Positions 1-64,000 of a stretch of 64,000 bases of DNA are shown here, piece by piece. The notes beneath the pieces were generated by a model. It saw only the letters and a list, made by a program, of their open reading frames with translations, was not told the origin of the DNA and ran no database searches. Location of the stretch: positions 74,437 to 138,436 of the forward strand of contig CAYZYT010000002.1 of the NCBI GenBank assembly GCA_964482725.1, written 5' to 3'. Within the stretch, counting starts at the first letter, position 1. Each line of letters opens with the position of its first letter. A program made the position numbers and the translations under genes. The DNA comes from an uncultured bacterium (GTDB lineage: Bacteria > Omnitrophota > Omnitrophia > Omnitrophales > Aquincolibacteriaceae).

Positions 1-322
1 AAGGATAAATAACGGCTGTTCCGGGCTTGAGGGGCCGGAACTCGTAGCTAAAAGTCTGAGAAACCGTCTCGCCCGTTTCCTGAGATTGATTTTGATTCTC
101 GAGCGTTAGATTTTCAAGCTTCGGTTCCAGGGAATTTAATTCATACGGATCTTCCGCCTTAGGCCATTCGAGCTGGAGCTTCAAGATCACACTTTGATCG
201 GCAGCGATCTGTTTGGAAGGAGGTTCGACCTTGAGGCGTGGTGCCGCAAAGACCGAGGGCGAGAAGATCCCTATCAGGAAAATTCCAAAAAGGCAGATCG
301 TGTATCGGTGATTGGATGCCAT
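1..322 (-). CDS. Partial (C-terminally truncated by the window edge) secreted protein with an N-terminal signal peptide; possibly BatD-like
   Basis: Reverse complement of 1-322 translates without a stop from ATG (320-322): MASNHRYTICLFGIFLIGIFSPSVFAAPRLKVEPP... This has a hydrophobic signal-like N-terminus followed by AAP. It is absent from the ORF track because it runs off the window. The RBS is weak. Confidence 0.35.
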   Translation of the reverse strand, partial: MASNHRYTICLFGIFLIGIFSPSVFAAPRLKVEPPSKQIAADQSVILKLQLEWPKAEDPYELNSLEPKLENLTLENQNQSQETGETVSQTFSYEFRPLKPGTAVIYP

Positions 323-426
323 AATTCTTTTTGTTTCCGGATGGTGGATGGAGCCTAGAAAAACATGGAAGGAGGATAACGTTTTGGCTTTTTCGCCATC
401 CGCCATCCTCCCTCCATTTTTCGCGC

Positions 427-2355
427 TTACTCTTTTTTCTTCTTCTTTTCCTCGTCATCGACGACTTCATAATCCGCATCGACAACGCCCTCGTCTTTTT
501 TCCCTTCAGCTTCCGCTCCGGGAGTGGCGCCACCCTTGTTGCCGGCTTTTTTTGCGGCTTCTTCATACATTTTCTGTGCGATCGTATGCGAGGCCGTCCC
601 AAGCTTCTGGCTGGCTTTTTCCAGTTCTTCCTTGGATTCGCTGGTCAGAGAAGCCTTCGCTTCGACCATGGCTTCTTCGACCTTCTTTTTCTCATCTTCC
701 GAGATCTTGTCGCCGTGCTCCTTCAGCGTTTTCTCGGTCGCATAGATGAGATTATCCAATTGATTGCGCGCGGTAATAACTTCGTGCCTCTTTTTGTCCT
801 CTTCCGCGTTGGCCTGGCCTTCCTTGACAAGTTTATCGACCTCGTCCTTGGAAAGACCGGACGAAGACTCAATACGGATCTTCTGCTCCTTGCCAGTCCC
901 AAGATCTTTAGCGGACACATGCACGATACCATTCGCATCGATATCAAAAGTTACCTCGACTTGCGGGACACCGCGCGGCGCGGGCGGGATACCTTCCAAG
1001 TTGAAGTTCCCAAGCACGCGATTGTTCGCGGCCATTTCCCGCTCCCCTTGAAGCACCTTCACGGTCACTGCGGTTTGATTGTCCGCAGCCGTCGAGAAAA
1101 TCTCGGATTTTCGGGTCGGGATCGTGGTGTTGCGCTCGATCAGCTTCGTCATGACACCGCCCAAGGTTTCGATGCCCAGTGAAAGCGGAGTGACGTCGAG
1201 GAGCAAAATATCTTTGACGTCGCCTTTGAGAACACCCCCCTGGATCGCAGCGCCGATCGCCACCACCTCATCCGGGTTCACGCCTTGATGTGGGACCTTC
1301 TTAAAAAGGTCCTTCACTTTTTGAACGACGGCCGGCATGCGGGTCATACCGCCGACCATGATCACCTCATCGATATCCTCGGGTTTCACTCCGGCATCTT
1401 TCATGGCCTGCATACAGGGTGCGACCGTGCGTTCGATGAGATCGACCACCAACTGTTCGAGCTTTGCGCGCGTCAGAGTTAAAAGCAGATGCTTGGGACC
1501 CGAGGCATCCGCCGTAATGAACGGCAGATTAATGTCCGTACTCTGCGCGGTGGAAAGTTCGCACTTGGCTTTTTCCGCGGCTTCCTTCAGGCGCTGAATC
1601 GCCATTTTGTCTTTACTGAGGTCGATCCCCTCCGTTTTCTTAAACTCCAAGATGAGCCAATCGATGATCTTCTGGTCGAAATCATCGCCGCCCAGATGCG
1701 TGTCGCCATTCGTAGCTTTTACTTCAAAAACGCCTTCTCCGATATCGAGGATCGAAATATCGAACGTTCCGCCGCCGAGGTCGTAGACCGCGATGGTCTC
1801 GTCCTTTTTCTTATCCATCCCGTACGCAAGAGCAGCCGCGGTCGGCTCGTTGATAATTCGCAGAACCTCCAGCCCCGCAATCTGACCGGCGTCCTTGGTG
1901 GCCTGGCGTTGGGCATCATTAAAGTACGCCGGCACGGTAATGACGGCCTGCGTGATGGGCTCTCCCAGATACATCTCGGCGTCCGCCTTGAGTTTTTGAA
2001 GAACCTTGGCCGAGATCTCCGGCGGAGTGTAATCCCTTTTTTCCTGCGGGATGTTAAAGATCGCCTCACCGTGCTTGCCGGCCTTCACTTTAAACGGAAC
2101 CATCTGAACTTCATGGCCTGCTTCCTCAAAACGCCTCCCGATGAAACGCTTGGCGCTAAAGATCGTGTTCTCCGAATTCGTAACAGCCTGGCGCTTGGCC
2201 GTTTGCCCTACCAGTTCGCCGTTCTTTGTGAATGCGACGATGGAGGGCGTGGTGCGATTGCCTTCCTTGTTCTCGATCACCTTGGAATCCGTTCCGTCGA
2301 TGATCGCCATGCACGAGTTAGTCGTTCCTAAGTCAATTCCTAGAATTTTTCCCAT
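427..2355 (-). CDS. dnaK: Molecular chaperone DnaK (Hsp70)
   Basis: 642 aa; N-terminus [21 protein letters not shown], plus the motifs [12 protein letters not shown] and [18 protein letters not shown], and an acidic or lysine-rich C-terminal tail. Canonical Hsp70. Confidence 0.97.
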
Positions 2356-2510
2356 GTTCGCTTCTCCTTTTTATGTTCGTTAATTACGACATTCACACCA
2401 TCTATCATTCAACTATCATGCCAAATGTCTCAAAATGGTTCGACTACAAACCCTTGCAAATAAACGAGTTATAGCGATGCGTTTTATTATGCTAAAGCTC
2501 AAAGCTCTCA

Positions 2511-2529
2511 TTGCGTCATTTTGACGCAA
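2511..2529. promoter_or_regulatory. Perfect palindrome TTGCGTCA-ttt-TGACGCAA in the dnaK upstream region (also just downstream of the response-regulator stop); candidate operator or stem-loop
   Basis: Seen directly: 8-bp arms with a 3-nt spacer, about 155 bp upstream of the dnaK start codon. It is not a CIRCE (TTAGCACTC-N9-GAGTGCTAA) or HAIR consensus. Confidence 0.3.
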
Positions 2530-2591
2530 CCTTTTGTAACTAAACGACAAAATTCAAATCTTTCAAGATGGCTTTCCACGAGAATCTAATG

Positions 2592-3965
2592 TCAAACCAA
2601 TTTATATTCTTCCAACTTGCGGTAGAGCGTGCGGCGGGAGATTCCGAGCTTTTCGGCAGCTGTAGATTTATTCCCCCGGGTTTCCACAAGCGCGGTTCGA
2701 ATGAGCTCCTTTTCAACATCCGAGATCCTCGCGATGCCCTGGAGTGAAACATTTCCAATCGCTCCCGACGCTTCAGACCTTCCCTTCCGTATATCGTCAG
2801 GGATCTGTTCCAAGGTCAGAAAATCTCCGGAACTCAGGACGATCATACGCTCGACAATGTTTTTGAGTTCGCGGATATTTCCGGGCCAGTCGTATCTCAC
2901 AAGCGTTTCGAGAGCGTCTTTCTTGATTCCCCGGATTTTTTTTGAGTTCAGGGCGGCGTATTGGTGGATAAAGGCATCGACGAGCGGCGCGATATCTTCC
3001 TTCCGTTCCCGAAGGGGTGGCACCTTCAAATAAATAACATTAATGCGATAATAAAGATCCTCGCGGAATTTATGTTGCTGCACTTCATCCAGGAGCGTTT
3101 TGTTCGTGGCGGCAATAAGGCGGACATCTACTTTGATCGTCTTGGTGCCCCCCACGCGTTCAAACTCCCCCTCTTGAAGCACTCGAAGGAGTTTCACCTG
3201 AGTCTCTTTCGTGATTTCTCCGATCTCATCCAGAAAAAGACTGCCTTGATGCGCGCGTTCAAAACGTCCCTTCTTTCTATCCGTCGCTCCGGTAAAGGCG
3301 CCCTTCTCGTGGCCAAAAAGCTCGCTGGAGAGAAGCGTGTCCGTAAGTGCCGCGCAGTGCACCGCAATAAAAGGAAATTGTTTTCTTGGGCTAAGCTCAT
3401 GGATTCGACGCGCGATAAGCTCTTTGCCTGTGCCGCTTTCTCCTTCGATCAAGACGGACGCGTTGGAGACCGCGATCTTATCGACGGTCTTGAGGAGTTC
3501 CCTCATTTTTGGGGATTGTGCGATCAGCCGGCCCTGGTCATAGCGCTCCCGAAAGAGCTCCTGCTTGAGTTCCCGATTTTCTTCTTCCAGCTGATGGCTG
3601 CTGAATGCTTTTTTGATGAGAAATTCAAGTTCTTCAAGATTGACGGGCTTTGTTAAATAGTAGAAGGCGCCTTTTTTCATGGCCTTGACCGCGTCTTCGA
3701 CAGAACCGTAGGCCGTGAGCAAGAGGACTTTCGCGGACGGGGCTTCGGCCTTAATCGATTCCAGAAGCGTTATGCCATCCATTTCCGGCATACGAATGTC
3801 CGAAATAACGAGATCGGGATTCTCCTTTTTAAAAAGCTCCAGGGCCTCCTTGCCATTTGAGGCGGTCATAACATCATAGTCCAAGCCCTGAAGAAATTGG
3901 GTCAGCCCCTTTCGGGAATTCGCCTCATCTTCGGCAAGCAGAATCCTTTCAAACATAACGGTCAA
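2592..3965 (-). CDS. Sigma-54-dependent two-component response regulator (NtrC/AtoC family: REC + AAA+ sigma54-activation + HTH)
   Basis: 457 aa. The REC domain is LLAEDEANSRKGL...ISDIRMPEMDG. The AAA+ Walker A is GESGTGKELIARRIH. GAFTGA and the ESELFGHEKGAFTGA motif are typical of sigma54 activators. There is a C-terminal Fis-type HTH (KSTAAEKLGISRRTLYRKL). Confidence 0.9.
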   Translation of the reverse strand: MTVMFERILLAEDEANSRKGLTQFLQGLDYDVMTASNGKEALELFKKENPDLVISDIRMPEMDGITLLESIKAEAPSAKVLLLTAYGSVEDAVKAMKKGAFYYLTKPVNLEELEFLIKKAFSSHQLEEENRELKQELFRERYDQGRLIAQSPKMRELLKTVDKIAVSNASVLIEGESGTGKELIARRIHELSPRKQFPFIAVHCAALTDTLLSSELFGHEKGAFTGATDRKKGRFERAHQGSLFLDEIGEITKETQVKLLRVLQEGEFERVGGTKTIKVDVRLIAATNKTLLDEVQQHKFREDLYYRINVIYLKVPPLRERKEDIAPLVDAFIHQYAALNSKKIRGIKKDALETLVRYDWPGNIRELKNIVERMIVLSSGDFLTLEQIPDDIRKGRSEASGAIGNVSLQGIARISDVEKELIRTALVETRGNKSTAAEKLGISRRTLYRKLEEYKLV

Positions 3966-5137
3966 CCTCCCTCATTGGGGTCTTGGTAATTCGGCAGTTG
4001 AAGTTGAGGTTCGCGAATGGGCAAGAGAACCTTGAACGTGGTCCCCCGGCTCAACTTGCTTGCGACCTCGATCTTGCCACCATGCTCGGCAACGGCGTCG
4101 TAGACCATCATAAGCCCGAGGCCCGAGCCCTCCGGCTTGGTGGTGTAATAGATGTCGAAGATCCTGGAGAGTTCCTTCTCGGCAATACCGCAACCCGTGT
4201 CCGCAATCCCAACAGTCACACAATGCTGTTTATGCGTCACCGCGATCTTGAGAGAGCCTCCCGTGGGCATAGCCTCCAAGGCATTCTTGATCAGATTCAT
4301 AAAAGCATAATAAAGACGTTCCCGGTCCATCAGAAATTCCGGAAGGCCCTTATCTTTCGAGAATTTCACAAGGACTTTCGCAACATCCAGCTGCGGTCTT
4401 AGGAAAGCGATGGCATCGTCGATCACTTCGTTCAGGTCATCCAATCGAAATCGAAGCGGCGGCTTCCGTGTGGCTTTGAGAAAATTCCGGATAATTCGGT
4501 CAAGCCTCCGGGTCTCATCCTGAATGTCACTCAAAGAGTCGGCGATCTCTTTTCGCTTCTCGTCAGGAAGTCCGGCCAGGCGTTTTTTTAAAAGCTCTAG
4601 ATGGATCGTAATGGCGTTAAGCGGATTACCGATCTCATGAGCGATACCTCCGGCCAATCGGACCAGACTTTCCATGCGTGAGAGCATCGCCGCTTCGAAT
4701 TCCTGATCCGTGCGCGAAGTGATATCTGCGAGGAGAATCACAAAAGATGATTTTCCGTACTCCTCGCGAGGAAGGAGGGTGACGCGAAGTTGTATTTCCC
4801 GAGGAACGAGGATTCGGAGATCCTGGACCCTACGCGTTCGGGAGGTCGTGATATTTTCTTTAAGAAAAGCCGCACAAGAAGGGTCCTGAACCTGATGCCA
4901 TAGAGGCTGCTTCGCGGCGGTCCGTATGCCTCCCAGCCAGTCATCGGCCTTGGGGTTGACAAAAACGGGATACCCTTTTGAGTCCGTAATGACGACCCCT
5001 TCATCTAAACTCTGGAATACTTCTTCGAGCTGAAGCTTCTCTTGGGCAGTCTCAAGGAGCCTGAGATATAGAGAATCTTTTTCAATCTGCGGAAGACGCG
5101 GCTTCAGCCGTTTTATAAAATCAAGTTTTTCGCTCAT
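3962..5137 (-). CDS. Sensor histidine kinase (PAS-like N-terminus, HisKA, HATPase_c); partner of the adjacent sigma54 regulator
   Basis: 391 aa. The H-box is AGGIAHEIGNPLNAITIHLELL, the N-box LIKNALEAM, the G-boxes IADTGCGI and GSGLGLMMV. It overlaps the regulator by 4 bp (ATGA). Confidence 0.85.
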   Translation of the reverse strand: MSEKLDFIKRLKPRLPQIEKDSLYLRLLETAQEKLQLEEVFQSLDEGVVITDSKGYPVFVNPKADDWLGGIRTAAKQPLWHQVQDPSCAAFLKENITTSRTRRVQDLRILVPREIQLRVTLLPREEYGKSSFVILLADITSRTDQEFEAAMLSRMESLVRLAGGIAHEIGNPLNAITIHLELLKKRLAGLPDEKRKEIADSLSDIQDETRRLDRIIRNFLKATRKPPLRFRLDDLNEVIDDAIAFLRPQLDVAKVLVKFSKDKGLPEFLMDRERLYYAFMNLIKNALEAMPTGGSLKIAVTHKQHCVTVGIADTGCGIAEKELSRIFDIYYTTKPEGSGLGLMMVYDAVAEHGGKIEVASKLSRGTTFKVLLPIREPQLQLPNYQDPNEGG

Positions 5138-5768
5138 GCGTTTCTTTCACTCCCTTGACGTTCTCGATGAAACTCCGAAGCAGTCGGGGATCTTTGGTGC
5201 CGGGACTGGACTCAACCCCGCTTGCAACATCCACCGCGAACGGACGGACCTTTTCAATCGCTTGCGCGACATTCACCGGGTTGAGCCCTCCGGCGAGAAA
5301 AAGCTTATCGTGAACATAGGGCTTGTCTTCGATGATGCTCCAGTCAAAGGGGATGCCCGAGCCCCCTTTCTCAGAATGAGAATACGTATCAAAAAGAAAT
5401 GCGCTCACATTGTATTCGGCGATCCGCTTCAGGCTCATAGCGTCTTTTACGTGAAAAGTTTTGATGATCTCATAGCCTTTCCGAATGAACGAATCGCAAT
5501 AAAGCGCGGTTTCTTCGCCGTGGAACTGAAGAAATTTGAGTTGGAGCCGATCAGCGATTATCTCCACTTCTTTCTTGGGCTGATTGCAAAAGACGCCCAC
5601 CGTGTTTTTAAAGCCTGCAAGCTTCGCGAGAATTCCCATCGCGTTATCGACCGTGATCACGCGCTTGCTTGTGGGAGCAAAAATAAAACCAAGATAGTCC
5701 GCCCCGAGATCCGCGGCCAGCTGCGCCTGCTCGTAATTGGTATTGCCACAAATCTTGACGCGCGTCAC
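5121..5768 (-). CDS. trpF: Phosphoribosylanthranilate isomerase
   Basis: 215 aa; MTRVKICGNTNYEQAQLAADLGADYLGFIF is a typical TrpF N-terminus. It lies in trp-operon context and its 3' end overlaps the kinase start by 17 bp. Confidence 0.88.
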   Translation of the reverse strand: MTRVKICGNTNYEQAQLAADLGADYLGFIFAPTSKRVITVDNAMGILAKLAGFKNTVGVFCNQPKKEVEIIADRLQLKFLQFHGEETALYCDSFIRKGYEIIKTFHVKDAMSLKRIAEYNVSAFLFDTYSHSEKGGSGIPFDWSIIEDKPYVHDKLFLAGGLNPVNVAQAIEKVRPFAVDVASGVESSPGTKDPRLLRSFIENVKGVKETHERKT

Positions 5769-6577
5769 AGGGATTCCTCCGCGGCAGAAACCTCTTTTTT
5801 CCCAAGGAGCCTTTGAAGTGCGGAAGAGATATCAGGAGATTTCATCAGAGTGGAGCCGATAAGAAAAGCGTGGGCGCCGAGACTTTTGTACATCAGCAAT
5901 TCGTCATGGGAGCTCAGGCCGCTTTCCACCACAATGGCGATCCCCTTCGGAATATGAGGGATAAGCTGTTTGGCACGGTCAGGATCAACCTTGAGCGTCT
6001 TAAGATCGCGGTTATTGATCCCGATCGTCGTGGCTCCGGCTTCAACCGCCTTCTTGAGCTCTGCGTCCGAATGGACCTCGACTAAAGCGTCCATCTGGAG
6101 TTCCTTCCCCAAGGTGATCAAGTCTTTCAATTCCTCTTCGCTCAGGATCGAGGCGATCAAGAGAAACGCATCGGCCTCGAGGAGTGCGGTTTCATAAAGC
6201 TGAAAACGCTCAAAAATGAAATCTTTTCGGAGGAGCGGAAGCTTCGTGACTTGCCGTACGGTTTTCAAATAACTGGGACGACCTTTGAAGTAATGGGACT
6301 CTGTGAGCACCGAGATCGCGCAGGCGCCCGCATACTCGTACAGGCTTGCGATACGAAGCGGCTGAAAATTCTCGCGCAGGACACCCTCCGACGGAGACGC
6401 TTTCTTGAGTTCCGCGATAATATTGAGGTGACGCATGGACAAGATCGCGTTGCGGAAAGAGCGGGGTTTCGGCCGCTCTGTTTTTTCGATAATGCGCTGA
6501 AGCCGGGCCAATGGCATGCGCTGCTTCAGCTCATCGAGATCTTTCCGTTTCTGGAGAAGGATATCATTCAGGATCAT
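5765..6577 (-). CDS. trpC: Indole-3-glycerol phosphate synthase
   Basis: 270 aa; ILxxI...IAE(L/F)KKASPS and NNRDL motifs. Lies between trpD and trpF. Confidence 0.9.
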   Translation of the reverse strand: MILNDILLQKRKDLDELKQRMPLARLQRIIEKTERPKPRSFRNAILSMRHLNIIAELKKASPSEGVLRENFQPLRIASLYEYAGACAISVLTESHYFKGRPSYLKTVRQVTKLPLLRKDFIFERFQLYETALLEADAFLLIASILSEEELKDLITLGKELQMDALVEVHSDAELKKAVEAGATTIGINNRDLKTLKVDPDRAKQLIPHIPKGIAIVVESGLSSHDELLMYKSLGAHAFLIGSTLMKSPDISSALQRLLGKKEVSAAEESL

Positions 6578-6578
6578 A

Positions 6579-7673
6579 TCAGCACCTCTCCCTGCTACGC
6601 CCGTGCGGCGGGGACCGTTTCACCCCCCTGGGATTCGTTATGCGACGCAGTTGTGTCAGAACGCTCCGGGCATGTCCCGAATCAAGGGATTCTTCAGCGA
6701 AAACAATGCCCTCTTCAACAGAGCTCGCCTTCCCGCAGAGCAAAAGTCCGTAGGCAGCATTCAAGACGATCGTGTCGCGTGCCGGGCCTTTTTCTTTTCC
6801 TAAAAGAATGTCTTCGGAACGCCGTTTGCTTGTCCTGACGGAATGAACACGCAGATGCTTGAGGGATGCCTTTTTGAGGCCATAAATTTCGGGACGGATC
6901 ACCGACATCCGCATTTTATTCGGCGTCACCCAGGCAACCGCCGTGGGGACCGAAGTCGAGATCTCGTCCATGCCGTCAAAGCTGTGGCACACAAGTGCGG
7001 TCTTTCTGCCCAACTTTAAAAGGACCTTGGCGTAAAGCGGGATCAGGCGTTTTTCGGAAACGCCCACAAGCTGATGATCCAGCCGCATCGGATTCACCAA
7101 AGGTCCGAGCAGGTTAAGAATGGTCCGCTGTCTGAGCGTTTTGCGCAAAGGCTGCAACTTGGCGAAAACGGGATGATGGAACGGGGCGTGAAAATATCCA
7201 AAGCCGATGGTTGGGATCGCACCGATCATTTTTCGGGGGTCCGTATCGAGTTTGACGCCGAAAGCTTCCATAAGATCGGAACTTCCCGATTTTGAAGAGA
7301 TCGCACGATTGCCGTGCTTAGCGATCTTCCCGCCCGCGCCCGCGATGACGAGGGCAACCAAGGTAGAGATATTAAGGGTTCTCCGGCCATCCCCGCCGGT
7401 GCCGCAGGTATCCATGAGTCCGGCGATCTTGGGACCGATCGATTTTTCGAGAGCTTGGAGCGCCCGAAGACAACCGAGAAGCTCGTCAGCCGTCTCTCCC
7501 TTGTGAGCCAGCAGAAGCAAAAAACTTTTAGCCTGAGCCAAAGAGAGGCTCCCCGTAAAAAGGAGGTGAAAAAGTTTTTGGGCCTGCGTAAGTGACAAAG
7601 AACGACCCGTGACAATCCGGAGGAGAAGACTGTTCAGCCAGGATGGGCGTATGAACTCAGCCGTTCGGATCAT
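6579..7673 (-). CDS. trpD: Anthranilate phosphoribosyltransferase
   Basis: [49 protein letters not shown] is the canonical TrpD glycine-rich motif. The ORF track extends to 7754, but the likely start is the ATG at 7671-7673. That start overlaps the trpG TGA stop as ATGA, and alignment to the TrpD N-terminus begins there. Confidence 0.88.
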
Positions 7674-8239
7674 TTCGAAAGGTCCAAAAAGTTCTTGAGG
7701 AGCTGCATGCCCGAAGCGGTCATAATGGATTCGGGATGGAATTGAACGCCCCAAGTCGGATGGGTCTTATGCTTAAGCCCCATGATCTCCTGCTCTCGGG
7801 TCCAAGCCGTGATCTTAAGGGTATCCGGAAGAGATTTCTTTTCAACAAGAAGTGAATGATAGCGAGTGGCGACAAAGGGGTTCGGGATGCCTTTAAAGAG
7901 AGGATCTTTGTCATGATAAACCGGAGAAGTTTTGCCGTGCATAATGTTCGCCGCGCGGATGACTTTACCGCCGAATACGTGGCCGATCGATTGATGGCCC
8001 AGGCAAACTCCCAGGATGGGCACTTTGCCGCTGAAGGTCCGGATCACATCACAGGAGATCCCCGCCTCTTTGGGCGTTTTGGGCCCCGGAGAGATAACGA
8101 TGCGCTTGGGACGGAGGCGTTTGATCTTCGCGATCGTGATCTCATCGTTACGCCAGACGCGAGGGTCCGCACCGAGCTCGCCGAGATATTGCACCAGATT
8201 GTATGTGAAGGAATCGTAGTTATCGATAACCAGAAGCAT
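7670..8239 (-). CDS. trpG: Anthranilate synthase component II (class-I glutamine amidotransferase)
   Basis: 189 aa; N-terminus [23 protein letters not shown], catalytic GVCLGHQ, and a C-terminal GVQFHPES. Operon context favours trpG over pabA. Confidence 0.85.
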
Positions 8240-9711
8240 TAAAAAAGGAACCTCTCTTCGATAGCTTTGAGCATCGCTTTGGATTTATTGACCGTCTCAT
8301 CGTATTCACGTCCCGGGTCCGAGTCCTTGACGATCCCGGCACCAGCTTGAAGGAATATTCGATCTTTGTGAAGCATGAGCGTCCGGATCGTGATGCACAT
8401 GTCCATATCCCCATCAAAACCGAAATAACCCAGACAGCCGCCGTAGGGACCGCGCGCCTCAGGCTCAAGTTCGTCAATGATCTGCATGGCGCGGACTTTG
8501 GGAGCTCCGGAAAGGGTCCCGGCAGGAAATGTCGCGCGCAAAAGATCCATAGCCGACGTTCCCGCTTTAAGTTTGCTTTGAACCCGACTGACGAGATGCA
8601 TCACGTGGGAATAGCGCTCAACAAAAGCAAAGCGTTCAACCTTCACTGATTTAAAATCCGAAACGCGCCCGAGATCGTTACGGCCGAGATCGACGAGCAT
8701 CAGGTGCTCCGCCATTTCCTTAACCGACGACCTGAGCTGTTTTTCATACTGCTGATCCTGCGGCTCTGTGAGCCCGCGCGGCCGAGTGCCGGCGATAGGC
8801 CGCACCTCCGCCACACGGTTTGTTTTTTTGACGAGCATTTCGGGCGAGGAGCCGATCAACCGAAACGCGCCGCTCCGAAAATAAAACATATAAGGCGATG
8901 GGTTGATAGATCGGAGCGACCGGTAGATCTGAAAATCGTGCCCGTGATGCGCGAGCTGGAAACGTTGCGACAATACCACCTGAATGCAATCCCCCGCGCG
9001 GATGTATTCCTTAATACGCTTGACCTTGGATTCATAGTCTTTTCGCGACATATTGGCCTGGACATGCGGAAGCGACACGGCTTTTGACGGCGCGGGCATG
9101 CGCAGCGGCTTTTGGAGAAGGTTTTTGTATTTCGCCATTTGCCCGAGGGCATTCTTATAAGCCGCCTCCGGGTTTTTGAATTTTTTAAGATTGACGAGGA
9201 TAACGACGGAAAGCGTTTTCCGGAAATGATCAAATACGACAAAATCTTCGACGCGAAAAAAAATGCCGAGCGGGAAGCCCGGGCCTTTCTTCTTCGTTAT
9301 CAGGATCGTTTCAAAATCGCGGACATTCTCATACGAAAGATAGCCCACGAATCCGCCCCGGAATCCCGGGAAGGCTTCGGGATTGGCGAGTTTGCGCGTG
9401 GCAAGTTCCGCCTCGATCACATTCAAAAGCTTGGCGTCTTTCAGAACTCGCTTCTTCCCGTCCGCCGTGACCGTAACATTTTTTCCGGAGGATTCGTAAA
9501 CAGCAGCAGGCTCGATCCCGAGGAATGAAAAACGCCCGATCTTTTCTTCCTGCTCCGCGGATTCCAGAAGGAATGCGTGGCGCGTTTTTTTGCTGATCTT
9601 TAAGAAACTCGAAACAGGCGTCTCCAGATCCGCAGGAAATGTCTCTGAGAGAGCGACAATGTTCCCTTTTCGCGCCAATTTTTTGAAATCTGCGAGGTCA
9701 GGAGCGATCAT
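8239..9711 (-). CDS. trpE: Anthranilate synthase component I
   Basis: 490 aa chorismate-binding enzyme with LLESAEQ and PYMFYF-like motifs. The C-terminal [10 protein letters not shown] matches the usual GGGIVaDS ending of this family. It overlaps hisI by 4 bp and trpG by 1 bp. Confidence 0.9.
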
Positions 9712-10088
9712 TTCTTATAGATCTTTTCCGGGTCGAATACTTTCTCTTGAGTGATCTTCACAACATCGCCGCTCTCGTTCATTTCGTGGACAAAGCAGGT
9801 GCGATAACCCAAGTGACAGGCCCCGCCCTTATTTTGCGTGACACGGACAAGAAGCGTATCTTTGTCGCAATCTGTCAGGACTTGCACGACGCTCTGAGTG
9901 TGGCCTGATTCCTCGCCTTTGACCCAATATTTGTTCCGGGACCTGGAGTAGAAAACCGTGTGTTTTTCCTTCAAGGTCCGCTCCACGGCGACTTTATCCA
10001 TGTAAGCGAGCATAAGAACCTCACCGGAACCAGCGTCCTGAATGATGACGGGCAACAGCCCCTGATCGTTATATTTAAGATTTTCCAT
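9708..10088 (-). CDS. hisI: Phosphoribosyl-AMP cyclohydrolase
   Basis: 126 aa; LLPVIIQD...GEVLMLAYM...YSRSRNKYWVKGEESGHTQ...LTDCDKDTLL...GGACHLGYRTCF matches HisI throughout. Confidence 0.88.
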   Translation of the reverse strand: MENLKYNDQGLLPVIIQDAGSGEVLMLAYMDKVAVERTLKEKHTVFYSRSRNKYWVKGEESGHTQSVVQVLTDCDKDTLLVRVTQNKGGACHLGYRTCFVHEMNESGDVVKITQEKVFDPEKIYKK

Positions 10089-10236
10089 TAAAACGTATTC
10101 TCCTTTGAATAATCCTGATTTTTATTCATTTTTTAAATAGCATTCGAAACAGTTCCATGACCCTGCTTGAAATTCATAAGAGACTTTGGACAATGAAGTT
10201 ACATCAAAAAGCGTTCGTCTTCATTGAAGCGATGTC

Positions 10237-10265
10237 GAGTATGCCACAAAGGAACTGTGTGTCAA
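10237..10265 (-). promoter_or_regulatory. Weak candidate sigma70-type promoter for the hisI-trpEGDCF unit
   Basis: On the minus strand: TTGACA (10260-10265), 17-bp spacer, ATACTC (10237-10242) preceded by TGG. The -10 is weak. The following leader of about 150 nt has no Trp-codon leader peptide. Confidence 0.2.
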
Positions 10266-10394
10266 GGGGATACACTTATGGGGTCGAATAGGCTGCACGG
10301 AATTTCCAGAAATCGTGAAACTCTCTCAGACGGCCGATCGATCAAAACCGCGGCACTGACTCTCCAGCAAGATTGAGTGCAAACAAGCGCCTGT

Positions 10395-11426
10395 CTACGC
10401 GCCCGCTGAGGGCATCGGATCGCCGGAGAGCGAAACCAAGCCCCCATCGGCTTCAAAAGCTGCCTCGTGAAGATTCCCATCCTTAGAGAGAAGCCGAACG
10501 TGCGAGCGGAGATCTGCTTGCTGGTGCGTTCTGAGTGCTGACAAAACGAATGGGGCTCCGCCCCGAAATGGAAGCTGGGCGAGAGGTTGACTCGACTCTG
10601 TCATCCCATCGACAGCATTCAGGAGGGCTGGGGCTCGGGGGGCGCCATTGTAGCGCCAATGCCAAGGCTCGTAGGTGATCCCCACCCCGACATTCTTGGG
10701 GTAGGACAGGACAAATCCAAAGCGAGAGGCATTTTTAAGAAGCCACGAATATTCCGGAAGAGCTTCGAATTCAGCGATGTTCTCCTCGCCATTAATGCCT
10801 GCGGCATTGATGAAGTCGACAGCCAAATATTCCGGATTGCCATGCTCGCTGTAGCCGGGCAAAGCGACCCACTTCGCGGTTTCCCGGATGGAATAATCAT
10901 GATTGCTAAGGTAAAAAATAAAGAGATAAAGCTGATGGGCGCTTGAGCGATACCCGGATTCCACAAAAAGCCGCTTTTCGATATCGCGTTCCATGGCACG
11001 CATCATGAATTGGTAATATTGATAGACCTGGGGACTCAGGAATTGAGGAGGCAGCTCTTTAACTTTCGCTTTCACGAGAAGCTTCTGCCCACTCAATCGC
11101 ACAAGATCTTTTTCTCCCTGAGAAAAACCCTGGAACGGGATCCGAACGCCGACCTCTCCAGCTTTGAGCTCGCGGAATGATCGGAGGAATTGCTTTTCGC
11201 GGGAGCTTAACGGAGATTCCAATTCGCTAAAAGTGAGCGAAGGAAGTTCGCCCTTTTTGTCCCTCTCGTTGATGAAAGGTTCAAGCTTTTCGACAAGGGC
11301 TTTGACTTCGGCGATATGCTCCGGAGTTAACCTCTCGACATTCAGTCCCCCTGCGGAATTGGGGGTGAAAGAAACACATCCCCCGATAAAAAACATAGCC
11401 AGGGCCAGAAAGATGTTTATAAGCAT
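10395..11426 (-). CDS. Peptidase M15 family (VanY/D,D- or L,D-carboxypeptidase-like) lipoprotein
   Basis: The C-terminal half carries GYSEHGNPEYLAVDF...YEPWHWRY, the M15 zinc-binding SxHxxGxAxD plus EPWHW signature. The likely start is MLINIFLALAMFFIGGC (a lipobox) at 11426. The ORF-track start at 11558 would overlap hisF. Confidence 0.72.
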   Translation of the reverse strand: MLINIFLALAMFFIGGCVSFTPNSAGGLNVERLTPEHIAEVKALVEKLEPFINERDKKGELPSLTFSELESPLSSREKQFLRSFRELKAGEVGVRIPFQGFSQGEKDLVRLSGQKLLVKAKVKELPPQFLSPQVYQYYQFMMRAMERDIEKRLFVESGYRSSAHQLYLFIFYLSNHDYSIRETAKWVALPGYSEHGNPEYLAVDFINAAGINGEENIAEFEALPEYSWLLKNASRFGFVLSYPKNVGVGITYEPWHWRYNGAPRAPALLNAVDGMTESSQPLAQLPFRGGAPFVLSALRTHQQADLRSHVRLLSKDGNLHEAAFEADGGLVSLSGDPMPSAGA

Positions 11427-11433
11427 AGGGAGA

Positions 11434-12192
11434 TCAAAGCCGAACGGGAATACCTTTGGCCCGGAGAAAAGCCTTGGTCTCTGGGATGGTGTATTTTCCG
11501 AAGTGAAAGATAGAGGCCGCAAGGCAGGCATCGGCTTTGCCGGCATTAAAAGCATCATAGAGATGGTTCAAATTTCCGGCCCCCCCTGAAGCGATGACCG
11601 GGATACGGACTGATTCGGAAACTCGGCGAGTAAGTTCAAGATCATAGCCCTCCTTCGTACCATCGCAATCCATGCTGGTAAGAAGGATCTCCCCCGCTCC
11701 AAGTTTGGCGACTTTCTTTGCCCACTGAAGCGCATCCAGGCCTGTGCGGTTCCTGCCGCCGTGGGTATACACCCCCCAACGATCTTTAGCTTCACGCTTT
11801 GCATCGATCGCGACCACGATACATTGACTGCCGAATCGCTTGCTGGCTTCCAGAATAAACTTTGGATTTTTTATAGCGCTTGTGTTGATGGAAACCTTAT
11901 CACAACCGGTCGCAAGGAGCTCGCGGATATCCTGGACCTTATTGATGCCGCCGCCCACCGTGAACGGAATAAAGATCGTGGCGGCAACTTTTTCGGCCAC
12001 CTCGATCATGGTGCGTCGCTTTTCATGCGAGGCCGTGATATCGAGGAATACCAATTCATCGGCTTTTTGTTGGTCATAAGCCTGAGCACAGGAGACAGGA
12101 TCTCCCGCGTCTTTGAGTGAAACGAATTTGACGCCTTTGACGACCCTACCGCGGTCGATATCAAGACATGGGATGATACGTCGAGCGAACAT
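11434..12192 (-). CDS. hisF: Imidazole glycerol phosphate synthase cyclase subunit
   Basis: 252 aa; [34 protein letters not shown] and SIN motifs. Confidence 0.93.
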
Positions 12193-12195
12193 AGA

Positions 12196-12600
12196 CTAAA
12201 GGGTCATCTGGTTGTTTTCAAGCTGCTTAAGAACGAAGATCACGGAAGTTCCGAACGCGATCAAGTGAGAAATGATCGCAAAAAGAATGGCTAAGACGAT
12301 CAAGAAAACCATCCCAACCTCATAGAGCGACGCCTGTTTAAAGTTCGCAGTTTGCCAAAAAAAGATCAAGATCAGAAATGAGACGATGAAAAGAATCCAT
12401 CCCGAAAGACACTTTTTCATGTAGACCTTTTTGATTTCATGATACCACTTGGAGGTGAGCGATTGAGCACGCTTAATAAGGGGGTGAAGAAAAAAACTTC
12501 TCGCCAAAAGGAAAACGAGGAGATACCCGATGCCGATCACGGTCCAGGACCAGGCGCGCTGTGTAAGGACCATATTCCAGAGGGTCGTGAGGTTTTCCAT
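12196..12600 (-). CDS. Hypothetical small integral membrane protein inserted between hisA and hisF
   Basis: 134 aa with three or four hydrophobic helices (VIGIGYLLVFLLA; ILFIVSFLILIFF; MVFLIVLAILFAIISHLIAF). I recognise no family. It sits tightly between hisF (3-bp gap) and hisA. Confidence 0.5.
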   Translation of the reverse strand: MENLTTLWNMVLTQRAWSWTVIGIGYLLVFLLARSFFLHPLIKRAQSLTSKWYHEIKKVYMKKCLSGWILFIVSFLILIFFWQTANFKQASLYEVGMVFLIVLAILFAIISHLIAFGTSVIFVLKQLENNQMTL

Positions 12601-12618
12601 AAGATCTTTTTCTCCCTT

Positions 12619-13338
12619 TTATGCCGTGAGCCGCACGGCCGCGGACAACCGAAAGCGTTTGTCGTAAAGAGCCTTGCCAATGATCACGCCTTCAAAGTTG
12701 GGCGCTCGGATCGATCGACATTTTTCGATATCAGAAATTTGGCTAATACCGCCTGACAAAATGACCCGCGCCTGGGTATGCGCGAGAACCATGGAAAGTT
12801 TTTCCCAGTTGGGGCCTTGCAAAACGCCATCCTTTTCGATGTCCGTATAGATCAGGGTTGAGACGCTGAGTTGATCAAAAAGCTTTAAGGCCTCCGGGAG
12901 GGTAATATCCCCATCACGGAGCCAACCCGCCGTCTTGACCTGATCGTGGCGAACATCCAGCCCCACGGCAATCTTTTCTTTGAATTTTAAGAGGACTTTT
13001 TCCAGAAAGTCCCTGTCGAGCGCCTTGGTGCCGAGCACGACGCGCGAGACGCCCAAGGCGAGCACTTTTTCAATATCTTCGATCCGGCGCAACCCTCCGC
13101 CGAATTGGATCTTTGCATTAACATTGTGACATATCGCGGCGAGCGAAGCATCGTTGGTAAGCGTTCCGGTTTTGGCGCCTTCGAGGTCCACAACGTGGAT
13201 CCACCGAGCGCCTTCCTGTTCCCAACCTTTCGCGGTCGCAGCAGGATCCGTGGAATAAATGACGCAGGCATTATAATCCCCACGGGTGAGACGCACCACT
13301 TTACCTTCAAAAAGATCGATCGCCGGATAGAGGTTCAT
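12619..13338 (-). CDS. hisA: ProFAR isomerase (1-(5-phosphoribosyl)-5-[(5-phosphoribosylamino)methylideneamino]imidazole-4-carboxamide isomerase)
   Basis: MNLYPAIDLFEGKVVRLTRGDY...VVDLEGA matches HisA. The true start is probably the MNLYPAIDL methionine at 13338; the ORF track's 13422 start adds 28 non-homologous residues. Confidence 0.9.
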   Translation of the reverse strand: MNLYPAIDLFEGKVVRLTRGDYNACVIYSTDPAATAKGWEQEGARWIHVVDLEGAKTGTLTNDASLAAICHNVNAKIQFGGGLRRIEDIEKVLALGVSRVVLGTKALDRDFLEKVLLKFKEKIAVGLDVRHDQVKTAGWLRDGDITLPEALKLFDQLSVSTLIYTDIEKDGVLQGPNWEKLSMVLAHTQARVILSGGISQISDIEKCRSIRAPNFEGVIIGKALYDKRFRLSAAVRLTA

Positions 13339-13342
13339 AGAG

Positions 13343-13948
13343 TTACCATCGGATGAAATTTTTAAGAATACGCAGACCAGCATCCTGGCTTTTTTCAGGA
13401 TGGAATTGCGTCGCAAAAACATGTTCGTTGCCGATCACGGCGGAAAAATCTTCCCGCCCGTATTTGCAGGAAGCCAAAGTCAGGTTTTTAGCGGCAGGCT
13501 TTCCATAGAATGAATGCACAAAATAGAAATACTCCCCGCCCAAAACGCCTTCAAGAACAGGATGCTTTTTAAGAACGTTGAGATCATTCCATCCCATATG
13601 CGGGATCTTGACGCCTCGAGAGTGGAATTTTTGGACCGTTCCCTTAAAGACCCCGAGCCCTTTGGCGCGGGGGCTCTCTTCACTTTTTTCAAACAAAAGC
13701 TGCAAACCCAGGCAAACACCCATGAGCTTGGTTTTGCGCGCAACAAGCTCTCCGATCGGGCCTATAAAGCCACGAGACCTCAGCTCTTTCATGGCATCGC
13801 CAAACGCACCGACTCCGGGCAGGATCACTTTTGTGGCGCGAGCGAGGTCCGTTCCATTGGAGCAAAGTTTGTAGGAAGCTCCCAGATATTCCAGAGCTTT
13901 AGAGACACTGCGCAGATTGCCCATGCCGTAGTCGATAATGGCGATCAT
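13343..13948 (-). CDS. hisH: Imidazole glycerol phosphate synthase glutamine amidotransferase subunit
   Basis: 201 aa; MIAIIDYGMGNLRSV, GVCLGLQLLF and HVFATQFHPEKS motifs. Confidence 0.92.
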   Translation of the reverse strand: MIAIIDYGMGNLRSVSKALEYLGASYKLCSNGTDLARATKVILPGVGAFGDAMKELRSRGFIGPIGELVARKTKLMGVCLGLQLLFEKSEESPRAKGLGVFKGTVQKFHSRGVKIPHMGWNDLNVLKKHPVLEGVLGGEYFYFVHSFYGKPAAKNLTLASCKYGREDFSAVIGNEHVFATQFHPEKSQDAGLRILKNFIRW

Positions 13949-14035
13949 TTTAAAAATTCCGGGGAACGGTTAACGGAAAATGGTAAACAGAACCTGAGGC
14001 TTTTCTTTTCGAGGATCGCTCCCCGCTCCACGTCA

Positions 14036-14632
14036 TTACAACGTTCCCTTGGTTGACGGAATCCCGCGAACGCGGGAATCCACGCAGGTCGCCATGTCCA
14101 GAGTCTTCGCGATCCCCTTGAATATGCCTTCAATGATGTGGTGCGTGTCATCCCCGGCAAGTACGCCGATGTGCATATTGATGCCCGCGTGCTGGCAGAA
14201 GGAGCGTAGAAAATCAACGGCATCCTCGAACGAATACTTCGGCTGGCGGGATAGGCGGACGCCTTTGGCTTTTGTCACGTAAAGTGACGGCCGCCCAGAA
14301 ATATCCAATGTCACCCGGATGAGGGCCTCATCCATCGGTACGGCAAAAGAACCGTATCGGCGTATACCTTTTTTATCCCCAAGGGCTTTCGCAAGAGCTT
14401 GACCGAGAGCGATCCCGATGTCCTCATTCGTGTGATGGATATCGACTTCCAGATCCCCACGCGCTTTAAGTTTGAGGTCGAAAAGTCCGTGTTTTGCGAG
14501 AAGCGTCAGCATGTGATCGAGGAACGGAATCAGGGTATCAATATTTGACGATCCTTTTCCGTCGACTGCCAATTCGATTTTGATGTCAGTTTCGGAAGTC
14601 TTGCGCCTGATCGTGGCCGTTCGGGCTCTCAT
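14036..14632 (-). CDS. hisB: Imidazoleglycerol-phosphate dehydratase
   Basis: MRARTATIRRKTSETDIKIEL...DIHHTNEDIGIALG...GINMHI matches HisB. The real start is the ATG at 14632, overlapping the hisD stop; the ORF-track extension to 15004 lies inside hisD. Confidence 0.9.
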   Translation of the reverse strand: MRARTATIRRKTSETDIKIELAVDGKGSSNIDTLIPFLDHMLTLLAKHGLFDLKLKARGDLEVDIHHTNEDIGIALGQALAKALGDKKGIRRYGSFAVPMDEALIRVTLDISGRPSLYVTKAKGVRLSRQPKYSFEDAVDFLRSFCQHAGINMHIGVLAGDDTHHIIEGIFKGIAKTLDMATCVDSRVRGIPSTKGTL

Positions 14633-15891
14633 GATTTGGACTCCTTTTCCGGTTCTACGTTCTTCTTGATGAGGCGCGCTTCCAAAGAGATCCTGTGCAG
14701 GAAAAGGCCTTCCATGTCCGTCAATTTTTGGACATGCTCTTTTGCGGCCTCCAACGCCTCCGGCGTATAACGAATGATCTGAGAGCTCTTGATGAAAGTC
14801 GAGGCGCTCAAGGGCGAAAAATAGCGCGCAGTCCCCCCCGTCGGAAGCACATGACTGGGCCCCGCGATATAATCCCCGATCACGGTCGGAGAGTAGGGTC
14901 CGAGAAATATCGCCCCGGCGTGACGGATCGACTGAGCTACTTTTTCGGGATCTTCGGTCATGATCTCCAAGTGTTCCGCCGCGATCTCGTTGCAGACTTC
15001 GCAACCCTCGGCCACGGATTTGACCTGGATGATGATGCCGGAGTCCACGCGTTTTCGCATGACTTCGACTAGTTTTTTGGAATTTGTGACCAAATATCCC
15101 ATGCCGCCGTGATGCTCGGTCTGGGCAAGAAGATCGCAGGTAACAAAATCCGGATTGGCAGTCGCGTCGGCAAGAATGGCAACCTCGCTTGGGCCGGCCA
15201 CCATGTCTATATCCACAAAGCCATAAACCTGGCGCTTGGCTTCCGTGACATAAGCGTTACCGGGGCCGACGATCTTGTCGACTTTGGGAATCGTTTTGGT
15301 GCCGAACGCAAGCCCGCCGATAGCTTGAACACCCCCCACGCGATAAATTTCATTCACGCCTAAGAGATTGGCAACAGCCAGAATATGCGGATCAATATCG
15401 CCGGTGTCCCTGCGCGGTGGCGTAGCAATGGCGATGTGCTTTACGCCCGCGACCTTCGCGGGGATAACAGTCATGTAAACGGTCGAGACCAGGGGTGCTG
15501 TCCCCGCAGGGATATAGATGCCCACCCGATCAAGCGGTTCATAGCGTTTGCCAAGATGAACGCCATTCGGGCCCTTGATCTCAAAAGATTTCTTCAACTC
15601 TTTTTCGTAATATTCGCGGACATTCTCTGTGATCTGTTTGAGTAGCGGGACGAACTGAACCTGGATCTTCTCAAACGCACGGTTGATATCCCCTTGGGTA
15701 ACGGCAAGTCGCTTGAGCGGAAGGTCGATCCCGTCGAATTCCCGGGTATAGCGGCGAAGCGCCGTATCTCCGGACTGACGAACTTCGGAAAGAATGCGGC
15801 TGACCTTTTTAAAGATCGTCGCATCGAAGAACGTGGCGTAGTCACGCCTTATCTTTTTCTGTGTTTGTTTATCCCAGTTCAGTACTTGCAT
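14629..15891 (-). CDS. hisD: Histidinol dehydrogenase
   Basis: 420 aa; the N-terminus and GPSEVAI..., HHGG and QTEH-like zinc-site motifs fit HisD. Confidence 0.92.
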   Translation of the reverse strand: MQVLNWDKQTQKKIRRDYATFFDATIFKKVSRILSEVRQSGDTALRRYTREFDGIDLPLKRLAVTQGDINRAFEKIQVQFVPLLKQITENVREYYEKELKKSFEIKGPNGVHLGKRYEPLDRVGIYIPAGTAPLVSTVYMTVIPAKVAGVKHIAIATPPRRDTGDIDPHILAVANLLGVNEIYRVGGVQAIGGLAFGTKTIPKVDKIVGPGNAYVTEAKRQVYGFVDIDMVAGPSEVAILADATANPDFVTCDLLAQTEHHGGMGYLVTNSKKLVEVMRKRVDSGIIIQVKSVAEGCEVCNEIAAEHLEIMTEDPEKVAQSIRHAGAIFLGPYSPTVIGDYIAGPSHVLPTGGTARYFSPLSASTFIKSSQIIRYTPEALEAAKEHVQKLTDMEGLFLHRISLEARLIKKNVEPEKESKS

Positions 15892-15893
15892 GA

Positions 15894-18512
15894 TTATATT
15901 CCCTTTTCCACAACATAGGCGGAAACGACTTCCTGAACTTTGACCTTGGCAGTCGCGAATTGTCCCTCGTCGGGCCCGCCCGCCTGAACAAGATCCAAAC
16001 GCCCGCCACCACTCACATGAAGCAATGGGGATAGCCTACCAAAAAGGTCCTTCATGTCCAAGGGCGTTTTCTGGAGATCGGCACTGCGCCCCACGATCAC
16101 GTGAAGTTTCCCCTCCTGAGCGGTGGCGATCACAAAGACAAGTTTCTGTTCCTCTTCCCGAAGCCGGTTTGAAAGATCACGCAGCGCGGGGATCCCGGCA
16201 TGTTCCAACATCGCGACCAGGACCCTGCATGACCCGGCGTTCGTGGCGCTCCCCAGGATCGTCTTTATATCCAAGGAATTCGCGGAAGCTTGCGCCCCGA
16301 TCTTTTTCTGGGCCTTCAGATTTTCCATAAGTTTGGCGAGGCGAGCCGGAATATCCGCAGCTCCAACCTTAAGCGTTTTGGAGATCGAGGAAATCTGATC
16401 CTGCAAGTTGCGGACATAGTGCAGGGCATGCGTTCCGGTAACGGCTTCAATACGGCGGACGCCGCTCGCTACCGAAGATTCCAAGGTGATGATCAACATG
16501 CCGATCTGCCCCGTACGATCGCAGTGAGTTCCGCCACAGAGCTCTTTACTGAATTCCGAGATAGTGATCATACGAACCTTATCCCCGTATTTGTCGCCAA
16601 AAAAAGCCAAAGCGCCTTCTTTTTTGGCACTTTCCAAATTTTTAGATTCTTTCTGGACCGGACGATCGCTCAGGATCTGATCATTAGCCGCTTGCTCGAT
16701 CTCGCGAAGTTCCTCCGGGGTTAACCCGCGTCCAAAGGAAAAGTCAAAACGCAACCGATCGGGCGCTACGAGCGAACCGAGTTGGCGAACAGAACTCCCA
16801 AGCGTGGTCCGTAGCGCGGCATGCAAAAGATGAGTGGCTGTGTGATTGCGCATGATATTCATGCGAAGAGCACCCTCCACAACGGCGTTCACCTCGACGC
16901 CGTCATGAACGGATCCTTGAAGGACCTCCACGTGATGTAAAAAATATTTGTCGAGTTTCTTTGTGTCGACTACTTTGAGTTTGAGCCCGTCTCCGTCGAT
17001 GACGCCTTGATCGCCAACCTGTCCGCCGCTTTCCGCATAAAAAGGCGTTTGATCGAGGATGACCTTCGCTAACCGCCCTTCGCTCTGATGCCAAAGGATC
17101 TTGGCTTTTGTTTGCAGGGAGTCATACCCTAAGAATACTGTGGCCGGAATATGGGGCGGGATCTTGTCCAGGCCTGATGAGGCGAAGATCTCAGCGGAGA
17201 TTTTACTACCTTCCTTGGATCGTGCCCGTTGATCCTCCATGAGCTTTTCAAATCCTTTATGGTCGATCGCAAATCCTTCTGACTCTGCGATGCCGCGCGT
17301 CAATTCCTCCGGGAATCCAAAAGTATCATAAAGCTCGAATACGGTTTCAGCCGGGACCGTCTCCAATCTATCTTTTTTATAACTTGTAAGTTGCATTCTC
17401 AGAATGCGAAGCCCCTCTTCCAACGTTCGAAGAAAGCGTTCCTCTTCTTGCGAAAGAACCGTTCGGATATTTTCTTCCGCCTCTTGAAGCTCGGGGTAAG
17501 CCCCCCCCATAACTTTGACGACCGCTGAAACAGCCTTAAAGAGAAAGGGCTTGGCGAGTTTTTGTTCGGGCATCAATTGATGCGCCTGCCAGATCGCGCG
17601 GCGGATCAATTTCCGGATCACATACCCGCGGCCTTCGTTCGATGGGACAACACCATCGGCAATGGAGAAAACGGCTGCACGCAAATGATCCGAGATCGTG
17701 TAGAGCTGTTGGGTCTTCACTTTTTCGGGATCGAGCCCAAGCGAGTGAAGAATGGCCTCGTGGATCGGTAGAAAAATATCGATCTCAAAATTGGAGGCTT
17801 TTCCCTGAAGAACACACGCGAGACGTTCCAATCCCATCCCTGTATCAATGTTTTTATTCGCCAGAGGAACAAGCTTGCCGCCGTCTTGGCGGTCGTACTG
17901 CGTAAAAACAAGATTCCAGATCTCCGCGAACTTTCCGGAATCATCGATCGGTGTCCCCTGGATATGCGGGTTCTGATCGAAATAGATCTCAGAGCAGGGA
18001 CCGCAAGGACCGTTCGGGCCGTCTTTGGGCGCGTTCGCCGGCCAGAAGTTTGATTTATCGCCGCAAAGATAGATCCTGTCTTTGGGAAGACCGACCACTT
18101 TGTGCCATATCTCAAAGGCTTCCGTGTCACTCTCGTGGACCGTGATGCGCAGGCGTTCTTCGGGAATCGACAGTTCTTGGGTCAGGAATTCCCAGGCCCA
18201 GGCGATTGCTTCTTTTTTGAAGTAATCGCCGAATGAGAAATTGCCCAGCATTTCGAAAAACGAGTGGTGGAAAGGTGTCCGGCCCACCTCGTCAAGATCG
18301 CCCGTCCTAAGGCATTTTTGGCTCGTTGTGGCCCTTTTAAGGTCCTTCTTGACTCCCAGGAAGTATTCCTTGAATTGATTCATCCCCGCCCCTGTAAAGA
18401 GCAAGGAGGGGTCATTTTGGGGTACCAAGGAATCGCTTGCGACAATGGAGTGCCCTTTGGATTTAAAGAATTCAAGGTAGGCTTTTCGCAGATCGTTTGT
18501 GGCCGTCTTCAT
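15894..18512 (-). CDS. alaS: Alanine--tRNA ligase
   Basis: 872 aa; FTGAGMNQFK..., the editing domain HTATHLLHAAL...CGGTH, and the C-terminal DHHA1 region. Confidence 0.96.
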   Translation of the reverse strand: MKTATNDLRKAYLEFFKSKGHSIVASDSLVPQNDPSLLFTGAGMNQFKEYFLGVKKDLKRATTSQKCLRTGDLDEVGRTPFHHSFFEMLGNFSFGDYFKKEAIAWAWEFLTQELSIPEERLRITVHESDTEAFEIWHKVVGLPKDRIYLCGDKSNFWPANAPKDGPNGPCGPCSEIYFDQNPHIQGTPIDDSGKFAEIWNLVFTQYDRQDGGKLVPLANKNIDTGMGLERLACVLQGKASNFEIDIFLPIHEAILHSLGLDPEKVKTQQLYTISDHLRAAVFSIADGVVPSNEGRGYVIRKLIRRAIWQAHQLMPEQKLAKPFLFKAVSAVVKVMGGAYPELQEAEENIRTVLSQEEERFLRTLEEGLRILRMQLTSYKKDRLETVPAETVFELYDTFGFPEELTRGIAESEGFAIDHKGFEKLMEDQRARSKEGSKISAEIFASSGLDKIPPHIPATVFLGYDSLQTKAKILWHQSEGRLAKVILDQTPFYAESGGQVGDQGVIDGDGLKLKVVDTKKLDKYFLHHVEVLQGSVHDGVEVNAVVEGALRMNIMRNHTATHLLHAALRTTLGSSVRQLGSLVAPDRLRFDFSFGRGLTPEELREIEQAANDQILSDRPVQKESKNLESAKKEGALAFFGDKYGDKVRMITISEFSKELCGGTHCDRTGQIGMLIITLESSVASGVRRIEAVTGTHALHYVRNLQDQISSISKTLKVGAADIPARLAKLMENLKAQKKIGAQASANSLDIKTILGSATNAGSCRVLVAMLEHAGIPALRDLSNRLREEEQKLVFVIATAQEGKLHVIVGRSADLQKTPLDMKDLFGRLSPLLHVSGGGRLDLVQAGGPDEGQFATAKVKVQEVVSAYVVEKGI

Positions 18513-18518
18513 AAAGCG

Positions 18519-19043
18519 TCAGATCTCATCGTCCGAGGGTTCCTTCGAAAGTCTCTGAAGGATATCCTGGGCGATCTGAAAATCGTATCCTTTCCGTATT
18601 AGAAAATCATAAAGGCGTTTCTTGCGCTTTTGAGGATCCAAGGGAGACCAACCCGCCCACTTCATTCGGGCCAGTTCAAGAGCACGCTCCGTCTCATCCT
18701 CACTTGACAGCGTCTCCAGCAGCTCGTCGCTAATTTTTTTTGAGATGCCGTGGCGTTTCAATTCAAACGCGATTCTATGAGAGCCGACCCCTTTGCCAAG
18801 CGTGAGCCGGGACATCAAGTCTTTGGCAAACGCTGTGTCATCCAGGATGCCTTGCGTTCTAAGATCATGAATCGCTCGATCGATGATCTCGGCAGAAAAT
18901 CCTTTGGCCACCAGTTTTTTTCTCAACTCCTGACCACTTTTGGGACTGGCGGCAAGCAGCCTCAAGCAGGTGATAAGCGCTTGCTTGGTCTGTTCGTCTC
19001 CTAGAGTTTTATCCATAGCCCCAAGCCCGCTCAATCGGGACAA
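18519..19043 (-). CDS. recX: RecA regulator RecX
   Basis: 174 aa basic, helical three-repeat protein immediately downstream of recA; RLLAASPKSGQELRKKLVAKGF...IDRAI is typical. Confidence 0.78.
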   Translation of the reverse strand: MSRLSGLGAMDKTLGDEQTKQALITCLRLLAASPKSGQELRKKLVAKGFSAEIIDRAIHDLRTQGILDDTAFAKDLMSRLTLGKGVGSHRIAFELKRHGISKKISDELLETLSSEDETERALELARMKWAGWSPLDPQKRKKRLYDFLIRKGYDFQIAQDILQRLSKEPSDDEI

Positions 19044-19157
19044 AGCTGAGATTGACGCTTTCCTTGCCCCAACCTTTTTAAAATTAACGGCCGGTTGGGA
19101 TTACGCGAAACACCAATCATCTTTTTTGAGATCAGCCTTGTCAGCCGATCGAAAGGA

Positions 19158-20231
19158 TTATTCTGCGGCCGTAACGACGAGCGCGCTCTCCCCGGCGGCA
19201 ACTTTCTCCAGGATCTTCAGCTCGATCTCTTCAAGAAGCTTCAGGTTCTCTTTCTCCTTCAGAAAAAGGCGTGCCACATCCTTCCCTTGACCGAGTTTGT
19301 GATCGTTATAGGAAAGCCAGGTCCCGGACTTGTCGATCACCTGAAATTGAATGCCGAGCTCCAGGACGTTCGCCGAGCGTGAAATACCTTCGTCGAACAG
19401 GATGTCAAATTCTGCCTGGCGAAAAGGGGCCGCGACCTTATTCTTGACAACTTTTACGCGGACCCGATTTCCTACAACCGCATCGCCTTTTTTCAAGGAA
19501 GCGATCCTTCGGATATCCAGGCGCATGGAGGCGTAAAATTTGAGCGCTTTGCCGCCAGGCGTGGTCTCAGGATTTCCAAACATGACGCCAATCTTTTCGC
19601 GAAGCTGATTGATAAAAACGATGCAAGTCTTAGACTTGCTAATAATGGCAGTGAGCTTACGCATGGCCTGCGACATCAAGCGTGCTTGCAGGCCCATTTG
19701 CGCCTGTCCCATTTCACCTTCGATCTCCGCGCGCGGAACGAGTGCTGCCACCGAATCCACAATAATAAGATCCACGGCATTCGAGCGAACGAGCATCTCT
19801 GCGATCTGAAGCGCCTGCTCACCGGAATCAGGCTGCGAGATCAAAAGCTCATCCACCTTCACTCCGATCTTCTGAGCGTATTGCGGGTCCAAGGCATGCT
19901 CCGCATCAATAAAGGCCGCAACCCCGCCGGTTGATTGAAGGCGAGCGATGATATTTAAGGTGAGCGTGGTTTTGCCGCTCGATTCCGGGCCAAAGATCTC
20001 TACGATGCGACCGCGCGGGATGCCGCCAATCCCGGTTGCGATATCAAGTCCCAGGGCTCCCGTGGCGAGTGCGGCAACATTTTCATGATGCTGATCGCCG
20101 AGCTTCATAATGGAGCCTTTGCCGAACTGTTTTTCGATCTGCTGCAGCGTAAGTTCGAGGGCTTTTTGTTTGTCCGTGGATCTCTTGGCTTCCGGGGCAA
20201 CAACTTTTTCTGATTTTTTCCGTTCGCTCAT
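19158..20231 (-). CDS. recA: Recombinase RecA
   Basis: 357 aa; [10 protein letters not shown]..., Walker [13 protein letters not shown], and the loop 2 and C-terminal domains. Confidence 0.97.
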
Positions 20232-20376
20232 AATTTTTCTCCTTTAGAAAAACGTAGGTTTTAAAATTCTATCGGCCAACCCCCTGTCTGTAAAGACAAT
20301 TCAGGGAAAGACCCCCCTATAGGATATTACTATTACGGAAACAATATATGATTTTATTTAATTGTCAAGGACTTGC

Positions 20377-20988
20377 TCAAAAAAGCTTCTTTTCGGCTCC
20401 CTGACGAAGACGCTGGATGTTAGCGCGGTGGGTGTAAATAATAAAAGCCATGAGAAGAAGGCTGATAGGCAGGAGGAATTTGAACCCTGGGGTTCCTGCA
20501 TAACGCCAGGTGATCATGATCGGGAAGACCACCGCGGCCGCAAGTGAGGAGATTGAGATGATGTGGGTGATCCCAAAACAGAGGATCCAGAGACCGAATG
20601 TGATAAGGGTGGGCACCCAAGCAATCGCCAGAAACACCCCTAACGAAGTGGCCACACCTTTTCCGCCTTTAAACTTGAGCCAGACCGGAAAGCTATGCCC
20701 CAGGATCGCGCTCACACCCAGGAGCAGCTGGAACGGGAGACCCAGACTTTGGCCAAAAAACACCGGAAGAACACAGGCGACATAACCTTTGAGGGCATCC
20801 AGCAGAAGGATCGCAATCCCCCACTTTTTCCCCACCACCCGGAATACATTGGTCGCACCAATGTTCTTACTGCCATGCTCCCGGATATCAAGCCCCTTCA
20901 CCCTGAAGCCAGCCAAGAGACCGAAGGGAACCGAGCCCAAGAGGTAAGCTGCAAGGATAAAGAGAGCCGACAAAAGAAAGTGGCTCAT
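20377..20988 (-). CDS. plsY: Glycerol-3-phosphate acyltransferase PlsY
   Basis: MSHFLLSALFILAAYLLGSVPFGLL...GSKNIGATNVFR...KGGKGVAT is the PlsY signature. The start at 20988 overlaps the pgsA stop; the ORF-track extension to 21237 is non-homologous. Confidence 0.88.
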   Translation of the reverse strand: MSHFLLSALFILAAYLLGSVPFGLLAGFRVKGLDIREHGSKNIGATNVFRVVGKKWGIAILLLDALKGYVACVLPVFFGQSLGLPFQLLLGVSAILGHSFPVWLKFKGGKGVATSLGVFLAIAWVPTLITFGLWILCFGITHIISISSLAAAVVFPIMITWRYAGTPGFKFLLPISLLLMAFIIYTHRANIQRLRQGAEKKLF

Positions 20989-21521
20989 TGCAGGAACTTT
21001 AAACCGCGCGTGATGTAGATAATGCCTGAGACGATCGTAAAAGTTACCGTAAGAAAGGACAAAGGCACGGCGATCGGCCATTGGAGAAGAATAAAACACA
21101 GAAGAAGCATTTGAGAAACCGTCGTGAGTTTTCCCCAGAGATTGGGCTGGACTTCGATCTTCACAGCAGAAAAGTTCAGGGTTAAAAATCCAAAGAGAAG
21201 GATCATGTCGCGAAAGATGATCGTGATCGTGATCCAAAGCGGTGGTCGAAAAGGAAGCGAGGCAACACAGAGAAGACCAATGTATGCGCTCACAAGAAGT
21301 ATTTTGTCGGCAAGAGGATCCAGCATTTGCCCTAATGCCGTTCTTTGTTTCAGGAACCGGGCCAGAATTCCGTCAAGGGCGTCGGTCAGCGCGGCGACCA
21401 CAAAGATCGCCAGCGCCACGAGACGCAGGCTTTCCTTTTCGGGAGTGTAGGAAACAAGCGTGATAAAAAAAACAGGGGTAAGAAGAATTCTGAAGAGGGT
21501 CAGGTAATTCGGGATACTCAA
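20985..21521 (-). CDS. pgsA: CDP-diacylglycerol--glycerol-3-phosphate 3-phosphatidyltransferase
   Basis: 178 aa; NxLTLFRILLTP...DALDGILAR...DPLADK is the CDP-alcohol phosphatidyltransferase motif. Confidence 0.85.
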   Translation of the reverse strand: MSIPNYLTLFRILLTPVFFITLVSYTPEKESLRLVALAIFVVAALTDALDGILARFLKQRTALGQMLDPLADKILLVSAYIGLLCVASLPFRPPLWITITIIFRDMILLFGFLTLNFSAVKIEVQPNLWGKLTTVSQMLLLCFILLQWPIAVPLSFLTVTFTIVSGIIYITRGLKFLQ

Positions 21522-24500
21522 GCGCTGACGGTATCCGTAGATTCTGGGGTCGCGGCATCCGCCTCAACCTCGGCGGCGACCTTGGGATGAAGATTCTCGC
21601 CCGGAAGAGACTCTTCGCCGGAACGAACCTTCACCGAAACAATCTTTGAAATCCCGGGCTCTTCCATGGTCACGCCATAAAGTGAGTTTCCCATCGCGAT
21701 GGTCTTACGGTTGTGCGTGATGATGATAAACTGAGATTGATCAATGAACGTGTTGAGCACCGCCAGGAAGCGATCAATATTGGCTTCGTCGAGCGGAGCA
21801 TCGATCTCGTCCAAAAGACAGAAAGGCGACGGCTTGATCTTGAAAAGTGCAAAAAGGAGCGCGACCGCGGTCAGGGCTTTTTCACCGCCCGAAAGCAGCG
21901 ACATATTCTGCAGTTTTTTCCCGGGAGGACGCACAACGATATCGATTCCCGATTCGAGCGGATGGGCTTCATCGATTAGAAAGATCCGAGCTTCGCCGCC
22001 GCGAAAGAGGATCTGATAATATTGCTTGAAGGTTTCCTGAACTTGCTTGAAGGTATCCTCGAAAAGCTGCTTGGTGGTTTGATTGATCTTTCGGATGGCT
22101 TCCATGAGCGAGTTTCGTGCGTCATCGAGGTCTTTTTGTTGCGCCAGCAGGAAATCATAGCGCGTTTTTAATTCCTGATATTCCTCAATGGCAAGAAGAT
22201 TGACCGTGCCGAGAGAATCGACCTTGGTTTGTAGCGCCGCGATCGTTTCTTCGACCGAGGATAATTCTTCTTCCGAAAAAATATAATCCTGCGGGTTAAG
22301 CTCTGAAAGACTCAGCCGGTAACGCTGCAGGAGACGCTCCCCCACATTCTTAAGCTGATAGTCGAGATCCATTTGCTGAAGCGATATCTGGTGCTCTTCA
22401 TCCTGGAGGACTTTTTGGGAGTGCAGCATTTGATCCAGTGCATGGCGTTGCCCCGTCAAAAGCTCTTCCTGCTCCCGTTGATCCTTCCGCAACAGCTCAA
22501 GATCCACGTCCACAGCATGCAAACGTTGCTGGTGTTCCTCAGCAAGGCGAATCCCCGCAACCTCTTCTTGGCCAAGATCCTGCTCCTTGGATGCAATACG
22601 CTCTTTCCCAAGTTCGAGGAAAGACTGCCTCTCCTGGTCCTTTTGCGCGTGCTCTTCGACAAGTCGTCGAGATTCCTCAAGATGCCGTATCCCCTGCTGA
22701 AATTGTTCGACCTGCGTCTGACATTGCCGGACTGCGCTCAAAACTTCATCGCGGGCGCCGGTGCTCTGCTCAAGGTCTTTCTCCCTCTGGCGCTGAATCT
22801 CCCCAACTTTCAACTCTTCTTGTTCTTTTTGGGCCAGAGACGCCTGGATCTGCTCAAGAGTAACGCGGACCTGCTCGGCTTCCTGAGCCAGATCGCGCAC
22901 TTCCGAAGCGGCCAACTCACTCTCGGCCCTGAATCCCTGGAGGCGATCCTCAATGTTATTTTTCTCACTCTCGAGCGATTCCTTTTCAATGAGAGCGGAA
23001 GTCTTTTGTTCTTCCGATTCAGCGCCCTGGGCGCGTAAAGTCGTAAGTTCGTTCTCAAGATAGCCGATCTTCGCCTCTTTCTCCTGGGCTTGCGCGGTCA
23101 GGGCCCCGATCTCGGTACGGATCTTCGAAGTTTCAGAATCCCGCGAAAAATAGAACTGAGAGCGACTTTGATCGTTCCAGAAAAAAAGACGGCGGTCGGA
23201 GCTAAGGAACAGACCATCACGCGAAACAAGGTTTGCCGACGTCGGAATGGCCAAAAGCTCCTCAAGCTGATGCAACGGAAAATTTTCGCAGACAAAAACA
23301 TTCCCCAGAACACCTTCATACCCTGATTCGATCTGGACAAAATCGGCAAGCATCCGGAATCCAAAAGAAGCGTATTGCTGCGACACCTCCGGAGGGAAAG
23401 TGGTCTGCGTTTTAAGAAATATACCGGTGGCGAGTGAATGCCTCACATTCAACCGCTCCACAAGACTTCGGGCCGTGGTAACATCTCCAGCCACCAAGGA
23501 TCGGGCGAATTGTCCCAAAGCAACATCGATAGCCCACTCATAACCTTCCTGAACTTTCACGACCTCTTGAAGGCTCCGGACAAGTCCCGGGACTTGCTGG
23601 GTCGCTTCGTTCAGAAATTCCTGAAACGCGGTCAGGCTGGCACCTTCCATCTCCGTGAGAGTGTGAAGACGGGATTCTTTTTCGCGGAGCCCGAGGCGAG
23701 TCTCATGCGCTAACTTACGGAGCTCCGTAAGTTCATGCTCAAAAGCATGGGTGGTGGACCGAAGCCCTTGATGGCCACTCAAAGTACTCTGAAGTTCAGC
23801 ATTCGTGCTCTCAAGCGATTGGAGGCAAAGCCTCAGCTTTTCCTCCCAGGCAACGATCTGCTCGTTGAGCCGGCCCGCATTCGATTCTTCCCGGCGCCGC
23901 TGTGATTCCAGATTTTCCCCAAGAGCCTTGGTTCGATGAAATTCGTTGCGGGCCTGGGTCGTGACTTGAGCCGCGTCAAAGAATTCCTTACGGGCCATTT
24001 CAAGGGTGTTTTTGGCTTCCTGGATTCTGGACTCCCGGAGGTGAAGTTCCTGCGTGACCTCTGTAAGACGCGTTTGAACCTGAGAGTTTTCATTCTCCCG
24101 GACCTTGAGAAGCTCACTCAGCTCATTTTTCTTGATCCCGGCGCCTTCGATCGACTGGCGAAGCTGGTCCTGCTCCTGAAGCAGTTGGCCGCGTTGTTGT
24201 GCGAGTTCTACCCGTTTATCCCGGATAAATTGAAGCTTTTGATCATTCGTCTCGATCTGCGCGAGAGCTTGATAGCGTTCGCCCTCTTTAACGCGGCAAC
24301 GCTGCCCGATCCCCCGGACACGCGTTTCCTGATCTTCGATCGTTTGATGCTGACCTTGGAGCTTTGACTCAAGCGCTGTGAGCTCATCTTTTTTGGACTG
24401 GAAGTTTTGAATCAGATCGATCTTTTTTTGCTCGATCTTTCGCTGGTCATGAAACGCCCGCTTAATTTCAAGCATTTTGAGGCGTTCAAGCTCCAATTTG

Positions 24501-25144
24501 TAACGCTCGGCTCGCTTGGCCTGGCGCTCGGCATACTGGATATTCTTCTGGACTTCAAAGACGATATCCTGAAGGCGCTTCAGATTCTCTTCCGTGCGTT
24601 CGAGCTTGCGAATCGATTCGTCTTTTTTAACTTTGTACTTGGCGATCCCTGCGGCTTCTTCAATAAGGAAACGGCGTTCTTCCGGATCCGCTTTGAGAAT
24701 GTAATCGATCCTTCCCTGTTCGATCATGGAGTAAGAGGAGGAACCAATCCCGGTATCGAGGATTAGGTCTTGAATATCCTTGAGACGACACTGGGTTTTA
24801 TTGAGGAGATATTCGCTTTCCCCGGTGCGATAAAGGCGGCGAGTAAGGGTGACTTCATTATATTCGATCGGCATACCACGGTCCGCATTGTCGATCGTGA
24901 GGGAGACTTCGGCGAAGGCGAGGGGTTTACGGACTTCTGTTCCGTTAAAAATAACGTCTTCCATGGTCGAGCCGCGCAGAAGCTTCGCGCTACGCTCCCC
25001 TAAAACCCAACGGATAGCGTCTGAGACATTGCTCTTACCACAACCGTTAGGACCGACGATGCAAGTGACCCCTTGGTCAAAGGCAACCTCGGTTTTTTCG
25101 GCGAAGGACTTGAAACCTAGTAGCTCAAGTTTTTTAAGGCGCAT
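21518..25144 (-). CDS. smc: Chromosome partition protein Smc
   Basis: 1208 aa; N-terminal Walker A GPNGCGKSN, long coiled coils, a hinge, and C-terminal LSGGEKALTAVALLFALF...LDEIDAPLD. Confidence 0.93.
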   Translation of the reverse strand: MRLKKLELLGFKSFAEKTEVAFDQGVTCIVGPNGCGKSNVSDAIRWVLGERSAKLLRGSTMEDVIFNGTEVRKPLAFAEVSLTIDNADRGMPIEYNEVTLTRRLYRTGESEYLLNKTQCRLKDIQDLILDTGIGSSSYSMIEQGRIDYILKADPEERRFLIEEAAGIAKYKVKKDESIRKLERTEENLKRLQDIVFEVQKNIQYAERQAKRAERYKLELERLKMLEIKRAFHDQRKIEQKKIDLIQNFQSKKDELTALESKLQGQHQTIEDQETRVRGIGQRCRVKEGERYQALAQIETNDQKLQFIRDKRVELAQQRGQLLQEQDQLRQSIEGAGIKKNELSELLKVRENENSQVQTRLTEVTQELHLRESRIQEAKNTLEMARKEFFDAAQVTTQARNEFHRTKALGENLESQRRREESNAGRLNEQIVAWEEKLRLCLQSLESTNAELQSTLSGHQGLRSTTHAFEHELTELRKLAHETRLGLREKESRLHTLTEMEGASLTAFQEFLNEATQQVPGLVRSLQEVVKVQEGYEWAIDVALGQFARSLVAGDVTTARSLVERLNVRHSLATGIFLKTQTTFPPEVSQQYASFGFRMLADFVQIESGYEGVLGNVFVCENFPLHQLEELLAIPTSANLVSRDGLFLSSDRRLFFWNDQSRSQFYFSRDSETSKIRTEIGALTAQAQEKEAKIGYLENELTTLRAQGAESEEQKTSALIEKESLESEKNNIEDRLQGFRAESELAASEVRDLAQEAEQVRVTLEQIQASLAQKEQEELKVGEIQRQREKDLEQSTGARDEVLSAVRQCQTQVEQFQQGIRHLEESRRLVEEHAQKDQERQSFLELGKERIASKEQDLGQEEVAGIRLAEEHQQRLHAVDVDLELLRKDQREQEELLTGQRHALDQMLHSQKVLQDEEHQISLQQMDLDYQLKNVGERLLQRYRLSLSELNPQDYIFSEEELSSVEETIAALQTKVDSLGTVNLLAIEEYQELKTRYDFLLAQQKDLDDARNSLMEAIRKINQTTKQLFEDTFKQVQETFKQYYQILFRGGEARIFLIDEAHPLESGIDIVVRPPGKKLQNMSLLSGGEKALTAVALLFALFKIKPSPFCLLDEIDAPLDEANIDRFLAVLNTFIDQSQFIIITHNRKTIAMGNSLYGVTMEEPGISKIVSVKVRSGEESLPGENLHPKVAAEVEADAATPESTDTVSA

Positions 25145-25224
25145 ACATGCCCGCTCTGAGGATAGAGCTGGCCCCCTTTAGGGTTAACCCTTACATCTAA
25201 TATTACGGCGGCAAAGGGTACTGT

Positions 25225-25255
25225 CTGAAGAGAAAAAAAACAGGGCCTATTCCTG
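25225..25255 (-). terminator. Possible weak intrinsic terminator after fabF (short stem that includes the stop codon, followed by T8)
   Basis: Minus-strand reading: CAGGAATAGGCCCTG then TTTTTTTT. The stem is only about 4 bp, so this is marginal. Confidence 0.25.
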
Positions 25256-26488
25256 ATACGCCTTGAACGCGATACAGGCGTTGTGGCCCCCGAAACCCAA
25301 CGAATTCGACAAAGTGAACCGAACGCGACAGGCTTGAGCTTCGTTCGGAACGTAATTTAAATCACAATCCGGGTCGGGATGCTTGTAATTAATGGTCGGA
25401 GGAACGATCTGGTCACGTATCGCCAGAACGCACGCTGCGCCTTCGACGGCACCCGCCGCTCCGAGAAGGTGTCCCGTCATAGACTTAGTCGAGCTGATAC
25501 GCACCTTCCGCGCGACATCTTCTCCCAAAGCTTTCTTGATGGCCAAGGTCTCAACTTTGTCGTTCAAAGGCGTTGAGGTCCCGTGCGCATTGATATAGTC
25601 GACATCCTCGGGACGGATACCCGCATCTTTCATGGCAATGATCATGCAGCGAGCAGCGCCTTCTCCGCTCGGATCCGGAGCCGTGATATGACTCGCGTCG
25701 GACGTCATGCCATAGCCCGCCATTTCAGCATAGATTCTGGCCCCGCGTTTCTTAGCATGCTCCAACTCTTCCATGATCAGAACCGCGCAACCTTCCCCCA
25801 TCACGAATCCACTGCGGGTCTTATCAAACGGCCGGGATGCCGTCGCGGGATTTTCATTATGGGTACTTAATGCCTTCATGGCGTCAAACCCGCCAAAGCC
25901 AAGGTTGGTGATGCAGGATTCCGTGCCGCCAGCGAACATGACATCCGCTTCGTTACGTTGGATGATCTTAAATGCATCTCCGATGGCGTTGGAACCGGTT
26001 GCGCAAGCCGTCGCCACGCAAGTACTTGGCCCCTTGAGTCCCAAAGCGATCGATATCGCCCCAGGCGCCATATTGACAATAAGCATCGGAATCAGGAAGG
26101 GTGAAATACGGCCCGGTCCTTTTTCCATCATCTGGCGATGCTGTTCTTCGATCACACGCAGTCCCCCGATACCGGACCCCACCAAGATACCGACGCGGTG
26201 AGCGTCTTCCTTGGAGATGTCTAATTTGGCGTCTTCCATGGCCATCTTGGCGGTGGCGACTCCGAATTGAACAAAAATGTCCGTCTTCTTGATTTCCTTC
26301 AGGGACATGTATTTGGCAGGCTCGAAGTTCTTCACCTCGGCAGCGACTTTGGAATTAAAAGGGGTTGAGTCGATCTGGGTCAGAGGACCCGTACCGCTCA
26401 TGCCTTTCAAAAAGCCTTGCCAAGTCTCTTCGGCGGTATTGGCAACAGGAGTGATCATCCCAATGCCGGTAATAACTACACGACGCAT
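25247..26488 (-). CDS. fabF: 3-oxoacyl-ACP synthase II
   Basis: 413 aa; active-site ATACATGSNAIG (Cys), plus HGTSTP and GHLLGAAG motifs. Confidence 0.95.
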   Translation of the reverse strand: MRRVVITGIGMITPVANTAEETWQGFLKGMSGTGPLTQIDSTPFNSKVAAEVKNFEPAKYMSLKEIKKTDIFVQFGVATAKMAMEDAKLDISKEDAHRVGILVGSGIGGLRVIEEQHRQMMEKGPGRISPFLIPMLIVNMAPGAISIALGLKGPSTCVATACATGSNAIGDAFKIIQRNEADVMFAGGTESCITNLGFGGFDAMKALSTHNENPATASRPFDKTRSGFVMGEGCAVLIMEELEHAKKRGARIYAEMAGYGMTSDASHITAPDPSGEGAARCMIIAMKDAGIRPEDVDYINAHGTSTPLNDKVETLAIKKALGEDVARKVRISSTKSMTGHLLGAAGAVEGAACVLAIRDQIVPPTINYKHPDPDCDLNYVPNEAQACRVRFTLSNSLGFGGHNACIAFKAYQE

Positions 26489-26544
26489 GATAGTTGGGTT
26501 TCCTTGGGTGAAAAGGATTTTTCAGGAGAGAAAGGACGAGCCGC

Positions 26545-26784
26545 TTACTTCTGGCTCGTCTTTTCAGAAACGTACTTAATGGCATCCCCTACGGTCTGGA
26601 GCTTTTCCGCATCTTCATCCGGAATTTCTGCGCCAAACTCTTCCTCAAAAGCCATAACGAGCTCAACCGTATCCAGGGAATCCGCTCCGAGATCATCCAC
26701 GAAGGATGCTTCGGGAACGACTTCCTCGGGTTTCACACCAAGCTGCTCGACGATAATTTCTGTGATCTTTTCTTGAACGCCCAT
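26545..26784 (-). CDS. acpP: Acyl carrier protein
   Basis: 79 aa; [21 protein letters not shown], including the phosphopantetheine-attachment Ser. Confidence 0.93.
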
Positions 26785-26833
26785 CGATGTTTCCTCCTTT
26801 AGAGATTGATAACTTTACTGCTTGATAATCACA

Positions 26834-27577
26834 TCAGATTACGAGACCACCGTCCACAACGATCGTTTGTCCAGTGACGTACGCTGATGCTTCTGATGCC
26901 AGAAATACAGCAACATTCGCTACATCTTGAGGCTCGCCAAGACGCCTAAGCCCGATCCGCTCTTTCATTTTTTCGACCAGATCCGGCGGAAGCTTGTCGG
27001 TCATCTTGCTCTTGATAAAACCCGGCGCGATCGCGTTGGCCCGAATATTTCGCTTCGCCAACTCCTTCGCCGTGCTCTTTGTCAAAGCGATCATGCCCCC
27101 TTTTGAGGCCGCATAGTTCGCCTGACCGGCGTTCCCAGAGATCCCGATGATAGAAGCGATATTAATGATCGCTCCGGCACGTTGTTTCATCATGGGCCTT
27201 GCGCACTCTTTGGTGAAGAGGAATGCGCTCTTCAAATTGATCGAAAGAACATCGTCCCAGTCCTGTTCGGACATGGTCGCGAGCAATCCGTCCTTCGTAA
27301 TGCCCGCAACGTTGACGAGTATATCGATGCGATCAAAGGTGTCAAGAGCGATTTTGACAACTTGCTCAACTTCATCCCCATTCGCCACATTGGCTTGCGT
27401 CAAAAGGCATTTTGGAGATCCTGCCTGTTTTGCGAGCGCCTCCGTCTCCGTCAAAAACTCGGTTTTGAGGTCCGAAAGCACCAAAATAGCGCCTTCTTTT
27501 GCGAACGCAAGGGCGATCGCCTGACCAATCCCGCGCCCAGCGCCGGTTACAAGCGCCACTTTATCCTTAAGCATCAT
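26834..27577 (-). CDS. fabG: 3-oxoacyl-ACP reductase
   Basis: 247 aa short-chain dehydrogenase; VTGAGRGIGQAIA and NIASIIGISGNAGQANYAASKGG (YxxxK). Confidence 0.93.
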   Translation of the reverse strand: MMLKDKVALVTGAGRGIGQAIALAFAKEGAILVLSDLKTEFLTETEALAKQAGSPKCLLTQANVANGDEVEQVVKIALDTFDRIDILVNVAGITKDGLLATMSEQDWDDVLSINLKSAFLFTKECARPMMKQRAGAIINIASIIGISGNAGQANYAASKGGMIALTKSTAKELAKRNIRANAIAPGFIKSKMTDKLPPDLVEKMKERIGLRRLGEPQDVANVAVFLASEASAYVTGQTIVVDGGLVI

Positions 27578-27595
27578 GAGCCACTCTCCTTATCG

Positions 27596-28570
27596 TTATG
27601 ATTGTGCCAACAACATGAGTGCGTCGAGACCTTTAAAATCAGTCACAGCGCCAAATGAAATCACTTCCAGTTCCGGCTGGCACTTGCGCGCCAACCCCTT
27701 GAGAATCTTCCCAGGACCGATTTCCAGATAGGTGGTGATCCCACATTCCTTGGCCGTCGCCAAAGTCCTGACCCACTGAACCGAACTCGTCAGCTGCTTC
27801 GAAAGGAGCGCGCGGATCTCCTCGGGATTTGAAACCCTTTGCGCGGTGACATTGGGAATAAAAGCGCACTTGGGCTCATGGATGGGCGTGTTGGCAAGCG
27901 CGGTCTCGAGCCGGGCCTTCGCCTCGCCCATAAGAGAGGAATGAAAAGCCCCGCCGACTTTAAGCGGCATCGCACGCTTGGCCCCTTTGCTTTCGGCGAT
28001 CGAACACGCCTTTTCAATGGACGGGACTGTCCCTGAAAGAACCGTCTGATCGGGAGCATTTAGATTTGCAACCTCGCAACCCGCCTCATGGGCCACGTCG
28101 GTACATTGTTCCAGCGTAAGCCCCATGATGAAGGCCATCGTCCCGGGATTATTCTTAGCAGCCTCTTCCATGGCCTCGGCTCGAACTTGCACAAGCTTCA
28201 AGGCGTCATCAAAGGAGATCGCCTCAGAAGCGGTCAACGCCGTGAACTCCCCAAGACTTAAACCTGCGACGAGCGAAGGCTTGAGAGCGGGATTCTTTTC
28301 ACGGAGCACCGCCAACGCCGCGAGGCTTGTAACGAGTATGCCGGTCTGAGCATAAAGAGTTCGGGTCAATTCGGTTTCAGGGCCGGAGAAACAGATCTGA
28401 CTGAGGGAATAGCCCAAGATCTCGTCGGCTTTTTTATAAAGCTCTCGAGCGGCCGGGCTCTGATCGTAAAGATCCTTTCCCATGCCCACAAATTGAGCGC
28501 CCTGGCCTGGAAATAAAAAACCAATGGGTTGGATCATCGGGACTACCACTTGATGAGGCTTGCGCCCCAC
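27596..28570 (-). CDS. fabD: Malonyl CoA-ACP transacylase
   Basis: 324 aa; FLFPGQGAQFVGMG and GLSLGEFTAL (active-site Ser). Confidence 0.93.
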   Translation of the reverse strand: MGRKPHQVVVPMIQPIGFLFPGQGAQFVGMGKDLYDQSPAARELYKKADEILGYSLSQICFSGPETELTRTLYAQTGILVTSLAALAVLREKNPALKPSLVAGLSLGEFTALTASEAISFDDALKLVQVRAEAMEEAAKNNPGTMAFIMGLTLEQCTDVAHEAGCEVANLNAPDQTVLSGTVPSIEKACSIAESKGAKRAMPLKVGGAFHSSLMGEAKARLETALANTPIHEPKCAFIPNVTAQRVSNPEEIRALLSKQLTSSVQWVRTLATAKECGITTYLEIGPGKILKGLARKCQPELEVISFGAVTDFKGLDALMLLAQS

Positions 28571-29529
28571 GTGAGGCCACCGCCGAAAGCAACGAGGACC
28601 ACATAGTCCCCCTTTTTGACCGCCCCACTCTTCACGGCCTCATAAAGAGCGACCACCGTGGAAGCGCTTGACATATTGCCGTAGCGATCCACGTTGATAA
28701 AAACCTTTTCAGGCGCGATCTTAAGGCGTTCCGCTACAGCCTGGAGAATACGATTGTTAGCCTGATGCGGGATGAGACAGTGGATGTCGTTGATTTGAAG
28801 GTTTTCATGTTCCAGAACCTTGAGCACGGCCTGTTCCATTGTCTTAACCGCGATCTTGAAAAGTTCTGGGCCGGCCATACGGATGTAATGCTGTCCATTC
28901 GCAACGCTTTCAGCGCTCGGAGGGATCCTGGAGCCGCCCGCAGGGATCTGGAGGATCTCGCTTTGATTGCCATCGGCCCCCAAGTAGGAGGCAAGGATAC
29001 CGTGACCGTCCTTGGATCTGGAAACAACGGCCGCTCCGGCGCCGTCACCAAAAAGAACGCAGGTGCCGCGGTCTTTCCAATTAATGAATCTTGAGATTGT
29101 TTCGGCTCCAACGACCAGCACATGTTTATAAATGCCGGACTTTACAAATCCTTCCGCGACGGAAAGGGCGTAAGCAAAACCAGAACAGGCCGCCGCGAGG
29201 TCAAAAGCGCCGCAGGTCGCACCGAGCTTTGCCTGAAGATAACAAGAAGCCGAAGGAAAGATCATATCCGGCGAAGTGGTCGCGACGATGATGAGCTCGA
29301 GATCCTGTGGGGTCAGCCCGGCATCCTTCAGAGCTTCCTGGGCGGCGGGCAGAGCGAGATCGCTTGTGGCTTGTTCCTTCGCCGCGATACGGCGCTCACG
29401 GATGCCGGTACGCGTACGGATCCAATCGTCCGTGGTATCAACGATCTTTTCGATATCCGCGTTCGTTAATACTTTTTCGGGCAAATAAGCCCCAAGCCCT
29501 GTAATGGCAGCACGATACGGTGCGGTCAT
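28543..29529 (-). CDS. fabH: 3-oxoacyl-ACP synthase III
   Basis: 328 aa; AAACSGFAYAL (Cys), HQANNRI, and the GFGGGLTWGASL ending. Confidence 0.93.
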   Translation of the reverse strand: MTAPYRAAITGLGAYLPEKVLTNADIEKIVDTTDDWIRTRTGIRERRIAAKEQATSDLALPAAQEALKDAGLTPQDLELIIVATTSPDMIFPSASCYLQAKLGATCGAFDLAAACSGFAYALSVAEGFVKSGIYKHVLVVGAETISRFINWKDRGTCVLFGDGAGAAVVSRSKDGHGILASYLGADGNQSEILQIPAGGSRIPPSAESVANGQHYIRMAGPELFKIAVKTMEQAVLKVLEHENLQINDIHCLIPHQANNRILQAVAERLKIAPEKVFINVDRYGNMSSASTVVALYEAVKSGAVKKGDYVVLVAFGGGLTWGASLIKW

Positions 29530-29570
29530 GATTCCTTTTTGGTCCTTGCGGAATTAGTCCCAATCCCAAT

Positions 29571-29639
29571 CAATTTCAGAGAATCTGAAATTGGGGCAAT
29601 CCTGACTGCCCTTAATTAAAAGAAAATGAAAGTCAGGAT
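29571..29639. promoter_or_regulatory. Two inverted repeats in the plsX-fabH spacer (AATTTCAGA-gaa-TCTGAAATT; ATCCTGACT-N23-AGTCAGGAT); candidate operator or attenuator
   Basis: Seen directly. The first is a perfect 9-3-9 palindrome at 29573-29593. The second abuts the plsX stop. Confidence 0.25.
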
Positions 29640-29641
29640 AG

Positions 29642-30691
29642 TTACACATTGCTGGGTTTACGCTCCGTCGGAGGAACGGACGAAACGGAATGACTCAGAT
29701 ACGGGGTAATGGCTTCCACGATCTGCGCGTTAACGCGCGTAGTGACAAGTTCTCCCGCAACGCGGATCGCATTACGGATGGCGAGCGCGGAGGAAATGCC
29801 GTGACTGATGATCACGTTTCCGTCGACGCCCAAAAGCGGCGCCCCCCCGGCTTCTTCATAATCCGTCTCTTTGCGGATAGACGAAAGCGCGGGCTTTAAA
29901 AGCCACGCGGCGATCGAAGTGATCGGATTCTTGCGGAGCTCACGTCCGATGAGAGCGACCGAAGTTTCCAGAACGCTTTCGATCATCTTCAGGACCACAT
30001 TACCGACAAAACCGTCGCAGATGATGCAATCGGCCTTTCCGGTGAAGAAATCGCGACCTTCGATGTTTCCAATAAAGTTGAGCGTGGACTCCCGAAGAAG
30101 CTTGTACGTCTCCTTGATAACTTCAGTACCTTTGGATTCTTCTTCCCCGATATTAAGAAGTCCGATCGTCGGGCGCTTTTTCTTGAGAATACTTTTGGCG
30201 AAAACGTCTGCCATGATCGCGTACTGGAAAAGTTCATAAGCGGAGGGGTTCAAATTCGCACCCACATCGACCGTGACCGACATCCCGTGAAGCGTGGGGG
30301 TCGCAATAGCAATGCCAGGACGCTTGATCCCGGGCAACATGCCAAGATGGAGCGTCGAAGCAGCAACCATGGCGCCCGTGTTTCCTGCAGAAACAGCCGC
30401 GGCGCAATCTTTCTTCTTCAACAGATCAATGCAAACGCCGATCGAGGAATCTTTTTTCTTGCGGAGCGCGGCGACAGGCGACTCCCCCATACCAATAACA
30501 TCACTCGCTTCAAGGAGGACGATCTTGCCGCCAAGAACCTTATGCTTATTCAGTTCCCGCTTTAGAGCGGCGGTCTGACCGACCAGAACGATCTCCAGAT
30601 GTTCGAAATCGTTGGCGGCCATGACAGCCCCCTCGACCACGACCTGCGGAGCGTAATCCCCTCCCATCCCGTCCAGAGCGATCCGGATCAT
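29642..30691 (-). CDS. plsX: Phosphate acyltransferase PlsX
   Basis: 349 aa; MIRIALDGMGGDYAP... is the PlsX family N-terminus. Confidence 0.93.
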   Translation of the reverse strand: MIRIALDGMGGDYAPQVVVEGAVMAANDFEHLEIVLVGQTAALKRELNKHKVLGGKIVLLEASDVIGMGESPVAALRKKKDSSIGVCIDLLKKKDCAAAVSAGNTGAMVAASTLHLGMLPGIKRPGIAIATPTLHGMSVTVDVGANLNPSAYELFQYAIMADVFAKSILKKKRPTIGLLNIGEEESKGTEVIKETYKLLRESTLNFIGNIEGRDFFTGKADCIICDGFVGNVVLKMIESVLETSVALIGRELRKNPITSIAAWLLKPALSSIRKETDYEEAGGAPLLGVDGNVIISHGISSALAIRNAIRVAGELVTTRVNAQIVEAITPYLSHSVSSVPPTERKPSNV

Positions 30692-30696
30692 GGAGA

Positions 30697-30894
30697 TTAT
30701 TCCTTCTCCTGGGTCTTGACCTTGATGGCCTTCACCAGCTTACCTTTATAGAAGCCACAGGAAGCACAGACGCGGTGGGGCAGGATAAACGCGCCACATT
30801 GAGCGCATTGCGACCGGGACTTCAGAACCAAATGGTCGTTGGCCCGACGTAAGCGCGAGCGCGTATTTGAATGTTTTCTCTTAGGATGTGCCAT
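30697..30894 (-). CDS. rpmF: 50S ribosomal protein L32
   Basis: 65 aa; MAHPKRKHSNTRSRLRR...CxxC...CxxC. Confidence 0.9.
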   Translation of the reverse strand: MAHPKRKHSNTRSRLRRANDHLVLKSRSQCAQCGAFILPHRVCASCGFYKGKLVKAIKVKTQEKE

Positions 30895-31363
30895 GAGGTT
30901 GCTCCTTCTTGGATTTCTCTTTTTTTATGATGACTGGGGAAGCATGATAGCCATTTTCTTTACAATTGCAAGCGCCTTCATTGAGATCAATACCACAGTG
31001 AGGGCAAAGTCCCCGGCAGCTTTCTTTGCACAGATGCACGAGCGGATGTTCGACAATCAGAAGTTCCCGAACATTCTCCAAGGGCTCAACCGCGTCCTTC
31101 CCCGAAAGGTCAAAGATCCAGTCAACGTCAAAGGATAATTTCTCAGGCTTCTCTTTGAGGCATTTCCCGCAGACCCTTTTAACCTCGGTCGTCAGAGTTC
31201 CCTGCAAACGAAGCATGCCGCCGCTTTTTTCAGCTTCGCCTGAAAGAAGTATGGGCTCCGTATAAAGCATGTCCGGGAACTCCACCTCGATCGTCTTCGC
31301 GTCATAGGATCCCTCCACCGGGACCGAAAGACCCTCTTCAAATTCTGAAAGGATGAGTTTCAT
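30881..31363 (-). CDS. yceD: YceD/DUF177 family protein (23S rRNA accumulation protein) upstream of rpmF
   Basis: Conserved yceD-rpmF-plsX arrangement with a C-terminal Cys-rich CPHCGIDLNEGACNC. The likely start is MKLILSEFEE at 31363. Confidence 0.7.
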   Translation of the reverse strand: MKLILSEFEEGLSVPVEGSYDAKTIEVEFPDMLYTEPILLSGEAEKSGGMLRLQGTLTTEVKRVCGKCLKEKPEKLSFDVDWIFDLSGKDAVEPLENVRELLIVEHPLVHLCKESCRGLCPHCGIDLNEGACNCKENGYHASPVIIKKEKSKKEQPHGTS

Positions 31364-31364
31364 G

Positions 31365-31862
31365 CTAGCAAGCACCTCCAACTGAAAACTTGTTTTTGAT
31401 ACGGACGGCGACCGGCGCCGGGACATAACGCCGCACATCGCCCCCCAACTGAGCGATCTCTTTGATAAGACGCGAAGAAAGATAAAAAAATGACTCCGAC
31501 GGCATCAAGAACATCGTGTCGATCTTGGGTGCGAGCTTTCGATTCGTCAGGGCCATTTGAAACTCATAATCAAAATCTGAAGTTGCCCGAATGCCCCTAA
31601 TAAGCGTAAAGGCTTTCGCTTTTACGGCAAGATGAACGGTCAGCCCTTCCGAGCTTTCCACTTTGACCTGGGGACGGTGTTTGAGGGCGGCTTTTAAAAA
31701 ACCCACACGCTCCTCCACGGTAAAAAGGGTCTTCTTGGAAGGATTCGAGGCAACGACCACGATCAGTTCGTCAAAAAGGTTCAGCGCCCGTTCGATCAGA
31801 TCCAGATGACCGAACGTAACGGGATCAAAGCTCCCCGGATATATAGCTTTTCGTTTTTTCAT
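31365..31862 (-). CDS. coaD: Phosphopantetheine adenylyltransferase
   Basis: 165 aa; AIYPGSFDPVTFGHLDLIERA (the H/TxGH motif). Confidence 0.92.
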   Translation of the reverse strand: MKKRKAIYPGSFDPVTFGHLDLIERALNLFDELIVVVASNPSKKTLFTVEERVGFLKAALKHRPQVKVESSEGLTVHLAVKAKAFTLIRGIRATSDFDYEFQMALTNRKLAPKIDTMFLMPSESFFYLSSRLIKEIAQLGGDVRRYVPAPVAVRIKNKFSVGGAC

Positions 31863-32424
31863 GAGTTGATTCCAATCGGAAAAAGAATGAAAGGCAGGCT
31901 TGCCCGATCCGTTTTGTACGGACCCATTTGAGGTTCTTCAGCTCGGCATTCGGCAGCTCTTCCCGCCACATATGCCCCACCACCACTTGCGCGAAAGGCA
32001 GGACTATATCAGACGTATCCAGACGCATCAATGTCTTTTTGACGAGACCTTTCATGAAGGGAGGATCCACAAAGATCAGTGAAAATCCCTGCCCGCTTTT
32101 CTCGAGCTTCTTGATGGCCGGAAGCATCTCCATCATAAGGATCGTGCCTTGATTTCTTATGCCGAGACCTGTGAGGTTCTTTTCGATGATCGGTTTGGCC
32201 CACGGTGCCTGGTCGACAAAAGTCGCGCTGATCGCGCCGCGGCTTAAAGATTCCAACCCGAGGCTTCCCGATCCGGCATAAAGGTCCAGGACGTGTTTCC
32301 CGAAGACAAAAGAACCCACGATGTTAAAAAGGGTCTCTTTGGTCCGATCCGTCATGGGACGAGTCAGTTTATTTTTTGGGAAATCGATCTTCCGGGACTT
32401 GAATTTGCCGCTGATAATACGCAT
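31825..32424 (-). CDS. rsmD: 16S rRNA (guanine966-N2)-methyltransferase RsmD-like
   Basis: MRIISGKFKSRKIDFPKN...LDLYAGSGSLGLESLSRGA...FVDPPF. The start at 32424 avoids overlap with recG; the ORF-track start at 32616 lies inside recG. Confidence 0.8.
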   Translation of the reverse strand: MRIISGKFKSRKIDFPKNKLTRPMTDRTKETLFNIVGSFVFGKHVLDLYAGSGSLGLESLSRGAISATFVDQAPWAKPIIEKNLTGLGIRNQGTILMMEMLPAIKKLEKSGQGFSLIFVDPPFMKGLVKKTLMRLDTSDIVLPFAQVVVGHMWREELPNAELKNLKWVRTKRIGQACLSFFFRLESTHEKTKSYISGEL

Positions 32425-32432
32425 GCGATAGT

Positions 32433-34496
32433 TTAATCGGTTTTTGGCATTTGTTCGAGATATTTTTGGACCCACGCGGGAGTTTTTTGAACGGAAGCCC
32501 CCGGAATTCCGGAGATCAATTTTTGAGCTTCCCTCCTTGCCTGGAGCAGAATAGCCTCGTCGGTGATCGGATGCGCGACCCGGAAGAGAGGCTCGCCGGA
32601 TTGACGGCTTCCCCAAAGATCTCCCTGCCCGCGAAGCTTCAAATCCTCGTCCGCGATAAGAAATCCGTCACTCAGTTTCGTGAGAAGCCGGAGACGCATC
32701 TTTCCCTCGTCGGTCGTGGGTTCCCCGAAAAGAAAACACTCCGACTCGAGCGTGCCGCGGCCGATACGCCCCCGCAATTGGTGGAGTTGCGCAAGACCAA
32801 ACCGCTCGGCATTCTCAACGATCATCATCGTCGCATTGGGTTGGTCCACGCCGACCTCAATCACCGAAGTCGCAACGAGAATATCGATCTCATTCCTGGA
32901 AAAGGCGCGCATGATCGATTCCCGCTCCGGGCGATCCAGTTTTCCATGGACCAGTCCCATCCGGAATGACTTAAACGCCGTTTTCCGCAAACGTTCGAAC
33001 TCTTTCTTCGCAGCCAAAAGATCCTTTTTCTCAGTTTCTTCAATAAGCGGAAATACAATATAGGCCTGCTCGCCTTTTTGGATCCGCGTGGCCATGCGAT
33101 CAAAGACCTCGGACTGCTTTTTCCGTGTGATCCAATAAGTCTTGATCGGCTGGCGGCCTTTCGGGAGCTCCTTCATAACCGAAATATCCAGATCCGCGTA
33201 GACCGTTAGCGCCAACGTCCTCGGGATCGGCGTGGCGGTCATCACCAGTTGATGCGGTCGTGGCGTTTTCTGTAAAAGCTGGTTGCGCTGATGCACTCCG
33301 AATTTATGTTGTTCGTCGACCACAAGAAGTCCGAGCCCCTTGAACCGTACGTCCTCCTGTAAAAGCGCGTGTGTGCCGACCACCATGGGAACCTTTCCCT
33401 GCTTGAGCTCCGCGATGAGTCTTGCTCGCTTGTCGGTTTCGGTGCTTTTTGTCAGAAGCTCGGGACGAATGCCTAAGGGTTCCAGAAATTTCAAAAGTGT
33501 CCGGTAATGCTGCTCCGCAAGGATCTCCGTCGGGATGAGAAAAGCTGATTGAAGTCCTGAGCGATGCGCCGCGAGGAACGCGAATGCCGCAACCACCGTC
33601 TTTCCGGACCCCACGTCCCCTTGCAGAAGACGGTTCATCGGGATCGATTGGCCTAGATCCTTGACGAGATCCAGGATCGCTTTTTCCTGACTTTTTGTAA
33701 GCTCAAAGGGCAAGGATCGTTTGAACTCCGTCATGAGCTCGGAGCTTATTTTAAAAACGGAGGCTTGATGCTGGGCTCGGAGGGCTTTAACCTTCAAAAA
33801 AAGCTGCAGTTCAAACGAGAAAAACTCGTCAAACACAATGCGATGTCTCGCTTTTCCGAGCTCCTCGAAAGAACTGGGAAGATGCATCTCCCGAAGGGCC
33901 CGATCGAGCGGCATGAGATTCAATTCACTTCGTAGCTCGGAGGGTAAAACCTCGGTAAGGGCCCCCTCAAGATGATGTTCGAGGGTTTCTTTGAGGGTCG
34001 TCCGGAGGGAACGCTGAAACAGTCCTTCGGTGAGCGGGTAGATGGGCGTAATGCGTCCGGTATGGATGGATTCGGACTCGGCGCTTTCCACGATCTCGAA
34101 TTCCGGATTTGACATCTGGATGTTCTTTTTATAGAGCTCGACCTTGCCGTACAGAATGATTTGTTGGCCGCACTGAAAAAGTTTTTTCAAGTAAGGTTGA
34201 TTGAACCAGACCGCGCGCAAGGTCCCGGCATCATCCCCGATCAAGATCTCGACGAGCGGCATGCCACGAATGGGCTTGAATTTCACATCCATAACTTCGC
34301 CCCGGCAGGTGATGGGCTCATTTAGGGGCAAGTTGTTTAGCGGAGCAAAATGGGATCGGTCTTCGTAGCGACGCGGAAAAAGATAGAGCAGGTCACGAAC
34401 CGAATGGATACCGATCTTCTGGAAAGCAAGGGAACGCGCGGGCCCGACACCCTTGATATAACGCAAAGCTCCGTTTTCCGGCTCGGAGACTTTCAC
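32433..34496 (-). CDS. recG: ATP-dependent DNA helicase RecG
   Basis: 687 aa; N-terminal wedge domain, then helicase motifs GDVGSGKT, DEQHKFG and QLRGRIGRG. Confidence 0.93.
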   Translation of the reverse strand: MKVSEPENGALRYIKGVGPARSLAFQKIGIHSVRDLLYLFPRRYEDRSHFAPLNNLPLNEPITCRGEVMDVKFKPIRGMPLVEILIGDDAGTLRAVWFNQPYLKKLFQCGQQIILYGKVELYKKNIQMSNPEFEIVESAESESIHTGRITPIYPLTEGLFQRSLRTTLKETLEHHLEGALTEVLPSELRSELNLMPLDRALREMHLPSSFEELGKARHRIVFDEFFSFELQLFLKVKALRAQHQASVFKISSELMTEFKRSLPFELTKSQEKAILDLVKDLGQSIPMNRLLQGDVGSGKTVVAAFAFLAAHRSGLQSAFLIPTEILAEQHYRTLLKFLEPLGIRPELLTKSTETDKRARLIAELKQGKVPMVVGTHALLQEDVRFKGLGLLVVDEQHKFGVHQRNQLLQKTPRPHQLVMTATPIPRTLALTVYADLDISVMKELPKGRQPIKTYWITRKKQSEVFDRMATRIQKGEQAYIVFPLIEETEKKDLLAAKKEFERLRKTAFKSFRMGLVHGKLDRPERESIMRAFSRNEIDILVATSVIEVGVDQPNATMMIVENAERFGLAQLHQLRGRIGRGTLESECFLFGEPTTDEGKMRLRLLTKLSDGFLIADEDLKLRGQGDLWGSRQSGEPLFRVAHPITDEAILLQARREAQKLISGIPGASVQKTPAWVQKYLEQMPKTD

Positions 34497-34646
34497 CCCG
34501 TTAGATCTCCACTAAGGTGCAAATTTTTTCAGGGATATTGACGAGAGAGGGTTCCTTGCAACCCGAAAACGTCTCAGATCCTGCTGGGTTCAGAGATCTA
34601 ACGGGGTTCATAAGGTCCGCATCGGGCGGAAGGACCGGAAGTCCGG

Positions 34647-35069
34647 CTAAGGTTTCTTAGCCGCTGCCGCCGCGGAGGCGACGACTTCTTTGTTAAGGGT
34701 TTCCGCAGACTTCACGGCATCCGTTTTTAAGGTCGCCGCATTGGCGGTCTTGTCGGTCTTATTGATCTTAGCAAGCGCTTTCTTGATCTGCTCCACATCC
34801 AGCGACGCCTGCGCGTTCGGGGATTTGAAAAGTGACCGGCTCTTCTGAATCTCGAGGATATTCAGCCCGATGCAGGTAAAAAGAAACAAGATCGCGCAAA
34901 CACTCGTGGCCTTCGTCAGGAACGACGACGCCTTGGTCCCAAAAAGCGACTGGACATTCCCCCCGAAGCTTGCGCCCGTGAGGCCCTGACCTCGACCGGC
35001 CTGGAGCAAAATAACGATGATCAGAACGAGACAAACGATGACGTGAATGCAGACGACAAAAATATTCAT
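34647..35069 (-). CDS. secG: Preprotein translocase subunit SecG (with a low-complexity C-terminal extension)
   Basis: The N-terminus MNIFVVCIHVIVCLVLIIVILLQAGRGQGLTGASFGG matches the SecG LLQ..G.G motif. The Ala/Lys-rich tail is atypical. Confidence 0.78.
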   Translation of the reverse strand: MNIFVVCIHVIVCLVLIIVILLQAGRGQGLTGASFGGNVQSLFGTKASSFLTKATSVCAILFLFTCIGLNILEIQKSRSLFKSPNAQASLDVEQIKKALAKINKTDKTANAATLKTDAVKSAETLNKEVVASAAAAAKKP

Positions 35070-35851
35070 GACTGGTTCCCCGATTCGTATGTTTGTTGAG
35101 CTTCTTGGATGATCTGGGCGAACGATTCTGCCTTGAGGGAAGCCCCGCCGACCAGCGCGCCATCAATATTGGGCTTTTCCATCAGGGATTTTGTATTGTC
35201 CGGTTTGACGCTCCCCCCGTAGAGAATGGGAATGCGGTTCCCCACCTCTTGGCTGTAACGCTCGTTGAGGAGCCGGCGAATGTACGAATGCATCTGCTCG
35301 GCCTGGTCCGGGGTCGCGGTCTTCCCCGTGCCGATCGCCCACACGGGCTCATAGGCGATCACGACTTTGGCGATATCCTCTTTTTCAAGATGCCCGAGCG
35401 ATTCGTCGAATTGCGTTTTGACCACGTCAAAATGTTTTTTCGAATCTCTTTCCACAAGCGTTTCGCCGACACACACGATCGGGATAATGCTGTATTTAAG
35501 TGCGGTTTTCACTTTCTCATGGATCAGGATATCGTCCTCTTTAAAGTATTGACGGCGTTCGGAATGCCCGAGGATCACATACCGGCAACCGCTATCCTTG
35601 AGCATCGTCGGCGAGATCTCGCCCGTGAACGCGCCCTCCGGAGCGCAATACATGTTCTGGGCACCCAGATCGATCGAGGTATCCTTCAGGACCTTGGAAA
35701 CTTCGCTCAGGGCGGTAAAGGGCGGACAGATCACGATCGTGACATTCGAAACGGTATGTGCCGCCGCTTTGAGTGTCTGAACAAGGGTCACAGCTTCGGA
35801 GGCCGTCTTGTACATTTTCCAGTTTCCGGCAATCAAGGGTCTTTTTTTCAT
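35066..35851 (-). CDS. tpiA: Triosephosphate isomerase
   Basis: 261 aa; AGNWKM...ILGHSERR...AYEPVWAIGTG. Confidence 0.95.
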   Translation of the reverse strand: MKKRPLIAGNWKMYKTASEAVTLVQTLKAAAHTVSNVTIVICPPFTALSEVSKVLKDTSIDLGAQNMYCAPEGAFTGEISPTMLKDSGCRYVILGHSERRQYFKEDDILIHEKVKTALKYSIIPIVCVGETLVERDSKKHFDVVKTQFDESLGHLEKEDIAKVVIAYEPVWAIGTGKTATPDQAEQMHSYIRRLLNERYSQEVGNRIPILYGGSVKPDNTKSLMEKPNIDGALVGGASLKAESFAQIIQEAQQTYESGNQS

Positions 35852-35908
35852 AAGGTCCGCTCTTTCCGTTAGTTTTCTTGTACTGTTAACCTTAAAATTG
35901 AATTAGGA

Positions 35909-37174
35909 TCAGGGCTTGTCAAGAAGTGCGGCCACACCCGGCAACACTTTACCTTCCACAAGCTCAAGCGATGCCCCGCCGCCTGTGGAAATATGAGAGA
36001 TCTTCGGCCCCACACCGGATTTATTCACCGCAGCGACCGAGTCCCCGCCTCCGATAACGGTCACGCAATCCGGAAGTTCCGAGATCGCTTTCGCGATGGC
36101 CATGGTGCCGTTGGCGAATCTTGGGAATTCGAATACGCCGACCGGGCCGTTCCAGAAAACTGTCTTGGCGCCCTTGAGAGCACCCTTGAATTTGTCGACC
36201 GTGAGCGGACCGATATCCATCCCCATTTGATCGGAATCAATATTCCCGCGGGCGACATGTTCTGAGGGTGCGTCTGCCGAGAACTCCTTCGTGACAATAT
36301 GATCGATCGGAAGGTAAATATAAATATGGGTTTCATAGGCTTTTTGGAGGATTTGCCGGGCCGTATCGAGCATATCATCTTCCACAAGCGAGGCTCCGAC
36401 CGAAAGCCCCTTCGCCTTGAGGAACGTGTAGGCCATACCGCCGCCCACAATGAGACGGTCGACTCTCCCGAGCAGGCTTTCCAGTACCGCGATCTTGGAC
36501 GAAACTTTAGCGCCGCCAATAATCGCGACAAAAGGACGCGCGGGATTATTGACGATTTTATCGACAAGATAGTCCAGTTCTTTTTCCATCAGGAATCCTG
36601 CGACCGCCGGCAAATATTTCGCGACCGTTTCAGTCGAAGCATGAGCGCGATGCGCGGAGCCAAAGGCGTCGTTGACAAAGATATCGCCATACTGCGCCAG
36701 CGCTTTGGCCAACACGTCACGTTCTGCCACGTCCTTGGAAGTTTCTTCTTTATGAAAACGGGTATTCTCGAGCATCAAAATGCCGCCCGGAGGGATCGCC
36801 TTGACCATCGCTTCGGTTTCGGGCCCCATGCAGGCGGGAGCGAGCTTTACTTCTTTCCCGAGAAGCTGGGCCAGTTTCGCGGCGACCGGCGCCATCTTGA
36901 ATTTACCCTCCATGAATTTTTTCTCATCGAACGGCTTACCGTCCTTGTCCGCTTTTTCCTTGGCTTTTTGCGTGTCCTTCTTGGGATCCCCGAGATGGGA
37001 CATCAAGACCAGGCTCTTCGCGCCCTGATCAAGCACATACTTGATCGTGGGTAAGGCAGCCTTAATACGGGTATCATCCTGCACAACCCCGTCTTTCATC
37101 GGCACGTTAAAATCCACGCGCATGAGGATTCGCTTTCCGCGGACATCAATATCTCTGACTGTTTTCTTCTTCAT
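35909..37174 (-). CDS. pgk: Phosphoglycerate kinase
   Basis: 421 aa; RVDFNVP...; [12 protein letters not shown] at the C-terminus. Confidence 0.96.
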
Positions 37175-37195
37175 GATTTTCCTTTATGCTTCGCC

Positions 37196-37240
37196 GTCAT
37201 TCTGAGCCCCGAAGAGGGCGAAGAATCCCGCGCGAGATCC
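37196..37240. repeat. Monomer copy of the R2 repeat family (GTCATTCTGAGCCCCGAAGAGGGCGAAGAATC...) in the pgk-gap spacer
   Basis: It matches the inverted-dimer copies at 63200-63269 and 61657-61723 (GTCATCCTGAGCC...GGCTCAGAATGAC). Confidence 0.5.
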
Positions 37241-37243
37241 TTC

Positions 37244-38405
<1,162 letters not shown>

Positions 38406-38517
38406 TTACGGTGGGAAACATGTCAAATTCCTGCTAAGACTGCCTTACGATTGACTTTATGGGATTGATTGGTATTGCGACCGTGAACCCGTAAAATCAC
38501 AAATGAGAAACGGCGCT

Positions 38518-38545
38518 AATTATAAGCGCGCGACGTCGAGTGTCA
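38518..38545 (-). promoter_or_regulatory. Near-consensus sigma70 promoter for the gap-pgk-tpiA-secG operon
   Basis: Minus-strand TTGACA (38540-38545), 16-bp spacer, TATAAT (38518-38523). It lies about 155 nt upstream of the gap ATG, which has an AGGAGG RBS. Confidence 0.4.
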
Positions 38546-38598
38546 AGGAATTCTACTGAGGAAAACCCTCCGGAGGCTACCGCTCGCCCCCGGATTTA

Positions 38599-40545
38599 TT
38601 AGGTCGGCACAGTAAAATAGAAACGCGAACCTTTTCCAAGTTCGCTTTCGACCCAGACGCGTCCGCCATGCAGCTCCACGATGGCTTTCGAGATCGAAAG
38701 TCCGAGCCCCGTTCCCTTCTGCTTCAGCTCTTGAGCCTTGCTGAACTGTTGGAATTTCCCGAAGACCTTGGACAGGTTCTCGGGGGCGATGCCCACGCCG
38801 GTGTCCTCGACGCAACATTCGAATTCCGATCCTTTTTGATCGACACGCACCAGAATACGGCCGCTCTCTGTGAATTTCAGGGCATTCCCGATCAGGTTGG
38901 TCAACACTTGGATGAGACGATCGCCATCCGCCTCGACCGTCGTGGCTTGACAAATAATCTCATCTTGAAGCTCGATCTTCCTGTTTTCCGCCTGACTCTT
39001 GTACAATTCTAAAACCTTCCGGGTGAGCTCCCGCAGGTCGACCGTTTGTTTATGGAGCTCCATTTTTCCGGCCTCGATCTTGGAAACATCCTGCAGATCC
39101 TTGATGATATGGATGAGCCGATCGATCGCCTCTTTCCCGATACGAAGGAATTGGCGTTGCTTCTCGGTCACGGGCCCCAAAATCTCATCCTGCATCATCT
39201 GGATCGATTCTCCGGTGACCAGAAGAGGATTCCTGAGTTCATGCGAGACCATGGACACAAATTCACTTTTGATCTCATTCATACGATGAAGGACTTCATT
39301 GCGTTCTTGAAGCGCTTCTTCAGCCCTTCGCAAAAGAACGAGCTCTTTTTTCTCGGAGATGTCGTAGAGCATACCTTGGTAGCCGTCCACTTCTCCGTGG
39401 GCGTCCTTGGTGAACGTAGAAAAAAGCGTGACGAAGATCTCGTTCGCACGCGCCGTCCTGAGAGACATTTCTTTAATCTCCACGCCCCCGCGGCTTTTCA
39501 ATTCATCAAAGAATTTCTTTCGATCGTCCTCACGGGTCCAGAATGCGTCCGGAAGAAAAGGATGATTGATGATCTTCCAAGGGTCCTCCACCTCCAGGAG
39601 TTTCAGAAACGCCGGATTCGCGTAGTTCACCACGCCTGCCAGGTCCAACGTAAAAACCCCGTGCGTTGCGCTTTCAAGCCAGTGCTTATTCAGGCCTTCT
39701 TCATCTTCCAGCTTTCGGCGGACTGCGCGAAAAATGTCGGTTTGGGTCACGATCCCCAGAAGTTGTTTTCCGTCCATCACCACAAGATGACGAATGTGCT
39801 TTTCATCAATGAGGCGGGTCGCGTTGTAGATACTGCAATCCGGCGGCACACTGATCACCGTCCCCGACATGATCTCATCCACAGCGATGAGCGATGGATC
39901 CTTTCCCCGCGCCACGATTTTCTTAAAAAGATCCCGCTCCGTAAAGATCCCCACGGCATCCGAGCCTTCCATGACGAGCATGCAGGAGATGTTTCGATCC
40001 GCCATGATCTGTGCGGCATCGACCACTCGGGCCCCTCGAGCGATGCCGGCCACATCGCAGATCATGATCTCCCCGACACTGCGCCACATCCCGTAAGAGG
40101 CCAGCGCTTGCGTCAGGTCGGTCAAGGTCACGATGCCGATCAATCGACCCTCTTGAAGAACCGGCAAACGTTTGATCTGTTTGGAATCCATCATGCGGCT
40201 AGCATCAAGAATGGAAAGGTTGGGTGCGGCAAAAACGACCGGGGTGGTCATCACGTCCGCAACCGTCGGCACGCTTGAATGACTCTGGGCGACGACTTTT
40301 TTCAGCATGTCGCGTTCGCTCAGGATCCCTAGAACCTGTCCCGTAGGATCCGTCACTAAAATACAGGAAACATTTTTCTCGGTCATCCGCTGTGCCGCAT
40401 CCACGACAGTCGCTCCGGGTGAAATGGTCAGAACGTCCCGGATCATAACATCCTGCAATTGAAGCCATGGCCGGGAGGATTTCAAAGAATGTTTAGGCAG
40501 CGTAGCACCTTCGCTCATCTCGGGTGGAGTGATCTCTTCAGTCAT
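38599..40545 (-). CDS. Multi-sensor histidine kinase: 4 CBS domains + PAS + HisKA + HATPase_c
   Basis: Two CBS pairs (RDVLTISPGATVVDAAQRM..., CDVAGIARGARVVDAAQIM...). The H-box is VSMVSHELRNPL; N, G1 and G2 boxes are present (LIGNALKFT, DTGVGI, GTGLGLSISK). The likely start is MTEEITPP at 40545, one nt after the fmt TGA; the ORF-track start at 40581 overlaps fmt. Confidence 0.8.
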   Translation of the reverse strand: MTEEITPPEMSEGATLPKHSLKSSRPWLQLQDVMIRDVLTISPGATVVDAAQRMTEKNVSCILVTDPTGQVLGILSERDMLKKVVAQSHSSVPTVADVMTTPVVFAAPNLSILDASRMMDSKQIKRLPVLQEGRLIGIVTLTDLTQALASYGMWRSVGEIMICDVAGIARGARVVDAAQIMADRNISCMLVMEGSDAVGIFTERDLFKKIVARGKDPSLIAVDEIMSGTVISVPPDCSIYNATRLIDEKHIRHLVVMDGKQLLGIVTQTDIFRAVRRKLEDEEGLNKHWLESATHGVFTLDLAGVVNYANPAFLKLLEVEDPWKIINHPFLPDAFWTREDDRKKFFDELKSRGGVEIKEMSLRTARANEIFVTLFSTFTKDAHGEVDGYQGMLYDISEKKELVLLRRAEEALQERNEVLHRMNEIKSEFVSMVSHELRNPLLVTGESIQMMQDEILGPVTEKQRQFLRIGKEAIDRLIHIIKDLQDVSKIEAGKMELHKQTVDLRELTRKVLELYKSQAENRKIELQDEIICQATTVEADGDRLIQVLTNLIGNALKFTESGRILVRVDQKGSEFECCVEDTGVGIAPENLSKVFGKFQQFSKAQELKQKGTGLGLSISKAIVELHGGRVWVESELGKGSRFYFTVPT

Positions 40546-40546
40546 A

Positions 40547-41563
40547 TCAGGAATCCCTTTCTTGGAGTATCGCGCCCACAACGAAGCGCCTTCCCCGGGA
40601 AAAATCGGCAGCGGTCATGGCATTTTTTCCTTCGGGTTTAACTTTAAGGATCTTGAGGATGCCTTTTTGAGTTGCGACCTGGATGCCACCGTCTTTTTCT
40701 ATCGCAAGAAGTGTTCCGGGTTTTTCTCCTTCGTCCTCCTGAACCGCTTGGAGGGGAAGGATCTCCCCTTGCGGCCTCTCCGATTCTTCGCCTTGCTCAG
40801 AATGACGAAGCGAAGGAAGATCCGTTTCAAGGATCGCGATCCGTTCATTTTTTATGAAACAATAAGCCCCCGGCCAGGGTTGAAGTCCGCGGACTTTTCG
40901 GTCCATGGCTTCGGCGGTCATGGTGGTCAACGAAAGTTCCCCGTCCTGCTTGGAAAGCTGGGGGGCGAGCGTAGCTTCCGATTCATTTTGCGGGATGCCC
41001 CGAAGCTTTCCCTCCTGGACTTCTGTGAGGACTTTTTTGAGGAGCCCATAAGAAAAACGAGCCAGCTCCGAGGTGAGCTGGACGGCATCGGTTCGAGGAT
41101 CGATCGAGATCCTCTCCTGGCAATAAATGTCACCGCTATCAAGCTTCTCGGCAACATCGATGATGCTCACGCCGGTCTCCCTGTCCCCGTTCAGGATCGG
41201 CCAGTGGATCGGCGCCGCGCCGCGATATTTCGGTAAAAGCGACGGGTGAACATTCAGACGATATTTTGGGATCTCAAGTAAATGGCCCGGAATGAGTTTT
41301 CCGTACGAAGCCACGACAAAAATGTCAGGCCGTAAGGCGAGCAAATCGATGGACACCTTAGCGTCGCGGAGCTTCGGATATTCGATGACGGGAAGCTTTT
41401 TTGTTTGGCAATAATCAAAGATCTCGCTCGACTCCAGCTTGAGGCCGCGCCCTTTCTTTTGGGGAGGCGTGGTGATAACAAGCGCGAGCTCCATGCCGGA
41501 ATGCAGACAGGCTTCAAGCGCTTTGACCGAGAACGCGTCGGATCCGAAAAAGACGATCTTCAC
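40547..41563 (-). CDS. fmt: Methionyl-tRNA formyltransferase
   Basis: KIVFFGSDAFSVKALEACLHSG...VITTPPQKKGRG...; the HPSLLPKYRGAAPI motif. A probable GTG start at 41563 is followed directly by the conserved (M)KIVFFG N-terminus. The preceding roughly 45 aa of the ORF track is low-complexity and probably not translated. Confidence 0.83.
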   Translation of the reverse strand: MKIVFFGSDAFSVKALEACLHSGMELALVITTPPQKKGRGLKLESSEIFDYCQTKKLPVIEYPKLRDAKVSIDLLALRPDIFVVASYGKLIPGHLLEIPKYRLNVHPSLLPKYRGAAPIHWPILNGDRETGVSIIDVAEKLDSGDIYCQERISIDPRTDAVQLTSELARFSYGLLKKVLTEVQEGKLRGIPQNESEATLAPQLSKQDGELSLTTMTAEAMDRKVRGLQPWPGAYCFIKNERIAILETDLPSLRHSEQGEESERPQGEILPLQAVQEDEGEKPGTLLAIEKDGGIQVATQKGILKILKVKPEGKNAMTAADFSRGRRFVVGAILQERDS

Positions 41564-41657
41564 GATAAGGCCATGCGTAAATTCGAAATAAATTTCAACG
41601 TTTGAAACATTCGCATTGGAGTCATTGGAATTTCGTTCCGGGTTTCGAGATTCGGAT

Positions 41658-42173
41658 TTAGAGTTTCGATGTGCCCCTGGCAGTGATGGCCGATTCATAT
41701 TGCGCGAGAAGCTTTTCGCGCTTGGCGCCTTTAAAGTGATCGATCAGAAGGATCCCGTTCAGATGGTCCATTTCGTGCTGGATAACGCGGGCAAAAAAAT
41801 CCTCGACCTCGACCGTGTATTTTTTTCCGTAACGGTCCTGAAAAGTTAGCCGGAGCTGGGTCGCGCGGACGATCTCGCCCGAGATACCGGGAAAGCTCAA
41901 GCAACCTTCGGCCGCGACCGAGGTCCCTGACTTTTTTTCGATCACGGCATTCACCATGATATGTTCTTCGCCGTGGCGCAAGGTCGGGCAGGCGATGAAT
42001 ATTTGCTGGGAGATCCCGATCTGGGGCGCGGCGAGGCCCACACCGTCGGACGCATGCATGGTCGTGATCATGTCGTCAAATAGCTTCTGCATCGCAGGCC
42101 CGAAATCGGTCGCCGGAGCCGCTTTTTTCTTAAGGACAGGATCGGGATAAGTTCGTATCTTAAGCTTCGCCAT
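41658..42173 (-). CDS. def: Peptide deformylase
   Basis: 171 aa; GVGLAAPQIG, EGCLSFPG and QHEMDHLNG motifs. Confidence 0.93.
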   Translation of the reverse strand: MAKLKIRTYPDPVLKKKAAPATDFGPAMQKLFDDMITTMHASDGVGLAAPQIGISQQIFIACPTLRHGEEHIMVNAVIEKKSGTSVAAEGCLSFPGISGEIVRATQLRLTFQDRYGKKYTVEVEDFFARVIQHEMDHLNGILLIDHFKGAKREKLLAQYESAITARGTSKL

Positions 42174-42320
42174 AATTCACCTTGGTTGAAAAAAAAGCCT
42201 GGGTGCCAGACGAGAAAAATTATAACATACTTACAGCGATAAGGGGAAAGGGGTAAGTGTTAAGTTCGAAAGATCGTCTTATTTAGAACCGTTCGAAGAA
42301 TTCTCACCGAAAGGATCGTT

Positions 42321-42557
42321 ATGAACAAAAGCGAAATGTTGCGTTTTGTGAATCTGCCCCTGGCGTTCTCGTTTCTCATCCAGACCGGGACAGCCCTGCT
42401 CATTCTCTCGGAGATCAAGCTTCCGAACAAAGACCTGCTTTTCGGGATCCACGAATATAACGGCCTCGCGTTGATCGCGCTCATCGCGGCGCATATCTTC
42501 CTGAACTGGAGCTGGATCCGCGTGACGTTCTTCCCCGCCAGGAAAAAGCCCGCTTAA
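42321..42557 (+). CDS. Hypothetical small two-helix membrane protein (the only plausible plus-strand gene in the window)
   Basis: 78 aa, AAAGGA RBS 6 nt upstream of the ATG, two hydrophobic segments. Its 3' end (CGCGTGACGTTCTTCCCCGCCAG) is duplicated about 150 bp downstream. Confidence 0.35.
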   Translation: MNKSEMLRFVNLPLAFSFLIQTGTALLILSEIKLPNKDLLFGIHEYNGLALIALIAAHIFLNWSWIRVTFFPARKKPA

Positions 42558-42596
42558 GCTACCTGAGCCCTGCAAATGAGAATTCGTATTCTTACC

Positions 42597-42622
42597 GTAG
42601 GGCAGGTTTAAACCTGCCCTAC
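42597..42622. other. Strong hairpin GTAGGGCAGG-TTTAAA-CCTGCCCTAC between the two copies of the duplicated ORF 3' end
   Basis: Seen directly: a 10-bp perfect stem. Confidence 0.3.
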
Positions 42623-42705
42623 AGGGCGAAATAACACTCGACTTAATGAAATGACGTACCGGCTCCGCGTCACGTTCTTCCCCGCCAGAAAAAAACGCTG
42701 CGAAA

Positions 42706-43017
42706 CTATTTCACAAACGAACAACAATAGTCCGCGAGTTCCCTGACCTTGAGCTTGAACTTGGACTGGGCGGGAACTTCGAAGGATTCGCCCCCCTGAA
42801 CCTTTTGCCATCCCAGAGCGCCCGGGAGCTGGATCTCCATCTTTCCGGCGAGGATCTCCATGATCTCTTTTTCCGCCGTGCCAAATTCATATTCCCCCGG
42901 CATCATCACCCCGAGAGTTTTCTTGGTCCCGTCGGGGAACAGCACCGTGCGGCTCGTGACCTTTCCGTCAAAATAGATGTTCGCCTTTTTTACCACGGTA
43001 ACATTTTTGAATTCCAT
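42706..43017 (-). CDS. DUF1255 cupin (PpnP/YaiE-like pyrimidine/purine nucleoside phosphorylase)
   Basis: [25 protein letters not shown]...[31 protein letters not shown]...WQKV matches E. coli PpnP along its length. Confidence 0.65.
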
Positions 43018-43065
43018 CATAATTTCCCCTCTCATGGCTCGGGTGCCCATGTCATTTTGTACGCC

Positions 43066-43749
43066 TTAGGCCGTACGCTTTTCCGCGGTCAGCGCCGTAA
43101 GCATTTTAGAAATTGTTTTCGCCCATCCGGAAAAAACGGCCTGCGTGTTCGTGAATTTCTGGTACTTGCCGACCGTCAGCGTCTTCAGACTCTTCTTATC
43201 GCCGGAGCCGGACCTCACTTCGGCAAACTCCATCAGAAGCTGCCCGGTCGCGCCATCGGTGATCTTCCCTTCGACCGCTGTCTGGCCGTCTTTATCAAAA
43301 GGAAGCGGCACAGGCGACAGCACCGAGGCGGCAGTCATTCCGACATTAAACAACCGGTCCGGGGTTTCAATGTTCGTAAGCGCCAGACTGATCACCAGCG
43401 TGTGGCCCGAGGGATCGGAAGAGACCGTAAAGCCGCCAGTTTTCAGCTGAGCCTCGACATCTTCGCGGAATTCCTTGGCCAGATTTTCAAGCTCTCCAGT
43501 ATCGCAGGAGCTCGCATTGTCGAGATGGCTCAGATTGACAGGCGCCACCTTGACGGCCTTATAGCCCGAAAGAGTGGTTCCTTTCGGGACATACTCCTGT
43601 TTGAAATAGGTCCCATCTTGAAGCCCGGCATAATCCTGCAGAAACCCGGAAGGAGTCCCCACGCTCGCCGTCGAGCATCCCGACAAAGACAGGGCGAGTA
43701 ATAACAAGACCCAACAAGAAAAGCCTGCGCGCGCTTCTATTTTCATGAT
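43066..43749 (-). CDS. Hypothetical lipoprotein (signal peptide with lipobox LSGC)
   Basis: MIMKIEARAGFSCWVLLLLALSLSGCSTAS... I recognise no conserved catalytic motif. Confidence 0.55.
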   Translation of the reverse strand: MMKIEARAGFSCWVLLLLALSLSGCSTASVGTPSGFLQDYAGLQDGTYFKQEYVPKGTTLSGYKAVKVAPVNLSHLDNASSCDTGELENLAKEFREDVEAQLKTGGFTVSSDPSGHTLVISLALTNIETPDRLFNVGMTAASVLSPVPLPFDKDGQTAVEGKITDGATGQLLMEFAEVRSGSGDKKSLKTLTVGKYQKFTNTQAVFSGWAKTISKMLTALTAEKRTA

Positions 43750-43885
43750 CATCCCCTTATCAAGTTGAGATGGCAAAATACGGAACGGGCGTCATTATCT
43801 CCCGTCCGGAAAATTTGGCAAATCAAAAAATACGGCACAGCGCATACCGGAAAGGCAAAAGCGCATTTGGTAGGAGTTAAAACTC

Positions 43886-43964
43886 TGGACCAGAGACTGG
43901 AGACCAGAGACAGGGCTGGCGTTTTCGGCTTCGACTGTAGTCTCTAGGCTGTGGTCTGTGGTCC
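43886..43964. repeat. Long imperfect hairpin built from CAGAGAC/GTCTCTG-type heptamer repeats (same simple-repeat family as inside the giant ORF)
   Basis: GGACCAGAGACTGGAGACCAGAGACAG ... CTGTAGTCTCTAGGCTGTGGTCTGTGGTCC. Confidence 0.5.
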
Positions 43965-43992
43965 GCTCTTAAGATTTTTCGCAATGGGTGGG

Positions 43993-44037
43993 GAGAAAAA
44001 AAGGGACAGGCTGAATTTCCTTAAATCAGCCTGCCCC
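43993..44037 (-). terminator. Rho-independent terminator downstream of the giant ORF
   Basis: Minus strand: GGGGCAGGCTGA-tttaaggaaat-TCAGCCTGTCCC followed by TTTTTTT. Confidence 0.55.
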
Positions 44038-44090
44038 CTTTTTCCGATCTCCCTTCCGGGGTGAGATCGATCGAATTTAAAGATGATCCG

Positions 44091-47000
44091 CTACGCTGAA
44101 GCCTTCACCCTTACCTGAGCCGCTATATAGCTCGTCAGCTCGGCCATTAAGGCTTCTAATCCGCCCAATTTCTCGACAGACACAAAGTGATACCCCATGG
44201 ACCATATCGCCTCATTGAGAAGCTTATCCGCGGCAAGAAGCGCAGAAGCGGTCTGCTTGAGAGGATCCCGAGCCCCGACTACGCTCAAGAGCTGCTTGCG
44301 TGAACCGATCTTCCGGGTCACGACCGAATCCTGACGATCCGTGATAAGCGCCACGGGTTTTCCAACCGGCGCCGCAGCGTTATAAAATTCAGCAAACGCT
44401 CCGACAAACTCGTTCTCGCTTGCGAAAGCCTGCACCTTAAAATTTTGCGGCAGCACGCCTTTCAGGTTCAGGGCCGAAAGTTCTTTTTCAAAAAGAGCGA
44501 CCTCGGAAGCCTCCGCGATCAAAGCCAGCACGACGCCGTCTTTCGGGTTATAAAGCGCGAATGTTACCAGAGGCAGCACGCTCGCAGCATCCGGAACCCC
44601 TTGCCGCTGGTCAATGACCATACGCCCGGTAGAAGCGGTCGCAAAATGGCTGATGATCTCGTTAAACACAGGCCATCTTGTCGCAAAAGCCGGAGGAACC
44701 ACCGGGGCGGCCTGATAATGAACCGTTCCGGCAAAAACCAGCGGCGCGATCTCCGAAGCATACGCCGTCGAACTCGACAGTAGCGGCGAAACCGTATTCG
44801 CCGCCACCCGGATCGCCGTCCCGACCTTCGCTGTCAAACTGGTCGTATCAACTCCGGGGACCAGAGGAATGACGGGCGTCTCATAAGTACGGACTTCAGA
44901 ACGGGCGGTTATTTCGCCTTGCAATAGATCAAGCATCGCGATTTCATCCGCCACTCGCCTCGATTCCTGGTCGATTTTTCTAAGTCGCTCGTCTTGCGAC
45001 GGCATCTCATCGATCCCCAAGGCATTACCGTCCAAACCATTCAAACGGTCGTGCAACTCTGCCAAACGGCTCGCGATCTCAGTTCTTATCTCGTCTAATT
45101 GCAAACGAAGTTTGGCATCCAGCGCCTGCCCAGAAAGGAATTTACCGATAACCTGGCCTGACAACGACTCCCAACGCGATCTCAATCCGTCCGCACGCTT
45201 GGAACGTTCCTTTTCAAGGTTCTCAAGCGCTTGAAAACGGTCAGCGTAAAGTCTCCTGACTGGCGACGTAGCACTGGATCGTACACCAAAAAAACTGTCC
45301 TTGGGTAAGCCTGGCAGGAACCCTTTCAGACGAAACCATGCGGCATTGACTTCTTCCGGGATTGTAAATGCTTTCAGTTCCTCCGGCGCTATTTCCCCGA
45401 TGCGTTCGATATAAAGTACCGTTACTGGATAGGAAAGAGCACTCCCCCCTAAAATTTTTCTCACACGTTCTAGTGAGGCAAGGACTTCTTCCGTGGTCGT
45501 AAACGACTTTAGTCTCTCAGTCTCCTGAATCCGGCTGGCGTAAAGCGCCTCAACCGGTTCAGAGAGAGCGATGCCAGTTGAAACTCCTGCCACGCGGACC
45601 CATGAGGCATAAACTTTTTCGGTGGTAGTGAGTGACTTTAATTCTTTCGGCGCAATCTTTACGATGCGGTCAGCGTAAAGTTTTTCGACCGAACTAAAAA
45701 CATAGGACGCTTCCAAACCCCAATCTTCTCTAAAAATTCCGTGTACGCGGGCCCCGGAAGCAAGAATTTCTTCCAAGGTCGTGAGCTGAGGGAGAACTTT
45801 CTTGATCAATCCCGAGACATCGGTTGCCACGGTTTCCCAACCCCTCTCAACTGTCCAATGCTGCCCATCCATCGAATGCCACTTTAAACGAGCAGCCTTC
45901 ATCACTTCCTGCACTGCCTGATAAGGCTCAGACAATTCAGCGCGTATTGCCAATACCGCATCCACTTGAGCAGTACCGGGTACTCCAGCGGCAGATCGAT
46001 CCAGACGAACTTCGGAGCGGTTGCCAGGACCTATCCCCTCCCAATAGCCTCTATCTTTGTCATCATCTGAACTGCTCGGGCTGGCCTCCGCAGCTTGGCG
46101 TTCTCTTTCGAGCCGCTCAGCCGCTTCACGCGCAAGCTGTTCCTTATAACTAGTTAACGCTTCGCTTGAGCGCGGATCACCGATCTTCACTAGCGCCGCC
46201 GCAACGGCATCGCTAATGGAACGGTCTTTTAATGATTCCACCAACGCAGGGACAGCATTGACATCTTTGGTGTCACCAAGCGCTGTGACTGCAGCGCGAC
46301 GAACATCTGGATACTCATTATTAAGCTGCTTACCAAGCTCCGACAAGGCGTTGATCGCTCGAAGCGCTGAAATAGCAACCGCACGGCTCTCCTTGTCCTC
46401 GAGAGTTAAGGCCTTAACAATTTCGGGAATAGCTTTGCCAAGTTCCTCTTGAGCATTGAGATCAACAAGCGCAGCGATAGCGGCTAAACGCACATCCACT
46501 TCCGCATCATTGAATGCAGTCACAATCCCCGGAATCGATTTATGACCGCGGAGTGCGCTAACAGCCGCCAAGCGGACAACCTTGGCGGTATCATGCAAAG
46601 CAATGTTCAAAGCCGGAACGATACGCGGATCGTTGAGCTCGCCGAGAGCTCTAACAGCAACCACTCGACGGTCCGCACCGCCCTGATTATTAACGATAGG
46701 AACCCCGAGGAACGTACCATCCCACCACTTGGGCTGGAGATTCGACAGCGCCTTCTGGAATTGCTTTTCATCAGCACGCGTCTCATTAATAACAAGAGGA
46801 TAAGAAATATCCGAAGACGAACGAGAATCCCTAGCCTCTTGTTCTTCTGATGCTCTCATATATTCGGCTCTGTCATATTGGGCCCCCTCACCACCTAATA
46901 AACCGAGGAATAGACCCGAACCTGAAATCAGAGAAGGTTCTTGAGTGAACGGGACCCCTTCCCAATTCAACCCAAAATAAACCGCCACTGCAGCAACGCC

Positions 47001-50000
47001 AAGCAGCGCTACGGAAGGGAGAAAAGGATAGATTGTTCCTAGCATTAAATTTCTCTTCTGATCTCCCAGTAATTCCGCACGTACGGTGCCGGCCAAAAAG
47101 GCAGTAGACAAGAGACGAGAGACTGGAGACTGGAGGCTAGAAGCTTTGACTGGAGTCTGTAGTCTGTAGTCTGTGGTCTGAGTTCCCCTCACCTCCGCGC
47201 GCTTGGCGATGCCGGTTTTAAGAACAGAAGCTCCTACTGCCGCGGTTCCGCTGGGAGACACGACGCGAATGAGCTGGCCATAAGTAACCAGTTTCGCTAA
47301 ATTTGCATCCGAGAATTCCCTGGTAAATTCACCGTAAGACCGGTTTCCGTTCGCCGGACCCGAGTACCAGGGAGCAACGCCTTCGGACCAACCTTCCCGT
47401 CCTTCCGCATAACCTCTCGCGGCGATATAACTAAGAATGAACGAATTCATCGCCGAAGCGCTGGATCGGGCCGCAAGAAAAGAGGCTTCCTCAGCAGACG
47501 GAACCGCTGGCTCGGAAGAACCGGAACCATTGCCGTCGGACGTTACTGCCGGAGAATCCGTCGGCTGGGATTCCTCCGCATCATTATCACTGCTCCCACC
47601 CTGCTCACAACCGGCGAGACCCATCACGGCTGCGGCGCCGAAAAGCATTAAAGCGCGCCTTACGCCGCGGTTAACGGTTAACGATGAACGGTTAACGCCG
47701 AGTTTCTCGTTCCCCGTTCCCCGTTCCACGGAACTGTCTGTTGTCTGTAGTCTGTAGTCTGTAGTCTGTTTTGAACGCAGTTCGGCCCTTGACGCCCTAT
47801 GCGACGCAGCGCGCGGAGGCTCATAATTGACCGTCAGCACATTCTGGACCACGCTCTTGTTAAGAGTGATGCCGTCCTTCGCAAGGCCAAGCATCCTGGA
47901 AAAAGCTCGGAAGGGGTCCTTGTTTTTTGAAAGCTGCTTGATCGCCTTGATATTGTGATCCGCCAATCCCTGCAAAATTCTGTTATAAACACCCGCATAC
48001 TTCGTGTCCGGCTCCACGCGATCCGCCGCCACAAAAAAGTTGATAATGTTCACATCGTGCCCTGCCAGGTACAGCATATAAAGAAGCCGGACCACGCTCC
48101 GGGGATCAGTAGCCTTCAGCTTCCGAAAATTGAAGATGGCATTCCGGAAATTCACGGTTTCCATAAAATGCGTGAAGCCGTCGAGATCTCCCTGCCGCTT
48201 AATATCGTTCAATTCACTAAGGACCTGCGCCACTTCGTGAGCTTTTTTCGGATCGGTCGTCGCGAGGTGCTTGATCTTTTCTTCCGTCGCGCGAAGGAGG
48301 TTCGGATCGGAATATTCTTCCCAGGCATGTTCCACAGAGATAGCTTCTTTTCCATTCCCCATAAAGGCGTCCACGAGGCGCACCACGGGCCAATACTTTT
48401 CAATATTAACAAAATAGGAGGATTTGGAAAGTTCCTGCATGAACGCGAAATTCTTGATATGGATGTCAGTGGCAACCCGCACGTTGCGGGAAAGCACATA
48501 GGTCGCTGACTGCAACGCCGCGATCTTGAAATACCGGTACCGGTTGCTAAGACGACCATTGTCGAATACAAACGCCTGCTGGCCGTTGCTTGTCGTCCGT
48601 TCGATCTTGAGCCCCAAAGTCTTCATTTCCTTCACGATGTCCGCAAAAGGCTTTTTAGTGAGTTGAGAAATCGACCGGTAAGAACCCAGCTGTTTGCTGG
48701 AGAACATGACCTCGACGGCCTCCTTACTCAGAGGTGCCGCGCCTGAAGCCGCCGTAAAATTGATCCGGTGAATGTCTTTAAACTCGTCAGCTTTTCGGGC
48801 TTGCTCAACCGCCTGGCTCAGGAAGAAAAGCAGGCGCACAAGGGCTCCCGGCTCCAGAGACTGGAGAAAGAAGATCGCGTAATCCAGGGTCCGCGCTTCC
48901 TCAGCTTTACTGTAAAAATCCCGGAAGTTTTTGTACTCCTTAGGCGATTGATCTTCCAGTTTTTTGAGCTCGGCCTGAACCTCGTCATAGACAGCCTTAA
49001 AATAGGAGGACTGACGGTTGGAGGAAAACTTCCTCATCCGCCATTCGAAGAAGCCTTTCTCGAAATTGGCGATAAAGTTGTCGTCCGTGAGAACGTTGAT
49101 AAAAAAATGCAGTTTATCCACGGACATGGGCTCGCCTTTTTGGGTCGCGAGCACATCCAGCGAATTTAAAAAAGCAAGCGTCCGCAGATAACGGGTCTGG
49201 CCGGCATCCGGAAGACCGGCAAGCTGTTCTTTAAGAGAGGTCAGCAGGTTGTAGGTCGTCCTCTCCCCATATTCAACCGTGCCAAGCTCCACATGGAATT
49301 TGACCAGCCAGAAGACTTCTTTCGCATCTTCCGCAGGATACCCCATGGTTTCAAAAATCTGCTGTTCGCGGATCGCGGCAGCACCGATATCTTCGTGAAA
49401 GTTGGCTTTTTTGCCGATCCCGATATCGTGAAAAAGCACCGCCAGATAAAAGAGCACCCTTCGTTGGGCTTCTTTCGCTTTGTCGCCGCCGGTCCCATAC
49501 CGGATGATCTCCTGGAAAGCGTTGCGATAAAGCTCAAACTGCTCCCGGGTGAACTTGATCCCCTGTTTCTTTTTATTAAATTCATCAAACTGCCCTTTCT
49601 CGATCATTTCCAGATACCCGACCAACTCGAGCGTATGCTCCGAGACGCTGGTGTCCTCGTATTTGGTGAATACATTCTTGAGAATCCGGTTGCCGCTGAC
49701 GTCTTTCTTGGGAATCCCGCGCCCGAAGCGAGGGAACCAGGCGGCCATAGTGCCGTTATCAAAAAGACGTTCCAGGCGGTTGACGAGAGTCCCCGGCCCT
49801 TCGAAATCGAGCGCTTCCCGGAGTTTTTCCGGCACTTCCTTGCGCGCAAAATCCGGATGACTGCGATCAATATAGATCTTCTCCATCTCGCTTTCCTTCT
49901 GCTCCACAGGGTCGATCCCCTGCTCTTTTTGGGCGGAAGGCCCCTCATTTTGCTGCTCTTCCACGCTCTTCCGCTGTTTAAACATGTTATCAACGGACTC

Positions 50001-53000
50001 CCGGAGCGATGTCGGGGAACCCTCCCCGAAATGCAGGGTCGAAAAATTCCGTTGTAGGGTCACAAGGCTGTAAACAAGATCCTTCTCCTCGTCATTGAAC
50101 AGATTCGAGAACACCTTGAGGAATTGAGGGAGGATCTTCCACGAATCGGTCGCCTCATCGTTCTGAAAGAGCCGGGCATAATGCTGGAGAAACGCGGTCA
50201 ACCAGAGGATCTTCTTAAGAGGCTGCGATTTCTTATCGGTGTAGTCATTGGTCTCGACAACGCCATAGGCATCGATCAACTTCCGGACAGACTCCGTGTG
50301 CAGCTTCCCGGGCTGGATATCCATCGCCCGCCTTCCGTCGAAGAACTCCTGGATCTTCCGGCTGTCCTCTCGACGCGAGCTGTAAGCTTCCAGATGGCTC
50401 AGGATGTCGTACGTCGTTTTCAGCTGATCGTACCGGGAGGATGTCGTCACAGTCGCTTCGGGAACAAAGGCCAGCTCACTGAGGAGCGTGACATCGTTCA
50501 GCGCTCTCCAGAATCCGTCCAGATTCTCCTTCGCGCTGAGCCATTGAGCGACAAAAGTGCCCCGTTTGTCGGCCGGCAAATTCTTGTGAAAAAGATTCAC
50601 GGCATTTTCAAGTTTGAGGGTCAATTCCTTCCGCCTCGTACTATCGGAATCCATGGCATCGTCATACGCAAGCGCTTTCACAAAAGCATGCGTTGCATTC
50701 TTATAGTCACCGATGCTCAGGTAATGATCCCCCATCGCTCCAAAAAGCTCGATCAGAGCTTCCATGTCCACCACCGGCGCCTGGACTTTCCCGTAAAGAG
50801 TTCCGACATATTCCCGAAGCGCCTTGAGGGATTCTTTGGGATCCAGATGATCCTTACTGTATTTTTCGATCAATATCCTGACCGACGGATGGAAAACGGC
50901 GTTCTTCTCCATCAGAGGAAGATAGTCTTTTCTCATGGTTTCGAAGGTACCGTTCTGCCCCACCATGTAATCCAGCACGTTCATCAACACAAAAACCTGC
51001 TCCGTCAGGAAGAGCTCTTCGGACACACCCTTCCCTTTAGTCGGCCGTAAAGAAAGAAATGCCTGGAGAGCTCCCTGATAGAGCAATCCCCGGGTAAACA
51101 ACCCGGCTCCGGCAACCGCTCCATCACTGGCCAGCTTTCCGGCCCCCAACACTGATTCCGCGAGAACCATCGCTTCGCCCGCCGGATCATATCCGCCCGC
51201 AACCCACAAAGGATCGGCTTTTGCGGCAACATTGTTGGTCATATTGATATTGCGGCCAAACCGGATGGCTTTGATCTTCCCCGGCCCCTGGCCCTGGGAG
51301 AAATACATATCCCGTACGAGAAGGTTCTCCGAGCTGATCCGGGAGAAAGCAGTTTGAAAGATCTTTGTTTTTTGTTCTTTTTCTTCAATGCTTCCGGAAA
51401 ATCTAGCCCCCTCAAGATCCGCGACCGTCTTCGCCGAACGGATCTCGCCTAAAAGCTCCGTATGAAAATCCGGCGTCTTGCCGGGCAACAGGACACCATT
51501 CAAAACCCACGGCAAGCTCACAAGGTTGCCGAAAGTATCCGCCCCGGCCTTCTTCTCCTCCGCGCGAACCTCCGCACGCTTGGCGATGCCTGTTTTAAGG
51601 ACAGAAGCTCCTACCGCTGCGGTTCCGCTGGGAGACACGACGCGAATGAGCTGGCCATAAGTAACCAGTTTCGCTAAATTTGCATCCGAGAATTCCCTGG
51701 TAAATTCACCGTAAGACCGGTTTCCGTTCGCCGGACCCGAGTACCAGGGAGCAACGCCTTCGGACCAACCTTCCCGTCCTTCCGCATAACCTCTCGCGGC
51801 GATATAACTAAGAATGAACGAATTCATCGCCGAAGCGCTGGATCGGGCCGCAAGAAAAGAGGCTTCCTCAGCAGACGGAACCGCTGGCTCGGAAGAACCG
51901 GAACCATTGCCGTCGGACGTTACTGCCGGAGAATCCGTCGGCTGGGATTCCTCCGCATCATTATCACTGCTCCCACCCTGCTCACAACCGGCGAGACCCA
52001 TCACGGCTGCGGCGCCGAAAAGCATTAAAGCGCGCCTTACGCCGCGGTTAACGGTTAACGATGAACGGTTAACGCCGAGTTTCTCGTTCCCCGTTCCCCG
52101 TTCCACGGAACTGTCTGTTGTCTGTAGTCTGTAGTCTGTAGTCTGAGTTCCCTGCACTTCGGAACGTTTTGCGATGCTTGTTTGCAGAAGCTCTTGCTTG
52201 AATGATTTCCACCAGGCGCCTTGGAAATCGTTGTCGATGGACTGAAGCTTTTTGATGGATTCGACCGCGATCCCATACCGGTCGTCAGACGTATTGAGCG
52301 TATCGCCGAACGAGACAAACAAACGGGCGAGGTCCCAAAGAAAGGCTCCCGGGCCCAGAAGAGAGGGAATTGCATCAAGCTCTTCTGCCGTGAGTTTTTG
52401 AGCGATCTCCTGCTGGTATCCGCTCAGAAGGGCTTTGAGATTCTCCCGGTCATAAGCTCTTACCCTCAACCGGCTGAATCCTGCCGCCGAGGAAAAAACA
52501 TTTTTAAAATCTTCGATGCGGGCCTGCCCCTCACGGCTGCGTTCCCAATCCAGCAACGCTTTGACATCGCTACCGCTCTCATTCCACAGGACATTCCCCA
52601 TCTTGACATCCCCGTGAACGGCCACGGAGGGCAAGCTGTGATATTGCTCTAAAGACAATTTTGTTTTCAGGACTTCGATCTCGGCCAGAATAAAATCGGC
52701 ATGCTCGCGGAACAGTTTTTCGCCCCTCGAATTTCGCCCGGGGTTCTGCTCCAAGGTGTTTTTCAGCGCCCGGAGATCCCCTTCCGCCGTCGTGATATCG
52801 ATCGCCAAGCGCTCGTGTTTTTCGCCCTCCGGGGTGAATCCCGAAAGCGCATTGTGCAGCTGCGCTATGACTTTCCCGAGCTGCTCAAAATGACGGGGCT
52901 GAGCATCCTCATAGGCGATCGTTCTTCCCCCTGGGATGAACTGCTCCACGTAGTAATACAGACCTCCGGCCTCCACAAGGTATTCACCCTTCCGGTTTTT

Positions 53001-56000
53001 CAGGATTCCGGGCACGCGAACGCCTTGTTCGTGCGCTCTGACGGCTATGGAAATCACGAATTTGGCTTTTTTCTCATTATCCGAACCGTATTTCAAAACA
53101 AATTGCCCTGTGGGCGATGTGATCAGCAGGGGCTCCCGCATCAGTGTGCCACCGGGAAGCTTTTTGATTTCTAACTGCTGGGGCGCTGTGACACCCAGGT
53201 CATAGTTTTGAAGCATCGTATCGATCAGCGAATCCGTAGTGACAGGAGCGCTCTGACCTTGCCACCGCTGATAATTTTTGATCACCGATGACGGCTGACG
53301 CCAAAGAGGAACGGTGGGACTCGTGGTAACATTCGCAGCCGTCTCCCGCACTTCGGAGCGGATCGTAATCGCATCGCCGATCTCATGGCTCAACACCCCT
53401 TTATCTGCCAGGATCTTTAACCCGGCTTGAACCAATTTCTCAAAAACCAGAATATCGACAGCAGACTTTACCTCAGCAAACAAGGGGACATCCTCGGTCC
53501 CACCCGTCCGAGAAAGAATGGAGAACTCCCTCAAGCTGAGGTCGGCATTCGCATAACTCAGCGGCTCTTTTCTCTCGACCCCCTCACGCTCAAATCGCTG
53601 GCGAATACGTTTCTCCACGACGCCATGCCACATCCCGCTGATCTGCTCCCATTGAATCAATGGCTGTCCCGATTCTTTCTTTTCAACATACTCGTATGGA
53701 AGCAGCTTTGAAAAACTCAGCATCAGTTGCTCTTCCTGTTCCAGAGTCAGCTTCTCCAACCGCTGCTTCAACTGCGCCAAAGCCGTCGCATCCATATCGG
53801 AGATCTTCTGGACTTCAGGCCATGTGATCAAAGAGCGGCCTTCCACCTCAACACCCTCCGATACGGCATACAGCAAGGCGGCTTGATTGATGACATTAAT
53901 AAAAGTCGAGAATAAAGTGATGTCTTTATCCGCCAGAAAACCGTTCTTATTCTTTTCCTTGGAGATCGGAGTATCCACAATATCGGGTTGGCCGTTGACG
54001 GTCACATAGCCACCTCCGGCTTGCCCCAAGTTACGCCAATTTCCAATACCTACATGGGCAAGACTGTGCTTTGCCATGAAACCAAGCACCCGGTCAAATT
54101 GTTTTTGTCCCAATTGCGCGGTCGGACCGTCCGCTGAACGAAGGATCGAGTAAACTTCGCCCCGCATCAATCCTTGAATGAAGGCGAACATAAAACCCAT
54201 GCCATCCCCATGCCCCAGCACGCTCTCGGGTCTTTCCACGATTTGACCCTCTTTGACGACCCAGACGCGGCTAGTATTGAAGGCGATAGCATCCACGGGC
54301 ACTCGGGCAAGGTTCCCGTTGCGGGCGTTGCGCTCGAGGATCTCATAGGTCGCACCAAGGAAAGGCTTCCAGGTCCAGGGGCTAAGCGTATAGCCAAGAC
54401 GGACAGGGCTTCCATTCCCTGCTAATTTGATAAGATTATCCATGGCGAGTTTGACCCCCGTCCCGCCATCCGTATTCTGATTCCCGTACCAGAAAGCAGC
54501 GAGAGCCCGCGGAAGGTCCGTGGGGACATCGTCTGCATTCATCACGCCAGCATCGATCAACGGCTCCAAGGATGAAAACCAGCGAGTTGCCTTCCCCGCC
54601 GCCAGCAGAACTTCCCTGACTCCTCCACGCCCCGCGATATTCCTGCCGGTTTTCTCAAATTCAGCGAGATCGTTCATTTTGCCGTCCGCCACCCGCTGGA
54701 TCACATCTTCCGGGATATTCAGCGAAACAAGCCGCAAAGCGATCTCGTTCAGTTTAAGCGAAGCGGAAAGACCCAGTTGTTTTTGAATGTCCTCCAGAAA
54801 TGCCGAGCGGCTCAAAAGAAGCGCCTTCTTAAATTCCCAATTCAGCGCTGTCTTCAAAAGCAGTGTCACCGAAAGCAAAGCTTCCGCGAAATCGGAAACG
54901 ACCGCATGACTCACGGGCGTGCCGGCGGGAACAATGCCAAGCTCCTTAATGACATTGAGGACCAAAACAGGATCTTTTCTGAAATCATTCTCGAATTTAA
55001 CCAACGCGTTAAACCGAACCACGGGATCTTTTAACGCCTGCTTCGAATATTTTTCGATCAATCCCTCCAACTCATGGACATTGACCCCCCCGACCTTTTC
55101 AGGCAGGACCATTTGATCGGAAGCATCGAGAGTGAGCGGCAAACCCTCGATCAGTCTCTTTAATATCTGACGCGTCAAATATGTCGAGACGATCCTTTCG
55201 GGTGGATAAAGACTCCATACATCCGCGCGAAGGTCCTGCACCTCCAGTGCTCCAGCATCGTTATAACCGATCTGGGCAGTCTTCATCCGCTTCCCAAGAT
55301 TTTCAAAATTCACGGGATTACCGAATTCATTTTCCGTCACCTGACGGATCTCATCCATGCTCGGCTTCTCCAGTTCGTCCCCAATCTTGAACCAAAGCGA
55401 AGTGGTCCGGTCCGCCAGCGGATTCTCCTTAAGTTTCAGATCCGATAAGAACGGGATCGCGATCGCGGTCTGGATCCCTTTAAATATCTGCAAAAGCGCC
55501 AACTGCCGGTCGTGGACCGGCACATTCCGGCTCGTACGCTCCAACGCCTCGGCCGCGTCCAAAAATTTTGAAATATGTTCCAAAACCTCGCTCTTGACCG
55601 TGGGCCACTCCAAAACATTCATCTCCTGCAGCCTCTTCAGATCCGTGTCGAGCAAGGAAGCTCCTGCTTGCGCTGCAATCCGCACTTCCGAGCGGGATTC
55701 TTTGGCGGCCGAAGCCCCTGGTGCTAGCCACAGATCACCTTCACCCGCGCGCTGTCCTTCGCCCTTTGACCGCTGCCCGTTCTTCTGTTCCCCTCTCGCA
55801 TTACGGGCTTCCACCTGCCCGGCCAAAAGAATGATCCTCTCAAAAACCTTCCGGGCGGCAATATTTCGTTCATCTTCGTTACGGGACAAATCCAGTTCTT
55901 TTGCATATCGCGAAAGAATATCCACAAGATCCAGGTCGCCAGCGACATGGTACAGCGCCGATGACTCTTCGCCTTGCGTGCCCACTGTGGTTTGCATGAC

Positions 56001-59000
56001 CGAACCGAATCGGTCCATGATTCTCAGCCGTTCGGCAGGATCTGAAATCTTCCCAAAAGCTTCCCCGCCGAGGAATGCGCCCAACATCTGGAATAAATTG
56101 CCTCTCAGCGAAAAAGTGACCGGACCGGATACACTCTCCTGGGAATCCTCGTACTCACCGTGGTCAATAATATCCACCGCGATCTCAAAGAATTTATCGA
56201 GCACTTGTTTTCGCTCCGCAGAGCTCTTGATCTGACCGTATCCTTTACCGCTCAATAGCGAGTCGAGTGCGTCAAAAACGCGATAGCTGTATTTAGAGCC
56301 ATACCGATGCATGTCGAAGCGCAGTGAAGCGTCATAGCATTTCGCCAGGATCTGTTTTCGTTCTTCGAGCGCGCTTATCCGGCCAAACCCGCTCCCGGCA
56401 AACAATTGACTGAGTGAACCAAGCGCTTGCTGCGCCTCGTATTCCTCGGAAGACGATACGGCGAATCTACTAACAATATTTTCCACCTGCCGCCGCACCT
56501 CGGCTTGCTGGGCCGCATCCGCGATCGCCAGGAACCAGCCGTAATTTTCCAACACCATGCGAACCTCGGAGCGGGCGGCATCAGGAGCCAATTCACCATC
56601 GATCTTCAGAACATGGGTTTTTTGATCTTGATAAGTCCCGGCGAGAACATAACCGTTCCCGAGATCAAGAAGAGAACCGACCTCTCCTCCAAGCCGTTCC
56701 GCGAGGTCGGCGATCCACTCGATCCCCCCCGTAATAGCCCCCGAGCCGTCCTTCACGGTTTTCACAACATAGGTTTTGCCATTCAACCCGACGAGAACAT
56801 AACCATTTCCGAGATCAAGAAGAGAATCGACATCTCCTCCAAGCGGTCCCGCGAAAGTGTAAATCTTCTTAATCCCCGTAATAGCCCCCGAGCCGTCCTT
56901 TTCGGCTTTCAGAATATGGATTCTTGAATCATCCTCAGTTCCGGCGAGAACATAACCGTTCCCGAGATCAAGAAGAGACCAGACATATCCTCCAAGCGGT
57001 TCCTCGCGGGAGGAGAACCTCTCTATCCCCGTAATAGCCCCCGAGCCGTCCTTCACGGTTTTCAAAACATGGGTTTTACTATCCAGAGTCCCGGCGAGAA
57101 CATAACCGTTCCCGAGATCAAGAAGAGACGTGACACGTCCTCCAAGCGGTTCCGCGAGGGAGGAGATCTTTTCGATCCTCGTAATTGACCCCGAGCCGTC
57201 CTTCACGACTTTCAGAACATGGGTTTTTTGATCATCAAAAGTCCCGGCGAGAACATAACCGTTCCCGAGATCAAGAAGAGACCTGACATTTCCTCCAAGC
57301 GGTTCCGCGAGGGAGGAGATCTTTTCGATCCCCGTAATTGCCCCCGAGCCGTCCTTCACGGCTTTCAGAACATGGGTTTTTTGATCATCAAAAGTCCCGG
57401 CGAGAACATAACCGTTCCCGAGATCAAGAAGAGACCTGACATTTCCTCCAAGCGGTTCCGCGAGGGAGGAGATCTTTTCGATCCCCGTAATTGCCCCCGA
57501 GCCGTCCTTCACGGCTTTCAGAACATGGGTTTTTTGATCTTGATAAGTCCCGGCGAGAACATAACCGTTCCCGAGATCAAGAAGAGACAGGACCCCTCCT
57601 CCAAGCGGTTCCGCGAGGGAGGAGATGGACCTGACGCCGTCCACTTTTTGAAAACGCGATTTCGGAATCACGGCCCCGGGCTTTTTTGCGGCTTCCGCCG
57701 CATCCGAAGAGATCATATCCCCAGTGACCATGGCTTCGTTGCGGATCTCGGAGCGGGAGCCAAGCTGACTGGCGGCGAGCACGTGAGATAACAACGAATG
57801 CGCAAAAACCGAAGAGAGCGCCTGGCTGTTAACTTTCTCGGAACGGATCATGTCAAGTATGAGAGCACGGACATTGCGAGCCCAATCCTGGGTCGCAGCG
57901 GCACCGGTCACAGCAACGCGCTCAGCACGGCCGACGAGACCGAGAAGGGCGGGCATTTGGGAGGTTTCAATATCACGGCTTCCGAGGATCGAGCGGAGAT
58001 ACACTTCTCGATCGTTCTTGGAGACTTCATTAATACGGGGAGTGATCTGGACATAAGAGCAATGCTTGGATGCGGCGAGAGCCTTAAGGCCGTCGGCATG
58101 GAATCCGCCGGTCACGATCACGGCGCGTTGCTGCTTTTGCTCGCTCATTTTCGAGAGAGCATTACGAAACATGGCGTTTTCACGGACAATCGCGGTCTCG
58201 TAAAACTCGACCGCATTCGCGAAAACAGACTGGAGACTAGTGACTGGAGACTGAAGCACCTTGTTTTTAGTCTGTGGTCTCTGGTCTGTGGTCTGTAGTC
58301 CCGCCGCAAGCTCGTCGGGAGAAATACGGAAACTCTGAAGCTCAGCATATTCTTTCCTAGTCAATTCAAGACTAAATAGGCGCCTGAGCAAGTAGAGCTT
58401 GCGAGCGGCGGAAAGATACGCTTTCTCATCCGCCGTCTTGGCGAGTGCGGTCTCGATATTGTCTTTCAGCTTGATCGTTTCTTCCTGCAACCCCTTGCCC
58501 TGGAGTTCCTGCATTAGGATCGTCTGCTGGGCATAGAGCGTCCAGTTGGGCCATTGTTTCATTGAGAAATTCTTGGGAAGCTTCGCGAAGGCCATGTCAA
58601 AGGCCCGACGCACGACGGAATATCCGTCTGCGTCGCGGTTAACGGTTAACGATGAACGGTTAACGTTACGTTCAGCGCTGTTTCGTTCCCCGTTTCCCAA
58701 TGATTGTTCGTTCCCCGTTCCCCGTTCCCCGTTCCCCGATGCCGCCTCGAAGGCATGTATAATTTCCTTCGACATTCCAAGCTTCTTAAGCTCAGCAAGA
58801 AAAGAGGCCTGCTCCGCCGCCGCTTTATCCCGGTCAATTTTCGATCCGATCGCCACCAGGCGGTAGTACCGGATAAGGGACGGATACTGGTCCTGATAAA
58901 AGGCGTCCGAGAGGTCGAGCTTGAGGTGCTTCTTACTCCCCTCACCGAGGGCCTTGAGCCAGCCTTCGAAGGAAACGGTTCCCGAACCAAACGCCTCTTC

Positions 59001-59741
59001 CTGGCGGACGAGGTTCAGGAGATCTTTATTCAGCTTCGATGCGTAACGTTTGTCGATCGTGGCCCGCAAAGAGCCCAGGAACTTCTCCGCGGTTTTTTCC
59101 TTCTTCACGACGCTGATAAATGCTTCACGGTCTTTTTTGTACGAATCGAGGTCTTCCACGCCGAACGCCGCCATGCCGGCGGCGCGTTTCGCGGGGAACG
59201 TGGAACGTGGAACGTTTGCGTTAACCGTTTCCCGTTTCCCGTTTCCCGGTAATTGTTCGTTCCCCGTTTCCCGTTCCCCGATTTTTTGATTTATCAAAAA
59301 ATTCTCCGGCCCCGTCAAATACCCTTCCTGCATCAGCTTATCCGTGACCTTCTGATTGAATGCGGGATTCTCGGGAAAAAGTCGGAAGAGTTCCGGCTGG
59401 AGCTTCGCAGCAGCGCCTTCAAGAAGCATTAATTTGACGGATGAATTCTTCTCGATATAACCGAGGAGTTTCTCAATGTTTTTTTCAGCCTGATAATTCC
59501 CGTGCGCAGATTGAATATGAATGAAGGCCGGAGCTTTCGGATCACCCTTAAGGGTATCTGTCACCTGGCCGAGTTCGGCCGGGATCGAGAGCATTCCGGC
59601 GGGCAATGAAGACACCTCCGGATTGAGCGTGGGCACACCCGTGGCAGCGAATGCATTCGGGCTGATCTGGAGGCTGGTAATAAAGAAGGTAAAAACGACG
59701 GTGGAGGCGATTAACTTCATGCTGGGATGGCGTTGGCTCAT
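44091..59741 (-). CDS. Giant open reading frame (5216 codons, single frame, no stop). It is a mosaic: signal peptide; 8 x 51-aa tandem repeats; UDPGP-like nucleotidyltransferase motif; APH/choline-kinase-like kinase; HD domain; TM + HEAT repeats; duplicated lipoprotein-like module. It may be a true giant gene, or several genes bridged by stop-free simple repeats.
   Basis: Uninterrupted frame from ATG 59741 (AAGGA RBS, MKLIASTVVFTFFITSLQISPNAFAA signal) to TAA 44091, followed by a terminator. Recognisable motifs all lie in this one frame: HGDVKMGNVLWNE...LLDWE (APH Brenner motif), VLGHGDGMGF (UDPGP), VLFHDIGIGKK...HEDIGAAA (HD), HEAT/PBS-lyase repeats VRALGELNDPRIVPAL. See the findings for caveats. 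Confidence 0.5.
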   Translation of the reverse strand: MSQRHPSMKLIASTVVFTFFITSLQISPNAFAATGVPTLNPEVSSLPAGMLSIPAELGQVTDTLKGDPKAPAFIHIQSAHGNYQAEKNIEKLLGYIEKNSSVKLMLLEGAAAKLQPELFRLFPENPAFNQKVTDKLMQEGYLTGPENFLINQKIGERETGNEQLPGNGKRETVNANVPRSTFPAKRAAGMAAFGVEDLDSYKKDREAFISVVKKEKTAEKFLGSLRATIDKRYASKLNKDLLNLVRQEEAFGSGTVSFEGWLKALGEGSKKHLKLDLSDAFYQDQYPSLIRYYRLVAIGSKIDRDKAAAEQASFLAELKKLGMSKEIIHAFEAASGNGERGTGNEQSLGNGERNSAERNVNRSSLTVNRDADGYSVVRRAFDMAFAKLPKNFSMKQWPNWTLYAQQTILMQELQGKGLQEETIKLKDNIETALAKTADEKAYLSAARKLYLLRRLFSLELTRKEYAELQSFRISPDELAAGLQTTDQRPQTKNKVLQSPVTSLQSVFANAVEFYETAIVRENAMFRNALSKMSEQKQQRAVIVTGGFHADGLKALAASKHCSYVQITPRINEVSKNDREVYLRSILGSRDIETSQMPALLGLVGRAERVAVTGAAATQDWARNVRALILDMIRSEKVNSQALSSVFAHSLLSHVLAASQLGSRSEIRNEAMVTGDMISSDAAEAAKKPGAVIPKSRFQKVDGVRSISSLAEPLGGGVLSLLDLGNGYVLAGTYQDQKTHVLKAVKDGSGAITGIEKISSLAEPLGGNVRSLLDLGNGYVLAGTFDDQKTHVLKAVKDGSGAITGIEKISSLAEPLGGNVRSLLDLGNGYVLAGTFDDQKTHVLKVVKDGSGSITRIEKISSLAEPLGGRVTSLLDLGNGYVLAGTLDSKTHVLKTVKDGSGAITGIERFSSREEPLGGYVWSLLDLGNGYVLAGTEDDSRIHILKAEKDGSGAITGIKKIYTFAGPLGGDVDSLLDLGNGYVLVGLNGKTYVVKTVKDGSGAITGGIEWIADLAERLGGEVGSLLDLGNGYVLAGTYQDQKTHVLKIDGELAPDAARSEVRMVLENYGWFLAIADAAQQAEVRRQVENIVSRFAVSSSEEYEAQQALGSLSQLFAGSGFGRISALEERKQILAKCYDASLRFDMHRYGSKYSYRVFDALDSLLSGKGYGQIKSSAERKQVLDKFFEIAVDIIDHGEYEDSQESVSGPVTFSLRGNLFQMLGAFLGGEAFGKISDPAERLRIMDRFGSVMQTTVGTQGEESSALYHVAGDLDLVDILSRYAKELDLSRNEDERNIAARKVFERIILLAGQVEARNARGEQKNGQRSKGEGQRAGEGDLWLAPGASAAKESRSEVRIAAQAGASLLDTDLKRLQEMNVLEWPTVKSEVLEHISKFLDAAEALERTSRNVPVHDRQLALLQIFKGIQTAIAIPFLSDLKLKENPLADRTTSLWFKIGDELEKPSMDEIRQVTENEFGNPVNFENLGKRMKTAQIGYNDAGALEVQDLRADVWSLYPPERIVSTYLTRQILKRLIEGLPLTLDASDQMVLPEKVGGVNVHELEGLIEKYSKQALKDPVVRFNALVKFENDFRKDPVLVLNVIKELGIVPAGTPVSHAVVSDFAEALLSVTLLLKTALNWEFKKALLLSRSAFLEDIQKQLGLSASLKLNEIALRLVSLNIPEDVIQRVADGKMNDLAEFEKTGRNIAGRGGVREVLLAAGKATRWFSSLEPLIDAGVMNADDVPTDLPRALAAFWYGNQNTDGGTGVKLAMDNLIKLAGNGSPVRLGYTLSPWTWKPFLGATYEILERNARNGNLARVPVDAIAFNTSRVWVVKEGQIVERPESVLGHGDGMGFMFAFIQGLMRGEVYSILRSADGPTAQLGQKQFDRVLGFMAKHSLAHVGIGNWRNLGQAGGGYVTVNGQPDIVDTPISKEKNKNGFLADKDITLFSTFINVINQAALLYAVSEGVEVEGRSLITWPEVQKISDMDATALAQLKQRLEKLTLEQEEQLMLSFSKLLPYEYVEKKESGQPLIQWEQISGMWHGVVEKRIRQRFEREGVERKEPLSYANADLSLREFSILSRTGGTEDVPLFAEVKSAVDILVFEKLVQAGLKILADKGVLSHEIGDAITIRSEVRETAANVTTSPTVPLWRQPSSVIKNYQRWQGQSAPVTTDSLIDTMLQNYDLGVTAPQQLEIKKLPGGTLMREPLLITSPTGQFVLKYGSDNEKKAKFVISIAVRAHEQGVRVPGILKNRKGEYLVEAGGLYYYVEQFIPGGRTIAYEDAQPRHFEQLGKVIAQLHNALSGFTPEGEKHERLAIDITTAEGDLRALKNTLEQNPGRNSRGEKLFREHADFILAEIEVLKTKLSLEQYHSLPSVAVHGDVKMGNVLWNESGSDVKALLDWERSREGQARIEDFKNVFSSAAGFSRLRVRAYDRENLKALLSGYQQEIAQKLTAEELDAIPSLLGPGAFLWDLARLFVSFGDTLNTSDDRYGIAVESIKKLQSIDNDFQGAWWKSFKQELLQTSIAKRSEVQGTQTTDYRLQTTDSSVERGTGNEKLGVNRSSLTVNRGVRRALMLFGAAAVMGLAGCEQGGSSDNDAEESQPTDSPAVTSDGNGSGSSEPAVPSAEEASFLAARSSASAMNSFILSYIAARGYAEGREGWSEGVAPWYSGPANGNRSYGEFTREFSDANLAKLVTYGQLIRVVSPSGTAAVGASVLKTGIAKRAEVRAEEKKAGADTFGNLVSLPWVLNGVLLPGKTPDFHTELLGEIRSAKTVADLEGARFSGSIEEKEQKTKIFQTAFSRISSENLLVRDMYFSQGQGPGKIKAIRFGRNINMTNNVAAKADPLWVAGGYDPAGEAMVLAESVLGAGKLASDGAVAGAGLFTRGLLYQGALQAFLSLRPTKGKGVSEELFLTEQVFVLMNVLDYMVGQNGTFETMRKDYLPLMEKNAVFHPSVRILIEKYSKDHLDPKESLKALREYVGTLYGKVQAPVVDMEALIELFGAMGDHYLSIGDYKNATHAFVKALAYDDAMDSDSTRRKELTLKLENAVNLFHKNLPADKRGTFVAQWLSAKENLDGFWRALNDVTLLSELAFVPEATVTTSSRYDQLKTTYDILSHLEAYSSRREDSRKIQEFFDGRRAMDIQPGKLHTESVRKLIDAYGVVETNDYTDKKSQPLKKILWLTAFLQHYARLFQNDEATDSWKILPQFLKVFSNLFNDEEKDLVYSLVTLQRNFSTLHFGEGSPTSLRESVDNMFKQRKSVEEQQNEGPSAQKEQGIDPVEQKESEMEKIYIDRSHPDFARKEVPEKLREALDFEGPGTLVNRLERLFDNGTMAAWFPRFGRGIPKKDVSGNRILKNVFTKYEDTSVSEHTLELVGYLEMIEKGQFDEFNKKKQGIKFTREQFELYRNAFQEIIRYGTGGDKAKEAQRRVLFYLAVLFHDIGIGKKANFHEDIGAAAIREQQIFETMGYPAEDAKEVFWLVKFHVELGTVEYGERTTYNLLTSLKEQLAGLPDAGQTRYLRTLAFLNSLDVLATQKGEPMSVDKLHFFINVLTDDNFIANFEKGFFEWRMRKFSSNRQSSYFKAVYDEVQAELKKLEDQSPKEYKNFRDFYSKAEEARTLDYAIFFLQSLEPGALVRLLFFLSQAVEQARKADEFKDIHRINFTAASGAAPLSKEAVEVMFSSKQLGSYRSISQLTKKPFADIVKEMKTLGLKIERTTSNGQQAFVFDNGRLSNRYRYFKIAALQSATYVLSRNVRVATDIHIKNFAFMQELSKSSYFVNIEKYWPVVRLVDAFMGNGKEAISVEHAWEEYSDPNLLRATEEKIKHLATTDPKKAHEVAQVLSELNDIKRQGDLDGFTHFMETVNFRNAIFNFRKLKATDPRSVVRLLYMLYLAGHDVNIINFFVAADRVEPDTKYAGVYNRILQGLADHNIKAIKQLSKNKDPFRAFSRMLGLAKDGITLNKSVVQNVLTVNYEPPRAASHRASRAELRSKQTTDYRLQTTDSSVERGTGNEKLGVNRSSLTVNRGVRRALMLFGAAAVMGLAGCEQGGSSDNDAEESQPTDSPAVTSDGNGSGSSEPAVPSAEEASFLAARSSASAMNSFILSYIAARGYAEGREGWSEGVAPWYSGPANGNRSYGEFTREFSDANLAKLVTYGQLIRVVSPSGTAAVGASVLKTGIAKRAEVRGTQTTDYRLQTPVKASSLQSPVSRLLSTAFLAGTVRAELLGDQKRNLMLGTIYPFLPSVALLGVAAVAVYFGLNWEGVPFTQEPSLISGSGLFLGLLGGEGAQYDRAEYMRASEEQEARDSRSSSDISYPLVINETRADEKQFQKALSNLQPKWWDGTFLGVPIVNNQGGADRRVVAVRALGELNDPRIVPALNIALHDTAKVVRLAAVSALRGHKSIPGIVTAFNDAEVDVRLAAIAALVDLNAQEELGKAIPEIVKALTLEDKESRAVAISALRAINALSELGKQLNNEYPDVRRAAVTALGDTKDVNAVPALVESLKDRSISDAVAAALVKIGDPRSSEALTSYKEQLAREAAERLERERQAAEASPSSSDDDKDRGYWEGIGPGNRSEVRLDRSAAGVPGTAQVDAVLAIRAELSEPYQAVQEVMKAARLKWHSMDGQHWTVERGWETVATDVSGLIKKVLPQLTTLEEILASGARVHGIFREDWGLEASYVFSSVEKLYADRIVKIAPKELKSLTTTEKVYASWVRVAGVSTGIALSEPVEALYASRIQETERLKSFTTTEEVLASLERVRKILGGSALSYPVTVLYIERIGEIAPEELKAFTIPEEVNAAWFRLKGFLPGLPKDSFFGVRSSATSPVRRLYADRFQALENLEKERSKRADGLRSRWESLSGQVIGKFLSGQALDAKLRLQLDEIRTEIASRLAELHDRLNGLDGNALGIDEMPSQDERLRKIDQESRRVADEIAMLDLLQGEITARSEVRTYETPVIPLVPGVDTTSLTAKVGTAIRVAANTVSPLLSSSTAYASEIAPLVFAGTVHYQAAPVVPPAFATRWPVFNEIISHFATASTGRMVIDQRQGVPDAASVLPLVTFALYNPKDGVVLALIAEASEVALFEKELSALNLKGVLPQNFKVQAFASENEFVGAFAEFYNAAAPVGKPVALITDRQDSVVTRKIGSRKQLLSVVGARDPLKQTASALLAADKLLNEAIWSMGYHFVSVEKLGGLEALMAELTSYIAAQVRVKASA
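47190..47768. repeat. Copy B of the 578-bp segmental duplication, ending in [GGTTAAC]n [CGTTCCC]n [TCTGTAG]n heptamer tracts
   Basis: See copy A; the heptamer blocks lie at 47643-47768. Confidence 0.85.
51569..52145. repeat. Copy A of a near-exact 578-bp segmental duplication inside the giant ORF (copy B at 47190-47768)
   Basis: The plus-strand shadow ORFs 47437-47757 and 51814-52134 are identical over 106 aa. Flanks diverge after a few mismatches at the 5' edge. Offset about 4378 bp. Confidence 0.85.
56570..57650. repeat. Tandem array of eight 153-bp (51-aa) repeats inside the giant ORF (SSLAEPLGGxVxSLLDLGNGYVLAGTxxDxKTHVLKxVKDGSGAITGIEKI)
   Basis: The unit ...GCGAGAACATAACCGTTCCCGAGATCAAGAAGAGA... 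recurs every 153 bp (for example at 57400 and 57553) with high nucleotide identity. Confidence 0.75.
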
Positions 59742-59946
59742 TGAAGTGTCCGTCCTTTTCTTTTTCTGATTTTTAAAACCATATATTCAACTCCAAATAG
59801 ACTTTATTAACTTCTTTAGAATAGCGTCTAATGCCAAAAAGGTAACATGCGTTTTCTCTCTTGGCAAGCTTGTTGGAAGAAATACTTTCCCCACCAGACT
59901 AGGGATTAATCCCCCACCCTTAATGCCGGGGGCGGCGGTAGGAGAG

Positions 59947-62598
59947 CTATAGAATATTGAGGGGATCGACGTCGAGCTGGAAGGCAACGCCGGAGGGTTT
60001 TTTGAGGCCCATCAGAAGCGCATAGATCTTGGGCGTCATCAGAAGGTCTTTGGGGATCTTAAGCATGACATGCCAGCGGAAGTGACCGCGCAATTTGTAG
60101 AACGGAAGCGGCGCGGGGCCGATAATTTCAAAACCTTCGGGAGCTGGATGTCGGATGGCGGAGGGCGTAAAGCCTTCGGTTTGAGATCCGGCTAACAATC
60201 TATCTTTGTCATTCCCGCATGCTTTTAGCGGGAATCCATTTTTTGTTACTGGATCCCCGATTGAGACATTCGGGGATGACAAGGAGATAGCCAGACCCCT
60301 GAGCGCATCGCGGATCTCGCGCGCAAAGAGATACGCCTTCTTCTCATCGTGCGAGCGGATAATGATATTCACAAGCGAGCGGAACGGCGGATAATGAAAT
60401 TCCTCCCGGCACTGTTTTTCATGCGCGTAAAAGGCGAGGAAATCATGCTCGCGCGCGAACCGGATACTGGGATGCTCCGGCATCCAGGTCTGAATGATGA
60501 CACGGCCGGGCTTCGTCCCCCGCCCCGCGCGCCCCGCAAATTGCGTGAGCAGCTGGAATGTCCGCTCGCTAGAACGAAAATCCGGAAGCCGGAGCCCCAC
60601 ATCGGCGAGCACCACGCCCACCAAAGTCACATGCGGGAAGTCAAATCCCTTGGCGATCATCTGCGTTCCAATCAGGATGTCGATCTTTTGCTCCCGGAAC
60701 TCCTCCAGGATCTTTTCGTGGGAATTTTTTTTCTGAGTGGTATCCGCATCAAGGCGCGCGATCCGGGCCGTCGGAAAAAACCGGGCGACCTCGCTTTCGA
60801 CCTTTTCGGTCCCGAAGCCCGCAAACTTCAGGAGCGGGGACTTGCACGAAGAGCAGGTGTTCGACACTTTTTTTTGATAGTTACAGTAATGACAAAGGAG
60901 CAGGTTCTTTTCTTGATGAAAGGTGAGCGCCACCTGGCACATCTTGCAGGTTTCGACCTCACTGCAGGTCGGACAGCGGATCGAAGTAGAAAATCCTCGG
61001 CGATTCAGGAGAAGCATCGTCCCTTCCCGGCTCTTTAGATTGGTCTCGATCTCGCGCATGAGGGGCGGCGAAAAAAGGAGACTTGCGCGCTTGTCCCCCT
61101 GATAGCGTTTGAGGTCGATCACCTGGACCTTGGGCATCGCCTTCGAATCGATCCTCTCGGTGAGATCCACGCGTTCGATCCTCCCCCTCTCCGCGAGCGC
61201 CATGCTTTCCAGAGAGGGCGTCGCCGTCCCCATCAAAAAAAGCGCTCCCTCATGTTCCGCGCGCCAGGCAGCCACTTCGCGAGCGTGGTAGCGAGGCGTG
61301 GTCTCCTGTTTATACGAACCCTCATGTTCCTCGTCCATGATAATGAGCCCGAGGTTCGGGACCGGAGCGAACACCGCGGAGCGCGGGCCCAACACCACAT
61401 TGCAGGTTCCCAGCTCGATGCGTTTCCAGGTAAGAAACCGTTCCCCATCGGTCATTTTGCTGTGAAGGATCTCGAGGTTCTCGCCGAAATGCCCGGCAAA
61501 GAAGCGCTGAAGCTGTTCGGTCAGCGCGATCTCGGGGACAAGGCAGATCGCGGCACGGCCCTGCTTCAGGGTCTGGCGGATCGCGCGGATATAAAGTTCG
61601 CTCTTGCCGCTCCCGGTGACACCGTAGATTAAAATCGGTTTTACGGATTTTTTTTCGTCATCCTGAGGCTTAGCCGAAGGATCTCGCTTGAGATTCTTCG
61701 CCCCCGAGGGGCTCAGCACTGACCTTGCTAAAATCTCAGGGGGGTCGGTGCAGTCCCGCCTACCGTCTTTTATTAATTCAAGGCGGGGCAGAATGACTGA
61801 ATTCGCCAACACTTTCTGGATAATCTCAAACGCCTTCTCCTGCTCAGGAGAAAGCGTGTATTCCTGAGGAGAGTGCGCCGACGCATCGCTTTTCCGACTT
61901 GCTTTCTCGATGTACTTCTCAACTTTTTTCCCGTACTTCACCCATCGCGGGAGCGCGTTCTCGATCGCCTCTCCCCAGCTCGAACCGTAATATTCGCCCA
62001 CCCATTTTGTAAGCGCAAGCATATCCGCCGAGAGAACGGGCTGGTCATCGAGGACCGCGAGAAGGGGTTTGAGATCGCCAAGCCGCTTGTCATTCCCGCG
62101 GACTTTTAGCGGGAATCCAGTTTTTGCGTCTGGACCCCCGATTAAAACATTCGGGGGTGACAAAATTTTCCTTTTCGGGAGTCCTCCTTTTTCAAAGGGG
62201 GAAGAAAACTCATCCTGTTTCGCTTCCACCCCAACGATATAGCCCGTGATCTCGGTGTTGCGGAACGGGACGATCACACGAACGCCGGGGATGGCTTTCG
62301 CAAGAAGAGACTCGGGGATCCTATAACTGAAGACGGTGGGGATCGGAAGAGGAACCGCTACCTGCGCCACAAAAGACTTTATGTCATTCCCGCATGTTTT
62401 AAGCGGGAATCCAGTCTTGTTTTCTGGATCCCCGACACAAACATTCGGGGATGACAGGGACAACGCGAGCGGCTGTCCCCTTTTGGACGATTTCACTCCT
62501 TCGTCCCTTCGAGGAGCTTCATGACTTTTTTCATATCCTCCCAGACCTTGCGCTTCTCCCCCGGGCTGCGCAAAAGATACGCCGGATGGTAGGTGCAC
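59947..62598 (-). CDS. priA: Primosomal protein N' (PriA helicase) carrying in-frame R1/R2 repeat insertions; start codon uncertain
   Basis: N-terminal VAVPLPIPTVFSYRIP...VIVPFRNTEITGYIVGV, Walker A GVTGSGKSELY, DEEHE, and the Cys-rich zinc-finger region CPTCSEVETCKMC...CHYCNYQ...CSSC. Three R1 copies (60207-60281, 62088-62162, 62383-62456) and one R2 copy (61657-61723) are in frame. The 5' 100 bp would overlap UDG, so the true start is probably downstream, near 62370. Confidence 0.85.
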   Translation of the reverse strand: MHLPSGVSFAQPGGEAQGLGGYEKSHEAPRRDEGVKSSKRGQPLALSLSSPNVCVGDPENKTGFPLKTCGNDIKSFVAQVAVPLPIPTVFSYRIPESLLAKAIPGVRVIVPFRNTEITGYIVGVEAKQDEFSSPFEKGGLPKRKILSPPNVLIGGPDAKTGFPLKVRGNDKRLGDLKPLLAVLDDQPVLSADMLALTKWVGEYYGSSWGEAIENALPRWVKYGKKVEKYIEKASRKSDASAHSPQEYTLSPEQEKAFEIIQKVLANSVILPRLELIKDGRRDCTDPPEILARSVLSPSGAKNLKRDPSAKPQDDEKKSVKPILIYGVTGSGKSELYIRAIRQTLKQGRAAICLVPEIALTEQLQRFFAGHFGENLEILHSKMTDGERFLTWKRIELGTCNVVLGPRSAVFAPVPNLGLIIMDEEHEGSYKQETTPRYHAREVAAWRAEHEGALFLMGTATPSLESMALAERGRIERVDLTERIDSKAMPKVQVIDLKRYQGDKRASLLFSPPLMREIETNLKSREGTMLLLNRRGFSTSIRCPTCSEVETCKMCQVALTFHQEKNLLLCHYCNYQKKVSNTCSSCKSPLLKFAGFGTEKVESEVARFFPTARIARLDADTTQKKNSHEKILEEFREQKIDILIGTQMIAKGFDFPHVTLVGVVLADVGLRLPDFRSSERTFQLLTQFAGRAGRGTKPGRVIIQTWMPEHPSIRFAREHDFLAFYAHEKQCREEFHYPPFRSLVNIIIRSHDEKKAYLFAREIRDALRGLAISLSSPNVSIGDPVTKNGFPLKACGNDKDRLLAGSQTEGFTPSAIRHPAPEGFEIIGPAPLPFYKLRGHFRWHVMLKIPKDLLMTPKIYALLMGLKKPSGVAFQLDVDPLNIL
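60207..60281. repeat. R1 palindromic element, copy 1 (inside the priA C-terminal region, in frame)
   Basis: TGTCATTCCCGCATGCTTTTAGCGGGAATCCATTTTTTGTTACTGGATCCCCGATTGAGACATTCGGGGATGACA. It has two internal hairpins (TTCCCGC/GCGGGAA; CCCCGA/TCGGGG) and outer TGTCAT/ATGACA ends. Confidence 0.8.
61657..61723. repeat. R2 element (inverted dimer) inside priA, in frame, between the LSPEQ region and Walker A
   Basis: GTCATCCTGAGGCTTAGCCGAAGGATCTCGCTTGAGATTCTTCGCCCCCGAGGGGCTCAGCACTGAC. It encodes ...SVLSPSGAKNLKRDPSAKPQDD... Confidence 0.7.
62088..62162. repeat. R1 palindromic element, copy 2 (inside priA, between the N-terminal DNA-binding domain and the helicase core, in frame)
   Basis: TGTCATTCCCGCGGACTTTTAGCGGGAATCCAGTTTTTGCGTCTGGACCCCCGATTAAAACATTCGGGGGTGACA. 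Confidence 0.8.
62383..62456. repeat. R1 palindromic element, copy 3 (priA 5' region, either in the N-terminus or the leader)
   Basis: TGTCATTCCCGCATGTTTTAAGCGGGAATCCAGTCTTGTTTTCTGGATCCCCGACACAAACATTCGGGGATGACA. Confidence 0.8.
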
Positions 62599-63359
62599 AT
62601 GACCGGGATGCCCTCATAAGACTGGAACGTCCCCCGAAGTCCCGAGATGCCCTCCTCGGTTTGGAGAAGCGCTTTGACCGCATGATTGCCGAGCGCCACG
62701 ATCACCTTGGGTTGAATGATCTTGAGCTGCTCTTTGAGGTAAGGCCGGCAGTGAGCGACTTCTCCCGGCGCAGGCGGACGATTATTCGGCGGCCGGCATT
62801 TGAGGACGTTGCAAATAAAGACCTGATCACGGGTCCAGCCCATGGCTTCAATGATCTTCGTGAGGAGCTGACCGGCGCGGCCGACAAAAGGAAGTCCCTG
62901 CTCGTCTTCATCGGCGCCCGGGGCTTCCCCCACAAAAACAAGCTCGGCCTGGAGATTGCCGTCGCCAAAGACGACCTTGTTGCGGGTCTTCGCGAGTTCG
63001 GCGCAGAGTTTGCATTTCAGGACTTTGGCTCGAAGTGATTCGATCCCAGGATTGCTTTCCGCCGAAGCCTTGTCATTCCCGCATGCTTTACGCGGGAATC
63101 CACTTTTTGTTGCTGGACCCCCGACTAAAACATTCGGGGGTGACACAATTTGTCGACTTGAGGATTGCATCACGGAACTCGAAGACTTGAATGTTGCTTT
63201 GTCATCCTGAGCCGATTTTCGGCGAAGGATCTCGCTTTGAGATTCTTCGCCCTTCGGGCTCAGAATGACGGGAGCGAAAGATTTCTTCGGCACATACACT
63301 TCTTCAATGCCGTCTTCTTTCAAGGCTTTCAGGAATAAAAGAGACTCGCGCTTCGGCAT
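62493..63359 (-). CDS. Uracil-DNA glycosylase, family 4; about 105 N-terminal codons are repeat-derived (R2 + R1), so the true start may be internal
   Basis: Core motifs C(K/R)LC...VFGEGN-like ([21 protein letters not shown]) and [23 protein letters not shown], then HPAYLLR. The N-terminal 105 aa has no UDG homology and spans two repeat elements. Confidence 0.75.
63071..63145. repeat. R1 palindromic element, copy 4 (within the 5' part of the UDG ORF)
   Basis: TGTCATTCCCGCATGCTTTACGCGGGAATCCACTTTTTGTTGCTGGACCCCCGACTAAAACATTCGGGGGTGACA. Confidence 0.8.
63200..63269. repeat. R2 element (inverted dimer) in the 5' part of the UDG ORF
   Basis: TGTCATCCTGAGCCGATTTTCGGCGAAGGATCTCGCTTTGAGATTCTTCGCCCTTCGGGCTCAGAATGAC. 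The arms are reverse complements of each other. Confidence 0.7.
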
Positions 63360-63364
63360 AAATA

Positions 63365-64000
63365 CTATTTTCCGGCAAGGATCAGTTTAACGAGATCTTC
63401 GGAGGCGTCCGGTTTCGCCAAGCGCGCGAGGGCGTCACGTTTTTTTTGCAAAGAAGACGGATCGTCCAGAATGCCTTTGACGATAGCGTGGATCTCGTGA
63501 GGATCGTTCAGAAAATACGCGGCATCGCGGATCTTCAGGAGCTTCACATTCCGGGTCTCTTGACCGGGGATCGGCGCCATGACGACCATGACCACCCCTT
63601 TGGTCAGGGCCTCGGAAGTCGTGGAGCCTCCGGATTTTGCGACCATGAGATCGCTTGCTTCCATCAGGTCCGGCATAAAGTCGATGAAGCCGAAGATCTT
63701 GACGGGAAATGGATAGACTTTGCTTTCAAGGATCGCTTTGAGTTCCGCGTTGTTGGCGCAGACGACAAAGCACTGAACCTTGTCTTGGAACGCCTTGAGT
63801 TCTTCCAGAATAGCTTCCTGGGGACCCAAGCCGAAGCTGCCGCTCGTAAGGAGGATCGTGAACCGGTGGGCCTCGAGGCCGTGTTTTTTGAGGATCTCCT
63901 GTTTTCTGCCTGTGGGCTTGAAGGTCGGAAGGATCGGAATGCCGCCGGCGGTGATCTTTCCTTCCGGTACGCCGCGACGAGCGAGATCCTGCTTGGTTTC
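63365..64000 (-). CDS. Glycosyltransferase family 28 C-terminal domain protein (MurG / MGDG-synthase / UgtP-like), 5'-truncated by the window edge
   Basis: The frame continues beyond 63829 to the window end: ...GIPILPTFKP...FTILLTSGSFGLGP...VVCANN...SGGSTTSEAL is the GT28 C-terminal signature. Confidence 0.6.
   Translation of the reverse strand, partial: ETKQDLARRGVPEGKITAGGIPILPTFKPTGRKQEILKKHGLEAHRFTILLTSGSFGLGPQEAILEELKAFQDKVQCFVVCANNAELKAILESKVYPFPVKIFGFIDFMPDLMEASDLMVAKSGGSTTSEALTKGVVMVVMAPIPGQETRNVKLLKIRDAAYFLNDPHEIHAIVKGILDDPSSLQKKRDALARLAKPDASEDLVKLILAGK

Follow-up and report, generated by a model that had tools for sequence, protein, structure and literature searches.

The priA locus of this uncultured Omnitrophota bacterium raises the question of how a conserved gene can hold several palindromic repeats within its open reading frame and still encode a working protein, and of what kind of element these repeats are and how they came to be there. 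By the window we mean the whole 64-kb stretch of DNA analysed. Two adjacent genes of the window are concerned in the first place:

59947..62598, minus strand: the priA ORF, 883 codons counted from GTG 62598
62493..63359, minus strand: udg, encoding a family-4-type uracil-DNA glycosylase of 288 aa, compared with 222 aa in an insertion-free orthologue

The identity of priA was established by Pfam, which found PriA_3primeBD, DEAD/ResIII, Zn_ribbon_PriA, Helicase_C and PriA_C in that order, and by sequence comparison with the PDB, where PriA of K. pneumoniae was the top solved-structure match (E=6e-115). The succession of domains seen in the earlier note was thereby borne out: the 3'BD is followed by the WH domain, the helicase lobes with the Cys-rich Zn region, and the C-terminal domain. 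Walker A, DEEH and four CxxC motifs are present and occupy invariant columns of a 77-sequence alignment, so that the helicase and Cys-rich motifs are all intact; the AF2 model superimposes on solved PriA structures with a target-normalised TM of 0.71-0.85. The same sequence is annotated by NCBI as a protein of 849 aa (P0001) starting at GTG 62496, which is likely to be the true start, while a second possible start, GTG 62370, lies immediately ahead of the conserved AQVAVPLP. The body of the gene evolves with a dN/dS of 0.07-0.10 against three orthologues, compared with 0.74 for the insertion-only columns. The window priA is an intact gene under strong purifying selection. The source is a metagenome-assembled genome, and assemblers can be misled by repeats, hence one might regard the gene as a pseudogene or a repeat-driven assembly artefact. 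We give this reading practically no credence, considering the low dN/dS, the 883 codons without interruption and the invariance of all catalytic motifs. Besides, the repeat copies (R1, see below) are mutually only 80-88% identical and would therefore not collapse in assembly, and the independent assemblies L001, L002, L120 and L133 have matching insertions at matching sites.

The main repeat, R1, is 75 bp long (25 codons) and forms a quasi-palindrome of two inverted GTCAT-hairpin arms. Three copies lie in the priA ORF, with the translations given in the earlier note, and one in the upstream udg; no further copy was found across the 64 kb. The four are identical to one another at 60-66 of 75 positions, share a single orientation and a single reading frame, and are packed into 2.94 kb (p about 3e-4). 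They are translated as LSSPNVSIGDPVTKNGFPLKACGNDK and its variants, giving the peptide pattern SPxNVxIGxPxxKxGFPLKxxGNDK, which recurs, always in one frame, four times in the window and also in orthologues. The copies are as follows:

60207..60281, plus strand: R1 copy 1, 75 bp, with the canonical arm of the SRM type (defined below) at its plus-strand 5' end; its minus-strand reading is LSSPNVSIGDPVTKNGFPLKACGND (ORF aa 773-797), in the linker from the helicase core to the C-terminal domain
62088..62162, plus strand: R1 copy 2, which reads LSPPNVLIGGPDAKTGFPLKVRGND (ORF aa 146-170), in a 3'BD (3' DNA-binding domain) loop that has 44 aa instead of the 3 aa of K. pneumoniae PriA
62382..62456, plus strand: R1 copy 3, after the end of udg (stop codon at 62493) and ahead of everything that is conserved in PriA
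63071..63145, plus strand: R1 copy 4, in udg, 25 aa

Since all conserved PriA residues come after R1 copy 3, this copy represents either an extension at the N-terminus or a 5' leader, and it is translated (as LSSPNVCVGDPENKTGFPLKTCGND) only with the predicted start at GTG 62496. Consequently, the description of three R1 and one R2 insertions which keep the frame open is correct, except that this copy is not internal to the protein.

When folded as single-stranded DNA, R1 forms a terminal stem TGTCAT/ATGACA and three hairpins, rather than the two previously noted, with dG of -17 to -21 kcal/mol and z scores of -4.3 to -6.5. The inverted termini TGTCAT...ATGACA were thus recognised correctly, and the palindrome is prolonged by the flanks as Y|GTCAT..ATGAC|R. 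The variable pair of the right-arm stem is T-A in 63 and C-G in 40 of the 103 R1 copies among the matches listed, with 0 mismatches, showing that the pairing is kept by nucleotide covariation. The alternation of Ser/Asp with Pro/Gly in the R1 peptide is fully explained by this covarying DNA base pair.

Other blocks occur in priA beside R1:

61657..61723, plus strand: R2 copy in the winged-helix to helicase linker, a 67 bp long imperfect hairpin, GTCATCCTGAG..GAAGGATCTC..GAGATTCTTC..CTCAGCACTGAC, with a degenerate right end; it reads VLSPSGAKNLKRDPSAKPQDD
61724..61797, plus strand: a 74-nt block adjoining R2, with an R2-type terminus at its end (..GGCAGAATGAC)
62165..62203, minus strand: an R3-like 39-nt block, TTCCCCCTTTGAAAAAGGAGGACTCCCGAAAAGGAAAAT, which reads SPFEKGGLPKRKI, directly 5' of R1 copy 2
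60142..60204, minus strand: extra linker sequence after R1 copy 1, DRLLAGSQTEGFTPSAIRHPA

To the three R1 copies and one R2 copy noted previously, the R3-like block is to be added as a fifth repeat-derived block, and so is the 74-nt block beside R2. All of this sequence falls into four sites of the protein: the N-terminal extension (R1), the 3'BD loop (R3-like block and R1), the WH-to-helicase linker (R2 and the 74-nt block) and the linker ahead of the C-terminal domain (R1). Insertion-free orthologues define the empty site at each position, and the four sites fully account for an excess length of about 165 aa (849 vs 684 aa), somewhat above the 100 to 150 aa initially estimated. Among 63 Omnitrophota PriAs the sites are mostly empty; the segments are therefore no conserved protein sequence of the close relatives, a possibility that the earlier note had raised against itself. 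R1 sites are held in common with the window protein by P0002 (two) and P0003/P0004 (one), P0035 carries an independent R1 at a shifted position, and in some Omnitrophota the loops used by R1 hold other repeat types. In the AlphaFold model, long coil segments with pLDDT<50 are found only at residues 1-36, 97-135, 242-271 and 748-784 of P0001, that is, at the four insertion sites, and the domains around them have pLDDT above 90, although the low values of the inserts may partly stem from their absence in most alignment rows. The inserts are thus predicted to fall in disordered, permissive loops, in agreement with the surface location expected at the outset.

The neighbouring udg and the more distant fmt show that priA is not alone in this respect, and the remaining R2 copies of the window are listed here:

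63201..63269, plus strand: R2 copy in udg, 23 aa
40733..40806, plus strand: in-frame R2 copy within the part of fmt that encodes the C-terminal domain
37196..37270, minus strand: R2 copy in opposite orientation, in a 115-nt spacer between ORFs 35909..37174 and 37290..38363

In udg, R1 and R2 stand in frame after a conserved N-terminus of 25 aa, and the states found across loci are stepwise, namely empty, R1 only, and R1 with R2. The R1 copy (63071..63145) is orthologous in L001, L002 and L133 and absent in L003, while R2 was found only in the window among the loci compared. A gained R2 adds about 24 aa to the fmt product relative to L002. The copy at 37196..37270 is the sole clearly intergenic R1/R2 copy of the window.

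The repeated peptide could be taken for a selected module of PriA and UDG, the likeness of the DNA being secondary, since its pattern recurs in one frame at the four window places and in orthologues. We consider this very improbable in view of the placement of R1-type DNA elsewhere. Seven of the eight R1/R2 copies of the window lie in ORFs (Fisher p=6e-5 vs elsewhere), whereas R1-type DNA outside it is mostly intergenic, with 16 of the 99 copies listed in long ORFs (p=4e-52 vs 85% coding density). Inside ORFs, the copies listed from elsewhere are read in at least four frames and in both orientations; the non-homologous genes that contain them, from various phyla, encode LeuRS, DUF3105, ATP-grasp, giant HEAT and Ig-like proteins. 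Moreover, the residue alternation follows from the covarying base pair, the dN/dS of the insertion columns is high, the segments are predicted to be disordered and the majority of PriA orthologues do without them. R1 is accordingly not confined to intergenic DNA and the priA frame is intact, the opposite of the second set of findings that the earlier note had named as fatal to its interpretation. As to the proposed check of length and frame, the priA and udg copies of R1 share one frame, and the length modulo 3 did not differ between ORF-embedded and other R1-type copies listed. Together with only a modest excess of stop-free frames (2.65 vs 2.31 +/- 0.12), the latter provides no sign of an element adapted for coding.

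What, then, is R1? Hairpins of the NTS/dRS3 type (Ssn-related motifs, SRM) are single-stranded DNA targets which are bound and cut by small GIY-YIG nucleases of the SsnA family (Nat Commun 2025, PMC11893778). The ssn genes encode single-domain GIY-YIG proteins of roughly 94 aa (cd10448), typically arranged as SRM-ssn-SRM; their published role in Neisseria, where NTS repeats cluster around genes, is the restriction (cleavage) of incoming transforming ssDNA, insertion sequences serving only as an analogy (PMC11893778). The published SRM pattern, HGTCWY-N0-2-YYVSBRH-N0-5-WNVSBRG-N0-2-RNCYNB, has exactly 4 matches in the window, all of them R1 left arms, as against 0.4 on average in shuffled sequence; owing to its loop and a stem variant, the right arm does not fit the pattern in its strict form. 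A scan for R1-type elements yielded at least 119 matching stretches in more than 20 phyla, with Omnitrophota, Patescibacteria, Binatia, Nitrospirota and Neisseriales-like genera among the groups represented, and the Neisseria NTS 27-mer occurs verbatim in 33 R1-type copies among the matches listed, including the orthologous priA copy in L120. In 6 of the 119 loci listed, a small single-domain GIY-YIG ORF (97 aa, PF01541) lies within a few kb of R1-type hairpins. Hairpin half-sites are present within about 80 nt on both sides of this ORF in L006, L038, L072, L099 and L046, in L038 in inverted orientation, and in L089 one half-site lies some 160 nt from an ssn-like ORF. Within the 64-kb window, no ssn-like gene was found. 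Judging by its sequence, the R1 left arm is an Ssn-related motif of the NTS/dRS3 type, and in view of this match and of the hairpin-flanked GIY-YIG genes, R1 appears to consist of two Ssn target hairpins in inverted arrangement, with no gene between them.

R1 had previously been called MITE-like, and the classic form of this idea, in which R1 and R2 are deletion derivatives of insertion sequences moved by a DDE transposase via terminal inverted repeats, would fit short elements with inverted termini (TGTCAT/ATGACA in R1, GTCATCCTGAGC/GCTCAGAATGAC in R2) that are dispersed in many copies and in both orientations across genomes; intragenic in-frame MITEs have, besides, already been documented. 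The inverted termini are the part of the comparison that stands. Around the 103 R1 copies listed, direct repeats (2-4 nt, three offsets) were as frequent as expected by chance, i.e., no target-site duplication accompanies the copies, for which reason R1 does not qualify as a classic MITE. In about 1 Mb of loci no transposase was found next to R1-type copies, the recurrent neighbour being the 97-aa GIY-YIG protein between the same hairpins, and conservation resides in subterminal hairpins whose stems covary, as in single-strand systems that recognise hairpins, not in plain terminal repeats. We thus regard an origin as classic MITEs as improbable; on sequence grounds R1 is better called an inverted dimer of Ssn-related (NTS/dRS3-type) hairpins.

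This assignment has its own peculiarities. R1 resembles NTS/dRS3/SRM repeats in the SRM pattern of its left arm, with the GC-rich hairpin and a conserved GTCAT 5' flank which, not being palindromic, lends the hairpin an orientation, in the verbatim 27-mer of related copies, and in occurring in many phyla, clustering near genes and having small GIY-YIG genes between hairpins in related loci. It differs in that two diverged arms are joined as a fixed inverted dimer, a 75-bp cloverleaf, in which the loop is here of 9 nt, not 4 nt, and which stands in frame within coding sequence in a 64-kb window lacking an ssn gene; intragenic copies, MITE, RPE and WPE are not mentioned, and Omnitrophota and Patescibacteria not discussed, in PMC11893778. 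With the Correia 107-bp element, ERIC/IRU, YPAL and QMITE1 it has in common the small non-autonomous form, inverted ends, strong secondary structure and occasional in-frame ORF fusions, but those elements are flanked by target-site duplications (often TA) and end in terminal repeats of the IS type, whereas R1 has no duplication and the gene associated with it encodes a GIY-YIG nuclease, not a transposase. REP/BIME with RAYT (IS200/IS605-like Y1) are likewise hairpin repeats without target duplications, often in inverted pairs, with a small 'domesticated' nuclease/transposase gene between repeats and a presumed spread through ssDNA, an analogy also drawn by the Ssn authors (PMC11893778). Their enzyme, however, is of the HUH Y1 type and not GIY-YIG, and REP have a 5' GTAG-type tetranucleotide and are extragenic by definition, compared with GTCAT and the intragenic position of R1 here.

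Considering these data, we find it probable that the locus as a whole represents a working priA with palindromes at four permissive sites, an Ssn-dependent spread of R1 and selection acting as a filter. The repeats in priA would be read through as disordered peptide rich in Pro, Gly, Asn and Asp. R1 would be a gene-less derivative of the SRM-ssn-SRM unit, spreading by a hairpin-directed ssDNA route with an Ssn-type nuclease acting in trans; the mobilisation of R1 by Ssn is what we infer from the likeness described above. Existing copies would, in addition, pass between strains via homologous recombination of the flanking gene segment. In an essential gene selection would retain those insertions whose length is divisible by three, whose frame is the single stop-free one in the given orientation and whose position is a surface loop or linker, and such a filter would result in the single frame of all priA and udg copies and in the same three or four loops being hypervariable across Omnitrophota PriAs.

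The role of recombination is indicated by L001 and L133, which are 99-100% identical per 100-nt window except for a tract of about 280 nt over the priA 5' end, within which L001 has an R1 copy and L133 an empty site. Among the loci compared, no filled site had an empty counterpart with identical flanks, so the primary insertion event and the exact boundaries are unseen. The priA, udg and fmt copies might be old and immobile, maintained by vertical descent with homologous recombination or gene conversion, the link to Ssn reflecting the control of transformation. Such a history would suit the orthologous copies in lineages with only 74-80% protein identity, the C-linker R1 copies of the window and L001, which differ mainly in loops and spacer, and the location of the sole within-population presence/absence case on a diverged tract; the clustering of R1 around two genes is comparable to that of NTS in Neisseria, and cleavage of incoming ssDNA is the published function of Ssn (PMC11893778). 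Nevertheless, recombination cannot bring a copy to a site that none has occupied before, non-homologous genes in different phyla are occupied, and both the shifted R1 of P0035 and the lineage-specific R2 of udg require that some insertion process exists or has existed. We hold the old-and-immobile alternative to be rather unlikely, and prefer the Ssn-dependent spread filtered by selection.

Both coding palindromes (RPE-like) and NTS/SRM repeats are kinds already known, and R1 belongs with them. The earlier note's comparison with Rickettsia palindromic elements is confirmed by dispersed palindromes in frame in a functional conserved gene, with priA under purifying selection and orthologues with empty sites: undisruptive in-frame palindromes are present in priA, udg and fmt and, elsewhere, in the genes of LeuRS, DUF3105 and ATP-grasp. 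Like R1, RPE-1 to -7 and WPE lie in frame in conserved housekeeping genes at positions that are solvent-exposed, or in the case of R1 predicted to be so, with sites common to orthologues; they differ by a length of 105-146 bp and by being described as Rickettsiales-specific, R1 being 75 bp long and found in more than 20 phyla among the matches listed. Such behaviour was said to be rarely documented elsewhere, a statement to be qualified by the in-frame elements outside Rickettsia, for example Correia 107-bp, ERIC, YPAL, QMITE1 and the Wolbachia WPE. RPE-4, -6 and -7 and the Wolbachia WPEs have ATGAC (=GTCAT) in their palindromes, while RPE-1, -2 and -3 are depleted in it and are probably of other origin. 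Rickettsia and Wolbachia rank with the most SRM-rich genomes (PMC11893778), and together with the ATGAC/GTCAT motif, the one sequence feature by which R1 and RPE/WPE were compared, this makes a family relationship plausible. A broader proposal, which we put forward tentatively and hold to be possible rather than probable when its parts are taken jointly, is that inverted pairs of Ssn-target hairpins are the non-autonomous partners of an unrecognised class of mobile elements with a GIY-YIG enzyme of ~95 aa (SRM-ssn-SRM), spreading via ssDNA in more than 20 phyla and leaving no target duplication, and that this system includes at least the ATGAC-bearing RPE-4, -6 and -7 and WPE. If so, the RPE/WPE palindromes, known since 2000 in Rickettsia and Wolbachia, would get their first candidate enzyme, and the compact-genome Omnitrophota and Patescibacteria would be where the elements most often land inside essential genes.

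R2 and R3 are separate palindromic families which behave like R1. The SRM pattern has no match in either of them, no GIY-YIG gene was found beside the R2 copies, and a long duplication suspected around the R2 of udg proved not significant. The 74-nt block at 61724..61797, of which no second copy was found in the DNA examined, may be a second R2-type unit, decayed or interrupted. The R3-like block is missing from L001 and L002, both of which have R1 at the corresponding site, and the linker sequence at 60142..60204 includes a SPSAI(R/H)HP motif that recurs in the PriA linkers of other Omnitrophota.

The open reading frame assigned to priA (59947..62598, minus strand) is open for 883 codons from the first GTG and contains the canonical succession of PriA domains (Pfam: PriA_3primeBD, DEAD/ResIII, the PriA Cys-rich zinc ribbon, Helicase_C and PriA_C), and it is matched by the Klebsiella and E. 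coli PriA structures with E ~6e-115. The same protein is present at NCBI in an 849-aa form (P0001) on a 231-kb contig. Its best 120 relatives, where named, are nearly all annotated as primosomal protein N' from metagenome-assembled genomes of Candidatus Omnitrophota/Omnitrophica; the closest one is 80% identical, and the majority are just 680-720 aa long. The earlier note had ascribed the extra length of the window PriA to palindromic repeats kept in frame, and the copies of the R1 and R2 repeats, together with a remnant of a third family, R3, are the following:

60207-60281, R1 copy in the priA ORF
62088-62162, R1 copy in the priA ORF
62382-62456, R1 copy in the priA ORF, between the udg stop and the first conserved residue
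63071-63145, R1 copy in udg, upstream of priA
61657-61723, R2 copy in priA, right end decayed
63201-63269, R2 copy in udg
40733-40806, R2 copy in fmt
37196-37270, R2 copy in the opposite orientation, inside a 115-nt spacer
62165-62203, R3-like block of 39 nt, a decayed copy abutting the R1 of the 3' DNA-binding domain (3'BD)

The four R1 copies are 75 bp long, lie in a single orientation, share 60-66 of 75 positions pairwise and have the same segment lengths throughout (12+9+10+12+11+9+12). All of them lie within 2.94 kb, which random placement of four sites gives with p ~3e-4, and the other 60 kb of the window hold no further copy. Folded as single-stranded DNA, each copy forms a TGTCAT/ATGACA terminal stem closing three hairpins, with energies of -17 to -21 kcal/mol (z -4.3 to -6.5 against dinucleotide shuffles); the inverted termini described previously are thus retained, and the two hairpins become three. 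In Rfam the hairpin gave a single match, to a miRNA, which at 29 bits (gathering score 100) is below threshold and attributable to chance. R2 is distinct from R1, being a long imperfect hairpin of 67-69 bp (GTCATCCTGAGC...GAAGGATCTC...GAGATTCTTC...GCTCAGAATGAC). The translations initially proposed for both repeats are correct. Since ORFs cover ~92% of the window, the location of 7 of the 8 R1/R2 copies in ORFs matches unbiased placement.

Alignment with homologues places the priA insertions precisely. Relative to K. pneumoniae PriA, three loop residues of the 3' DNA-binding domain give way to ORF residues 128-171, four linker residues before the C-terminal domain give way to residues 769-819, and R2 falls in the poorly conserved linker between the winged helix and the helicase. 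The insertion sites are empty in most of the 63 aligned Omnitrophota PriAs (e.g., P0008, of 684 aa, P0013, P0016, P0021 and P0044), i.e., the segments are not conserved protein sequence among homologues. R1 is common to the window PriA and its relative P0002 at two sites and to P0003/P0004 at one; P0035 carries an independent R1 a few residues off, and in other lineages the same loops hold other short repeats. DNA alignment with three orthologous loci agrees with the protein alignment on the insertions and revealed in addition the 39-nt R3-like block and a 74-nt block beside the priA R2; of the latter no second copy was found in any DNA compared. All 165 extra residues are accounted for by four sites. 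In the AlphaFold2 model (77 sequences, mean pLDDT 76.8, pTM 0.79) the domains exceed pLDDT 90, the folded core agrees with solved PriA structures (target-normalised TM 0.71-0.85), and the sole long coils below 50 are residues 1-36, 97-135, 242-271 and 748-784 of P0001. The four insertion sites coincide with these coils and are accordingly predicted to be loops or linkers, as the earlier note had expected.

The first of these coils involves the gene start. The start ATG of the relatives (MSEAHAVLAQV...) is lost in the window priA, the first conserved residues being AQVAVPLP (the E. coli N-terminus is MPVAHVALPVP). There are two candidates for the start codon. GTG 62496, whose overlap with the udg stop reads GTGA, has an SD-like GAAGGGA 8-14 nt upstream, and GTG 62370 is without such a motif. 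Judging from the sequence, the R1 at 62382-62456 is likely translated as the N-terminal part of PriA.

Other repeats occupy the PriA linkers of related loci. Heptad-like hairpin sequences (GNETFNVSRFPLA; GGRREEG...SAIHHPPS) are found there in the orthologous loci L001 and L002 and in P0021. The R3 family (TCCCCCTTT-N-AAAGGGGGA followed by AGGGGGATTTT, reading SPFIKGGKRGI...PLTPLCERGE) lies in frame in the winged-helix linker at L001 1270-1350 and at 1560-1640 of L133, a further locus with the orthologous priA region; it also occurs at L059 1623-1643 and L136 2003-2023 (Janthinobacterium and a metagenome contig).

Two rival explanations were considered, namely that priA is a pseudogene or that the repeats are an assembly artefact. 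Over the 684 codons shared with three orthologues dN/dS is 0.07-0.10, which indicates strong purifying selection and excludes both; moreover, divergence among the R1 copies is too large for them to collapse in assembly, and the same insertions occur in independent assemblies. For the columns found only in the two insert-bearing priA genes dN/dS amounts to 0.74. With the sites empty in orthologues and the gene under purifying selection, the presence of in-frame palindromic repeats in priA is confirmed.

The nature of R1 was clarified by its arms. A pattern consisting of the left arm and half of the right arm retrieved at least 119 stretches from GTDB representative genomes; the matches listed include Omnitrophota, Patescibacteria lineages, Binatia, Nitrospirota, Desulfobacterota, Zixibacteria, Calditrichota, Elusimicrobiota, Coxiellaceae, Rhodoferax, Janthinobacterium, Iodobacter, Deefgea and Synechococcus, among others. 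The arm sequence, when looked for in full texts, pointed to the 2025 paper on Ssn nucleases, according to which the Neisseria dRS3 repeat is part of the 28-nt NTS (CGTCATTCCCGCGMAVGCGGGAATCYRG), SsnA, a 94-aa GIY-YIG protein, binds and cuts NTS in single-stranded DNA, ssn genes of many phyla are flanked by related SRM hairpins, and the NTS-ssnA-NTS layout is likened to an IS and to REP-RAYT (PMC11893778). The published SRM pattern has exactly four matches in the window, one per R1 left arm (shuffles, 0.4), and the NTS 27-mer occurs verbatim in 33 R1-type copies at 32 loci among the matches listed, including the 3'BD copy in priA of L120, a related locus of the P0003 lineage. In 6 of the 119 loci listed there is a single-domain GIY-YIG protein of ~97 aa (PF01541, E ~1e-17), encoded by the following ORFs:

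L006 7260-7550, minus strand
L038 5764-6057, plus strand
L072 5662-5952, plus strand
L099 3478-3831
L046 439-771
L089 6804-7028

Their hosts are Omnitrophota, Saccharibacteria, Dadabacteria, Rhodoferax, Comamonas and Calditrichota. Five of the six loci have hairpin half-sites no more than ~80 nt from the gene and L089 has one at ~160 nt, an arrangement that corresponds to the SRM-ssn-SRM layout; L038 has inverted half-sites on either side of the gene, exactly as the two arms of R1 are arranged. Because of the SRM match, the verbatim NTS, the GIY-YIG neighbours and the inverted half-sites of L038, R1 looks like a gene-less version of the SRM-ssn-SRM unit. The designation "MITE-like" used before is therefore corrected to an inverted dimer of Ssn-related hairpins, no target-site duplication having been found in the flanks of 103 copies. 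By this scheme Ssn-type nucleases would propagate R1, the window genome would encode one, and R2 and R3 would use analogous machinery.

The constraint on R1 is at the nucleic-acid level. The stem position left free by the search pattern is T-A in 63 and C-G in 40 of 103 copies, with 0 mismatches, and this covarying pair accounts for the peptide alternation SSPNV...GDP versus SPPNV...GGP; between the C-terminal linker R1 of the window and that of the orthologous L001, substitutions fall mostly in loops and spacer. The canonical SRM arm is on the plus strand in all four window copies. The plus strand has negative GC skew in nearly every 4-kb bin and the genes are almost all on the minus strand, so the window falls within a single replichore, its genes being oriented in the direction of replication.

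Outside the window, 16 of 99 full R1 copies are located in long ORFs, a fraction far below that expected from coding density (p=4e-52) and far below the 7/8 of R1/R2 in the window (Fisher p=6e-5); the difference between Omnitrophota (5/17) and other phyla (11/82) was not significant. The embedded copies occur in both orientations and several frames (VIPAKAGIQ..., LSFPHAFSGNP..., SSPNV...GFPLKxCGND), and several host ORFs are real proteins with domains on either side of the element. In a Roizmanbacteria leucyl-tRNA synthetase the element separates the catalytic domain from the anticodon-binding one; other hosts include a split DUF3105, an ATP-grasp protein and giant proteins of the HEAT and Ig-like types. 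As to whether coding copies are of a length divisible by three and free of stops, ORF-embedded copies did not differ from others in length modulo 3 and stop-free frames were only slightly enriched (2.65 vs 2.31 +/- 0.12), giving no sign that R1 is built for coding; a survivorship filter best accounts for its in-frame presence in essential genes. In an Omnitrophota locus (L039 3649-5313, minus strand) an R1-type element lies between ABC ATPase and ABC-2 permease domains of one 555-codon ORF, an arrangement that may reflect the fusion of two genes otherwise separate, or no more than an intergenic spacer kept open by the element.

Among 2.9 million viral contigs the R1 pattern had 0 matches and the R2 pattern four loci, without a GIY-YIG gene there; blastn against plasmids gave no match. 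An R1-peptide profile run against a 5.8-billion-protein index returned only short spurious ORFs below 91 aa and missed PriA itself, and so gave no list of host families. The exhaustive search of 1.84 billion representatives, a weak census with a profile of just 32 positions, yielded 132 matches at E<=1e-3, mostly short ORFs, and nine long ones almost without Pfam annotation. A strict-geometry scan of metagenomes found 17 loci, L133 among them. Many short "hypothetical proteins" of public databases (e.g., P0122-P0174) are translated intergenic R1-type repeats. In the window, antisense ORFs of 62-84 aa begin within R1 copies (60206-60394, 62336-62524 and 62956-63210, all plus strand; peptides MSFPHAFSGNPFF..., ...MSFPHVLSGNPVL... 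and ...(13 protein letters not shown)...).

To our knowledge, translated palindromic repeats in essential genes have been a Rickettsia curiosity for 25 years, with no enzyme known. The partner protein of the Neisseria dRS3/NTS repeats, SsnA, was identified only in 2025 (PMC11893778). The present locus joins both lines, with a repeat of two Ssn-type hairpins in frame in priA and udg and, in other phyla, in leuS and other genes; a puzzle of 25 years' standing is linked in this way to a recently discovered enzyme family, and candidate phyla are added to the range of the phenomenon. The RPE-like reading put forward earlier for the window priA is supported. In-frame palindromes are the hallmark of Rickettsia palindromic elements (RPEs), and they also occur among the Correia (107-bp), ERIC, YPAL, QMITE1 and Wolbachia WPE elements. 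A Rickettsia japonica study located ATGAC within the palindromes of RPE-4, -6 and -7 and of WPEs and found it depleted in RPE-1, -2 and -3; Rickettsia and Wolbachia are among the most SRM-rich genomes in the Ssn paper, which contains no mention of RPE, WPE or MITEs (PMC11893778). Literature searches found nothing linking RPE/WPE with Ssn/SRM, nothing on Omnitrophota repeats of the R1 kind, and nothing relevant for R2 sequence strings. It is a reasonable inference that R1 and the ATGAC-type RPEs/WPEs may share a family. If Ssn nucleases propagate R1-type elements, these elements represent a new type of mobile DNA, which would also explain very common spurious metagenomic "hypothetical proteins" (SFPHAFSGNP..., VIPAKAGIQ..., SPPNVxIGGP...GFPLKACGND). 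Gene callers and protein-family models should expect disordered linker inserts of 20-50 aa in proteins of Omnitrophota and candidate phyla, and the inserts point to permissive positions that protein engineering can use.

The metagenome contigs L001 and L133 have the same udg-priA region, with 99-100% identity per 100-nt window outside L001 701-1000, where identity to L133 (reverse strand, ~1850-2150) falls to 88%, 86% and 55%. The diverged tract of ~280 nt spans the first ~95 priA codons, starts where an R2-like copy in the udg-priA spacer ends, and includes a 63-bp R1 in the 3'BD loop of L001 at a site empty in L133. The tract bears the signature of homologous recombination (allelic replacement) within one population rather than that of a fresh transposition. 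Repeat-bearing and repeat-free alleles of an essential PriA domain thus coexist and are exchanged, suggesting that repeat-bearing gene segments move by recombination within populations. This recalls Neisseria, in which dRS3-adjacent genes have higher diversity (PMC11893778).

The neighbouring genes carry the same repeats. In udg the inserts come after a conserved N-terminus of 25 residues; both are absent from L003, R1 alone is present in L002, L001 and L133, and the window has R1 and R2, a gradation that implies stepwise acquisition. What looked like a duplication of 20-27 nt on either side of the udg R2 did no better than shuffles. In fmt, R2 lengthens a loop in the C-terminal domain by ~24 residues; the ORF as called (40547-41698, minus strand, 383 aa) has a 45-residue N-terminal extension that orthologues are without, and the true start is probably the GTG coding V of VKIVFFGSD.

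Between priA and def/fmt the window has a single ORF of 5216 aa (44091-59741, minus strand). In L001-L003 small genes (Ppnp, DUF4405 or DUF3313) come within ~1 kb after priA, with def-fmt next; judged against that order, the giant gene has been inserted. Its only Pfam matches are an APH-type kinase domain and HEAT repeats; a giant HEAT protein of L010 is likewise host to an R1-type element. The ORF contains an internal duplication 98% identical and 4377 nt apart (47191-47490/51568-51867) and about seven tandem units of 150-153 nt each (56600-57686). It also has short DNA runs of 7-nt period translated as low-complexity peptide, GTCTGTA/GTCTGTG runs giving QTTDYRLQTTD and CGGTTAA/CGATGAA runs giving ..VNRSSLTVNR; the runs lie at 43928-43963, 47143-47178, 47731-47766, 52108-52157 and 58265-58300, and at 47663-47697, 52040-52074, 58631-58665 and 59180-59214. 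Together with the heptad-like linker hairpins, which are similar, they look like one more class of small inserts, palindromic or periodic, in the coding DNA of Omnitrophota.
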